From: a virus
Length of the DNA stretch: 28,253 bases
UHGV virus genome: UHGV-0121368
Reading direction: 5' to 3' (one strand)
Position numbers and translations under genes: made by a program. How positions within the stretch are numbered: position 1 is the first letter of the stretch; each line of letters begins with the position of its first letter. Shown one piece after another: positions 1 to 28,253 of this stretch. The notes below the pieces were generated by a model. It did no database searches. It was not told the origin of the DNA and worked only from the letters and a program-made list of their open reading frames with translations.

Positions 1-49
1 GTCCGTTAAAAAAGGCTCTGACCTTTCTGAAAAGCCGGAGGGGCTGGAA

Positions 50-550
50 ATGACAGTGATGACGCTTAATCTCGTCGAAAAACAGCCAGCAGCCATGCGC
101 CGGATAATTGGTAAGCATCTGGCCGTCCCTCGCTGGCAGGAGACATGCGATTATTATAATCAGATGATGGAACGCGAACGGCTAACGGTTTGCTTTCATG
201 CGCAGTTAAAACAGCGTCACGCAACGATGCGTTTTGAAGAAATGAACGACGTCGAACGTGAACGACTGGTATGTGCAATTGATGAATTGCGTGGGGCATT
301 CTCAAAACGCCGTCAGGTTGGTGCAAGTGAGTATGCATATATTAGTTTTTTAACTGTCAGTCAGCGTCGCACTTTATTTATGCACGCACGACTGACAGAA
401 AAAGAATTTAACCAGCCATACTGGCGAATTAATGAAGAGTCATGTTACTGGCGTGATGCTTTATTCCGTGCATTACGTGAATTATTCAGCCTGTTTGAGT
501 ATGCACCGACAATTCTGACGTCGGTAAAACCAGAGCAATATCTGCATTAA
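50..550 (+). CDS. B: Replication protein B (helicase-loader-like), 166 aa
   Basis: 166-aa ORF immediately upstream of the small-ORF cluster and A; length and N-terminus (MTVMTLNLVEKQPAAMRRIIGKH...) match my recollection of P2 gpB. Confidence 0.75.
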   Translation: MTVMTLNLVEKQPAAMRRIIGKHLAVPRWQETCDYYNQMMERERLTVCFHAQLKQRHATMRFEEMNDVERERLVCAIDELRGAFSKRRQVGASEYAYISFLTVSQRRTLFMHARLTEKEFNQPYWRINEESCYWRDALFRALRELFSLFEYAPTILTSVKPEQYLH

Positions 551-580
551 GTAATTAACAAGAGTTTTTAACGCACTTAA

Positions 581-838
581 TTGTGCGGGGCTTCTTTTTG
601 CCTGGAGAAAGTCATGCATACAGTTTCTGAAAATCAGTGCGGTAAATACGCATTACTGCTGCAACAGGCCAGAACCGAAGCACAGGCCGACGCAGCGACG
701 CGCTTTTCTTCTCATCTTGACGCCATGATTCGCCACATCACAAAGGCGGAGTTATCCCGCGTGGAGATAGTCGAGCTGCTCAGTCAGGAGTCGGAAAAAT
801 TTCACAATATCGGATTGTCTCGCGGGGAGGTGCTTTGA
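581..838 (+). CDS. Hypothetical early-region protein (P2 orf80 position), 85 aa
   Basis: ORF in the tightly packed B-to-A early cluster; its stop overlaps the next start (ATGA). No recognisable motif. Confidence 0.5.
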
Positions 839-1140
839 TGTCCTGTTCTCGTTCAATTGTATTACTGAATAACGCCTTAAAAATCGCCGTTATGGAAAAT
901 GGCGATTTGTCTCTTATTCAACTTGGTCTTGATAAAGAAAAGCGCGACATAACTGAATCTGTTATCGCGATTTATCAGAGCGAATTAAACCTCCTGTCTG
1001 ATGTGATCAATTTACTTGTGAAACGCGCTGTATTTCACAAGCAAATTTCCTCAGTGGATGAACTGACAAAATTAACGACAGAACTCGCCAGCTATTGCGC
1101 TGATGAATTTAAGAAACTGAACGACAAAAGGAACTGGTAA
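835..1140 (+). CDS. Hypothetical early-region protein (P2 orf81 position), 101 aa
   Basis: Translationally coupled with the flanking ORFs; same strand as the replication genes. Confidence 0.5.
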
Positions 1141-1364
1141 TGCCGGACAACGTAGATTTTATTCAGGAACAACAGGCTGAATTACTGGAGCGCCAGATTA
1201 ACGCGGCAAGGGTAAAACATTGCGGTGTTTCTGCGCTGGTTTGCGAAGAGTGTGACGCGCCAATACCTGCTGCCCGTCGTGCGGCTTATCCGTCAGCCAC
1301 GCGTTGTGTTTCCTGTCAGTCAGTCTTTGAAGCAAAAAACAAACATTACCGGAGAATGGCATGA
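1140..1364 (+). CDS. TraR/DksA-family C4 zinc-finger protein (P2 orf82 position), 74 aa
   Basis: C-x2-C ... C-x2-C arrangement (CEECDAPIPAARRAAYPSATRCVSCQ) typical of the DksA/TraR zinc finger; translationally coupled. Confidence 0.65.
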   Translation: MPDNVDFIQEQQAELLERQINAARVKHCGVSALVCEECDAPIPAARRAAYPSATRCVSCQSVFEAKNKHYRRMA

Positions 1365-1636
1365 GCATTCGTATTGAAATTGGCGAACGTTATGTCGTTA
1401 CCAGTGACAGCTTTCAGTTTATTCTCCACGAGAAAAAGAGAGCGGAAAGCGGTAAAAACGCCGGTCAGGAATGGCTGGCGGTGGTTGGTTATTACCCGAA
1501 ATTAAGCCAGCTCGTTTCCGGCCTGATGCATCACGATATTCTGACCGGAAGCGCAAAGTCTTTTGCTGATTTAAACGCGCAGGTTGAGCAACTCAGCAGG
1601 CGTTGTTCAGAGGCTTTTGGCTCACATGGCCGTTAA
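1361..1636 (+). CDS. Hypothetical early-region protein (P2 orf83 position), 91 aa
   Basis: ORF overlaps the start of A by 11 nt; position matches P2 orf83. Confidence 0.5.
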   Translation: MSIRIEIGERYVVTSDSFQFILHEKKRAESGKNAGQEWLAVVGYYPKLSQLVSGLMHHDILTGSAKSFADLNAQVEQLSRRCSEAFGSHGR

Positions 1637-3893
1637 AGCCTCAGGGCGTTTTGTCCCTCCGTCAGCATTTGCCGCAGGCACCGGTAAGGCGTTTACTGGT
1701 GCTTATGCATGGAACGCGCCACGCGAGGCTGTCGGGCGCGAAAGACCCCTTACACGTGACGAGATGCGTCAGGTGCAAGGTGTTTTATCCACGATTAACC
1801 GCCTGCCTTACTTTTTGCGCTCGCTGTTTACTTCACGCTATGACTACATCCGGCGCAATAAAAGTCCGGTACACGGGTTTTATTTCCTCACATCCACTTT
1901 TCAGCGTCGTTTATGGCCGCGCATTGAGCGCGTGAATCAGCGCCATGAAATGAACACCGACGCGTCGTTGCTGTTTCTGGCAGAGCGTGACCACTATGCG
2001 CGCCTGCCTGGAATGAATGACAAGGAGCTGAAAAAGTTTGCCGCCCGTATCTCATCGCAGCTTTTCATGATGTATGAGGAACTCTGCGATGCATGGGTTG
2101 ATGCGCATGGTGAAAAAGAATCGCTGTTTACGGATGAGGCGCAGGCGCATCTGTATGGTCATGTTGCTGGCGCTGCACGTGCTTTCAATATTTCCCCGCT
2201 CTACTGGAAAAAATACCGTAAAGGACAGATGACCACGAGGCAGGCATATTCTGCCATTGCCCGCCTGTTTAACGATGAGTGGTGGATTAGTCAGCTTAAA
2301 GGCCAGCGTATGCGCTGGCATGAAGCGTTACTGATAGCTGTCGGGGAGGTCAATAAAGACCGTTCTCCTTATGCCAGTAAACACGCCATTCGTGATGTGC
2401 GTGCGCGCCGCCAGGCAAATCTGGAATTTCTTAAATCGTGTGACCTTGAAAACAGGGAAACCGGCGAGCGCATCGACCTTATCAGTAAGGTGATGGGCAG
2501 TATTTCTAATCCTGAAATTCGCCGGATGGAGCTGATGAACACCATTGCCGGTATTGAGCGTTACGCCGCTGCAGAGGGTGATGTGGGGATGTTTATCACG
2601 CTGACCGCGCCGTCAAAGTATCACCCGACACGTCAGGTAGGAAAAGGCGAAAGTAAAACCGTGCAGCTTAATCACGGCTGGAACGATGAGGCATTTAATC
2701 CAAAGGATGCGCAGCGTTATCTCTGCCGTATCTGGAGCCTGATGCGCACGGCATTCAAGGATAATGATTTACAGGTCTACGGTTTGCGTGTCGTCGAGCC
2801 ACACCACGACGGAACGCCGCACTGGCATATGATGCTTTTTTGTAATTCACGCCAGCGTAACCAGATTATCGAAATCATGCGTCGCTATGCGCTCAAAGAG
2901 GATGGCGACGAAAGAGGAGCCGCGCGAAACCGTTTTCAGGCAAAACACCTTAACCGGGGCGGTGCTGCGGGATATATCGCGAAATACATTTCAAAAAACA
3001 TCGACGGCTATGCACTGGATGGTCAGCTCGATAACGACACCGGCAGGCCGCTGAAAGACACTGCAGCGGCTGTTACCGCATGGGCGTCAACGTGGCGCAT
3101 CCCGCAATTTAAAACGGTTGGCCTGCCGACAATGGGGGCTTACCGTGAACTACGCAAATTGCCGCGCGGCGTCAGCATTGCTGATGAGTTTGACGAGCGC
3201 GTCGAGGCTGCACGCGCCGCCGCAGACAGTGGTGATTTTGCGTTGTATATCAGCGCGCAGGGTGGGGCAAATGTCCCGCGCGATTGTCAGACTGTCAGGG
3301 TCGCCCGTAGTCCGTCGGATGAAGTTAACGAGTACGAGGAAGAAGTCGAGAGAGTGGTCGGCATTTACGCGCCGCATCTCGGCGCGCGTCATATTCATAT
3401 CACCAGAACGACGGACTGGCGCATTGTTCCGAAAGTGCCGGTCGTTGAGCCTTTGACTTTAAAAAGCGGCATCGCCGCGCCTCGGAGTCCTGTCAATAAC
3501 TGTGGAAAGGTCACCGGTTGTGATACTTCGTTACCGGCTCCCACACCTTCTGAGCACGCCGCAGCAGTGCTTAATCTGGTTGATGACGGTGTTATCGAAT
3601 GGAATAACCCGGAGGTTGTGAGGGCGCTCAGGGGCGCATTAAAACACGGCCTGAGAACGCCAAATCGTCAGCAAAGAAACGGAAGCCCGTTAAAACCACA
3701 TGAAATTGCACCATCGGCCAGACTGACCCGGTCGGAAAGAATGCAAATTACCCGTATCCGCGTTGACCTTGCTCAGAACGGTATCAGGCCGCAGCGATGG
3801 GAGCTTGAGGCGTTGGCGCGCGGGGCAACAGTAATTTATGACGGTGAGCGGTTTAGTTATGCTGTAAAAGACGATTGGGTGATGTTTTCTTAA
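1626..3893 (+). CDS. A: Replication initiation protein A (rolling-circle nicking endonuclease), 755 aa
   Basis: Start moved to the ATG at 1626 (MAVKASGRFVPP...), which matches the P2 gpA N-terminus as I recall it; tandem-tyrosine region GYIAKYISKNIDGY typical of the rolling-circle initiator active site; length close to P2 A (761 aa). Confidence 0.85.
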   Translation: MAVKASGRFVPPSAFAAGTGKAFTGAYAWNAPREAVGRERPLTRDEMRQVQGVLSTINRLPYFLRSLFTSRYDYIRRNKSPVHGFYFLTSTFQRRLWPRIERVNQRHEMNTDASLLFLAERDHYARLPGMNDKELKKFAARISSQLFMMYEELCDAWVDAHGEKESLFTDEAQAHLYGHVAGAARAFNISPLYWKKYRKGQMTTRQAYSAIARLFNDEWWISQLKGQRMRWHEALLIAVGEVNKDRSPYASKHAIRDVRARRQANLEFLKSCDLENRETGERIDLISKVMGSISNPEIRRMELMNTIAGIERYAAAEGDVGMFITLTAPSKYHPTRQVGKGESKTVQLNHGWNDEAFNPKDAQRYLCRIWSLMRTAFKDNDLQVYGLRVVEPHHDGTPHWHMMLFCNSRQRNQIIEIMRRYALKEDGDERGAARNRFQAKHLNRGGAAGYIAKYISKNIDGYALDGQLDNDTGRPLKDTAAAVTAWASTWRIPQFKTVGLPTMGAYRELRKLPRGVSIADEFDERVEAARAAADSGDFALYISAQGGANVPRDCQTVRVARSPSDEVNEYEEEVERVVGIYAPHLGARHIHITRTTDWRIVPKVPVVEPLTLKSGIAAPRSPVNNCGKVTGCDTSLPAPTPSEHAAAVLNLVDDGVIEWNNPEVVRALRGALKHGLRTPNRQQRNGSPLKPHEIAPSARLTRSERMQITRIRVDLAQNGIRPQRWELEALARGATVIYDGERFSYAVKDDWVMFS

Positions 3894-3976
3894 ACTGATG
3901 GCATCATGATACATTAACAAATCTGAAGCAATGCTTTAGTAGTCGTGCATTAATAACTTATAAGGAATTATTATCG

Positions 3977-5299
3977 ATGAGTGCGTTAAGGGATGAAGTA
4001 TCTATGAAGGTTGCGTTCTCTAATGGCATGATAAACAAATTATGCAAAAGTTTTTTTTATAGTCATGGTAAGGAGCAGCCTTGTATTCAAGTCGGTAAAG
4101 CATTAGAAGATTTTGTTTTTTGGCTTGCATATAATGATGAGGAGATTGCAAAATGTGCTAGTAGGTTATTAAAAGCATATGGCCCCCAATTAGGTATAAG
4201 TGACCTTCACAATGCGAAAAGATTATTGTTAGGTTTTTGTTCTGAAGCCTTCAATCGCATTGATGCTGATTTTCTGTCGCTTAATCCTGATAAGATTTGT
4301 GTTGATGATATTATAACGCAAGTTCATAGAAAAAATCTTAGTGAGATGTTTAAGTATTATATACTTTCACGAATAAAATCCTGTCCGTATATTTATAATC
4401 TTGGGTGTGCTGGCTTTGATGGGAAGCTTGAGCTTAGAGAAAATTTATTTTTATATGGCCCGGGGCTAGGGGTGGAATTACTTTCTGATATTAAAGACAA
4501 AACTGACATCAAGGTTCCTGTTGATTTTTATGATGATGAATATATGCGGCATAAACCAATTGGGAAATATTTTCGACAGTCAAAATCCTGCTTGGTGGTG
4601 GCATATGCTTCATCAGAGGATAAAGCGGTGAAAATGTTTGATAGTTTGTTTGGAGCTTTATGTTTTGCGGTTGATAATCCTTTTGCGATTAATCGAGTTG
4701 CTGTTAATAATCTAGTTGAGTCTTTTGGTGTCGGGAAATATCATGAAAGTGAGTTTCGGGTGAATATTCCGTCTGTATATAATTTAAATATAACGGATTC
4801 AGCCTTGGCGATACTTACAAAAATACTTTCATCACCTGATAAAAGGATGTTGTCTGCTCTTTCCTTTATAGCGCACGGGTGGAGGGATGACAAACGTGAA
4901 AGGTTTTTGAATCAATTTATAGCATTGGATGCTATGTATGGAACCAATAATGGTAATAAAAATTCAATTATTGGCGGTGTTTGCAGAGATGCGGCGAAAA
5001 TTATTGATATTGATTCAAAAATAGGAATAATCTATGAGCTTAGGTGTAAGTTTGTTCATGGAGATATTTCATCGTTATCTGATAATGATAGCTATCGAAA
5101 GTTTATTGATAGCTATGGCGTGGACCCTATTGTTTCTCTTTTTGAAATTCTTAAAGAATGCGTCCTTAATTATAATGGTACTTACAAAACGCCAAAAGAT
5201 GTTGGAAAGGCAGATAGGTCTATTTGCGTTCCTGCTGAGTTGCTTCCAGCGGTTGAGAGGATGATAGCGGAATACAGTGGAGTTAAAAAAACAAACTAA
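3977..5299 (+). CDS. Unknown 440-aa accessory protein at the tin/old-equivalent locus; possible HEPN-like C-terminal region (R-x4-H-G)
   Basis: Long uninterrupted ORF in a visibly AT-rich stretch; AAGGA Shine-Dalgarno 10 nt upstream of the ATG; lies between the A stop and cos; no P-loop; motif ELRCKFVHGD at aa 354-363. Confidence 0.6.
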   Translation: MSALRDEVSMKVAFSNGMINKLCKSFFYSHGKEQPCIQVGKALEDFVFWLAYNDEEIAKCASRLLKAYGPQLGISDLHNAKRLLLGFCSEAFNRIDADFLSLNPDKICVDDIITQVHRKNLSEMFKYYILSRIKSCPYIYNLGCAGFDGKLELRENLFLYGPGLGVELLSDIKDKTDIKVPVDFYDDEYMRHKPIGKYFRQSKSCLVVAYASSEDKAVKMFDSLFGALCFAVDNPFAINRVAVNNLVESFGVGKYHESEFRVNIPSVYNLNITDSALAILTKILSSPDKRMLSALSFIAHGWRDDKRERFLNQFIALDAMYGTNNGNKNSIIGGVCRDAAKIIDIDSKIGIIYELRCKFVHGDISSLSDNDSYRKFIDSYGVDPIVSLFEILKECVLNYNGTYKTPKDVGKADRSICVPAELLPAVERMIAEYSGVKKTN

Positions 5300-5440
5300 A
5301 GATGTTCTTTTTAGCCTCGCCTGCATTAGGTGCATAAATTTGCATTCATTTTCAAATATATCTTTTGACAGCGAGCACCAGAACAGGCGCTTGCCGGGGG
5401 GATGATGCACCTGCATTAAAACCGCCCCATTAAGCGGGCG

Positions 5441-5459
5441 GGCGAGGCGGGGAAAGCAC
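5441..5459. other. cos cohesive-end sequence (GGCGAGGCGGGGAAAGCAC)
   Basis: Exact 19-nt string matching the P2/186-type cohesive end as I recall it, located between the accessory locus and the Q/P packaging genes. Confidence 0.6.
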
Positions 5460-5601
5460 TGCGCGCTGGCGGTGGTGCTGATTTTATTTTTTCAGCGTCT
5501 GAGCGCGTCGTGATGGCGTTTAGATTGTTCGCCGGGGCGTTGGTGTGTATGCGGGCTGTTTTGTGCGGTGGTGAGCGTGTGAGGGCGTGATGACGGGGTG
5601 T

Positions 5602-5623
5602 AAAAAAGCCGCCCGCAGGCGGC
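5602..5623 (-). terminator. Rho-independent terminator downstream of Q (minus strand)
   Basis: GCCGCC-CGCA-GGCGGC hairpin followed on the minus strand by TTTTTT, 6 nt after the Q stop codon. Confidence 0.6.
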
Positions 5624-5628
5624 GATGT

Positions 5629-6663
5629 TCAGCCGTTGTCAGTGTCCAGTGAGTAGTTTTTAAAGCGGATGACCTCCTGACCGAGCCAGCCGTTTATCTC
5701 GCGGATCCTGTCCTGTAACGGGATAAGCTCATTGCGGACAAAGACCTTTGCCACTTTCTCAATATCACCCAGCGACCCGACGTTCTCCGGCTTGCCGCCC
5801 ATCAACTGAAAAGGGATGCGGTGCGCGTCCAGCAGGTCTGCGGCGCTGGCTTTTTTGATATTAAAAAAATCGTCCTTCGTTGCCACTTCACTGAGCGGGA
5901 TAATTTTAATACCGTCGGCTTTTCCCTGTGGGGCGTAGAGAAACAGGTTTTTAAAGTTGTTGCGGCCTTTCGACTTCACCATGTTTTCGCGAAGCATTTC
6001 GATATCGTTGCGATCCTGCACGGCATCGGTGACGTACATGATGTATCCGGCATGTGCGCCGTTTTCGTAATACTTGCGGCGGAACAGCGTGGCCGACTCA
6101 TTCAGCCAGGCAGAGTTAAGGGCGCTGAGATATTCCGGCAGGCCGTACAGCTCCTGATTGATATCCGGCTCCAGCAGGTGAAACACGGAGCCGGGCGCGA
6201 AAGGTGTCGGCTCGTTGAAGGATGGCACCCACCAGTAAACATCCTCCTCCACGCCACGGCGGGTATATTTTGCCGGTGAGGTTTCCAGTCTGATGACCTT
6301 ACCGGTGGTGCTGTAACGCTTTTCCAGAAACGCATTACCGAATACCAGAAAATCCAGCACAAAGCGGCTGAAATCCTGCTGAGAAAGCCACGGGTGTGGG
6401 ATAAACGTTGAGGCCAGAATATTACGTTTGACGTAAATCGGTGAGCTGTGATGCACGGCAGCACGCAGGCTTTTTGCCAGACCGGTAAAGCTGACCGGTG
6501 GCTCATACCATCTGCCGTTACTGATGCACTCGACGTAATCCAGAATGTCACGGCGGTCGAGTACCGGCACCGGCTCACCAAAGGTGAATGCCTCCATTTT
6601 CGGGGCGCTGGCGGTCATTTTTTTTGCCGCAGGTTGCGGTGTTTTCCCTTTTTTCTTGCTCAT
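5629..6663 (-). CDS. Q: Portal protein, 344 aa
   Basis: 344-aa ORF divergent from the O/N/M capsid operon and overlapping the P stop; length and position match P2 gpQ. Confidence 0.9.
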   Translation of the reverse strand: MSKKKGKTPQPAAKKMTASAPKMEAFTFGEPVPVLDRRDILDYVECISNGRWYEPPVSFTGLAKSLRAAVHHSSPIYVKRNILASTFIPHPWLSQQDFSRFVLDFLVFGNAFLEKRYSTTGKVIRLETSPAKYTRRGVEEDVYWWVPSFNEPTPFAPGSVFHLLEPDINQELYGLPEYLSALNSAWLNESATLFRRKYYENGAHAGYIMYVTDAVQDRNDIEMLRENMVKSKGRNNFKNLFLYAPQGKADGIKIIPLSEVATKDDFFNIKKASAADLLDAHRIPFQLMGGKPENVGSLGDIEKVAKVFVRNELIPLQDRIREINGWLGQEVIRFKNYSLDTDNG

Positions 6664-8435
6664 CAGTAAAACTCCAGAATGGTGGATGTCAGCGGGGTGC
6701 TGATACCGGCGGTGAGTGGCTCATTTAACAGGGCGTGCATGGTCGCCCAGGCGAGGTCGGCGTGGCTGGCTTCCTCGCTACGGCTGGCCTCATAGGTGGC
6801 GCAGCGTCCGCTGCTGGTCATGGTCTTGCGGATAGCCATAAACGAGCTGGTGATGTCGGTGGCGCTGACGTCATATTCCAGACAGCCACGGCGGATGACG
6901 TCTTTTGCCTTGAGCACCATTGCGGTTTTCATTTCCGGCGTGTAGCGGATATCGCGCGCGGCGGGATAGAACGAGCGCACGAGCTGGAACACGCCGACAC
7001 CGAGGCCGGTGGCATCAATTCCGATGTATTCGACGTTGTATTTTTCGGTGAGTTTGCGGATGGATTCCGCCTGAGTGGCAAAGTCCATGCCTTTCCACTG
7101 GTGACGCTCAAGTATTCTGAATTTACCTCCGGCCACCACCGGCGGTGCCAGCACCACGCATCCGGCGCTGTCGCCACGGTGTGACGGGTCGTAACCAATC
7201 CATACCGGGCGGGAGCCGAACGGATTGGCGGCAAACGGCGCATAGTCTTCCCATTCTTCCAGCGTGTCGACCATGCAGCGTTGCAGCTCCTCGAACGGGA
7301 ACACCGACGCCTTGTCGTCAACAAATTCACACATGAACAGGTTTTTAAAATCGTCGGCGCTGTTTTCACGTTTGAGCTGCTCAATGTCGAACAGCGTGCA
7401 GCCACCTTTCAGGGCGTCCTCAATGGTGACAATCTGCCGCCACTGGCCGTCCGCACAGAGAAGCCCCCCGGCAAGGGCGTTATGACTGACGTCGATTTCC
7501 ACGCGTTCGGCGGCGCTGGCGCGTCCCCGGTTGAACAGTTCACCCGACCAGAATGGGTAGGCGTCGTGCGCCAGCGTGGACGGGGTGGAGAAATAGGTCG
7601 AGCGCAGGTGGCTCTGTGAGGCCATACCTGATGCCACCTTACGCAGTACCTGAAAATTCGGGATCCAGAAAATCTCGTCGACGTACAGGTCGCCGTTATG
7701 GCTCTGTGCGGTGTTGGAGTTGGTGCCGAGAAAAATCAGTTTTGCGCCGTTATTGCCCAGGACAATCGGGTCACCGGTCAGGTCAACGTCAACCAGCCGG
7801 GCAAAGGCGATGATGTATTCGCGGAACACATACGCCTGCGTTTTACTGGCCGACAGAAAAATCTGGTTATGACCGGTTTTCAGGGCGCGCAGCAGCGCCT
7901 CGCGGGAAAAATAAAACGTCGCGCCAATCTGGCGGGATTTCAGGATATCGCGGATGCGGTGCTCAAGCCCGGCGCGATACCAGTGCAACTGATAGTCGAA
8001 AGACTGCTCAAAGAAAATCTGCTCCAGCTTTTCGATGGCCTCGTCACTGAAAAAATTCTTTTTCGGTTTGCGACGCCCGCCTTTGTTGCGGTTAGCGACG
8101 TTCGGATTAAGGTCTGCCTCGTTGCCGGTCTGACTGTAGCGGTTTACCCGTGCCAGTCGTTCAATCTGGCGTCCGAGCAGGTCAATTTCCTTGAAGTCAC
8201 CGCCGGTTTTCTGCGGTTTGATGATGAGCTGGGTCAGCCGCGCTTCCAGACTCATTTCGACACGGCTGATGGGGGCAACGCTGTCCCAGCCGTCGCGCTG
8301 TTTCCAGCTCTGCACCGTCGGGCGTTTCATCTGCAACATGGCGGCAATCTGCGGCACGGAAAACCCCTGCCAGTACAGCAGCGCCGCCTGACGACGCGGG
8401 TCGTGTAAAAGAGTGGTGTCTGTGGTGATGGTCAT
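6663..8435 (-). CDS. P: Terminase large subunit (ATPase), 590 aa
   Basis: Start moved to the internal Met (MTITTDTTLLHDPRRQAALLYWQGF...) giving 590 aa, equal to P2 gpP; adjacent to the portal gene. Confidence 0.9.
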   Translation of the reverse strand: MTITTDTTLLHDPRRQAALLYWQGFSVPQIAAMLQMKRPTVQSWKQRDGWDSVAPISRVEMSLEARLTQLIIKPQKTGGDFKEIDLLGRQIERLARVNRYSQTGNEADLNPNVANRNKGGRRKPKKNFFSDEAIEKLEQIFFEQSFDYQLHWYRAGLEHRIRDILKSRQIGATFYFSREALLRALKTGHNQIFLSASKTQAYVFREYIIAFARLVDVDLTGDPIVLGNNGAKLIFLGTNSNTAQSHNGDLYVDEIFWIPNFQVLRKVASGMASQSHLRSTYFSTPSTLAHDAYPFWSGELFNRGRASAAERVEIDVSHNALAGGLLCADGQWRQIVTIEDALKGGCTLFDIEQLKRENSADDFKNLFMCEFVDDKASVFPFEELQRCMVDTLEEWEDYAPFAANPFGSRPVWIGYDPSHRGDSAGCVVLAPPVVAGGKFRILERHQWKGMDFATQAESIRKLTEKYNVEYIGIDATGLGVGVFQLVRSFYPAARDIRYTPEMKTAMVLKAKDVIRRGCLEYDVSATDITSSFMAIRKTMTSSGRCATYEASRSEEASHADLAWATMHALLNEPLTAGISTPLTSTILEFY

Positions 8436-8608
8436 GAATACCTCGCCGTGATGAATACACGGCAAGGCTACTGAGTCGCGCCCCGCGATTCGCTAAGGTG
8501 CTGTTGTGTCAGTGATAAGCCATCCGGGACTGATGGCGGAGGATGCGCATCGTCGGGAAACTGATGCCGACATGTGACTCCTCTAATCACTATTCAGGAC
8601 TCCTGACA
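8436..8608. promoter_or_regulatory. Divergent late promoter region between P and O (candidate Ogr-dependent promoters)
   Basis: 173-bp intergenic region between divergently transcribed late operons; position equivalent to P2 PP/PO; no exact TGT-N12-ACA dyad identified by eye. Confidence 0.35.
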
Positions 8609-9463
8609 ATGGCAAAAAAAGTCTCAAAATTCTTTCGTATCGGCGTTGAGGGTGACACCTGTGACGGGCGTGTCATCAGTGCGCAGGATATTCAGGAAAT
8701 GGCCGAAACCTTTGACCCGCGAGTCTATGGTTGCCGCATTAACCTGGAACATCTGCGCGGCGTCCTGCCTGACGGTATTTTTAAGCGTTATGGCGATGTG
8801 GTCGAACTGAAGGCCGAAAAGATTGACGATGATTCGGCGCTGAAAGGCAAATGGGCGCTGTTTGCGAAAATCACCCCGACCGATGACCTTATCGCGATGA
8901 ACAAGGCCGCGCAGAAGGTCTATACCTCAATGGAAATTCAGCCGAACTTTGCCAATACAGGCAAATGTTATCTGGTGGGTCTGGCCGTCACCGATGACCC
9001 GGCAAGCCTCGGCACGGAATACCTGGAATTCTGCCGCACGGCAAAACACAACCCCCTGAACCGCTTCAAATTAAGCCCTGAAAACCTGATTTCAGTGGCA
9101 ACGCCCGTTGAGCTGGAATTTGAAGACCTGCCTGAAACCGTGTTCACCGCCCTGACCGAAAAGGTGAAGTCCATTTTTGGCCGCAAACAGGCCAGCGATG
9201 ACGCCCGTCTGAATGACGTGCATGAAGCGGTGACCGCTGTTGCTGAACATGTGCAGGAAAAACTGAGCGCCACTGAGCAGCGCCTCGCTGAGATGGAAAC
9301 CGCTTTTTCCGCACTTAAGCAGGATGTGACTGACAGGGCGGATGAAACCAGCCAGGCATTCACCCGCCTGAAAAACAGTCTCGACCACACCGAAAGTCTG
9401 ACCCAGCAGCGCCGCAGCAAGGCCACCGGTGGTGGCGGTGACGCCCTGATGACGAACTGCTGA
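8609..9463 (+). CDS. O: Capsid scaffolding protein, 284 aa
   Basis: Start moved to the ATG at 8609 (MAKKVSKFFRIGVEGD...) giving 284 aa, equal to P2 gpO; AGGA 9 nt upstream. Confidence 0.85.
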   Translation: MAKKVSKFFRIGVEGDTCDGRVISAQDIQEMAETFDPRVYGCRINLEHLRGVLPDGIFKRYGDVVELKAEKIDDDSALKGKWALFAKITPTDDLIAMNKAAQKVYTSMEIQPNFANTGKCYLVGLAVTDDPASLGTEYLEFCRTAKHNPLNRFKLSPENLISVATPVELEFEDLPETVFTALTEKVKSIFGRKQASDDARLNDVHEAVTAVAEHVQEKLSATEQRLAEMETAFSALKQDVTDRADETSQAFTRLKNSLDHTESLTQQRRSKATGGGGDALMTNC

Positions 9464-9521
9464 CCGGCGTCAGTCAGTCCGGGAAAACCTTCACGATTAA
9501 CCCTTAATTTCAGGAAAAACT

Positions 9522-10595
9522 ATGCGCCAGGAAACCCGCTTTAAATTTAATGCCTACCTGTCCCGTGTTGCCGAACTGAACGGCATCGACGCCGGTGATG
9601 TGTCGAAAAAATTCACCGTTGAACCGTCGGTCACCCAGACCCTGATGAACACCATGCAGGAGTCCTCTGACTTTCTGACCCGCATCAACATTGTGCCGGT
9701 CAGCGAAATGAAAGGGGAAAAAATTGGCATCGGTGTCACCGGCTCCATCGCCAGCACCACCGACACCGCCGGTGGCACCGAGCGTCAGCCGAAGGACTTC
9801 TCGAAGCTGGCGTCAAACAAGTACGAATGCGACCAGATTAACTTCGATTTTTATATCCGCTACAAAACGCTGGACCTGTGGGCGCGTTATCAGGATTTCC
9901 AGCTCCGTGTCCGTAACGCCATTATCAAACGCCAGTCCCTTGATTTAATCATGGCCGGTTTTAACGGCGTGAGGCGTGCCGAAACCTCTGACCGCAGCAG
10001 CAATCCGATGCTGCAGGATGTGGCGGTCGGCTGGCTGCAGAAATACCGCAATGAAGCCCCGGCGCGCGTGATGAGCAAGGTCACTAACGAGGAAGGGCAC
10101 ACCACCTCTGAGGTTATCCGCGTGGGTAAGGGCGGTGATTATGCCAGCCTTGACGCACTGGTGATGGATGCGACCAACAACCTGATTGAGCCGTGGTATC
10201 AGGAAGACCCTGACCTTGTGGTGATTGTGGGACGTCAGCTACTGGCGGACAAGTATTTTCCCATCGTCAACAAGGAGCAGGACAACAGCGAAATGCTGGC
10301 CGCTGACGTCATCATCAGCCAGAAACGCATCGGTAACCTGCCGGCGGTACGCGTCCCGTACTTCCCGGCGGATGCGATGCTCATCACAAAGCTGGAAAAC
10401 CTGTCCATCTACTACATGGATGACAGCCATCGCCGCGTGATTGAGGAAAACCCGAAACTCGACCGCGTGGAGAACTACGAGTCAATGAACATTGATTACG
10501 TGGTGGAAGACTACGCCGCCGGTTGTCTGGTGGAAAAAATTAAGGTCGGTGATTTCTCCACACTGGCTAAAGCGACCGCAGAGCCGGGAGCGTAA
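9522..10595 (+). CDS. N: Major capsid protein, 357 aa
   Basis: 357 aa, equal to P2 gpN; follows the scaffold gene. Confidence 0.9.
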   Translation: MRQETRFKFNAYLSRVAELNGIDAGDVSKKFTVEPSVTQTLMNTMQESSDFLTRINIVPVSEMKGEKIGIGVTGSIASTTDTAGGTERQPKDFSKLASNKYECDQINFDFYIRYKTLDLWARYQDFQLRVRNAIIKRQSLDLIMAGFNGVRRAETSDRSSNPMLQDVAVGWLQKYRNEAPARVMSKVTNEEGHTTSEVIRVGKGGDYASLDALVMDATNNLIEPWYQEDPDLVVIVGRQLLADKYFPIVNKEQDNSEMLAADVIISQKRIGNLPAVRVPYFPADAMLITKLENLSIYYMDDSHRRVIEENPKLDRVENYESMNIDYVVEDYAAGCLVEKIKVGDFSTLAKATAEPGA

Positions 10596-10598
10596 CCG

Positions 10599-11342
10599 AT
10601 GACGAGTCCCGCACAGCGCCACATGATGCGGGTCTCGGCAGCGATGACCGCGCAGCGGGAAGCCGCCCCGCTGCGACATGCAACTGTCTATGAGCAGATG
10701 CTGGTTAAGCTCGCCGCAGACCAGCGCACACTGAAAGCGATTTATTCAAAAGAGCTGAAGGCCGCGAAAAAACGCGAACTGCTGCCGTTCTGGTTGCCGT
10801 GGGTGAACGGCGTGCTGGAGCAGGGCAAAGGTGCACAGGATGACATTCTGATGACGGTCATGCTGTGGCGTCTGGATACCGGCGATATTGCCGGTGCGCT
10901 GGAGATTGCCCGTTATGCCCTGAAATACGGTCTGACCATGCCGGGTAAACACCGCCGCACCCCGCCGTACATGTTCACCGAGGAGGTGGCACTTGCGGCC
11001 ATGCGCGCCCACGCTGCCGGTGAGTCTGTGGATCCCCGCCTGCTGACGGACACCCTCGAACTGACCGCCACGGCTGACATGCCTGATGAAGTGCGCGCAA
11101 AGCTGCACAAAATCACCGGTCTGTTTCTGCGTGACGCTGGTGATGCCGCCGGTGCGCTGGCTCACCTGCAACGTGCGACACAGCTCGACTGTCAGGCAGG
11201 CGTCAAAAAAGAGATTGAACGACTGGAGCGGGAGCTGAAACCGAAGCCGGAGCCGCAGCCAAAAGCGGCCACCCGCGCCCCGCGTAAGACCCGGAGCGTG
11301 ACACCGGCAAAACGTGGACGCCCGAAAAAGAAAGCCAGTTAA
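10599..11342 (+). CDS. M: Terminase small subunit (endonuclease), 247 aa
   Basis: 247 aa, equal to P2 gpM; basic KR-rich C-terminus. Confidence 0.85.
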   Translation: MTSPAQRHMMRVSAAMTAQREAAPLRHATVYEQMLVKLAADQRTLKAIYSKELKAAKKRELLPFWLPWVNGVLEQGKGAQDDILMTVMLWRLDTGDIAGALEIARYALKYGLTMPGKHRRTPPYMFTEEVALAAMRAHAAGESVDPRLLTDTLELTATADMPDEVRAKLHKITGLFLRDAGDAAGALAHLQRATQLDCQAGVKKEIERLERELKPKPEPQPKAATRAPRKTRSVTPAKRGRPKKKAS

Positions 11343-11441
11343 CAACCGAATGCGCCCCGCGCCAGGGCGGCACGCCGGTCAGTGAGGGTGACTCACCTGA
11401 CGCTGTACCGGCGTCCACCGCCCGACTTTTCAGAGGTAGTC

Positions 11442-11951
11442 ATGATGACGCTGATTATTCCGCGAAAGGAGGCTCCCGTGTCCGGTGAGGGTACGGTGGT
11501 CATCCCGCAACCGGCTGGCGACGAGCCGGTGATTAAAAACACGTTCTTTTTTCCCGATATCGACCCGAAGCGCGTCCGGGAACGTATGCGCCTTGAGCAG
11601 ACCGTCGCCCCCGCCCGTCTGCGTGAGGCCATCAAGTCAGGCATGGCTGAAACAAATGCGGAGCTGTACGAGTACCGCGAACAGAAAATTGCCGCCGGTT
11701 TTACGCGTCTGGCGGACGTTCCGGCGGACGACATCGACGGTGAAAGCATCAAAGTTTTTTACTACGAGCGCGCCGTGTGTGCGATGGCGACCGCGTCGCT
11801 TTATGAGCGTTACCGCGGCGTGGATGCCAGTGCGAAAGGCGACAAGAAGGCTGACAGCATTGACAGCACCATTGATGAACTGTGGCGGGATATGCGCTGG
11901 GCGGTGGCGCGTATCCAGGACAAGCCACGCTGCATCGTGAGTCAAATCTGA
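11442..11951 (+). CDS. L: Head completion/stabilisation protein, 169 aa
   Basis: Start moved to the ATG at 11442 (GAGG 5 nt upstream), giving 169 aa, equal to P2 gpL. Confidence 0.8.
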   Translation: MMTLIIPRKEAPVSGEGTVVIPQPAGDEPVIKNTFFFPDIDPKRVRERMRLEQTVAPARLREAIKSGMAETNAELYEYREQKIAAGFTRLADVPADDIDGESIKVFYYERAVCAMATASLYERYRGVDASAKGDKKADSIDSTIDELWRDMRWAVARIQDKPRCIVSQI

Positions 11952-12154
11952 TGAAGACCTTTGCGCTACAGGGCGACACGCTCGACGCCATTTGTGTCCG
12001 GTATTACGGGCGCACTGAGGGCGTGGTTGAGACCGTGCTCGCCGCAAATCCGGGACTGGCTGAACTGGGTGCGGTGCTGCCACACGGCACCGCCGTCGAA
12101 CTGCCCGACGTTCAGACCGCGCCCGTGGCTGAAACTGTCAATCTGTGGGAGTAA
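11951..12154 (+). CDS. X: Tail protein X, 67 aa
   Basis: Start at the ATG overlapping the L stop (TGATG); 67 aa (MKTFALQGDTLDAICVRYYG...), equal to P2 gpX. Confidence 0.8.
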   Translation: MKTFALQGDTLDAICVRYYGRTEGVVETVLAANPGLAELGAVLPHGTAVELPDVQTAPVAETVNLWE

Positions 12155-12157
12155 CGC

Positions 12158-12439
12158 ATGACAGCAGAAGAAAAAAGCGTCCTGTCGCTTTTCATGATTG
12201 GGGTGCTGATTGTTGTCGGCAAGGTGCTTGCCGGTGGTGAACCCATCACCCCGCGTCTGTTTATCGGGCGCATGTTGCTCGGTGGTTTTGTCTCGATGGT
12301 TGCCGGTGTTGTTCTGGTGCAGTTTCCTGACCTGTCACTGCCTGCGGTGTGCGGCATCGGCTCCATGCTGGGTATCGCCGGTTATCAGGTGATTGAGATT
12401 GCCATTCAGCGCCGCTTTAAGGGCAGGGGGAAACCGTAA
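12158..12439 (+). CDS. Y: Holin, 93 aa
   Basis: 93 aa with hydrophobic transmembrane segments and a charged C-terminus (RRFKGRGKP); immediately precedes the endolysin. Confidence 0.85.
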   Translation: MTAEEKSVLSLFMIGVLIVVGKVLAGGEPITPRLFIGRMLLGGFVSMVAGVVLVQFPDLSLPAVCGIGSMLGIAGYQVIEIAIQRRFKGRGKP

Positions 12440-12936
12440 TGCCGGTAATTAACACGCATCAGAATATCGCCGCCTTTCTCGACATGCTGGCCGTGTCCGA
12501 AGGGACGGCGAATCATCCGCTGACGAAAAACCGTGGCTATGACGTGATAGTCACCGGACTGGACGGGAAGCCGGAAATTTTCACCGACTACAGTGACCAC
12601 CCGTTCGCGCATGGCCGACCGGCGAAGGTGTTTAACCGTCGCGGTGAAAAATCCACGGCCTCCGGTCGCTATCAGCAGCTTTACCTGTTCTGGCCGCATT
12701 ACCGCAAACAGCTTGCCCTGCCGGATTTCAGTCCGTTGTCACAGGACAGACTCGCCATTCAGTTGATCCGCGAACGCGGTGCGCTGGATGACATCCGGGC
12801 GGGACGCATTGAGCGCGCCATTTCACGCTGTCGCAATATCTGGGCGTCCCTGCCGGGTGCCGGTTACGGTCAGCGTGAGCATTCACTGGAAAAACTGGTC
12901 ACCGTCTGGCGTACCGCTGGCGGCGTACCGGCTTAA
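12439..12936 (+). CDS. K: Endolysin (lysozyme-like), 165 aa
   Basis: 165 aa, equal to P2 gpK; start overlaps the holin stop. Confidence 0.85.
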   Translation: MPVINTHQNIAAFLDMLAVSEGTANHPLTKNRGYDVIVTGLDGKPEIFTDYSDHPFAHGRPAKVFNRRGEKSTASGRYQQLYLFWPHYRKQLALPDFSPLSQDRLAIQLIRERGALDDIRAGRIERAISRCRNIWASLPGAGYGQREHSLEKLVTVWRTAGGVPA

Positions 12937-12950
12937 ACGGAGTAAACACC

Positions 12951-13376
12951 ATGAAGAAATTATCCCTTTCACTGATGCTGAACGTGTCGCTGGCGCTGAT
13001 GCTGGCACTGTCCCTGATTTACCCGCAGAGCGTGGCCGTCAGTTTTGTCGCTGCCTGGGCGATTCTGGCGACGGTTATCTGTGTGGTTGCCGGTGGTGTC
13101 GGGGGGTATGCCACTGAGTATGTGCTGGAACGCTACGGGCGGGAGCTGCCGCCGGAATCACTGGCCGTGAAGATTGTCACGTCGCTGTTTTTGCAGCCGG
13201 TGCCGTGGTGCAGACGGGCAGTGGCTCTGGTTGTGATGGTGGCGACGTTTATCTCGCTGGTCGCCGCCGGATGGATTTTTACCGCGCTGATTTATCTCGT
13301 GGCGTCGGTGTTCTTCCGGCTGATACGTACAGCCTGCCGTCAGCGTCTTGAGGGGCGGGAACCATGTCAAGGCTGA
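12951..13376 (+). CDS. lysA: Lysis regulatory membrane protein LysA, 141 aa
   Basis: 141-aa strongly hydrophobic multi-TM protein following the endolysin; size equals P2 LysA. Confidence 0.7.
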   Translation: MKKLSLSLMLNVSLALMLALSLIYPQSVAVSFVAAWAILATVICVVAGGVGGYATEYVLERYGRELPPESLAVKIVTSLFLQPVPWCRRAVALVVMVATFISLVAAGWIFTALIYLVASVFFRLIRTACRQRLEGREPCQG

Positions 13377-13789
13377 TGATTGTGCTGGTTGTGTTGTTAT
13401 CGCTGGCGGTGGCGGGGCTGTTTCTGGTGAAACACAAAAATGCCAACCTGCGCGCCTCGCTGGACAGGGCGAACAATGTCGCCAGCGGGCAGCAGACGAC
13501 CATCACCATGCTGAAAAACCAGCTTCATGTTGCCCTTACCAGGGCAGACAAAAACGAGCTGGCGCAGGTGGCACTGCGTCAGGAACTGGAAAACGCCGCG
13601 AAGCGTGAAGCACAGCGCGAGAAAACCATCACGAGGTTACTCAATGAAAACGAAGATTTTCGCCGCTGGTACGGTGCTGACCTGCCTGATGCTGTGCGCC
13701 GGTTGCACCAGCGCCCGGCCTGCACCGACGCCAGTGATTGTCGCCAACGCCTGCCCGAAAGTGAGCCTTTGCCCGATGCCGGGCAGTGA
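13364..13789 (+). CDS. lysB: Inner-membrane spanin LysB (Rz-like), 141 aa
   Basis: N-terminal TM segment followed by a charged helical region; 141 aa, equal to P2 LysB. Confidence 0.7.
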   Translation: MSRLMIVLVVLLSLAVAGLFLVKHKNANLRASLDRANNVASGQQTTITMLKNQLHVALTRADKNELAQVALRQELENAAKREAQREKTITRLLNENEDFRRWYGADLPDAVRRLHQRPACTDASDCRQRLPESEPLPDAGQ

Positions 13790-13934
13790 CCCGCAGACGA
13801 ACGGCGATTTAAGTGCCGATATCCGGCAGCTTGAGAACGCGCTGGCACGCTGTGCCAGCCAGGTAAAAATGATTAAACACTGTCAGGACGAAAACGATGC
13901 TCAAACCCGACAGCCTGCGCAGGGCGCTGACTGA
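13644..13934 (+). CDS. lysC: Outer-membrane lipoprotein spanin LysC (Rz1-like), 96 aa
   Basis: +1-frame ORF beginning inside lysB; signal peptide plus lipobox (LCAGC); Pro-rich; 96 aa from the ATG at 13644. Confidence 0.7.
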   Translation: MKTKIFAAGTVLTCLMLCAGCTSARPAPTPVIVANACPKVSLCPMPGSDPQTNGDLSADIRQLENALARCASQVKMIKHCQDENDAQTRQPAQGAD

Positions 13935-14364
13935 TGCCGTCACGGTGCTGAAAACCAGTCCAGAGATGCTTCGGATATTCGTGGATAACGGGAGTATTGC
14001 CTCCACGCTGGCGACGTCGCTGTCGTTCGAAAAGCGTTACACGCTCAATGTGATTGTGACCGACTTTACCGGTGATTTTGACCTGCTCATTGTGCCGGTG
14101 CTGGCGTGGCTGCGGGAAAATCAGCCCGACATCATGACCACCGACGCAGGCCAGAAAAAGGGCTTCACGTTTTATGCAGACATCAACAATGACAGCAGCT
14201 TTGATATCAGCATCAGCCTGATGCTGACCGAGCGCACGCTGGTCAGTGAGGTGGACGGCGCACTGCATGTGAAGAATATCCCGGAACCCCCGCCGCCGGA
14301 GCCGGTCACCCGCCCGATGGAGCTGTATATCAATGGCGAACTGGTGAGCAAGTGGGATGAATGA
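13897..14364 (+). CDS. R: Tail completion protein R, 155 aa
   Basis: 155 aa, equal to P2 gpR; position after the lysis cassette. Confidence 0.8.
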   Translation: MLKPDSLRRALTDAVTVLKTSPEMLRIFVDNGSIASTLATSLSFEKRYTLNVIVTDFTGDFDLLIVPVLAWLRENQPDIMTTDAGQKKGFTFYADINNDSSFDISISLMLTERTLVSEVDGALHVKNIPEPPPPEPVTRPMELYINGELVSKWDE

Positions 14365-14809
14365 GTTTAAGCGTTTTGAAGACCGGCTGACCGGACTGAT
14401 TGAGTCGCTGTCACCGTCAGGGCGTCGACGACTGAGTGCCGAACTGGCGAAACGTCTGCGTCAGAGTCAGCAGCGCCGGGTGATGGCACAGAAAGCCCCG
14501 GACGGCACACCCTACGCACCACGCCAGCAGCAGAGCGCCAGAAAAAAGACCGGTCGCGTTAAGCGAAAAATGTTTGCGAAACTTATCACCAGTCGTTTTT
14601 TGCATATCCGCGCCAGCCCGGAACAGGCATCAATGGAGTTTTACGGCGGAAAGTCACCGAAAATCGCCAGCGTGCATCAGTTCGGTCTGTCGGAAGAAAC
14701 CCGGAAAGACGGTAAGAAAATTGATTATCCGGCGCGTCCTCTGCTCGGCTTTACCGGTGAGGATGTGCAGATGATTGAAGAGATTATCCTGGCTCACCTC
14801 GACCGTTAG
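14357..14809 (+). CDS. S: Tail completion protein S, 150 aa
   Basis: 150 aa, equal to P2 gpS; overlaps the R stop. Confidence 0.8.
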   Translation: MNEFKRFEDRLTGLIESLSPSGRRRLSAELAKRLRQSQQRRVMAQKAPDGTPYAPRQQQSARKKTGRVKRKMFAKLITSRFLHIRASPEQASMEFYGGKSPKIASVHQFGLSEETRKDGKKIDYPARPLLGFTGEDVQMIEEIILAHLDR

Positions 14810-14875
14810 TTGTGCCATTCCCGACACCTCATCGTCACATTGCCGCCGGTATGACCCGGCGGCATCCTTCCCGTT
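14810..14875 (+). promoter_or_regulatory. Candidate late promoter upstream of V with partial dyad
   Basis: Intergenic S-V gap contains TGTGCCATTCCCGACACC (GTG-N10-CAC / TGT-N12-ACC), resembling the Ogr-box dyad of P2 late promoters. Confidence 0.35.
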
Positions 14876-15511
14876 ATGAACACTCTCGCAAATATTCAGG
14901 AACTCGCGCGCGCACTGCGCAACATGATACGCACCGGCATTGTCGTCGAAACCGACCTTAACGTCGGTCGCTGCCGTGTGCAGACCGGCGGCATGTGCAC
15001 CGACTGGCTTCAGTGGCTGACCCATCGCGCCGGTCGTTCGCGCACATGGTGGGCACCTTCCGTGGGGGAACAGGTGCTGATTCTGTCCGTGGGCGGTGAA
15101 CTCGACACGGCGTTCGTTCTGCCGGGGATTTATTCCGGCGATAACCCCGCGCCGTCTGCGTCGGCGGATGCCCTGCATATCCGTTTCCCTGACGGAGCGG
15201 TGATTGAGTATGAACCTGAAACCAGTGCACTCACGGTAAGCGGAATTAAAACGGCCAGCGTGACGGCTTCTGATTCTGTTACCGCCACGGTGCCGGTGGT
15301 CATGGTGAAAGCATCAACCCGCGTCACCCTGGACACACCGGAGGTGGTCTGCACCAACAGGCTGATTACCGGCACGCTGGAAGTGCAGAAGGGCGGGACG
15401 ATGCGCGGCAACATTGAACATACCGGTGGTGAACTCTCATCAAACGGTAAGGTACTGCATACCCATAAACACCCCGGTGACAGTGGCGGCACAACAGGGG
15501 GACCTCTATGA
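14876..15511 (+). CDS. V: Baseplate spike protein, 211 aa
   Basis: 211 aa, equal to P2 gpV. Confidence 0.85.
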   Translation: MNTLANIQELARALRNMIRTGIVVETDLNVGRCRVQTGGMCTDWLQWLTHRAGRSRTWWAPSVGEQVLILSVGGELDTAFVLPGIYSGDNPAPSASADALHIRFPDGAVIEYEPETSALTVSGIKTASVTASDSVTATVPVVMVKASTRVTLDTPEVVCTNRLITGTLEVQKGGTMRGNIEHTGGELSSNGKVLHTHKHPGDSGGTTGGPL

Positions 15512-15855
15512 CTGCGCGTTATCTCGGAATGAATCGCAGTGATGGCCTGACGGTCACTGACCTTGAGCATATCAGCCAGAGTATCGGCGATATCCTGCGC
15601 ACACCGGTCGGCTCACGGGTGATGCGTCGTGATTACGGCTCGTTGCTGGCATCAATGATTGACCAGCCGCAGACCCCGGCGCTTGAGTTGCAGATTAAGG
15701 TCGCCTGTTACATGGCGGTGCTGAAATGGGAACCCCGCGTCACCCTGTCATCCGTCACCACTGAGCGCAGTTTTGACGGGCGAATGACGGTCACGTTAAC
15801 CGGCCAGCACAACGACACCGGCCAGCCACTTTCGTTAACCATCCCTGTGAGTTGA
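15508..15855 (+). CDS. W: Baseplate protein W (gp25-like), 115 aa
   Basis: 115 aa, equal to P2 gpW; translationally coupled to V. Confidence 0.85.
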   Translation: MTARYLGMNRSDGLTVTDLEHISQSIGDILRTPVGSRVMRRDYGSLLASMIDQPQTPALELQIKVACYMAVLKWEPRVTLSSVTTERSFDGRMTVTLTGQHNDTGQPLSLTIPVS

Positions 15856-15859
15856 AACC

Positions 15860-16768
15860 ATGCCGATTATCGACCTGAACCAGCTACCCGCACCGGATGT
15901 GGTCGAGGAGCTGGACTTTGAAACCATTCTCGCCGAACGCAAGGCGACACTGATTTCCCTTTACCCGGAAGACCAGCAGGAGGCGGTCGCCCGTACCCTG
16001 ACGCTGGAATCCGAGCCTCTCGTCAAACTGCTGGAGGAAAATGCTTATCGTGAGCTTATCTGGCGTCAGCGTGTGAATGAGGCCGCACGGGCGGTGATGC
16101 TGGCCTGTGCCGCCGGTAATGACCTTGATGTGATTGGTGCCAATTACAACACCACGCGCCTGATTATCACCCCGGCAGATGATTCGACTATCCCGCCGAC
16201 ACCGGCAGTGATGGAGTCTGACACCGATTATCGTCTGCGTATTCAGCAGGCGTTTGAGGGCTTAAGCGTCGCCGGGTCGGTGGGAGCCTATCAGTATCAT
16301 GGTCGCAGTGCTGACGGGCGTGTCGCGGATATTTCTGTCACCAGTCCGTCTCCGGCCTGCGTCACCATCTCTGTGCTGTCACGTGAAAATAACGGCGTCG
16401 CATCCGAAGACCTGCTGGCTGTGGTGCGTAACGCCCTTAATGGCGAGGACGTCAGGCCGGTGGCCGACCGCGTGACCGTGCAGTCTGCCGCCATCGTTGA
16501 ATACCAGATAAACGCCACGCTTTACCTTTACCCTGGTCCCGAAAGCGAACCCATACGCGCTGCCGCCGTGAAAAAACTGGAAGCGTACATCACGGCACAG
16601 CACCGGCTGGGGCGTGACATCCGTCTGTCTGCCATTTATGCCGCTTTGCATGTGGAAGGCGTGCAGCGTGTTGAACTGGCTTCACCACTGGCCGACATCG
16701 TGCTCAACAGTACGCAGGCGTCTTTCTGTACCGAATACCGCGTCGTGACCGGAGGCTCGGATGAGTGA
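15860..16768 (+). CDS. J: Baseplate protein J, 302 aa
   Basis: 302 aa, equal to P2 gpJ. Confidence 0.85.
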   Translation: MPIIDLNQLPAPDVVEELDFETILAERKATLISLYPEDQQEAVARTLTLESEPLVKLLEENAYRELIWRQRVNEAARAVMLACAAGNDLDVIGANYNTTRLIITPADDSTIPPTPAVMESDTDYRLRIQQAFEGLSVAGSVGAYQYHGRSADGRVADISVTSPSPACVTISVLSRENNGVASEDLLAVVRNALNGEDVRPVADRVTVQSAAIVEYQINATLYLYPGPESEPIRAAAVKKLEAYITAQHRLGRDIRLSAIYAALHVEGVQRVELASPLADIVLNSTQASFCTEYRVVTGGSDE

Positions 16769-17372
16769 TTCGCGACTGCTGCCGACCGGCTCATCACCGC
16801 TTGAAGTCGCTGCTGCAAAAGCCTGTGCGGAAATTGAAAAAACGCCGGTCAGTATTCGTGAGCTGTGGAACCCGGACACCTGCCCGGCAAATCTGCTGCC
16901 GTGGCTGGCGTGGTCATTTTCGGTTGACCGCTGGGATGATAAGTGGCCGGAAGCGACAAAACGCGCTGTTATCCGCGATGCGTATTTCATTCACTGCCAT
17001 AAGGGCACTATAGGCGCAATCCGGCGTGTGGTGGAGCCGCTCGGCTATCTGATTGAGGTGAGGGAGTGGTGGCAACTCAATGAGGAGCCGGGGACGTTCC
17101 GTATCGTTGTTGGCGTGCTTGAGCAGGGTATTACCGAGGAAATGTATCAGGAGCTGGAGCGCCTCGTTGCTGATGCAAAACCGGCAAGCCGCCATCTGAC
17201 GGGACTGGCTATCAGTTTAAGTACAACCGGCAACATTTTTGCCGGTGCGGGATGCTATCACGGCGACGCCCTGACAGTTTATCCCTACACCCCGGAGGCC
17301 ATTATTGTCGGAGGGGATTATTTCCCGGCCTCGGCCATTCATTTAATTGATAACCTGAGAGTAAACGCATGA
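16761..17372 (+). CDS. I: Baseplate protein I, 203 aa
   Basis: Overlaps the J stop and the H start; position matches P2 gpI (recalled as 176 aa, so here somewhat longer). Confidence 0.75.
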   Translation: MSDSRLLPTGSSPLEVAAAKACAEIEKTPVSIRELWNPDTCPANLLPWLAWSFSVDRWDDKWPEATKRAVIRDAYFIHCHKGTIGAIRRVVEPLGYLIEVREWWQLNEEPGTFRIVVGVLEQGITEEMYQELERLVADAKPASRHLTGLAISLSTTGNIFAGAGCYHGDALTVYPYTPEAIIVGGDYFPASAIHLIDNLRVNA

Positions 17373-18781
17373 CAGTGAAATACTACGCCATTCTGACTAA
17401 TCAGGGCGCAGCACGGCTGGCTAACGCGACGATGCTTGGCAGTAAGCTGAATCTGACGCAAATGGCCGTTGGTGATGCGAATGGTGTCTTGCCGACACCA
17501 GACCCGGCACAGACAAAACTGATTAACCAGAAACGCATCGCGCCGCTGAATCTTCTGAGTGTTGACCCGAACAACCAGAGCCAGATTATTGCGGAGCAAA
17601 TTATCCCTGAGAACGAGGGTGGATTCTGGATCCGTGAGATTGGGCTTTATGATGATGAAGGCGTACTCATTGCGGTGGCGAACTGCCCGGAAACGTACAA
17701 ACCGCAGTTACAGGAAGGCAGCGGTCGTACCCAGACTATCCGCATGATTCTGGTTGTCACGAATACCGAAGCTATTACGCTGAAAATCGACCCGTCGGTG
17801 GTACTGGCGACCCGTAAATACGTGGATGATAAAGTCCTGGAATTAAAGCTGTATGTGGATGACCAGATGAGAAACCACATTGCCGCACAGGATCCTCATA
17901 CCCAGTATGCACAGAAACATAATCCGACATTTACCGGAGAACCAAAAGCGCCGACGCCTGCCGCAGGAAATAACACCACGCGGATTGCGACCACTGCGTT
18001 TGTACAGGCCGCTATTACCGCTCTGATTAACGGTGCCCCTGACACGCTGGACACACTGAAAGAAATTGCCGCAGCTATCAACAATGACCCGAAATTCAGT
18101 ACCACCATTAACAATGCGCTGGCAGGTAAACAACCGCTGGACAATACGCTGACTCATTTGAGTGGAAAGGATGTAGCTGGTCTTCTCACATACCTTGGTT
18201 TGGGAGAAGGCTCTGCATTACCTGTTGGTGTCCCTGTTCCGTGGCCTTCAGCCACTCCGCCAACAGGCTGGCTGAAATGCAATGGTGCGGCTTTTTCTGC
18301 TGAAGAATACCCGGAACTGGCAAAGGCTTACCCGACAAATAAATTGCCAGATTTACGTGGTGAGTTTATTCGTGGCTGGGATGACGGGCGAGGGATTGAT
18401 GGGGGGCGCATACTTCTCAGTTGTCAGAGTTTTGCTTTCCAGGACCATGCGCACGCTCTGCCAACCGGAGTGGGTAATCCGTCATACCAGATGGAAAGCG
18501 ATATCTATACGGTTTTCAACGATGAACCAGAAATACCCAGTGCGGTCCTGAGTCCATCGTCGTCAGGAACATCATGGGACGCAACCAGTAGGGCAGACAA
18601 GGTAATCCTTTATCGCAAGGACCTTTCACCAACAGGTAATAACAACGAAATAGCGCCCGGATTACCACCATTCAGGACTTACAGGGCATCGACCTCAGAC
18701 GGTGTTACTCATCCGTCCGTGTACGCATCTGAAACCCGTCCGCGCAACATTGCATTTAACTACATCGTGAGGGCTGCATAA
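17369..18781 (+). CDS. H: Tail fibre protein H, 470 aa in the current orientation of the invertible segment
   Basis: Tail-fibre-like N-terminus (MTVKYYAILTNQGAARLANATMLGSKLNLTQMAVGDANG...); the C-terminal 194 aa lie inside the invertible segment. Confidence 0.85.
   Translation: MTVKYYAILTNQGAARLANATMLGSKLNLTQMAVGDANGVLPTPDPAQTKLINQKRIAPLNLLSVDPNNQSQIIAEQIIPENEGGFWIREIGLYDDEGVLIAVANCPETYKPQLQEGSGRTQTIRMILVVTNTEAITLKIDPSVVLATRKYVDDKVLELKLYVDDQMRNHIAAQDPHTQYAQKHNPTFTGEPKAPTPAAGNNTTRIATTAFVQAAITALINGAPDTLDTLKEIAAAINNDPKFSTTINNALAGKQPLDNTLTHLSGKDVAGLLTYLGLGEGSALPVGVPVPWPSATPPTGWLKCNGAAFSAEEYPELAKAYPTNKLPDLRGEFIRGWDDGRGIDGGRILLSCQSFAFQDHAHALPTGVGNPSYQMESDIYTVFNDEPEIPSAVLSPSSSGTSWDATSRADKVILYRKDLSPTGNNNEIAPGLPPFRTYRASTSDGVTHPSVYASETRPRNIAFNYIVRAA
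18183..18208. repeat. Left 26-bp Hin/Gin-type crossover site (TTCTCACATACC-TT-GGTTTGGGAGAA) inside H
   Basis: The 12-bp half-site GGTTTGGGAGAA is the exact inverted repeat of TTCTCCCAAACC at 19869..19880; overall layout resembles hix/gix sites (12-bp half-site, 2-bp core, 12-bp half-site). Confidence 0.65.
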
Positions 18782-19386
18782 TGGCGAAAGCAAAATTAAA
18801 CAGTGCGTTTATTGCCACCGTGGCAGGAGAAATCACTGTGTACAACTACCGGGGCGACACCCGCGAATACATATCCTCATCGCTTGAGTATCTGCCTGTG
18901 GGGGTGGGTATTCCTGCCAATTCCTGTACCGATGCGCCCGGCACACATAAGGCTGGTTATGCAATCTGCCGTTCTGCAGATTTTAACTCATGGGAATATG
19001 TGCCAGACCATCGCGGTGAAATTGTCTATGGCATCGAAACGGGGGAATCAAAAGAAATTACTGTGCCGGGGGATTACCCTGAAAATACGACCACTTTTGC
19101 CCCATTAACGCCATACGATAAATGGGATGGTGAGAAATGGGTAACAGATACCGAGGCACAGCATAGCGCCGCAGTAGATGCAGCAGAAGTACAGCGCCAG
19201 TCTCTGATTGATGCTGCTATGGCTTCCATCAGTCTGATTCAGCTGAAATTGCAGGCCGGACGTAAACTGACGCAGGCAGAAACAACCCGCCTTAACGCTG
19301 TGCTGGATTACATTGACGCGGTGACGGCAATAGATACCAGCACCGCGCCTGATATTATTTGGCCTGTATTCCCTGAGACTGATTAA
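18781..19386 (+). CDS. G: Tail fibre assembly chaperone, 201 aa
   Basis: ATG overlaps the H stop (TAATG); C-terminal motif DTSTAPDIIWPVFP typical of Tfa-family chaperones. Confidence 0.8.
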   Translation: MAKAKLNSAFIATVAGEITVYNYRGDTREYISSSLEYLPVGVGIPANSCTDAPGTHKAGYAICRSADFNSWEYVPDHRGEIVYGIETGESKEITVPGDYPENTTTFAPLTPYDKWDGEKWVTDTEAQHSAAVDAAEVQRQSLIDAAMASISLIQLKLQAGRKLTQAETTRLNAVLDYIDAVTAIDTSTAPDIIWPVFPETD

Positions 19387-19615
19387 CCTCAATCAGTATT
19401 GGTTCGCCTTTCTCATTAATTGTTAGCTCCATGCCCTGAGGAATTTCTGTCATAGTAAAAAACCAGTTGTCCTCCGGTAATTCAATAGCCCCGGTCACGT
19501 CATGAAGACCGGGGATTACTTCAGTCAAAGTAACTGGATTAAACAGGCGCACAATAAACCCTCCATGAAAAAGCATTTGATGATGGTCTGCCGTCGTACA
19601 TCTGGCAGCGGGCAT
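19355..19615 (-). CDS. Small ORF (86 aa) downstream of the alternative H cassette; possible alternative chaperone, or spurious
   Basis: Minus-strand ORF inside the invertible segment; overlaps the alternative H cassette and the 3' end of G; lacks the Tfa C-terminal motif. Confidence 0.2.
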   Translation of the reverse strand: MPAARCTTADHHQMLFHGGFIVRLFNPVTLTEVIPGLHDVTGAIELPEDNWFFTMTEIPQGMELTINEKGEPILIEVNQSQGIQAK

Positions 19616-19880
19616 AAAAGCCGGTATTTGTTACCTGATCATCCACGATCATTGAAACGTGAACATTATTAGGTGTGCTCTCGTAATCCGTTCTTATTCT
19701 TTCTGCGATACTGATAAAACGTGAAAGTTTAGGCAGTGCAATTGGGTAAACGACTTTAGCCAGTCCATTATCATTAGATCCACCGGTTCCAAATACTTCT
19801 ATTGCACCATCTGACCAGCGTACCCATGCACCATTGGCATTAGCTCCTCGCTGAATGACATATCTGGCTTCTCCCAAACC
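19539..19880 (-). CDS. Alternative tail-fibre C-terminal cassette (about 113 aa), silent in the current orientation
   Basis: The minus-strand frame reads G-L-G-E across the crossover half-site exactly as H does, so inversion fuses the constant H N-terminus (aa 1-276) in frame to ...GLGEARYVIQRGANANGAWVRW...; no own start codon or promoter. Confidence 0.55.
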   Translation of the reverse strand, partial: GLGEARYVIQRGANANGAWVRWSDGAIEVFGTGGSNDNGLAKVVYPIALPKLSRFISIAERIRTDYESTPNNVHVSMIVDDQVTNTGFYARCQMYDGRPSSNAFSWRVYCAPV

Positions 19881-19894
19881 AACGTTTTATGGAA
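19869..19894. repeat. Right 26-bp Hin/Gin-type crossover site (TTCTCCCAAACC-AA-CGTTTTATGGAA)
   Basis: Inverted partner of the site at 18183..18208; 14 of the first 14 positions are identical to the reverse complement of the left site. Confidence 0.65.
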
Positions 19895-19982
19895 TCGGTT
19901 AAATATGATGTTGAAAGAAGGGAATGTTTTAGTATTGATTGTTAGATAAAAATGGAAAGTGCTGATTGTCACGGTATATTTT

Positions 19983-20014
19983 AAGATGGTAACACCAAAT
20001 GGTGCTACCATCTT
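19983..20014. terminator. 14-bp stem-loop (AAGATGGTAACACC-AAAT-GGTGCTACCATCTT), possible bidirectional terminator
   Basis: Near-perfect inverted repeat with one G-U-compatible mismatch, followed on the plus strand by TATTAGTT; lies between the right crossover site and the 105-aa ORF stop. Confidence 0.4.
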
Positions 20015-20020
20015 TATTAG

Positions 20021-20338
20021 TTATCTGTTCCTTCTGAGGATTCCGCTACTCCCTTGTGTTGTAGGGTTTGATTTTTTCCAATAATGATAACCTTGTGATG
20101 TAATCCTTAGAGAGTCAGTATCTACACTCCATCCATCAATACTTTCAGGAGAACCATCAAAGATTACCTTTCCTGTAAGATACCCATCGTCATGCAGAAA
20201 GGCGATATATCCATAAACTTCTTTTAAATCACCAATTTCATTGACCAGGCGTTCCCACGCTTGAGCAGTGATTCTCTCTGGATAGGCTTCGACAAAATAT
20301 TTCAGTGTGGTAGTTTTTTTATTGGTATCGATGTTCAT
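20021..20338 (-). CDS. Unknown 105-aa protein in the Z/fun-equivalent variable locus
   Basis: Minus-strand ORF in an AT-rich island between the invertible segment and the invertase gene; no recognisable motif. Confidence 0.45.
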   Translation of the reverse strand: MNIDTNKKTTTLKYFVEAYPERITAQAWERLVNEIGDLKEVYGYIAFLHDDGYLTGKVIFDGSPESIDGWSVDTDSLRITSQGYHYWKKSNPTTQGSSGILRRNR

Positions 20339-20536
20339 CAGATTTTCCTTTTATTGAGGTCAACATATCTTACCATACTTAATTGATTCACATGGGAATG
20401 CTAAGTGGGCTATGTATCCACTATCAGTAAATATTCTTATCCTGCAAGATTATTGTAATTGAGTGCTTCATAGTCTTGTCCGCTTGTACATATATAGATA
20501 ATTCTGTGTCATTATTCTGTTTTTATAGGGATTTTT

Positions 20537-21130
20537 ATGCATATAGGTTATGTTCGTGTATCAACAAATGACCAGAACACGGAATTGCAGCGTAACGCGC
20601 TGGAGTGCGCAGGATGTGAGCTGATTTTTGAGGATAAAATCAGCGGCACGAAGTCCGATCGACCGGGACTGAAAAAACTGCTCAGAACATTATCAGCAGG
20701 TGACACTCTGGTAGTCTGGAAGCTGGACAGGCTGGGGCGTAGTATGCGGCATCTGGTCATTCTGGTTGAGGAACTGCGCGAACGCGGTGTTAATTTTCGC
20801 AGCCTGACGGATGCCATTGATACCAGCACGCCGATGGGGCGTTTTTTCTTTCATGTGATGGGGGCCCTGGCTGAAATGGAACGAGAACTCATTGTCGAGC
20901 GGACTCGGGCCGGGCTGGAAGTGGCCAGAGCCAAAGGTCGTATTGGTGGCAGACGTCCTAAACTCACCACGAGTGAGTGGGAGCAGGCCGGGCGTTTGCT
21001 GGCTGCAGGGGAGTCACGTCAACGCGTGGCACTGATTTTTGATATTGGTCTGTCCACGCTCTATAAAAAATTTCCCTCATCAGCGACAAAGAATAAATTG
21101 TGTCATCCCTTAGCCAACCGGGACAAATAG
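20537..21130 (+). CDS. Serine DNA invertase (Hin/Gin/Pin/Cin family), 197 aa
   Basis: N-terminal catalytic motif IGYVRVSTNDQ with the nucleophilic Ser near position 9-10; LVVWKLDRLGRS and GRFFFHVMGALAEMERELIVERT blocks; C-terminal HTH (GLSTLYKKFP); closely resembles Hin as I recall it. Confidence 0.9.
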   Translation: MHIGYVRVSTNDQNTELQRNALECAGCELIFEDKISGTKSDRPGLKKLLRTLSAGDTLVVWKLDRLGRSMRHLVILVEELRERGVNFRSLTDAIDTSTPMGRFFFHVMGALAEMERELIVERTRAGLEVARAKGRIGGRRPKLTTSEWEQAGRLLAAGESRQRVALIFDIGLSTLYKKFPSSATKNKLCHPLANRDK

Positions 21131-21189
21131 CCTGACATCTCCGGCACAACTGAAAATATCACTCACCCATTAACCACGGAGTTAAACGG
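21131..21189 (+). promoter_or_regulatory. Candidate late promoter upstream of FI
   Basis: Intergenic region before the sheath/tube operon, with GGAG Shine-Dalgarno before the FI ATG; position equivalent to P2 PF; no clear dyad seen. Confidence 0.3.
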
Positions 21190-22380
21190 ATGAGTGACTA
21201 TCATCACGGCGTGCAGGTGCTGGAGATTAACGACGGCACCCGCGTCATTTCCACCGTATCCACTGCCATTGTCGGCATGGTTTGCACGGCCAGCGATGCG
21301 GATGCGCAAATCTTCCCCCTCAATAAACCGGTGCTGATTACCAATGTGCAGAGCGCAATTGCAAAGGCCGGTAAAAAAGGCACGCTGGCGGCATCGTTGC
21401 AGGCCATCGCCGACCAGTCAAAACCGGTCACCGTTGTCGTGCGTGTGGAAGATGGCACCGGTGACGACGAGGAAACGAAACTCGCGCAGACCGTTTCCAA
21501 TATCATCGGCACCACCGACGAAAACGGTCAGTACACCGGACTGAAAGCCCTGCTGGCGGCGGAGTCGGTAACCGGTGTTAAACCGCGCATTCTCGGTGTG
21601 CCGGGACTGGACACCAAAGAGGTGGCTGTTGCACTGGCATCAGTCTGTCAGAAGCTGCGCGCTTTCGGGTATATCAGCGCATGGGGCTGTAAAACCATTT
21701 CCGAGGTGAAAGCCTACCGCCAGAATTTCAGCCAGCGTGAGCTGATGGTCATCTGGCCGGATTTCCTCGCATGGGATACGGTCACCAGTACCACCGCCAC
21801 CGCGTATGCCACCGCCCGTGCGCTGGGTCTGCGCGCTAAAATCGACCAGGAGCAGGGCTGGCATAAAACGCTGTCCAACGTTGGGGTGAACGGTGTTACC
21901 GGCATCAGCGCCTCTGTATTCTGGGATTTGCAGGAGTCCGGCACCGATGCTGACCTGCTTAACGAGTCAGGCGTCACAACGCTGATTCGCCGTGACGGTT
22001 TCCGCTTCTGGGGTAACCGTACCTGCTCTGATGACCCGCTGTTCCTCTTTGAAAACTACACCCGCACCGCGCAGGTGCTGGCCGACACGATGGCTGAGGC
22101 GCACATGTGGGCGGTGGACAAGCCCATCACCGCAACGCTGATTCGCGACATCGTTGACGGCATCAATGCCAAATTCCGTGAGCTGAAAACAAACGGCTAT
22201 ATCGTGGATGCGACCTGCTGGTTCAGCGAAGAATCCAACGATGCGGAAACCCTCAAGGCCGGAAAACTGTATATCGACTACGACTATACCCCGGTGCCTC
22301 CTCTCGAAAACCTGACCCTGCGCCAGCGTATTACCGATAAATACCTGGCAAATCTGGTCACTTCGGTTAACAGCAATTAA
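21190..22380 (+). CDS. FI: Tail sheath protein, 396 aa
   Basis: 396 aa, equal to P2 gpFI. Confidence 0.9.
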   Translation: MSDYHHGVQVLEINDGTRVISTVSTAIVGMVCTASDADAQIFPLNKPVLITNVQSAIAKAGKKGTLAASLQAIADQSKPVTVVVRVEDGTGDDEETKLAQTVSNIIGTTDENGQYTGLKALLAAESVTGVKPRILGVPGLDTKEVAVALASVCQKLRAFGYISAWGCKTISEVKAYRQNFSQRELMVIWPDFLAWDTVTSTTATAYATARALGLRAKIDQEQGWHKTLSNVGVNGVTGISASVFWDLQESGTDADLLNESGVTTLIRRDGFRFWGNRTCSDDPLFLFENYTRTAQVLADTMAEAHMWAVDKPITATLIRDIVDGINAKFRELKTNGYIVDATCWFSEESNDAETLKAGKLYIDYDYTPVPPLENLTLRQRITDKYLANLVTSVNSN

Positions 22381-22392
22381 GGAGCCTGACCG

Positions 22393-22911
22393 ATGGCAAT
22401 GCCGCGCAAACTCAAGTTAATGAACGTCTTTCTGAACGGCTACAGCTATCAGGGCGTTGCAAAGTCCGTCACGCTGCCAAAACTGACCCGTAAGCTCGAA
22501 AACTATCGCGGTGCGGGGATGAACGGCAGCGCACCGGTAGACCTCGGCCTTGATGACGATGCGCTGTCAATGGAGTGGTCGCTCGGGGGCTTCCCGGATT
22601 CGGTTATCTGGGAGCTTTACGCCGCAACCGGCGTGGATGCCGTGCCGATTCGTTTTGCAGGCTCTTACCAGCGCGACGATACCGGCGAAACGGTGGCCGT
22701 CGAAGTGGTCATGCGTGGCCGTCAGAAAGAAATCGACACCGGTGAGGGTAAACAGGGAGAAGACACCGAGTCGAAAATCTCCGTGGTCTGCACCTATTTC
22801 CGGCTGACGATGGACGGTAAGGAGCTGGTCGAAATTGACACCATCAACATGATTGAGAAGGTGAACGGCGTCGACCGGCTGGAGCAACACCGCCGCAATA
22901 TCGGCCTGTGA
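22393..22911 (+). CDS. FII: Tail tube protein, 172 aa
   Basis: 172 aa, equal to P2 gpFII; follows the sheath gene. Confidence 0.9.
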   Translation: MAMPRKLKLMNVFLNGYSYQGVAKSVTLPKLTRKLENYRGAGMNGSAPVDLGLDDDALSMEWSLGGFPDSVIWELYAATGVDAVPIRFAGSYQRDDTGETVAVEVVMRGRQKEIDTGEGKQGEDTESKISVVCTYFRLTMDGKELVEIDTINMIEKVNGVDRLEQHRRNIGL

Positions 22912-22918
22912 TTTTCAT

Positions 22919-22939
22919 CCGGTCAGCCAGGCTGACCGG
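22919..22939 (+). other. Perfect 9-bp stem-loop (CCGGTCAGC-CAG-GCTGACCGG) between FII and E
   Basis: Perfect inverted repeat 8 nt after the FII stop; no U-tract follows, so more likely an RNA processing/stability element or attenuator than a full terminator. Confidence 0.35.
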
Positions 22940-22967
22940 TTAACCCTGATTAAGAAGTGAGAAAACC

Positions 22968-23243
22968 ATGAACAAAGAAAATGTGATTACCCTGGACAAT
23001 CCGGTCAAACGTGGTGAGCAGGTTATCGAACAGGTCACGCTGATGAAACCCAATGCCGGGACGCTGCGCGGTGTCAGTCTGGCTGCGGTTGCAAACTCCG
23101 AAGTCGATGCACTGATTAAGGTGCTGCCGCGCATGACGGCACCGATGCTGACCGAGCAGGAAGTCGCCGCGCTGGAACTGCCTGACCTTGTGGCGCTGGC
23201 CGGTAAGGTGGTCGGTTTTTTGTCGCCGAACTCGGTGCAGTGA
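22968..23243 (+). CDS. E: Tail assembly chaperone E, 91 aa
   Basis: 91 aa, equal to P2 gpE; ends just after a T-TTT-TTG slippery heptamer. Confidence 0.8.
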   Translation: MNKENVITLDNPVKRGEQVIEQVTLMKPNAGTLRGVSLAAVANSEVDALIKVLPRMTAPMLTEQEVAALELPDLVALAGKVVGFLSPNSVQ

Positions 23244-23395
23244 CGTTTCCGAAAAATCTCTCGGTCGATGACCTGATGGCGGATGTGGCAGTGATATTTC
23301 ACTGGCCGCCATCAGAACTGTATCCCATGAGCCTGACCGAACTCATCACATGGCGCGAAAAGGCGCTCCGGCGAAGCGGAAACACGAATGAGTAA
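22968..23395 (+). CDS. E': E+E' tail assembly chaperone produced by programmed -1 frameshift (about 142 aa)
   Basis: Slippery heptamer T_TTT_TTG at 23216..23222; the -1 frame is open from there to TAA at 23393..23395 (...FFVAELGAVTFPKNLSVDDLMADVAVIFHWPPSELYPMSLTELITWREKALRRSGNTNE) and overlaps the T start. Confidence 0.65.
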
Positions 23396-25835
23396 CAATG
23401 TAAAATTACAGGTATTGCTCAGGGCTGTTGACCAGGCATCCCGCCCGTTTAAATCCATCCGCACAGCGAGTAAGTCGCTGTCGGGGGATATCCGGGAAAC
23501 ACAAAAATCACTGCGCGAGCTGAACGGTCACGCATCCCGTATTGAGGGATTTCGCAAGACCAGTGCGCAGCTCGCCGTGACTGGTCATGCACTTGAAAAG
23601 GCACGGCAGGAAGCCGAAGCCCTTGCCACACAGTTTAAAAACACCGAACGTCCGACCCGTGCTCAGGCGAAAGTGCTGGAATCCGCAAAGCGAGCGGCGG
23701 AGGACTTACAGGCGAAATATAACCGCCTGACGGATTCCGTTAAACGCCAGCAGCGGGAACTGGCCGCTGTGGGAATTAATACCCGCAATCTTGCACATGA
23801 TGAGCAGGGACTGAAAAACCGTATCAGTGAAACCACCGCACAGCTTAACCGTCAGCGCGACGCGCTGGCGCGTGTCAGTGCGCAACAGGCAAAACTTAAC
23901 GCAGTCAAACAGCGTTATCAGGCCGGAAAGGAACTGGCCGGAAATATGGCCTCAGTGGGCGCTGCCGGTGTGGGGATTGCGGCGGCGGGAACGATGGCCG
24001 GAGTTAAGCTGCTGATGCCCGGTTATGAGTTTGCGCAGAAAAACTCAGAATTGCAGGCTGTGCTGGGAGTGGCAAAAGACTCCGCCGAAATGACCGCACT
24101 CCGCAAACAGGCGCGCCAGCTCGGCGACAATACCGCCGCCTCAGCGGATGATGCGGCCGGTGCACAGATAATCATCGCGAAAGCGGGTGGGGATGTTGAT
24201 GCCATTCAGGCGGCAACACCGGTCACGCTGAATATGGCGCTGGCGAACCGCCGCACGATGGAAGAAAACGCCGCCCTGCTGATGGGGATGAAATCCGCCT
24301 TTCAGCTTTCAAACGATAAGGTCGCTCATATCGGGGATGTTCTCTCCATGACGATGAACAAAACCGCCGCCGATTTTGACGGCATGAGCGATGCTCTGAC
24401 CTATGCCGCACCTGTGGCAAAAAATGCCGGTGTCAGCATTGAAGAAACCGCCGCAATGGTCGGGGCGCTGCATGATGCAAAAATCACAGGCTCAATGGCG
24501 GGGACGGGAAGCCGTGCCGTGTTAAGCCGCCTGCAGGCACCGACGGGAAAAGCATGGGATGCACTCAAAGAGCTTGGAGTGAAAACCTCAGACAGCAAGG
24601 GAAACACCCGGCCAATATTTACCATTCTGAAAGAAATGCAGGCCAGTTTTGAGAAAAACCGGCTCGGTACTGCCCAGCAGGCTGAATACATGAAAACCAT
24701 TTTCGGGGAGGAGGCCAGCTCAGCCGCCGCCGTGCTGATGACTGCCGCCTCAACCGGAAAGCTGGACAAACTGACCGCTGCGTTTAAAGCCTCAGACGGG
24801 AAGACCGCCGAGCTGGTAAATATCATGCAGGACAACCTAGGCGGTGACTTTAAAGAGTTTCAGTCCGCTTATGAGGCAGTGGGGACTGACCTGTTTGACC
24901 AGCAGGAAGGCGCACTGCGTAAGCTCACTCAGACGGCCACAAAGTATGTGTTAAAACTCGACGGCTGGATCCAGAAAAACAAATCACTGGCGTCAACCAT
25001 CGGCCTCATTGTCGGTGGCGCGCTGGCGCTTATTGGCATCATCGGTGCCATTGGTCTTGTAGCCTGGCCGGTTATCACCGGCATCAATGCCATTATCGCG
25101 GCAGCAGGCGCAATGGGGGCAATCTTCACGACGGTTAGCAGTGCTGTTATGACGGCCATCGGGGCGATTAGCTGGCCGGTTGTGGCCGTGGTGGCCGCCA
25201 TTGTCGCCGGGGCGTTGCTTATCCGTAAATACTGGGAGCCTGTCAGCGCATTCTTTGGCGGTGTGGTTGAAGGGCTGAAAGCGGCATTTGCGCCGGTGGG
25301 GGAACTGTTCACGCCACTGAAGCCGGTGTTTGACTGGCTGGGCGAAAAGTTACAGGCCGCGTGGCAGTGGTTTAAAAACCTGATTGCCCCGGTCAAAGCC
25401 ACCCAGGACACCCTGAACCGTTGCCGTGACACGGGCGTCATGTTCGGGCAGGCACTGGCTGACGCGCTGATGCTGCCGCTTAATGCGTTCAACAAACTGC
25501 GCAGTGGTATTGACTGGGTACTGGAAAAACTCGGTGTTATCAACAAAGAGTCAGACACACTTGATCAGACCGCCGCCAGAACTCAAGCCGCCACGTATGG
25601 CAGCGGTGGTTATATTCCGGCGACCAGCTCTTATGCAGGCTATCAGGCTTATCAGCCGGTCACGGCACCGGCTGGCCGCTCTTATGTAGACCAGAGTAAA
25701 AACGAATATCACATCAGCCTGACGGGTGGTACTGCGCCGGGGACACAGCTTGACCGCCAGTTACAGGATGCGCTCGAAAAATACGAGCGGGATAAACGTG
25801 CGCGCGCCCGTGCCAGCATGATGCATGACGGTTAA
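23388..25835 (+). CDS. T: Tail tape measure protein, 815 aa
   Basis: 815 aa, equal to P2 gpT; helical N-terminal half and Gly/Ala-rich hydrophobic segments typical of tape measure proteins. Confidence 0.9.
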   Translation: MSNNVKLQVLLRAVDQASRPFKSIRTASKSLSGDIRETQKSLRELNGHASRIEGFRKTSAQLAVTGHALEKARQEAEALATQFKNTERPTRAQAKVLESAKRAAEDLQAKYNRLTDSVKRQQRELAAVGINTRNLAHDEQGLKNRISETTAQLNRQRDALARVSAQQAKLNAVKQRYQAGKELAGNMASVGAAGVGIAAAGTMAGVKLLMPGYEFAQKNSELQAVLGVAKDSAEMTALRKQARQLGDNTAASADDAAGAQIIIAKAGGDVDAIQAATPVTLNMALANRRTMEENAALLMGMKSAFQLSNDKVAHIGDVLSMTMNKTAADFDGMSDALTYAAPVAKNAGVSIEETAAMVGALHDAKITGSMAGTGSRAVLSRLQAPTGKAWDALKELGVKTSDSKGNTRPIFTILKEMQASFEKNRLGTAQQAEYMKTIFGEEASSAAAVLMTAASTGKLDKLTAAFKASDGKTAELVNIMQDNLGGDFKEFQSAYEAVGTDLFDQQEGALRKLTQTATKYVLKLDGWIQKNKSLASTIGLIVGGALALIGIIGAIGLVAWPVITGINAIIAAAGAMGAIFTTVSSAVMTAIGAISWPVVAVVAAIVAGALLIRKYWEPVSAFFGGVVEGLKAAFAPVGELFTPLKPVFDWLGEKLQAAWQWFKNLIAPVKATQDTLNRCRDTGVMFGQALADALMLPLNAFNKLRSGIDWVLEKLGVINKESDTLDQTAARTQAATYGSGGYIPATSSYAGYQAYQPVTAPAGRSYVDQSKNEYHISLTGGTAPGTQLDRQLQDALEKYERDKRARARASMMHDG

Positions 25836-25849
25836 GGAGGTGACGAAAA

Positions 25850-26329
25850 ATGATGCTCGCGTTAGGTATGTTTGTTTTTATGCGCCAGACGCTGCCACAC
25901 CAGACCATGCAGCGTGAATCAGATTATCGCTGGCCGTCAAATTCCCGTATCGGCAAACGGGATGCCTATCAGTTTCTCGGTGTGGGTGAGGAAAACATGA
26001 CGCTTGCCGGTGTGCTTTATCCCGAACTGACCGGCGGAAAGCTGACGATGACCACGCTCAGGCTGATGGCAGAGGAAGGCCGGGCGTGGCCGTTGCTGGA
26101 TGGCACCGGCATGATTTACGGCATGTATGTCATCAGCAAGGTGAGTGAAACAGGGAGTATTTTCTTTGCAGACGGCACACCCCGGAAAATTGATTTTACG
26201 CTGTCACTCACCCGCGTTGATGAATCACTGGCCGCGCTTTATGGCGATATCGGTAAACAGGCGGAATCGCTCATCGGTAAGGCTGGCAGTATGGCGACTA
26301 AATTCACGGGTATGACGGGGGCGGGATAA
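25850..26329 (+). CDS. U: Tail protein U, 159 aa
   Basis: 159 aa, equal to P2 gpU. Confidence 0.85.
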   Translation: MMLALGMFVFMRQTLPHQTMQRESDYRWPSNSRIGKRDAYQFLGVGEENMTLAGVLYPELTGGKLTMTTLRLMAEEGRAWPLLDGTGMIYGMYVISKVSETGSIFFADGTPRKIDFTLSLTRVDESLAALYGDIGKQAESLIGKAGSMATKFTGMTGAG

Positions 26330-27492
26330 TGCTGGATGCGCTGACATTTGATGCAGGCAGTACGCTGACGCCGGATTACATGCTGATGCTCGACAGCAGG
26401 GATATTACCGGCAATATCAGCGACCGTCTGATGAGTATGACCCTGACGGATAACCGGGGCTTTGAGGCTGACCAGCTTGATATTGAACTGAACGATGCCG
26501 ACGGGCAGGTCGGGCTGCCGGTTCGTGGCGCTGTCCTGACGGTGTATATCGGCTGGAAAGGTTTTGCCCTGGTATGCAAAGGGAAATTTACCGTTGATGA
26601 GGTTGAACACCGGGGCGCTCCGGATGTGGTCACCATCCGCGCCCGGAGTGCAGATTTTCGCGGGACGCTCAATTCCCGCCGGGAAGGCTCCTGGCATGAC
26701 ACCACGCTCGGTGCGATTGTTGAGGCGATAGCCTCCCGTAACAGGCTGGAAGCCAGTGTCGCGCCGTCACTGGCAGGAATTAAAATCCCGCACATCGACC
26801 AGTCGCAGGAGTCCGACGCGAAATTCCTGACCCGTCTTGCAGAACGCAACGGCGGTGAGGTGTCGGTAAAAATGGGAAAACTGTTGTTTCTCAAAGCGGG
26901 GCAGGGGGTGACGGCCAGTGGTAAAAAAATCCCGCAGGTCACCATAACCCGCAGCGACGGCGACCGCCATCATTTTGCGATTGCTGACCGTGGAGCCTAT
27001 ACCGGCGTAACGGCAAAGTGGTTACACACCAAAGACCCGAAGCCGCAAAAGCAGAAGGTAAAACTGAAACGCAAAAAGAAAGAGAAACACCTGCGCGCAC
27101 TGGAGCACCCGAAAGCGAAACCGGTCAGGCAGAAGAAAGCGCCTAAAGTACCGGAAGCGCGCGAAGGTGAATACATGGCCGGTGAGGCTGACAACGTTTT
27201 TGCCCTGACCACGGTATATGCCACAAAAGCGCAGGCCATGCGCGCCGCTCAGGCGAAGTGGGATAAACTGCAACGGGGCGTTGCGGAGTTCTCCATCAGT
27301 CTGGCTACCGGTCGTGCTGATATTTACACGGAAACACCGGTTAAAGTGTCAGGCTTTAAGCGCGTCATAGACGAGCAGGACTGGACAATCACTAAGGTGA
27401 CACATTTTCTGAATAATAGCGGCTTCACGACGTCCTTGGAGCTTGAGGTCAGGCTTTCTGATGTGGAGTACGAAACAGAAGGTGATGAGTGA
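26329..27492 (+). CDS. D: Tail protein D (late control gene D), 387 aa
   Basis: 387 aa, equal to P2 gpD; overlaps the U stop. Confidence 0.85.
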   Translation: MLDALTFDAGSTLTPDYMLMLDSRDITGNISDRLMSMTLTDNRGFEADQLDIELNDADGQVGLPVRGAVLTVYIGWKGFALVCKGKFTVDEVEHRGAPDVVTIRARSADFRGTLNSRREGSWHDTTLGAIVEAIASRNRLEASVAPSLAGIKIPHIDQSQESDAKFLTRLAERNGGEVSVKMGKLLFLKAGQGVTASGKKIPQVTITRSDGDRHHFAIADRGAYTGVTAKWLHTKDPKPQKQKVKLKRKKKEKHLRALEHPKAKPVRQKKAPKVPEAREGEYMAGEADNVFALTTVYATKAQAMRAAQAKWDKLQRGVAEFSISLATGRADIYTETPVKVSGFKRVIDEQDWTITKVTHFLNNSGFTTSLELEVRLSDVEYETEGDE

Positions 27493-27573
27493 TGTTTTTA
27501 TTTTATCTGTTTGTTTTATAAGGATAAATTAACTAAAATGGCACCATCAACAAAACCGGAAGAGGTGCTCGCG

Positions 27574-27792
27574 ATGTTTCATTGTCCTTTATGCCAGCAT
27601 GCCGCACATGCGCGTACAAGCCGCTATATCACTGACACGACAAAAGAGCGTTATCACCAGTGTCAGAACGTGAATTGCAGCGCCACGTTCATAACTTATG
27701 AGTCGGTACAGCGATACATCGTGAAGCCGGGAGAAGTCCACGCCGTAAGGCCGCACCCGTTGCCGTCAGGGCAGCAAATTATGTGGATGTAA
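27574..27792 (+). CDS. ogr: Late-gene transcription activator Ogr (Cys4 zinc finger), 72 aa
   Basis: Start moved to the ATG at 27574 (GAAGAGG upstream); MFHCPLCQHAAHARTSRYITDTTKERYHQCQNVNCSATF carries C-x2-C ... C-x4-C; 72 aa, equal to P2 Ogr. Confidence 0.85.
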   Translation: MFHCPLCQHAAHARTSRYITDTTKERYHQCQNVNCSATFITYESVQRYIVKPGEVHAVRPHPLPSGQQIMWM

Positions 27793-27803
27793 TTACAAAC
27801 AGG

Positions 27804-27829
27804 AAGCCCCTCAGTCGAGGGGCTTTTTT
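27804..27829 (+). terminator. Rho-independent terminator after ogr
   Basis: AGCCCCTC-AGTC-GAGGGGCT hairpin followed by TTTTTT. Confidence 0.7.
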
Positions 27830-27892
27830 GTCGATGTGGTCAATGTGTGGACGTGACCAGAAATAAATCCTTTTATTTCATGTGATTAGATA

Positions 27893-27919
27893 TCAAAAAA
27901 TGTCACCAATAACTGACAT
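27893..27919 (-). pseudogene. pflA: Truncated 5' end of pflA (pyruvate formate-lyase activating enzyme): MSVIG then DIF-stop
   Basis: Minus-strand ATG 191 bp downstream of the pflB stop, with GGAGA Shine-Dalgarno; the first five codons match the PflA N-terminus as I recall it (MSVIGRIH...), then the sequence diverges into prophage DNA with a stop at codon 9. Confidence 0.45.
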
Positions 27920-28042
27920 TGCGGTGTTTCTCCAGATGTGGCCCATCTGAGGCCGTGTTGGTGCGCAGCTCGAAGGCTACGTCGAGTCTGTTTTGGCAGT
28001 CACCTTAAAGTATAGATAGCTGACAAAAAAGGCTCTCGCGCT

Positions 28043-28068
28043 AAAAAAGGCCCCACTTTCGTGGAGCC
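28043..28068 (-). terminator. Rho-independent terminator of pflB (minus strand)
   Basis: GGCTCCAC-GAAA-GTGGGGCC hairpin followed on the minus strand by TTTTTT, about 45 nt after the pflB stop. Confidence 0.7.
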
Positions 28069-28110
28069 TTTATTGTACGCTTTTTACTGTACGATTTCAG
28101 TCAAATCTAA

Positions 28111-28253
28111 TTACATAGATTGAGTGAAGGTACGAGTAATAACGTCCTGCTGCTGTTCTTTAGTCAGCGAGTTGAAACGTACTGCGTAGCCAGATACACG
28201 GATGGTCAGCTGCGGATATTTTTCCGGGTTTTCCATCGCGTCGAGCAGCATTT
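28111..28253 (-). CDS. pflB: 3' end of pyruvate formate-lyase (partial; continues beyond the window end)
   Basis: Minus-strand translation ...[46 protein letters not shown]-stop contains the glycyl-radical fingerprint RVSGY and the PflB C-terminus as I recall it. Confidence 0.75.

Follow-up and report, generated by a model that had tools for sequence, protein, structure and literature searches.

A single AT-rich cargo gene between gpA and cos

The window, that is, the whole 28,253-nucleotide stretch of virus genome UHGV-0121368 that was analyzed, is a P2-like prophage in which the genes of the early operon occupy the plus strand as far as gpA. Gene calls placed the replication endonuclease gpA at 1584..3893 on the plus strand and, on the minus strand, the portal gene gpQ at 5629..6663 and the terminase gene gpP at 6663..8465. 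The sole gene between gpA and cos is a plus-strand ORF at 3977..5299, referred to here as the cargo gene, which starts with ATG and encodes a two-domain protein of 440 aa (RefSeq WP_053264581.1; PHROG 23812). An alternative ATG at 4004 (M10) corresponds to the start used by many homologues. The 83-nt untranslated gap between the gpA stop codon and the cargo gene (3894..3976, plus strand) is approximately 74-75% conserved with Enterobacter-type loci and carries AAGGA at 3962-3966 as a possible ribosome-binding site; a scan of this gap for sigma-70 promoters yielded no site with at least 9 of 12 matches. Downstream of the gene, a cargo-specific 3' flank extends from the stop codon to the cos-proximal backbone (5300..5404, plus strand); its sequence is conserved across the E. 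coli and Enterobacter types of cargo, approximately 110 nt being shared between the lineages. The right-hand edge of the slot is the P2 cos 19-mer at 5441..5459, an exact match to GGCGAGGCGGGGAAAGCAC, which is also present in the P4/P2 clones listed by PMC9122126.

The base composition of the cargo gene sets it apart from its surroundings. The ORF has a GC content of 0.355, and positions 3894-5404 one of 0.359, whereas the whole window stands at 0.531 and the genes gpA and gpQ at 0.532 and 0.531, respectively; GC3 is 0.281 for the ORF against 0.544 for gpA. The lowest value of all 1323-nt windows (0.346; mean 0.535, sd 0.054) falls at this position, more than 3 sd below the mean. Backbone homology to pro483 and vB_YpM_50, as determined by BLASTN, stops at 3715-3844 and restarts at 5405-5406, and with other P2-like phages homology is lost at about 3844-3893 and regained at 5405. 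In the same slot pro483 carries DUF4238, and vB_YpM_50 carries DUF3850 together with a hypothetical protein, so that the locus displays both features of the gpA-cos-gpQ hotspot, namely variable DNA after the gpA stop and different cargo in related phages.

These measurements bear out most of what an earlier note, made from the sequence alone, had claimed about the locus. The note had described an AT-rich ORF of 440 aa lying among GC-richer phage genes and had called for a windowed GC calculation, which agreed with it. Its placement of a single-gene cargo between the gpA stop and cos, in the slot that holds tin and old in P2, was confirmed by the break in homology and the position of cos; the survey of related P2-like prophages that it proposed indeed revealed other cargo, and horizontal acquisition by a P2-like prophage is supported. 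The span that it assigned to the cargo, 3894-5440, identifies the right locus but ends approximately 35 nt inside the conserved cos flank, the cargo proper ending at about 5404. The view of the slot as an anti-phage hotspot is likewise supported, as the gpA-cos slot has been validated experimentally as a hotspot of anti-phage defense (PMC9122126, PMC9519451). Location alone is nonetheless no proof of defense, because cloned P2-hotspot systems were only partly active, with activity in just 3 of 8 additional P2 systems (PMC9122126).

Searches of the flanks for a partner gene or partner RNA, by means of small-ORF, tandem-repeat, Rfam and RNA-folding analyses, were all negative. The stretch 3850-5630 contains neither a further credible ORF nor a tandem repeat or Rfam RNA, tandem repeats are also lacking across 3700-5700, and the 3' flank at 5300..5404 gave neither an RNA structure signal (z -0.88) nor an Rfam match. 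A 42-aa ORF at 5277..5405 was considered as a partner gene and rejected, since its resemblance to ORFs of other lineages is explained solely by the conserved nucleotide flank.

A C-terminal HEPN domain with an intact catalytic signature

The AlphaFold2 model of the 440-aa protein, built on 22 homologues (pLDDT 78), consists of an alpha/beta region at residues 1-272 followed by a helical C-terminal domain. The N-terminal alpha/beta domain, encoded at 3977..4792 on the plus strand, is presumed to be a sensor or regulatory module. The HEPN ribonuclease domain covers residues ~286-400 (4832..5176, plus strand), with helices at 289-300, 306-321, 345-360 and 384-398 and an insert helix at 328-338.

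The HEPN active site has been defined by an Rx4-6H motif located where helix 3 ends, an acidic residue within helix 2, and an insert that separates helices 2 and 3 (PMC3710099). The protein contains a single Rx4-6H motif by regular-expression search, R356-C-K-F-V-H361, encoded at 5042..5059 on the plus strand and predicted to be the catalytic site. The model places R356 where helix 345-360 closes and H361 where the subsequent loop opens. Alignments also revealed an invariant acidic residue in HEPN helix 2, D318 (codon at 4928..4930, plus strand), which lies within helix 306-321 in the motif IALDA[LM][FY]G. Two marks of the superfamily, an Rx4H motif where helix 3 ends and an additional acidic residue in helix 2, are present, and the catalytic signature is intact. 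Across an alignment of 24 sequences sharing 14-50% identity, D318, G322, R356, H361 and P384 are invariant. The residue that directly follows the catalytic arginine is typically a polar N, D or H in HEPN proteins (PMC3710099); here it is C357, with C or S in the close family and mostly N, otherwise S, C, H or G, in the distant relatives. We are highly confident that residues ~286-400 form a HEPN RNase domain, with its activity as a prediction.

The two parts of the protein differ in their conservation. Mean pairwise identity within the close family is 71% for the HEPN domain and 54% for the N-domain. When 1.84 billion cluster representatives were searched with the profile, 225 relatives were recovered at E <=0.001, mostly 400-480 aa in length, and most of these match over residues 277-390 alone; the N-terminal regions of the distant relatives, of ~300 aa, differ from that of the cargo protein. 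An N-domain that evolves faster and is swapped in distant relatives corresponds to a design in which a conserved effector is coupled to a variable sensor. Matches to the HEPN fold vanished when residues 1-272 were searched alone, and TetR-like matches persisted. No CARF-like or SAVED-like fold was detected in the N-terminal domain, and no solved fold matched its ~270 aa convincingly.

Relation to ApeA

Because no named system is closer than ApeA, membership in it was tested directly. ApeA (Gao et al. 2020; Ec1ApeA WP_000706972; PADLOC PDLC02157) is likewise encoded by a single gene and has a C-terminal HEPN domain with an Rx4H motif. A similar signature spans helices 1 and 2 in ApeA and in the cargo protein (R..[SA]L.[FY]...[FW]IA[LI][DE].[LM][FY]), the motif IY.LR.K..HG is also similar in the two, and the equivalent of D318 in ApeA is E389, in WIALE.

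The remainder of the comparison separates them. The PADLOC model PDLC02157 gave no match to the cargo protein at E <=10, whereas the positive controls scored 1362 bits for Ec1ApeA and 316 and 283 bits for relatives at 32% identity. The cargo protein has 440 aa and ApeA ~600 aa. ApeA is almost entirely alpha-helical and is composed of N, Mid and split-HEPN domains with an insertion of ~100 aa, whereas the cargo protein combines an alpha/beta N-domain with a compact HEPN domain of ~115 aa that lacks the split-HEPN insertion.

To recover the ApeA family, residues 1-399 of Ec1ApeA, as given in the supplement of the ApeA preprint, were used as query. Full-length hhalign against ApeA aligned just the region of HEPN helices 1-2 (probability 27%), and no similarity was found between the N-terminal regions of the two proteins. 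At the domain level, hhalign returned two local matches, one of cargo residues 286-345 to ApeA 356-415 (E 9e-5, probability 59%) and one of cargo residues 326-364 to ApeA 494-529 including RxxxxH (E 9.5e-4, probability 22%). The two matches are collinear, as expected if the HEPN core is Apea-like and lacks the ~100-aa insertion of ApeA. The identification of the cargo protein as ApeA itself was rejected on the missing PDLC02157 match, the different size and architecture and the unrelated N-terminus. These comparisons indicate an effector core that is probably Apea-like in a protein that does not itself belong to the ApeA system. ApeA has been described as an abortive tRNA anticodon nuclease that assembles into decamers and is activated by 5'-phosphorylated deoxydinucleotides through a pocket outside the active site (ApeA preprint), and it served as the model for the mechanism proposed below.

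Family searches and previous record

Searches of family databases with the 440-aa protein returned little. Against PHROGs it matched phrog_23812, an unannotated family, and nothing else, and hmmscan against Pfam, NCBIfam and PADLOC 2.0 gave no match. Pfam, NCBIfam and PADLOC scans of 21 homologues and 10 distant relatives gave no meaningful match either. The Pfam negatives are uninformative, because in control searches hmmscan missed HEPN_Apea even in the genuine Ec1ApeA, as well as in P4 "HEPN_Apea" proteins. The family profile matched no PDB sequence at E <=10. A tblastn search of INPHARED phages and PLSDB plasmids found no copies of the gene, the known ones lying in prophages and IMG/VR contigs.

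The protein has a previous record under another name. RefSeq names WP_053264581.1 a HEPN domain-containing protein, and Table S5A of Rousset et al. 2022 lists WP_053264581 as "HEPN_Apea" (PMC9122126). In Table S5B of the same study, in which families were assigned with HH-suite, P2-hotspot system #45 is a single protein annotated "HEPN_Apea" and "Likely a RNAse" (PMC9122126), with 84 occurrences among 18,150 loci (PMC9122126). The protein shown in that table has the same start as the cargo protein and 2 residue differences over the ~400 aa shown (PMC9122126). The cargo protein is not among the systems cloned in that study (PMC9122126), and pFR103, the P2 "Putative HEPN" construct of Rousset et al., was considered as a prior test and discarded as a different protein. 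Neither the accession nor the sequence was found in the accessible part of the DefensePredictor supplements, and no literature record was found of a phage assay, a toxicity test or an RNase assay of the cargo protein. It has already been catalogued with a predicted activity, and is apparently uncharacterized.

The earlier note had treated the protein as one that fits no known family and as undescribed. Neither statement holds: the C-terminal third is a HEPN RNase domain, and the protein carries a RefSeq name and a system number in Rousset et al. 2022. The structure search that the note recommended (Foldseek against PDB) gave nothing below E 0.87, and the C-terminal HEPN domain was identified nonetheless. 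The residues that it had suggested as targets for mutation, R356 and H361, are those of the HEPN Rx4H catalytic motif.

Distribution and genomic neighborhoods

Of 5426 complete E. coli genomes, 46 (~0.85%) carry the cargo gene, ST131 clinical strains among them, and every copy is chromosomal, full length and at least 99.2% identical. All of these copies occupy the gpA-gpQ slot, since the same count of 46 genomes was obtained for the whole gpA-cargo-gpQ stretch. The gene lies between gpA and gpQ in all 17 IMG/VR viral contigs with a relative as well. Ten of these 17 contigs represent a second P2 lineage, in which gpA is 74-76% identical and the cargo copy just 61-64%.

Beyond this slot, the family recurs in a range of settings. 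Serratia harbors a copy of 53% identity in a P2-like prophage, in the other moron slot between gpV and gpS. The Vibrio copy adjoins CBASS and HEPN/RES genes, the Pseudoalteromonas copy shares an integrase island with SLFN_AlbA_2, a DEAD helicase and Hypoth_Ymh, and the Idiomarina copy has IS21 copies around it, together with McrB_N and DUF6119 genes. A copy from a metagenome is part of an integrase island with KAP_NTPase and a kinase, and the Shewanella copy stands alone. The 90% cluster of the cargo protein has 398 members, and orthologues at 45-71% identity, from at least 8 genera, retain the motifs.

A three-gene module, suggested by Vibrio loci in which the HEPN gene is accompanied by a 222-aa orphan and HNH_5, was examined and rejected as a general arrangement, since no P2 locus and none of the other marine loci has these neighbors. 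The CBASS operon and the 222-aa and HNH_5 neighbors are missing from most contexts. Given that no neighbor is common to these contexts, the gene appears to work alone. It moves by itself and turns up repeatedly in variable slots on mobile elements; its homologues are lone cargo in P2-like prophages from several genera and in integrase or defense islands.

Comparison with other defense systems

Several characterized systems resemble the cargo protein in part. HepS of the Gifsy-1 prophage of Salmonella (PMC13043305) is likewise a single HEPN protein that is encoded by a prophage, in an accessory-gene slot, with no partner. It acts as an anticodon nuclease in abortive infection and leaves its own phage unharmed (PMC13043305), is triggered by the siphovirus tail-tip protein J (PMC13043305) and is functional when placed in the P2 old locus (PMC13043305). 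HepS differs in being a small HEPN-only protein, with its Rx4H motif at R100-H105 and residues cited up to T203 (PMC13043305). The cargo protein was not assigned to HepS on account of this small, HEPN-only architecture and because the cargo family has no match among PDB sequences.

DARNA/PD-T7-3 (10.64898/2026.02.22.705581) is closer in size, with 456 aa, and is likewise a single-protein HEPN system, an abortive tRNase with a large non-catalytic sensing domain. Its domain order is reversed, with the HEPN domain N-terminal, and its other domain is all-alpha, Pds5-like and binds ssDNA (10.64898/2026.02.22.705581); the trigger is SSB-bound ssDNA (10.64898/2026.02.22.705581). The reverse domain order and the lack of a match in PADLOC, which includes PD-T7 models, led us to reject DARNA/PD-T7-3 as an identification. 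The same applies to a toxin of the RnlA/LsoA (RNase LS) toxin-antitoxin type, for which neither an antitoxin gene nor a sequence match was found, and to a type III (AbiF-like) toxin with an RNA antitoxin, for which tandem repeats in 3700-5700 and an Rfam match are both lacking.

The P2 genes old and tin occupy the same slot as the cargo gene and have the same presumed role, the exclusion of competing phages. Old combines an ABC-ATPase with a Toprim nuclease, whereas the cargo protein has no Walker A motif and has a different fold, that of a HEPN enzyme predicted to be metal-independent. The absence of a Walker A/P-loop and of HExxH, reported in the earlier note, was confirmed by regular-expression searches for [AG]xxxxGK[ST], GK[ST] and HExxH. 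On these grounds, and as there was no PADLOC match, an ATPase-Toprim protein of the Old/PARIS type and a protease of the Lit type were both rejected. P2 Old is now described as an abortive tRNase (PMC12445682), and P2 Old and PARIS AriB, which come from the same or equivalent hotspots, are both tRNases (PMC12445682). With these two precedents, the effector logic proposed below would be typical of the locus.

Proposed function and alternative explanations

We propose that the cargo protein is probably a single-protein abortive-infection RNase, in which an N-terminal sensor is joined to a HEPN effector, carried as cargo of hotspot 1, the gpA-cos-gpQ slot of a P2-like prophage. A role in defense is, on balance, likely. 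The earlier suggestion of a candidate defense system can be retained in this respect, abortive infection or defense being the likeliest function, and has to be given up where it called the system undescribed. In the proposed mechanism, the N-terminal 270-aa domain would keep the enzyme inactive in the lysogen and would sense a protein or a small molecule produced by the infecting phage. Sensing would allow two HEPN domains to pair and to form the composite, metal-independent RNase site that is typical of the superfamily. The activated enzyme would then cleave cellular RNA, translation would stop, and the competing phage would fail before replicating.

The single-protein HEPN systems ApeA, HepS and DARNA are infection-triggered abortive tRNA anticodon nucleases (ApeA preprint; PMC13043305; 10.64898/2026.02.22.705581). 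By analogy with these and with PrrC/RloC, tRNA anticodon loops would be the likeliest substrate, at somewhat less than even confidence, and mRNA, as for RnlA, is a possible substrate as well. Assignments of trigger and substrate to the cargo protein would be pure analogy.

A HEPN site may serve purposes other than abortive infection, for example in counter-defense, where the enzyme would degrade cyclic-oligonucleotide signals or host RNAs and so help P2 or the lysogen. Csm6-type HEPN domains also deplete cyclic oligoadenylate (10.64898/2026.02.22.705581), the cargo gene is phage-borne, and one Vibrio homologue lies beside a CBASS operon. However, the E. coli copies are always found in the slot of exclusion genes such as old and tin, and the non-phage homologues reside in islands with defense-type genes and no consistent signaling system; the CBASS operon is absent from most contexts, and the N-domain shows no CARF-like or SAVED-like fold. 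We consider a signal-degrading enzyme unlikely. We give the same low probability to a toxin that would keep the prophage through addiction or stabilization, or that would be held in check by an RNA or host-factor antitoxin, with no primary anti-phage role. Many HEPN proteins are toxins of toxin-antitoxin systems, amongst them HepT, RnlA and AbiF with its RNA antitoxin (10.64898/2026.02.22.705581), and the conservation of the ~110-nt 3' flank between lineages could be read in the same way. This reading is countered by the fact that no conserved partner ORF, type III-like tandem repeats, Rfam match or structure signal in the flank was found, by the solitary occurrence of the cargo gene in unrelated contexts, and by the small gain that an integrated prophage draws from post-segregational killing.

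Two further explanations would do without a catalytic role in defense. The HEPN domain might be a non-catalytic binding or scaffold module, and the protein might have another accessory role in the lysogen, such as regulation. Families that abandoned catalysis have lost the Rx4-6H motif, whereas R356, H361 and the acidic residue of helix 2 are invariant here in very divergent relatives, which makes this explanation quite improbable. The ORF might also be a decaying, non-functional remnant, as foreign DNA rich in AT is frequently silenced and the scan of the upstream gap detected no promoter. Conservation rules against a dead gene, with the ORF full length in 46 of 46 complete E. coli genomes at >=99.2% identity, a 90% cluster of 398 members and orthologues at 45-71% identity that keep the motifs; we regard a remnant as highly improbable.

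Implications for P2-like prophages and HEPN defense proteins

If the protein is active as an abortive-infection RNase, it would be a compact, one-gene addition to the HEPN abortive-infection RNases, with a sensor domain for which solved folds offer no convincing match. The overall design, a variable sensor with a HEPN effector in the tin/old hotspot, is already expected by specialists, and the gene is already catalogued. The gain would accordingly be incremental unless the trigger is unusual, and the sensor domain and its trigger are the potentially novel element. Carriage in ~0.85% of complete E. coli genomes, including ST131, could affect host range in phage therapy. The cargo gene also offers a practical case for how a suicide RNase borne by a prophage avoids firing during the P2 lytic cycle.

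It is conceivable, at somewhat less than even confidence, that the protein represents a distinct and as yet unnamed single-protein defense system, in which a new infection-sensor N-domain gates a minimal Apea-like HEPN RNase and responds to a trigger unlike those of ApeA, HepS and DARNA. If this is true, the ~225 distant clusters would amount to one effector fitted with a large repertoire of exchangeable sensor domains.

Flanks of the HEPN gene in the gpA-cos-gpQ hotspot

The stretch of about 105 nt that runs from the stop codon of the HEPN gene, the predicted RNase cargo located between gpA and cos, to the flank of cos is about 72-75% conserved between E. coli-type and Enterobacter-type cargo. 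This was observed by comparing the 3' flank in the window (5300-5404) with those of three other loci carrying relatives of the gene (L026, 7754-7860; L006; and L036). The HEPN proteins of the two types are only 62-64% identical despite this shared flank. An Rfam search of the flank in the window (5300-5404) returned no match, and RNA structure within it was not significant (z -0.88). This conserved flank may contain a terminator, or else a regulatory site or a joint left by recombination.

Among P2-like contigs from IMG/VR are some (L036, 4130-6889; L035, 888-3815) in which the HEPN gene still borders cos, and a further 2.5-3 kb separates its end from the portal gene gpQ. The extra DNA is placed between cos and gpQ in L036, and its presence in contigs of this type suggests that additional cargo lies beyond cos, toward the portal gene.

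Tail-fibre-side low-GC segment

The window has a second stretch of low GC content (19355-21130, about 0.40), which is preceded by the tail fibre gene H (17369..18781) and a Caudo_TAP assembly gene (18781..19386). It holds fibre-tip and assembly fragments (19355..19877) and a 105-aa orphan (20021..20338), both on the minus strand, together with a serine recombinase gene (20537..21130; Resolvase and HTH_7, E 1e-51). The stretch resembles an invertible segment for host range, of the Gin/Cin type, at the variable locus on the Z/fun side. No long inverted repeats were found there.

Homologues of the HEPN protein and their genomic settings

Using hmmscan with a 2025 copy of Pfam, HEPN_Apea (PF18739) was reported neither for Ec1ApeA, the type protein of the closest named system, nor for the P4-hotspot proteins labelled HEPN_Apea by Rousset et al. 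Due to these misses, Pfam negatives for the HEPN_Apea clade mean little.

Homologues in Vibrio (L002, 7079-10521; also L003, L004 and L005) are 49% identical to the HEPN protein. In all four of these otherwise differing contexts, the homologue has the same 222-aa orphan on its upstream side and the same HNH_5 protein of 374 aa on its downstream side, and PADLOC gave no match for either neighbor. In L002, the trio adjoins a HEPN_RES_NTD1/RES gene and a CBASS operon (SAVED and a DncV-like NTase). The three genes may form a mobile unit or may be separate defense genes.

Two sites matching the HEPN gene were observed in a single genome, the complete genome of E. coli THO-015 (NZ_AP022549.1), presumably representing two P2-like prophages with the same cargo. 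Additionally, a P2-like prophage of Serratia quinivorans (L011, 7094-10603) carries a 53% identical homologue in another moron slot, on the opposite strand, with the baseplate spike gene gpV on one side and the tail-completion gene gpS on the other. P2-like genomes have therefore taken up this cargo at two different variable sites.

Follow-up and report, generated by a model that had tools for sequence, protein, structure and literature searches.

A solitary gene in the old/tin hotspot of a P2-like prophage encodes a putative ApeA-type HEPN protein

The window, a stretch of 28,253 nucleotides from the virus genome UHGV-0121368, contains an open reading frame (ORF) at positions 3977-5299 (plus strand, stop codon included) that is translated into a protein of 440 residues, referred to below as the cargo protein. 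An earlier note, made from the nucleotide sequence, had pointed to an R-x4-H-G motif in this protein as a sign of a HEPN-like RNase fold in its C-terminal region. The question raised by the locus is what kind of protein a P2-like prophage carries at this position, and how much a motif of six or seven residues can say about it.

The HEPN call for the cargo protein is not new. PGAP gives an identical protein, WP_053264581.1, the RefSeq name 'HEPN domain-containing protein', and Rousset et al. 2022, using their own pipeline, list the cargo protein at the P2 hotspot as 'HEPN_Apea' in their Table S5A, so that the inference is already public. No experiment on the protein or its family was found in the literature, and it is not among the systems assayed by Rousset et al. 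A full-text literature search returned no mention of WP_053264581.1, and the parts of the DefensePredictor supplements that were covered contain neither its accession nor its sequence. The 'Putative HEPN' system of plasmid pFR103, which Rousset et al. did assay, has a different sequence and was ruled out as the cargo protein. The only part of the protein without precedent is its N-terminal 260 residues.

The gene and its surroundings

The cargo gene sits at the old/tin position of a P2-like prophage. This position is a hotspot that holds interchangeable anti-phage systems, many of them validated (Rousset et al. 2022, Vassallo et al. 2022; PMC9122126, PMC9519451), and according to Rousset et al. 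it adjoins cos. In the window the left border of the hotspot is formed by gpA, the P2-type replication endonuclease (1584-3893, plus strand, start codon uncertain; Pfam Phage_GPA, E 4e-123, and RefSeq), and the right border by gpQ, the portal protein (5629-6663, minus strand; Pfam Phage_portal and RefSeq). Gene gpQ and, beyond it, the terminase gene gpP lie downstream of the cargo gene on the opposite strand. An exact string match placed the 19-mer GGCGAGGCGGGGAAAGCAC, which we take to be the P2-type cos cohesive end, at positions 5441-5459. Because this is 142 bp 3' of the stop codon of the HEPN gene, the packaging site follows immediately on the cargo gene. It is the sole gene between gpA and cos/gpQ, and no partner ORF is visible in the gpA-gpQ interval of the window. 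As judged by Pfam, what remains of the window is a P2-like late region with Ogr at its end.

The GC content of the cargo ORF is about 35% as against about 52-58% in its flanks, which is typical for horizontally swapped hotspot cargo. Along positions 3800-5400 the trough is sharp: values of 33-37% are limited to the cargo ORF, and the flanking P2 genes are at 52-60%. The flanks are found in 2160 of 5426 complete E. coli genomes, and the whole segment with the cargo gene in 46 of them (about 1%). A tblastn search of 50,697 GenBank phage records gave no match to the cargo protein. It thus appears that no sequenced phage isolate encodes the HEPN cargo, though those 46 complete E. coli genomes have it in P2-like prophages.

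The exact start of the protein may need revision. In an alignment of 25 close homologues the first residue of most sequences aligns with M10, which is encoded by a putative alternative start codon, the ATG at position 4004 (plus strand). Residues 1-7 have pLDDT values below 50 in the AlphaFold model. The start at 3977 may therefore be 27 nucleotides too far upstream, and, since most homologues begin where M10 does, all residue numbers given here could drop by 9. A promoter scan of the 83-bp spacer between gpA and the cargo gene found no sigma-70-like promoter; the gene may therefore share a transcript with gpA or depend on a non-consensus promoter.

The cargo protein is 99% identical to a sequence cluster of 398 members (P0001), and its sole match among PHROGs is PHROG 23812, of unknown function. 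A word-indexed search yielded 24 full-length relatives with 45-99% identity from E. coli, Citrobacter, Enterobacter, Serratia, Vibrio, Shewanella, Pseudoalteromonas and Idiomarina; a second such search, with the profile of alignment A2, added one fragment and nothing else. HMMER, run exhaustively against 1.84 billion cluster representatives, returned 121 proteins, most of them 380-460 residues long and aligned chiefly over residues ~265-400 of the cargo protein. A search for related loci with alignment A1 found six species-representative genomes only.

The homologues are situated in defence islands or at the same hotspot. The Enterobacter homologue (62% identity) occupies the same hotspot in another P2-like prophage. 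Next to the homologue of Vibrio splendidus (49%) there are genes for an HNH_5 protein, a HEPN_RES_NTD1-RES protein, a CBASS pair (a SAVED protein and a DncV-like nucleotidyltransferase) and a group II intron reverse transcriptase. In Pseudoalteromonas the homologue shares an integrase-bounded island with genes for a Schlafen/AlbA_2 protein and for a DEAD/ResIII helicase.

In three different loci, of Vibrio or metagenomic origin, the HEPN homologue is found between the same two genes, an upstream ORF of 222 residues without a Pfam match and a downstream gene for an HNH_5 protein of 374 residues (L002, 7079-10521; L003, 7042-10484; L004, 349-3791). This arrangement could be a conserved three-gene cassette or just a shared mobile segment; neither neighbour is present at the E. 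coli, Enterobacter or Pseudoalteromonas loci. In three marine loci, a short ORF of the Phage_integrase family (198 residues) comes just after either the HEPN gene or the HEPN-HNH pair (L003, 10775-11371; L004, 4082-4678; L005, 9379-9975), which hints at a small recombinase-associated cassette.

Elsewhere in the window, a serine invertase gene (Resolvase and HTH_7 domains; 20537-21130, plus strand) adjoins H (17369-18781), the gene of the tail fibre, and G (18781-19386), an assembly gene. There are two unannotated minus-strand ORFs at 19539-19877 and 20021-20338. An 18-nucleotide inverted repeat, 94% complementary, has one copy inside H (18192-18209) and the other at 19868-19885. Positions 17369-21130 look like an invertible tail-fibre segment, associated with host-range switching, at the second P2 hotspot, Z/fun.

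The motif and the C-terminal domain

The motif is encoded as the earlier note had it. Codons AGG TGT AAG TTT GTT CAT GGA GAT at positions 5042-5065 (plus strand) specify R356-C-K-F-V-H361-G362-D363, with AGG at 5042 (R356) and CAT at 5057 (H361) both in frame with the ATG at 3977, and thus within the 440-residue ORF. The local protein sequence is IIYELRCKFVHGDISS. This Rx4H catalytic signature is the sole Rx4-6H of the protein. By itself it has no significance, because shuffled versions of the cargo protein often contain one: among 20,000 shuffles, 28% had at least one Rx4H and 63% at least one Rx4-6H, a result that bears out the caution, voiced with the original proposal, that so short a motif may arise by chance. 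At least one Rx4HG was present in 1.9% of the same shuffles.

The significance of the motif comes from its conservation. Among the 25 close homologues (45-99% identity) neither R356 nor G362 varies, and H361 is kept in 24, the remaining sequence having a tyrosine. An alignment of 86 distant sequences, with 13-50% identity to the cargo protein and a mean column identity of 21%, has the arginine in 85 of 85 and the histidine in 85 of 85 sequences, and the glycine in 84 of 86. Only five columns of this alignment reach 90% or more, namely D318, R356, H361, G362 and P384. The motif arginine and histidine are also invariant in an alignment of 44 domain sequences. Since both residues are retained throughout at such low mean identity, the Rx4H motif is a defining feature of a diverged superfamily, the consensus of which reads R..ALE(Y/F)...W.....ERF....IALDALFG......SI..GV.........R...L..LR..(L/V).HG.......Y..Y...(F/Y)..DP..D. 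The residue following the motif arginine is variable. It is Cys357 in the cargo protein, and asparagine (22), cysteine (17), alanine (16) or serine (13) in the distant alignment. Asparagine, aspartate or histidine is usual at this position in HEPN domains, and only about a quarter of the superfamily members have such a typical residue.

The second conserved site is D318 (codon at 4928-4930, plus strand), an acidic residue closing helix 2, within the sequence IALDA(L/M)(F/Y)G. Its column contains aspartate in 81 and glutamate in 5 of the 86 distant sequences, and it aligns with the invariant E389 of ApeA, in the motif WIALESL.

The AlphaFold model of the full-length protein (pLDDT 80.9) is mixed α/β in its N-terminal half and all-helical in its C-terminal part. 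Three regions can be distinguished, all on the plus strand. The N-terminal region, residues 1-260 (3977-4756), is the mixed α/β part and a putative sensor or regulatory domain. It is followed by the predicted HEPN domain, residues ~268-401 (4778-5179), the model of which has a pLDDT of 91.3, and by a low-confidence tail, residues 402-440 (5180-5296), with two short strands and one helix. The tail is missing or variable in several homologues. The helices of the HEPN domain are H1 (289-300), H2 (306-321), H3 (345-360) and H4 (384-398), with insert helices at 328-338 and 371-380.

HEPN domains are defined as four-helix up-down bundles, often with an insert between H2 and H3, that have Rx4-6H where H3 ends and the H3-H4 loop begins and a second conserved acidic residue in helix 2 (PMC3710099). 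The modelled domain is a four-helix bundle in which the last turn of helix 345-360 contains R356, and the next loop opens with H361-G362. D318 closes helix 306-321, and the short helix 328-338 runs between this helix and the motif helix. The expectation that a HEPN-like helical bundle would surround the motif has thus held. The position suggested for the motif, the start of helix 4, is slightly off, because R356 ends helix 3 and the following residues begin the loop. The closest structural neighbours are Csm6 (8jbc; 6.8), YutE, AF0298, TT1696, the HEPN domain of sacsin, the HEPN toxin 7ae2 and ST0689; a next group comprises AbiA, Csm6 (6tug), Csx1, LAS1L, AbiV and LsoA. A Foldseek comparison of the full-length model with the PDB gave nothing under E 0.6. 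From the predicted structure and the conservation of the motif, together with the remote resemblance to ApeA described below, the C-terminal domain very likely has a HEPN fold, as first supposed from the motif.

The whole cargo protein had no match in Pfam (up to E 10), NCBIfam or PADLOC, and nothing recurrent was found when the 86 distant homologues were compared with Pfam, NCBIfam, PADLOC and PHROGs. Among the C-terminal domains of 44 distant relatives, four matched Pfam HEPN_RiboL-PSP (best E 8.6e-5) and two HEPN_MAE_28990, the only Pfam families matched by more than one of them, and one matched HEPN_Apea (E 0.0064). In searches of PDB sequences, the full-length A1 profile had no matches, and the full-length A2 profile had weak ones to a phosphoglycerate mutase and a portal protein, which were dismissed as spurious. 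With the domain profile, the first match among all PDB sequences was Ec4ApeA (9hxm, E 0.022). The alignment with it falls into two colinear parts, one in the H1/H2 region and the other at 'LY.LRN.(I/L).H'.

The domain was also compared by hhalign with a profile of 35 full-length ApeA proteins, including Ec1ApeA, gathered by a protein search. The alignment, with a probability of 75% and an E-value of 2.5e-5, covers H1, H2 and the following helix and ends at an extra segment of about 80 residues in ApeA (416-496 of Ec1ApeA), just upstream of the catalytic helix. When this segment was excised, an exploratory step of the analyst's choice, the probability rose to 94-95% (E 2e-8), and 'Ri..L..LR..llHG' was paired with ApeA 'QlrRIYr.RNkI.H.G', RxxxxH lying on RxxxxH. 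Ten column-shuffled controls all remained at or below 3.3% probability. The motif thereby aligns with ApeA RNKIxH, which holds R521, a residue essential in Ec1ApeA. These profile alignments suggest that the domain is homologous, albeit remotely, to the HEPN core of ApeA. Residues 1-260 matched nothing, the N-terminal and Mid domains of ApeA included.

Proposed function and its alternatives

HEPN proteins characteristically dimerise, creating a composite active site, and their RNase activity is metal-independent. Judged by its conserved residues, the HEPN domain of the cargo protein is quite probably an active RNase, with a predicted active site made of R356 and H361, where helix 3 ends, and D318 of helix 2. 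The HEPN domains of two protomers would pair to form a composite RNase site, as in other HEPN RNases. The N-terminal region of about 260 residues would keep the nuclease silent until a cue from an infecting phage switches it on. When active, the enzyme would cut cellular RNA, and the resulting arrest of translation would abort the infection, shielding the lysogen population and its P2-like prophage from competing phages. Cleavage of tRNA in the anticodon loop has been shown for ApeA, DARNA, HepS and PrrC. Anticodon loops would be the likeliest target here too, because the three single-protein HEPN defences that have been studied mechanistically (ApeA, DARNA and HepS) cut them; as an argument from analogy, this makes tRNA a tentative choice. 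Taken as a whole, the cargo protein is probably a self-contained HEPN RNase of the abortive-infection type with an N-terminal gate, protecting lysogens, and a role in phage defence as such has a reasonable likelihood.

Other explanations of the same observations differ in how far they depart from this one. The closest to it holds that the cargo protein is a true member of the ApeA family, highly diverged and shortened. ApeA is indeed the best match of the HEPN domain both in sequence and in profile comparisons, and the order of domains, a non-catalytic N-terminus followed by a C-terminal HEPN, is shared. Rousset et al. 2022 (Table S5A) applied the label HEPN_Apea to exactly this protein. With a truncated ApeA alignment, hhalign even extended weakly upstream of H1, at a probability of 45%. 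The features that delimit ApeA proper speak against membership, however: the cargo protein is below the thresholds of the curated models, has no counterpart of the N-terminal and Mid domains, and differs in size and in having a HEPN domain that is not split. True membership is therefore unlikely. At the other extreme, the motif might be a chance occurrence in an unrelated helical protein. The frequency of Rx4H in the shuffles and the failure of the cargo protein itself to match Pfam would fit such an accident, but the tests described above refute it, and we regard it as scarcely credible.

Between these extremes are two explanations that accept the HEPN fold. The protein could be a HEPN toxin outside anti-phage defence, serving in prophage addiction or stabilisation, or acting against P4-type satellites or other mobile elements, with its controlling factor encoded elsewhere. 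Such a role is quite improbable. There is no adjoining antitoxin-sized ORF or MNT gene, the homologues are single genes in different types of element, beside CBASS, RES and HNH defence genes, and the N-terminal region, being large and conserved, is consistent with a regulator built into the protein. The HEPN domain might alternatively have no nuclease activity and be a binding or regulatory module, like the nucleotidyltransferase-associated HEPN proteins or sacsin, the protein then having some other role in the prophage. Non-catalytic lineages characteristically lose Rx4-6H (PMC3710099), whereas in this very diverged superfamily the arginine and the histidine are the two most conserved residues. 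The acidic residue of helix 2 is kept as well, and no gene for a nucleotidyltransferase partner was found in the hotspot. A non-nuclease module is accordingly a very improbable reading. The self-contained, gated RNase thus remains the preferred interpretation.

The general picture is unchanged by this conclusion: hotspot, fold and probable mode of action were all known before, and the protein already carries a HEPN label in databases. What the family may add concerns the N-terminal region. Single-protein HEPN nucleases recur in bacterial immunity, and ApeA, DARNA, HepS and DS-11 combine the same RNase fold with different sensors. The cargo family adds another pairing, that of a pared-down ApeA-type HEPN domain with an N-terminal domain that has no detectable relatives. 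It is conceivable, as a speculative extension, that the N-terminal ~260 residues are an undescribed infection-sensing domain that gates a minimal, insertion-free ApeA-type HEPN nuclease. If so, the family would comprise compact relatives of ApeA that have another trigger, responding to a new phage cue or using a new sensing principle. If the protein is defensive, its trigger would widen the catalogue of infection cues, and its small size would make it a tractable model.

Comparison with known systems

The cargo gene shares with P2 old and tin its position between the replication endonuclease and cos/portal, as well as the low GC content and the swappable-cargo behaviour of that hotspot. The protein is unrelated, however, to Old, which consists of an ABC ATPase and a TOPRIM domain, or to Tin. 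It also differs from HepT, the toxin of the HepT/MntA type VII toxin-antitoxin system. HepT has about 130-140 residues and is paired with an MNT antitoxin gene, whereas the cargo gene has no partner and no MNT nucleotidyltransferase gene was found beside it in the hotspot.

HepS, from the Gifsy-1 prophage of Salmonella, is activated by a tail-tip protein and cuts tRNA anticodon loops (PMC13043305). It is a stand-alone HEPN domain of less than 250 residues, unlike the cargo protein with its N-terminal extension of 260 residues. DARNA is a single HEPN protein that is activated by ssDNA bound to phage SSB and cleaves tRNA when active (bioRxiv 10.64898/2026.02.22.705581). Like the cargo protein, which is similar in size, it is one E. 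coli protein (456 residues) in which a HEPN RNase is accompanied by a large domain without catalytic function. The architecture is reversed, however: the HEPN domain of DARNA comprises residues 1-159 and is followed by a Pds5-like helical domain that binds ssDNA, whereas the HEPN domain of the cargo protein is C-terminal. This arrangement rules out DARNA as the identity of the cargo protein, and no sequence similarity between the two was detected.

ApeA (Gao et al. 2020; Pfam HEPN_Apea, PF18739; structures such as 9hxm of Ec4ApeA) is a tRNA anticodon nuclease acting by abortive infection; it requires the arginine of its motif and is activated by deoxydinucleotides. Its authors described a split HEPN domain with insertions, and its N-terminal and Mid domains form a ligand pocket together with the HEPN domain. 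ApeA proteins have about 560-620 residues, compared to 440 in the cargo protein with its compact HEPN domain at 268-401. The N-terminal 260 residues of the latter do not match the N-terminal and Mid domains, the protein is under the threshold of both the Pfam and the PADLOC model of ApeA, and ApeA structures were not found among its structural neighbours. Nevertheless, the two have much in common. Both are encoded by a single gene carried in E. coli mobile-element hotspots, and in both a non-catalytic part at the N-terminus is followed by a HEPN domain at the C-terminus. They share R..(A/S)L.(Y/F) in H1, the acidic (W)IAL(D/E)(A/S)L in H2, the 'SII..(V/I)' helix after H2 and the catalytic (I)Y..R....H(.)G. 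Since the profile and PDB matches link the domain to ApeA whereas the features of ApeA proper are lacking, the description that suits the cargo protein best is that of an ApeA-type HEPN domain, compact and free of insertions, joined to an unrelated N-terminal region without known relatives.

Follow-up and report, generated by a model that had tools for sequence, protein, structure and literature searches.

Can the tail-fibre gene of this prophage still exchange its C-terminal end, and if so, what would each of its two states produce? The question is raised by a viral genome (UHGV-0121368, 28,253 nt, here called the window) in which the distal part of fibre gene H lies between two short inverted sites and close to a recombinase gene. 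An initial annotation, made from the letters alone, had described the region as a Hin/Gin-type invertible segment resembling Mu G, P1 C and e14 P, and had labelled it a shufflon. We conclude, with a probability of about 0.92, that the tail-fibre operon of this P2-like E. coli prophage contains a functional inversion switch of the Gin type with two states.

The host element is recognisable from its tail module, which follows the P2-like (Peduoviridae) order V-W-J-I-H-G ... FI-FII-E-T-U-D with P2-type domains (Pfam, on genome L008, which is the same as the window). Phage_GPA is found at 1584-3893 and the closest phage matches belong to Peduovirus. The late region looks complete and P2-like, with capsid, lysis and tail genes intact. 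Rfam and tRNA scans of the window gave no matches.

Results

One fibre shaft, two C-termini

The constant part of H (17369..18196, plus strand) comprises 276 codons (828 nt), carries the Phage_tail_fib N-terminal domain (Pfam PF12571, E = 1.9e-62) and ends in a TT core. In the orientation found here, it continues into a variable C-terminus of 194 aa with a phage tail Collar domain (18197..18781, plus strand; Pfam PF07484, E = 5.6e-15), which makes an H protein of 470 aa (276 + 194). Downstream of it, a full-length Tfa/gpG-like tail-fibre assembly protein of 201 aa (18781..19386, plus strand; Pfam Caudo_TAP, E = 2.2e-30; phrog_105) serves the Collar-type tip. The alternative C-terminus, 113 aa that read GLGEARYVIQ...CAPV, is encoded on the minus strand at 19539..19880 and is silent as found. 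When the 1,684 bp between the cores (18197-19880) were inverted in silico, this cassette was fused in frame to the constant part, giving an H of 389 aa (276 + 113) that ends in ...CAPV. The GLGE reading frame and the in-frame replacement of the 194-aa end by one of about 113 aa on a 276-aa N-terminus, both foreseen in the initial annotation, were thereby reproduced. The locus has the anatomy of a host-range segment, with the crossover inside the fibre gene, two C-termini in frame and an accessory gene for each of them.

The 113-aa tip is weakly gp53-like (PF21882 at 18.9 bits, below the Pfam gathering cutoff of 24.9) and aligns with the C-terminus of phrog_2557 (E = 5.7e-15). A PDB sequence search with the tip gave no match, and single-sequence AlphaFold2 produced an unusable model (mean pLDDT 42.2). 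Its dN/dS of 0.12-0.18 indicates purifying selection. The shortness of this cassette and the weakness of its partner ORF had been pointed out as unusual; both are real, but neither is a sign of decay, given that the cassette is under purifying selection and widespread, and that 31 complete E. coli genomes have it in the orientation in which it is expressed.

Two gix-type sites and a Gin-like invertase

The left crossover site, a gix-like sequence of 26 bp (TTCTCACATACC TT GGTTTGGGAGAA, 18183..18208), codes for ...LTYLGLGE... in the H frame, and the right one, also of 26 bp (TTCTCCCAAACC AA CGTTTTATGGAA), lies at 19869..19894; letters and coordinates are those given by the initial annotation. 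The cores are TT at 18195-18196 and AA at 19881-19882; AA being TT on the other strand, the two sites are mutually inverted. When the right site is reverse-complemented, it agrees with the left one in the core and the inner half-site TTGGTTTGGGAGAA (14 nt, exact), and over a longer stretch 17 of 18 nt are equal. Two inverted 26-bp sites, imperfect 12-bp half-sites and identical 2-bp cores are the features of Gin-class sites. A search pattern derived solely from the architecture of Mu gix (TT-N5-WAACC-NN-GGTTW-N5-AA, at most one mismatch) matched the 28,253-bp window at two places, precisely these sites, against 0.02 matches expected by chance, and 16-18 of the 26 positions are equal to those of Mu gixL/gixR.

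Is the region then a shufflon? The R64 shufflon (Rci) likewise relies on DNA inversion to give PilV, an adhesin-like protein, alternative C-termini. A shufflon has many sites, several segments and a tyrosine recombinase, unlike the window with its two sites and serine invertase. No third crossover site was found in the whole window with four different patterns, whereas a multiple-inversion system needs at least three, and an Rci-type shufflon in the strict sense is dismissed by the neighbouring recombinase, which is of the serine and not of the tyrosine type. With no more than two sites and an invertase of the serine type, the locus is a simple binary switch, and the label shufflon is wrong.

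The invertase gene (20537..21130, plus strand) is an intact ORF for a Gin/Hin-family serine DNA invertase of 197 aa (Resolvase, E = 1.2e-51; HTH_7, E = 9.5e-13); compared with the structures of Mu Gin (3uj3 and 4m6f), the protein scores E = 7e-93 and is about 80% identical. Its N-terminus, MHIGYVRVS, puts a serine at position 9, and Ser9 is the nucleophilic serine of Gin (PMC3575834). The Fis/enhancer contacts of Hin are made by K47, R48, K51, Q151, R154 and L155 (PMC3798978); at the contact residues, with the Hin numbering mapped by eye, the window invertase is equal to Gin (K46, K47 and R50, plus EWEQAGRLL and DRPGLKK..R). The 5′ 264 nt of the gene align without gaps with Mu gin (about 77% identity, by-eye count), and a Fis-dependent enhancer is predicted within the 5′ 60-170 nt. 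A scan of the 5′ part of the gene for pairs of Fis sites 48 bp apart, using a Fis consensus, did not single out any pair decisively.

Between the right site and the invertase gene lies an AT-rich insert of 642 bp (19895..20536), which is positioned among the parts of the switch without being one of them. It contains a 105-aa ORF (20021-20338, minus strand) with no match in PADLOC, Pfam, NCBIfam or PHROGs, and it is missing in strain 61 and in FDN-9. For enhancers of this class, distance is not known to play a role.

Both orientations in public genomes

L008 carries the window as found (100% over 8,587 bp), whereas L015 corresponds to the in-silico flipped window in one ungapped alignment of 8,497 bp, whose sole mismatch, at 16155, is 2 kb away from the switch. 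The annotation of L015 calls the 389-aa H, and the 642-bp insert is present there as well. Since L015, insert included, is the exact flipped form with one SNP in 8.5 kb, the flip must be very recent. The same relation is seen between complete genomes: in the homologous prophages of E. coli strains 61 and 64, a stretch of 7,581 bp differs in one respect only, namely that the 1,658 bp between the same sites are exactly reverse-complemented. Among complete E. coli genomes, 31 contain the flipped junction and 5 the as-found one. Three draft genomes have the segment as a separate contig with both ends in the AAACC-NN-GGTTT cores; breaks placed exactly at the cores are the expected product of a truly mixed population. 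In this comparison between assemblies, the breakpoints of the natural orientation variants coincide with the predicted cores. Together with the close relationship to Gin and the gix-type sites, the flipped molecule in public assemblies bears out the kinship with Mu G, P1 C and e14 P proposed at the outset. A further copy of the cassette lies beside pgm/seqA, in a tail module that appears to be defective (L013).

A stand-alone Tfa N-terminal domain accompanies the short tip

The initial annotation had found no convincing chaperone gene next to the alternative tip, only an 86-aa ORF without the Tfa C-terminal motif. The motif is indeed absent, but the size has to be corrected: the gene is best read as coding for 65 aa (19355..19552, minus strand), with a GTG start at 19552 preceded by GGAGG, the start of the 86-aa form being a non-conserved upstream ATG. 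The start overlaps the tip stop by 14 nt, and the gene would be expressed after inversion. Far from being an unconvincing partner, the encoded protein is homologous to the N-terminal domain of Tfa and stands alone; we refer to it as mini-Tfa. It aligns with positions 1-66 of the 145 of phrog_5400 and with residues 1-58 of a 128-aa Tfa of JK004 (BLASTP E = 3e-13, hhalign 98.1%), in which Caudo_TAP occupies 36-127; another protein, P0137 (131 aa), combines an N-domain of the mini-Tfa type with Caudo_TAP (E = 3e-20). The C-terminal helical domain Caudo_TAP (PF02413) is absent in mini-Tfa, which stops after the N-domain and had no match in Pfam, NCBIfam or PADLOC.

Relatives of mini-Tfa form 123 clusters, all of about 57-66 aa, longer calls deriving from upstream start codons. 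The gene is under purifying selection (dN/dS 0.25), is always directly downstream of the tip at the loci examined, and accompanies the short tip across seven genera or more. A recent truncation of a convergent Tfa gene was considered and dismissed, because copies from many genera, with identities down to about 60%, all end at 57-66 aa. Also discarded were the giant repeat proteins returned by an exhaustive phmmer search (P0121, with 2,709 aa and 15 stretches, DUF285/Spiralin and SpaA/SdrD), which are summed weak repeat matches and not homologues. A PDB sequence search with the mini-Tfa profile gave chance-level matches only, and the single-sequence AlphaFold2 model of the 65-aa protein was unusable (mean pLDDT 50.8).

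Discussion

A model of the switch can be drawn from these parts. Dimers of the 197-aa invertase would bind both 26-bp sites, cut the 2-bp cores, rotate the strands and religate them, leaving the 1,684 bp inverted. As found, late transcription would yield the 470-aa H with its Collar-type tip together with the 201-aa Tfa chaperone; after inversion, it would yield a 389-aa H, with the same 276-aa shaft and a compact 113-aa tip, together with the 65-aa mini-Tfa. Since there would be two fibre states, a lysogen population would release particles with two receptor-binding tips, a form of host-range bet-hedging, and the exchange of tips probably changes the host range. To these steps we would add, as inferred parts, a dependence on Fis and the enhancer, the pairing of each orientation with a receptor, and a contribution of mini-Tfa to the folding of the short tip.

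Could the switch have ceased to turn? The sites and the gene order might have been inherited while the enhancer was lost, or the invertase came to be poorly expressed after the insertion of the 642 AT-rich bp, so that the minus-strand cassette would be silent baggage. The Fis motif scan did not demonstrate a Fis/enhancer element, the insert parts the right site from the invertase gene, and in at least one sister prophage, KSC9, the invertase is pseudogenised by an internal stop. However, L015 carries this very insert and is nevertheless the exact flipped form with one SNP in 8.5 kb, the invertase ORF of the window is intact with its catalytic Ser9, and the silent cassette is under purifying selection, which together make a frozen relic very improbable. 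The differences in orientation might instead stem from assembly errors, or the inverted repeats might have recombined through RecA. Short-read drafts make up many of the assemblies, and assemblers can be confused by inverted repeats, as the small contigs illustrate. Yet the common repeat of 14-18 nt is shorter than the k-mers usually used in assembly and much too short for RecA to recombine it efficiently, the complete genomes 61 and 64 differ by a perfect inversion bounded by the 26-bp sites, core-exact contig breaks fit a mixed population, and a Gin homologue is encoded alongside; we give this explanation hardly any credence. Another Pin/Gin-like invertase of the same cell, acting in trans, might also account for the flips between assemblies.

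A different objection concerns not the inversion but its beneficiary. Besides or instead of changing the host range, it might make a prophage protein that shields the lysogen from the adsorption of other phages. There is a precedent in cryptic prophages, in which serine-recombinase inversion by PinQ and PinR is reported to inhibit T2 adsorption (PMC12529663), and the occurrence of the cassette in the apparently defective module by pgm/seqA would fit such a role. In the window, however, the late region looks complete, with its capsid, lysis and tail genes intact, and H and Tfa belong to the late operon, which should be silent in a lysogen. A benefit of this kind for the host is therefore improbable here, if a little less so than a relic, and a switch of the phage's own tail fibre remains our preferred reading.

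How does this switch compare with known ones? The e14 invertible segment, of about 1.8 kb, is similar in size to that of the window. One of its closest counterparts is the G segment of Mu with its invertase Gin, about 80% identical to that of the window. In each system the recombination sites measure 26 bp, with 12-bp half-sites flanking a 2-bp core and AAACC-NN-GGTTT at the centre; crossing over takes place within the fibre gene at a homologous coding motif (NLGLQE in Mu, YLGLGE in the window), two convergent cassettes each consist of a tip and a chaperone, and the invertase gene is found just outside the right site. They differ in the size of the segment (3 kb in Mu, 1.7 kb in the window), in the core (TC against TT), in the phage itself, which is transposable in the case of Mu and P2-like here, in the 642-bp AT-rich insert between right site and invertase gene, which of the two only the window has, and in one of the window's chaperones, cut down to an N-domain-only protein of 65 aa. 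e14 P/Pin and P1 C/Cin are likened to the window by arrangement: a Gin-family invertase lies beside a segment that fuses alternative C-termini to a constant fibre N-terminus (for e14, the fusion is described in PMC4272514). Their host elements differ from the P2-like prophage of the window, e14 being lambdoid and defective, and P1 a prophage that exists as a plasmid. For P2-like prophages of EPEC E2348/69, Goldberg et al. (2014, PMC4272514) demonstrated coexisting orientations of invertible tail-fibre loci with whole-genome sequencing and PCR. By description, both the element and the prophage are of the kind seen here, and one of the two EPEC loci is a simple two-variant switch; the other, with three inverted repeats and four variants, is a true multiple-inversion system, which the window does not have.

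The switch is real, functional and ordinary. Ever since Mu, tail-fibre inversion of the Gin type has belonged in the textbooks, and in conceptual terms the present case adds little, as inversion in P2-like E. coli prophages has already been shown experimentally (PMC4272514). Its practical side concerns annotation. Pipelines record the silent cassette as a hypothetical protein and call H only in the assembled orientation, and in consequence host-range predictions miss half of the receptor-binding repertoire; short-read assemblies, moreover, break at such crossover sites.

The sole modestly new element of the system is mini-Tfa. In the account of TfaMu conveyed by PMC9608196, the N-terminal domain of Tfa is reported to bind the fibre tip and the C-terminal helical domain to drive trimerisation (North et al. 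2019). Mini-Tfa likewise has the N-terminal domain of bona fide Caudo_TAP proteins; unlike these modular chaperones, it is devoid of the C-terminal trimerisation domain, and proteins of this short form constitute a separate, stable family. We tentatively suggest, at somewhat under even odds, that mini-Tfa represents an undescribed minimal class of fibre accessory proteins in which the N-domain works without the trimerisation domain, possibly as a folding clamp or as a receptor-recognising cap retained in the virion, and that tip and mini-Tfa may be sufficient by themselves as a host-range cassette that moves horizontally among the P2-like phages and tailocins of Enterobacterales. As a receptor-binding module, the short tip with its 65-aa helper is compact, has been preserved by evolution and readily recombines. 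If mini-Tfa truly replaces a full Tfa, the pair would be a handy minimal unit for engineering P2-type phages or tailocins, as well as a test case for the part of Tfa that is needed in fibre folding. The left crossover site is kept in sister prophages that have other cassettes.

An invertible tail-fibre segment bounded by two gix-like sites

The window spans the replication and late region of a P2-like prophage and carries gene A, capsid, lysis, baseplate V-W-J-I, H and G, followed by FI, FII, E, T, U and D, an order based in part on the Pfam listing for L008, a public-assembly locus that shows no difference from the window in 8,587 bp. The tail-fibre gene H (17369-18781) encodes 470 aa, of which the N-terminal fibre domain is of P2 type and the C-terminal part contains a Collar domain, and a 201-aa tail-fibre assembly protein (Tfa) of the Caudo_TAP family comes directly after it (18781-19386). 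On the minus strand, an open end of 113 aa (19539-19880) provides an alternative tip. The two 26-bp crossover sites proposed in the initial annotation were found at 18183-18208, with core TT, and at 19869-19894, with core AA, and the repeat finder returns them as an inverted pair of 18 nt, 94% complementary (I3). Allowing for the inverted orientation, the TT core of the left site and the AA core of the right one are identical, as religation after a 180-degree rotation demands. When exchange at the cores was carried out in silico, 18197-19880 was inverted and H became a 389-aa protein with the same 276 residues followed by GLGEARYVIQ...CAPV. The arithmetic put forward from sequence, 276 + 194 residues as found and 276 + 113 after the flip, was therefore exact. 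In the flipped state a small ORF comes after the tip.

Because the site pattern of the initial annotation gives no unbiased significance, we derived another, TT-N5-WAACC-NN-GGTTW-N5-AA with at most one mismatch, from the Mu gix architecture alone. It matched exactly twice in the 28,253-bp window, at both sites, where shuffles expect 0.02 matches, and four different searches of the window recovered these two sites and no third one. Two sister prophages, L001 and L002 (locus about 2315 and 4163-4324), have these 26-bp sites around quite different cassette pairs, with a gp53-like tip and a full 147-aa Tfa. The sites appear to serve as constant anchors between which modules of tip and chaperone are exchanged.

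The adjacent gene (20537-21130) encodes a 197-aa serine invertase (Resolvase+HTH_7) that matches Mu Gin crystal structures with E = 7e-93 and about 80% identity. Its catalytic serine lies at position 9, that of the Gin nucleophile (PMC3575834), and the segments with the Fis/enhancer contact residues that PMC3798978 lists do not differ from those of Gin. By homology, a Fis-dependent enhancer would lie near the 5' end of the gene, where a motif scan gave no decisive pair of Fis sites.

Both orientations are on record

Four independent lines of evidence support inversion. Looking up the exact 201-aa Tfa in public assemblies returned, among other loci, L008 and L015. The latter, in which a 389-aa H is called, gave one ungapped alignment of 8,497 bp with the in-silico flipped window, with a single mismatch at window position 16155, in a baseplate gene. 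The same prophage is thus recorded in both orientations. E. coli strains 61 and 64, both with complete genomes, carry a homologous prophage, about 93% identical to that of the window, and are identical to each other over 7,581 bp around it save for the orientation of the segment: the 1,658 bp that the same two sites enclose in one strain are, without a single mismatch, the reverse complement of those in the other. Both strains (NZ_CP048326 and NZ_CP048322, 1554890-1562470) come from one Swiss environmental series, and they offer a natural pair for comparing host range or lysogen phenotype in both states. A synthetic junction query (coverage of at least 80%) detected the flipped junction in 31 complete E. 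coli genomes, including E. coli W, and the as-found junction in 5. Several short-read drafts, from Intestinirhabdus, Pantoea and Xenorhabdus, have the homologous segment as a contig of its own (1.25-1.68 kb) that starts and finishes inside the AAACC-NN-GGTTT cores (L019, L025 and L027 being such whole contigs), and many contigs bearing the small ORF likewise measure 1.3-1.7 kb. Assemblers break at such points when the reads hold both junctions. Contigs of 1.25-1.68 kb bounded by this core could serve to flag active Gin-type switches in assemblies.

For this cassette pair, assembled orientation in complete genomes is skewed towards the short tip on H (31) over the Collar-type tip (5), and an opposite skew, 3 to 7, is seen among the 10 matches listed for the exact Tfa. 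Inversion bias, sampling or clonal relatedness may account for the skew.

The length of the repeat is well below what RecA-dependent recombination or k-mer confusion would need, so that site-specific inversion by the adjacent Gin homologue would be the sole reasonable mechanism. A related invertase might also act in trans. In E. coli KSC9 (L001, 4967-5560), a sister prophage that shares its sites and the 105-aa ORF with the window has an invertase annotated as a pseudogene with an internal stop, so that some copies of the switch are frozen or reliant on an invertase in trans.

What kind of element does this make it? The description as a Gin-type invertible tail-fibre segment holds, given the sites, the in-frame flip, the Gin homologue and both orientations on record. 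The label of shufflon does not, since two sites and a serine invertase make a binary switch. We consider the element a functional Gin-type, putative host-range switch. The Mu G segment is bounded by TTATCCAAAACC-TC-GGTTTACAGGAA and its inverted partner, which the window sites match at 16-18 of 26 positions, and the coding motifs at which crossover takes place, NLGLQE of Mu S and YLGLGE of the window H, are homologous. In the P2-like prophages of EPEC E2348/69, Goldberg et al. described one locus with three repeats and four variants and a second, simple two-variant locus, both confirmed by sequencing and PCR (PMC4272514). The former is a true multiple-inversion locus, unlike the window with its two sites. 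The paper also documents experimentally, in this phage group, the kind of element seen in the window. The switch therefore belongs to a well-known kind, and its only modestly new part is a Tfa relative consisting of the N-domain alone that accompanies the short tip.

The short tip and its 65-aa partner

The alternative cassette had been called unusual; it is indeed shorter but not degenerate, with dN/dS of 0.12-0.18 for the tip (window, strain 61 and strain FDN-9 compared) and 0.25, at dS 0.47, for the small ORF against its FDN-9 copy. The tip matches phrog_2557 (E = 5.7e-15) and, weakly, gp53-like C-terminal domains (18.9 bits, where Pfam sets its cutoff at 24.9); sequence search found no relative in the PDB, and among sequenced phages only Escherichia phage S164 (36%) and Xanthomonas phage DIBBI (32%) carry one. 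In L013 (GCA_001316705.2, 2805-5758) an identical invertible cassette of Tfa, small ORF and tip belongs to another type of tail module, whose H has 398 aa and no P2 N-domain and whose baseplate J has 367 aa, and the element ends beside pgm and seqA, two chromosomal genes. Either phages of different types have exchanged the cassette or the element is defective, to judge from this arrangement.

The small ORF (19355-19552, minus strand) had been given 86 aa. A GTG start overlapping the tip stop by 14 nt, with a GGAGG box 7 nt upstream, the gene calls in public assemblies and the invariant start MRLFNP of the family alignment all favour 65 aa. Its product matches positions 1-66 of the 145 in phrog_5400 and aligns with the Tfa of Cronobacter phage JK004 (128 aa) over residues 1-58 of the latter (BLASTP E = 3e-13; hhalign 98.1%), which otherwise consists of a Caudo_TAP domain; an exhaustive HMMER search added two full-length Tfa proteins with the same N-domain, P0137 (131 aa) and P0144 (147 aa). 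The Caudo_TAP part is missing from the small protein, as the initial annotation noted, and what it has is homologous to the N-domain of Tfa proteins. As reported in PMC9608196 from North et al. 2019, binding of the fibre tip falls to the variable N-domain of a Tfa, and trimerisation to its conserved C-domain. From this homology, the 65-aa protein is best described as a putative stand-alone tip-binding domain, which might chaperone, cap or act otherwise.

A word-indexed search with the protein gave 123 clusters, all named 'hypothetical' and all of 57-66 aa once upstream start calls are discounted, from Escherichia, Enterobacter, Salmonella, Citrobacter, Hafnia, Xenorhabdus, Erwinia and other genera. 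The order of tip, then small protein, is kept in Intestinirhabdus, Trabulsiella, Enterobacter soli, Pantoea, three Xenorhabdus species and Candidatus Erwinia dacicola, and the pair usually faces a cassette with a full-length Tfa. In E. dacicola its immediate neighbours are the constant H part on one side and the sheath gene on the other, and neither an invertase nor another Tfa is present; in this symbiont genome the element may be decaying. Three further matches, P0121, P0129 and P0140, were rejected as relatives: they are Mollicutes-type giant repeat proteins (DUF285/Spiralin) and SpaA/SdrD adhesins whose high summed scores are repeat-summation artefacts, built from many weak matches per protein. 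They might share a distant beta-sandwich fold with the 65-aa protein.

Candidate cargo genes

An AT-rich insert of 642 bp (19895-20536; GC 34-40% against about 50-57% in the flanks) separates the right site from the invertase gene. It holds a 105-aa ORF on the minus strand (20021-20338), for which Pfam, NCBIfam, PHROG and PADLOC gave no match and whose stop is closely followed by a 15-nt hairpin (19983-20014). The insert occurs in only 24 of 5,426 complete E. coli genomes and is missing from the sister prophages of strain 61 and FDN-9. It lies outside the switch proper and is taken as cargo; its position corresponds to the P2 Z/fun moron slot, which makes it candidate cargo of an uncharacterised kind, possibly anti-phage. 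A 440-aa ORF on the plus strand (3977-5299), with no Pfam or PADLOC match, lies directly 3' of the P2 gene A homologue (1584-3893), at the P2 old/tin hotspot for cargo, a frequent location of anti-phage genes.

Follow-up and report, generated by a model that had tools for sequence, protein, structure and literature searches.

A P2-like prophage at the 5' end of pflA and the probable rebuilding of the gene at the other prophage end

The right end of the window (the whole 28,253-nt stretch of DNA analysed here) is, in a reading that we hold with good confidence, the attR of a P2-like prophage with a PhiD145-type integration module, whose attL rebuilds pflA as a 265-aa leader fusion transcribed from the phage side. 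An 'interrupted' pflA is not the same as an 'inactivated' pflA, and the comparative sequence data point to repair of the gene, not its destruction, as the most likely outcome of this insertion.

The right junction and its attachment core

Phage genes in the window follow the order B, A, Q/P, capsid, tail, D and ogr, and the right end of the window is 97-98.5% identical to Peduovirus genomes. With D and ogr last before att, the prophage is a P2-like (Peduovirus) phage. Matching genomes annotate ogr as OgrK, and pflB is annotated at the corresponding place in all of them. The features on which the following account draws are these:

1..27904 (+), P2-like (Peduovirus) prophage DNA from gene B to ogr, plus the P' arm, from ORF order and identity to Peduovirus genomes
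27574..27792 (+), ogr, late-gene activator and final phage gene before att (Pfam Ogr_Delta PF04606, E = 1.1e-21)
27804..27825 (no strand assigned), G+C-rich ogr hairpin AAGCCCCTC GACT GAGGGGCTT, read in sequence
27835..27852 (+), two direct putative arm-type Int-binding repeats of the P' arm, from a pattern search
27893..27919 (-), stub ORF MSVIGDIF*, made of the native start codon, pflA codons 2-5, three phage codons and TGA
27905..27917 (-), att core of 13 bp, GTCAGTTATTGGT, from a four-way comparison and exact breakpoints
27920..28110 (-), native pflB-pflA intergenic region at attR, 100% identical to K-12
28068..28043 (-), pflB terminator hairpin GGCTCCAC-GAAA-GTGGGGCC followed by T6, read in sequence
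28111..28253 (-), 3' end of pflB (formate C-acetyltransferase), leaving the window, identical to K-12 pflB

A preliminary description, made from the letters of the sequence, had placed the prophage junction inside the start of pflA, and alignment to the uninterrupted K-12 pflB-pflA locus locates it there precisely. Every base from 28253 to 27905 equals K-12 (349 bases), and the first mismatch falls at 27904. Against free phage 11W the window matches over 27400-27917, with 7 scattered differences, and diverges from 27918. The core GTCAGTTATTGGT, which is found once in the window, is the same in attB, attP, attL and attR and corresponds to nt 3-15 of the pflA coding sequence. K-12 attB reads ...caccgcaat GTCAGTTATTGGT cgcattcac and 11W attP reads ...ggctaccaa GTCAGTTATTGGT gacatttttt; attR carries the host left side and the phage right side, and attL the phage left side and the host right side. 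The four sites are related by a reciprocal crossover inside the 13-bp core.

The details of that description all prove correct. The pflB stop, TAA, lies at 28113..28111 in the minus-strand reading, and the gap from it to the ATG is the 191 nt that had been counted. An SD sequence, GGAGA (27933..27929, minus strand), then ATG TCA GTT ATT GGT (27919..27905) and GAC ATT TTT TGA (27904..27893) all occur where they had been read. E. coli PflA had been given as beginning MSVIGRIH, as K-12 PflA does, and the host gene is indeed cut after codon 5, K-12 identity ending at 27905. Integration at the 5' end of pflA, which had been proposed, agrees with a core covering nt 3-15 of the coding sequence. That core had been expected to overlap ATGTCAGTTATTGGT; it forms the last 13 of these 15 bases and leaves the A and T of the ATG outside. 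The '9-codon stub' comprises the eight residues of MSVIGDIF* and a stop, and it is the reciprocal product of the crossover. In the free phage, an attP-spanning ORF of 27 residues ends in the same GDIF* tail, and it starts at the same ATG as the leader described below. The base-exact K-12 alignment refutes a coincidental MSVIG match with the junction in intergenic DNA, a reading left with practically no chance of being right: the 349 identical bases take in all of the intergenic region together with the first 15 nt of pflA, and K-12 attB is the annotated pflA start.

Several RNA features surround the stub. The pflB terminator hairpin at 28068..28043 is readable in the sequence, although the terminator scan did not list it; a pflB terminator is mentioned in earlier work (PMC5371410). 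Together with TTTTTT on the plus strand, the ogr hairpin forms the ogr terminator, 68 nt beyond the stub by our measurement and about 65 bp in the preliminary description. The scan flagged this hairpin on the minus strand (9 pairs, including 6 G-C; terminator-like), and it may halt transcription that runs from the native pflA promoter into the prophage. K-12 position 951147, an RNase III site or pflA transcript start beside the pflA promoter (PMC5371410), maps to about 27986 in the window. A hairpin in the stranded pflA 5'UTR, CTCGA-CGTAGCCT-TCGAG (27969..27986, minus strand), coincides with this RNase III or transcript-start site, and in lysogens only the eight-residue stub lies downstream of the processing site.

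The P' arm repeats, TGTGGTC at 27835 and TGTGGAC at 27846, are 11 bp apart. They fit the P2-type arm consensus tgTGGaCa (PMC3448106) and are putative Int sites. On the other side of the core in relatives, the arm repeats TGTCCA and CGTCCA overlap the 3' end of int.

The site itself is known. The core occupies NC_000913.3 951066..951078. MG1655 numbering of 2011 runs 777 bp below that of NC_000913.3, so that 950293 becomes 951070; this offset agrees with the pflA coordinates in NC_000913.3. The published integration site of PhiD145 and PhiD160 is MG1655 950293, and that of PhiECA29 is identified as the 'PhiD145' site (Table 1 of Nilsson & Haggard-Ljungquist 2011, PMC3448106). The converted position falls inside the core, and the window junction is thus the published PhiD145/PhiD160 attachment site, which is also that of ECA29.

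Lysogeny at this site is common. Of 5426 complete E. coli genomes, 403 contain the attR junction and 405 the attL junction (~7.4%), and the lysogens include APEC O1 and UPEC132. E. coli DAX4 has an attR region 100% identical to the window and matches the left end of the window at 96.5-97.6%; the best match to the first 6 kb among the 5426 E. coli genomes is 98.3%. The integrase and attP are shared by some 13 free phages of known sequence (11W, D8, 12W, S164, P24E6b, P24A7b, pro483, pro147 and others), and free phages whose P' arm matches the window have an int at least 97% identical to that of the lysogens.

Among these phages are several isolated on Yersinia pestis EV76 (MT374857, ON146439, OR545056 and OR545057), which thus carry an E. 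coli pflA-type attP and integrase. We draw a parallel to a remark made on L-413C, that the natural lysogenic host of such phages is probably E. coli (PMC3448106).

Two accessory positions in the window deserve mention. Between gene A and the portal gene Q, at the position of the P2 old/tin hotspot, lies a 440-aa ORF (3977..5299, plus strand). Its sole match is phrog_23812 (function unknown), over its full length, with no Pfam, PADLOC or NCBIfam match; RefSeq names it 'HEPN domain-containing protein' in some relatives, and we regard it as a candidate anti-phage cargo gene. At the P2 Z/fun hotspot, between the tail-fibre and tail-sheath genes, are three small ORFs of 85-111 aa (19355..20338, minus strand), for which PADLOC (all three) and Pfam (two of them) gave no match.

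The pflA frame at the opposite prophage end

Since int, C, cox and attL are located to the left of the window, the attL of this prophage is reconstructed from relatives that share its attR. In DAX4 and in E. albertii lysogens with the same attR, a 331-aa P2-type Int adjoins attL. The int gene of DAX4 ends in TAA, and 31 nt further on a phage ATG opens a leader of 19 codons, MSNLTNCNTTENTAAAGAT, which stays in frame across AAG, the junction codon, and continues as SVIGRIHSFES... to the usual C-terminus of PflA. AAG (Lys) occupies the position of the native ATG (Met1), and the phage ATG is preceded by a weak SD sequence (GAAG). The 31-nt gap after int and the ATG with 19 in-frame codons recur in all examined lysogens with the same attR. 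Across the attL of relatives, an uninterrupted pflA frame is restored as a 265-aa ORF in E. coli, E. albertii, Scandinavium, Pseudescherichia, Rahnella, Citrobacter, Klebsiella and Salmonella, and we infer that the attL of this prophage has the same rebuilt frame.

The preliminary description had suggested looking at the left prophage end for the remaining pflA sequence behind a matching core, and in relatives with the same attR that is its location. It had also raised two alternatives: that this end supplies a replacement promoter and N-terminus, or that the lysogen has altered PFL activation, with a possible physiological cost. The first is what those relatives show as regards the start codon and N-terminus; a replacement promoter is presumed.

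DAX4 annotates the fused protein at 265 aa, against 246 for native PflA. The residues that the fusion shares with K-12 PflA are identical, and residues 21-265 match the crystallised PflA (3C8F/3CB8) at 100% identity. Over the same residues the fusion scores 523.5 bits against the PflA equivalog NF008356 (cut-off 375), and the radical-SAM CX3CX2C motif is intact, with C49, C53 and C56 invariant in the alignment. By score and motif the fusion is assigned to PflA (NF008356), of which the window itself holds just codons 1-5. Five lysogens listed at attL have pflA annotated as intact at one pflA locus each. A second intact pflA copy was considered and rejected for these lysogens, given the single locus in each.

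An AlphaFold2 model of the Salmonella fusion (108 sequences, the leader being present in few rows of the alignment) has a pLDDT of 90.9 and a pTM of 0.87. Residues 1-17 are coil with pLDDT below 50, and the first strand begins at residue 24; the 19-residue leader is predicted to be a disordered tail. The tryptic peptide predicted from the leader-PflA fusion is SNLTNCNTTENTAAAGATK.

Native PflA proteins with N-termini some 16-18 residues longer also occur in some Gammaproteobacteria in prophage-free settings, in Providencia (P0127) and in P0200, P0132 and L092-L094. One such N-terminus reads MSTTTNIIPTADLSTTAPPATL-GRIH, and L092 has an ordinary pflB-pflA layout without an integrase.

We propose a model in which recombination within the core GTCAGTTATTGGT (nt 3-15) splits pflA. 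attR keeps the native promoter, 5'UTR, SD, ATG and codons 2-5, and encodes MSVIGDIF* alone, its transcripts reaching the ogr hairpin. The body of pflA would land at attL, immediately behind int and in the same orientation, where the phage P arm would give an ATG and 19 codons (MSNLTNCNTTENTAAAGAT), beginning 31 nt after the int stop and in frame to codon 2, the native ATG becoming AAG (Lys) at the junction. The lysogen would encode a PflA of 265 aa, the native enzyme with a 19-residue flexible N-terminal tail, and the fused PflA most likely retains the ability to activate pyruvate formate-lyase. Transcription of pflA could come by read-through of the lysogenic C-int transcript or from a weak promoter in the 3' end of int. 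From the sequence comparisons we infer that the fused gene is translated and active.

Conservation of the leader and the source of transcription

Relatives were sought through the integrase among one-genome-per-species contigs, and not through PflA, because a PflA search would favour open frames. In all six complete loci found in this way (int 76-100% identity; Escherichia albertii, three Scandinavium species, Pseudescherichia vulneris and Rahnella ecdela), pflA comes directly after int. Viral contigs that extend past int and adjoin pflA likewise run from int through the leader to pflA; an IMG/VR scan gave 80 loci, with most prophage contigs trimmed at the int stop and about ten long enough beyond it. 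Protein look-ups add Citrobacter (with a C-int-leader-pflA layout), Klebsiella pneumoniae and Salmonella, bringing the leader design to at least six genera besides Escherichia. A protein-level query of 60 aa covering the leader returned mostly short fragments and was of use for three variants. The fusion protein is found on at least 1000 E. coli contigs and on 336 Klebsiella contigs.

At 16 loci, with 13 distinct leaders among them, the ATG stands exactly 60 nt upstream of codon 2 without exception. These leaders contain no stop in the pflA frame and 33 and 37 in the other two frames, a count that includes some variants found through called proteins, a subset biased to open frames. Given its composition, a single leader would be open by chance with a probability of 0.13-0.33. 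The two halves of the leader differ in pairwise identity, 78% in the first (30 nt) and 61% in the second. The first half is AT-rich and resembles an IHF half-site (AAT TTA ACT AAT TGT AAT, TAAnnnnTTG), and the peptide of the second half is freely variable and rich in T, S, N, E, D, A and G.

The Rahnella-type attL (L008, L058, L059, L061 and L066) keeps an ATG at the native start, behind a GGGGG SD-like run. It also has the upstream in-frame ATG with a 19-codon leader, giving two possible starts.

At several loci the leader persists where the prophage is largely gone:

L096/L097: pflB, then 431 nt with int codons 269-331 (L096 2070-2500), then leader-pflA
L098/L099: int codons 281-306, then leader-pflA
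L091 (1800-2045): int codons 258-323, then leader-pflA, with pflA split by a frameshift
Salmonella enterica L100/L101 (AANRCF010000043.1, AAPPHK010000095.1), 1-3298: pflB, sopD2 (opposite strand), ~300 nt, then a 265-aa leader-pflA

The last 26-66 int codons are all that remains of int in L091, L096 and L098. The first three entries are contigs from metagenome runs and have the form of deletion scars that keep the phage-derived first 20 pflA codons, and in L096 the int remnant adjoins the 3' region of pflB without anything else between them; the frameshift in L091 marks a pseudogene or else comes from faulty assembly.

Salmonella carries out mixed-acid fermentation and requires PflA, and in L100/L101 pflA has the phage-type leader of 20 codons; S. 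bongori seems to differ in this layout. The ~300 nt before the fusion are 70% identical to the 3' end of E. coli int plus leader, and no int reading frame remains in them. The neighbouring gene in L100/L101 scores 660 bits against the sopD2 equivalog NF011907; STM0972 is sopD2 (PMC6125333). From its sequence, the Salmonella sopD2 locus looks like the remnant of a PhiD145-type prophage at the pflA att site. In these remnants the recombination system is gone and yet the fusion is open, which would not be expected of a non-functional fusion.

The main rival explanation for the conservation of the leader is that its ORF is a by-product of attP architecture, in which the spacing of arm, IHF site and core sets the length, the ATG and open frame are incidental, and PflA is made from another start or made poorly. 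The constant length is what recombination geometry predicts, the IHF half-site-like, AT-rich first 30 nt are the part that is best conserved across lineages (78%), and in the Rahnella type the ATG at the native position means that the upstream ATG is not strictly needed. We nevertheless consider this explanation improbable. The second half, variable as it is (61%), is stop-free in frame in every lineage, and AAG, AAA or a GTG-less codon takes the place of the native start in the E. coli, Scandinavium, Citrobacter and Salmonella types, which have no other in-frame start before the first cluster cysteine. The remnants, moreover, are dead for recombination yet have kept the ORF. Still less probable, in our view, is a true disruption, in which integration inactivates pflA, lysogens lack PFL activation and the attL ORF is an unexpressed annotation artefact. 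Such a reading could appeal to the native promoter, SD and ATG that all remain at attR, to the weak SD before the phage ATG and to a review in which ECA29 disrupts pflA (PMC13492144). It has to contend with 13 diverged leaders that hold no in-frame stop where the other frames hold 33 and 37, with a fusion kept in four lineages after prophage decay, with lysogeny in 7.4% of complete E. coli genomes, APEC O1 and UPEC132 included, five listed lysogens lacking a second pflA, and with the large number of E. coli and Klebsiella contigs (at least 1000 and 336) that carry the fusion.

If the insertion repairs pflA, as we favour, the gene needs a new source of transcripts. The native promoter, 5'UTR and SD stay at attR, ~30 kb from the body of the gene, and pflA transcription must now be supplied by the phage side. 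C, int and pflA share one strand at attL, and int follows C within the same lysogenic transcript. No terminator is predicted in the attL of relatives between C, int and pflA, up to the native pflA terminator, and the int-leader RNA is unstructured (z = 0.14). A terminator or attenuator between int and the leader was considered and ruled out on this lack of RNA structure. With C and int on one transcript, no terminator and an unstructured RNA, read-through into pflA is the simplest expectation.

A hairpin stands immediately behind int in two relatives with other integration sites. In L087 (IMGVR_UViG_3300021966_000302), a 70%-identical integrase adjoins pyrE and is followed at once by a G+C-rich hairpin. 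An ORF running from the upstream DNA into pyrE would add 26 residues, and it is either a second 5' replacement or just the native upstream region.

It is quite possible, though we lean somewhat against it, that pflA at attL is driven instead by a phage promoter in the last ~100-200 nt of int, much as in HK022 at torS. In E. coli the sequence TTAACC-16-CATAAT, which resembles a promoter, ends 41 nt upstream of the leader ATG, and similar matches stand in the same place in Rahnella, L091 and L096. In the four fossils at least ~150 nt from the 3' end of int survive although C and most of int are gone, which hints at an internal promoter, and in Salmonella the upstream gene, sopD2, points away; HK022 itself provides a precedent (PMC6814406). 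The matches are weak, however (8-9 of 12), overlap the Int arm repeats and are absent in Scandinavium, Citrobacter and L098; in the consensus scan they were no commoner than in shuffles (5 found, 3.8 expected), and read-through would be expected in any case with no terminator between int and pflA. Being weak, unevenly conserved and superimposed on arm repeats, these matches are not claimed here as an identified promoter.

It is tempting to speculate, at close to an even chance, that the P arm evolved as a portable first exon for pflA, its start codon and disordered 19-residue leader set at exactly 60 nt from the crossover, and that this key anaerobic enzyme would be served by phage-derived transcription for as long as the int-proximal ~200 bp stays. 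Imprecise loss of the prophage would then kill pflA, so that the int-proximal end would be retained and, in some lineages, fixed in the host gene, including the Salmonella pflB-sopD2-pflA arrangement.

Implications and comparison with known systems

For annotators and prophage surveys, the practical consequence is that pflA should not be scored as disrupted in ~7% of E. coli, or in Klebsiella, Salmonella, Citrobacter and other carriers, and that a 265-aa PflA is a phage-host chimera. The system is a clean case, and a widespread one, of probable 5' repair of a protein-coding gene by a phage that uses unrelated sequence, and expression of an enzyme of anaerobic metabolism may be tied to the lysogenic state. 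The fossils suggest that such a repair can become fixed in the host gene, and they suggest an origin for the Salmonella sopD2 locus.

The attachment site and the phage group were already known. In the open literature searched, to which the primary PhiD145 and ECA29 papers did not belong, we found no description of N-terminal replacement of pflA or of pflA together with P2-like phages; we regard the replacement as mildly novel and make no claim of priority. The PhiD145/PhiD160 module (PMC3448106) occupies the same chromosomal position as the window core and has, like the relatives of the window, a P2-type integrase, tgTGGaCa-type arm repeats and a P2-type C/cox switch, a likeness that rests on the position of the site, the PhiD145 sequence itself lying outside the comparison. 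ECA29 of Pectobacterium atrosepticum SCRI1043 is likewise P2-like, is listed with the 'PhiD145' site and is reported to be located in pflA, as here (PMC13492144, PMC6385640). A 2026 review reports that its integration 'disrupted the pflA gene' (PMC13492144), whereas the comparative data presented here, which come from other genera, argue for repair.

Phage P2, with its intergenic att site locI, shares the gene order, the ogr-att-int-C layout and the type of arm repeat, but differs in core and site, and its int aligns over ~28% of the relatives' int query at ~71% nucleotide identity. Phage 21 and e14 integrate in icd, and phage 186 and others in tRNA genes, where attP duplicates the displaced end of the gene. 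Cases in tRNA genes have been described among P2-like phages (PMC3448106). There, as here, the phage arm substitutes for the displaced part and rebuilds an intact gene; the icd and tRNA cases, however, put a near-copy of the host sequence in place of a 3' end, whereas in pflA the 5' end is replaced with unrelated sequence that adds 19 residues, and a 5' replacement, unlike those cases, calls for new signals for transcription and translation.

In function, the nearest parallel among the cases studied is HK022 at torS. That phage, common at this site in wild E. coli, integrates on the 5' side of a host gene with int directed toward it; the native promoter is separated from the gene, which is transcribed from phage DNA beside int (PMC6814406). 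The layout is the same as at pflA, with int aimed at a gene cut from its native promoter. The HK022 promoter and phenotype were shown experimentally (PMC6814406), whereas the pflA case is known from sequence alone. The two also differ in where the crossover falls: att of HK022 lies upstream of the coding sequence and leaves the protein unchanged, while here the core lies inside the coding sequence and the phage adds a start codon and 19 residues.
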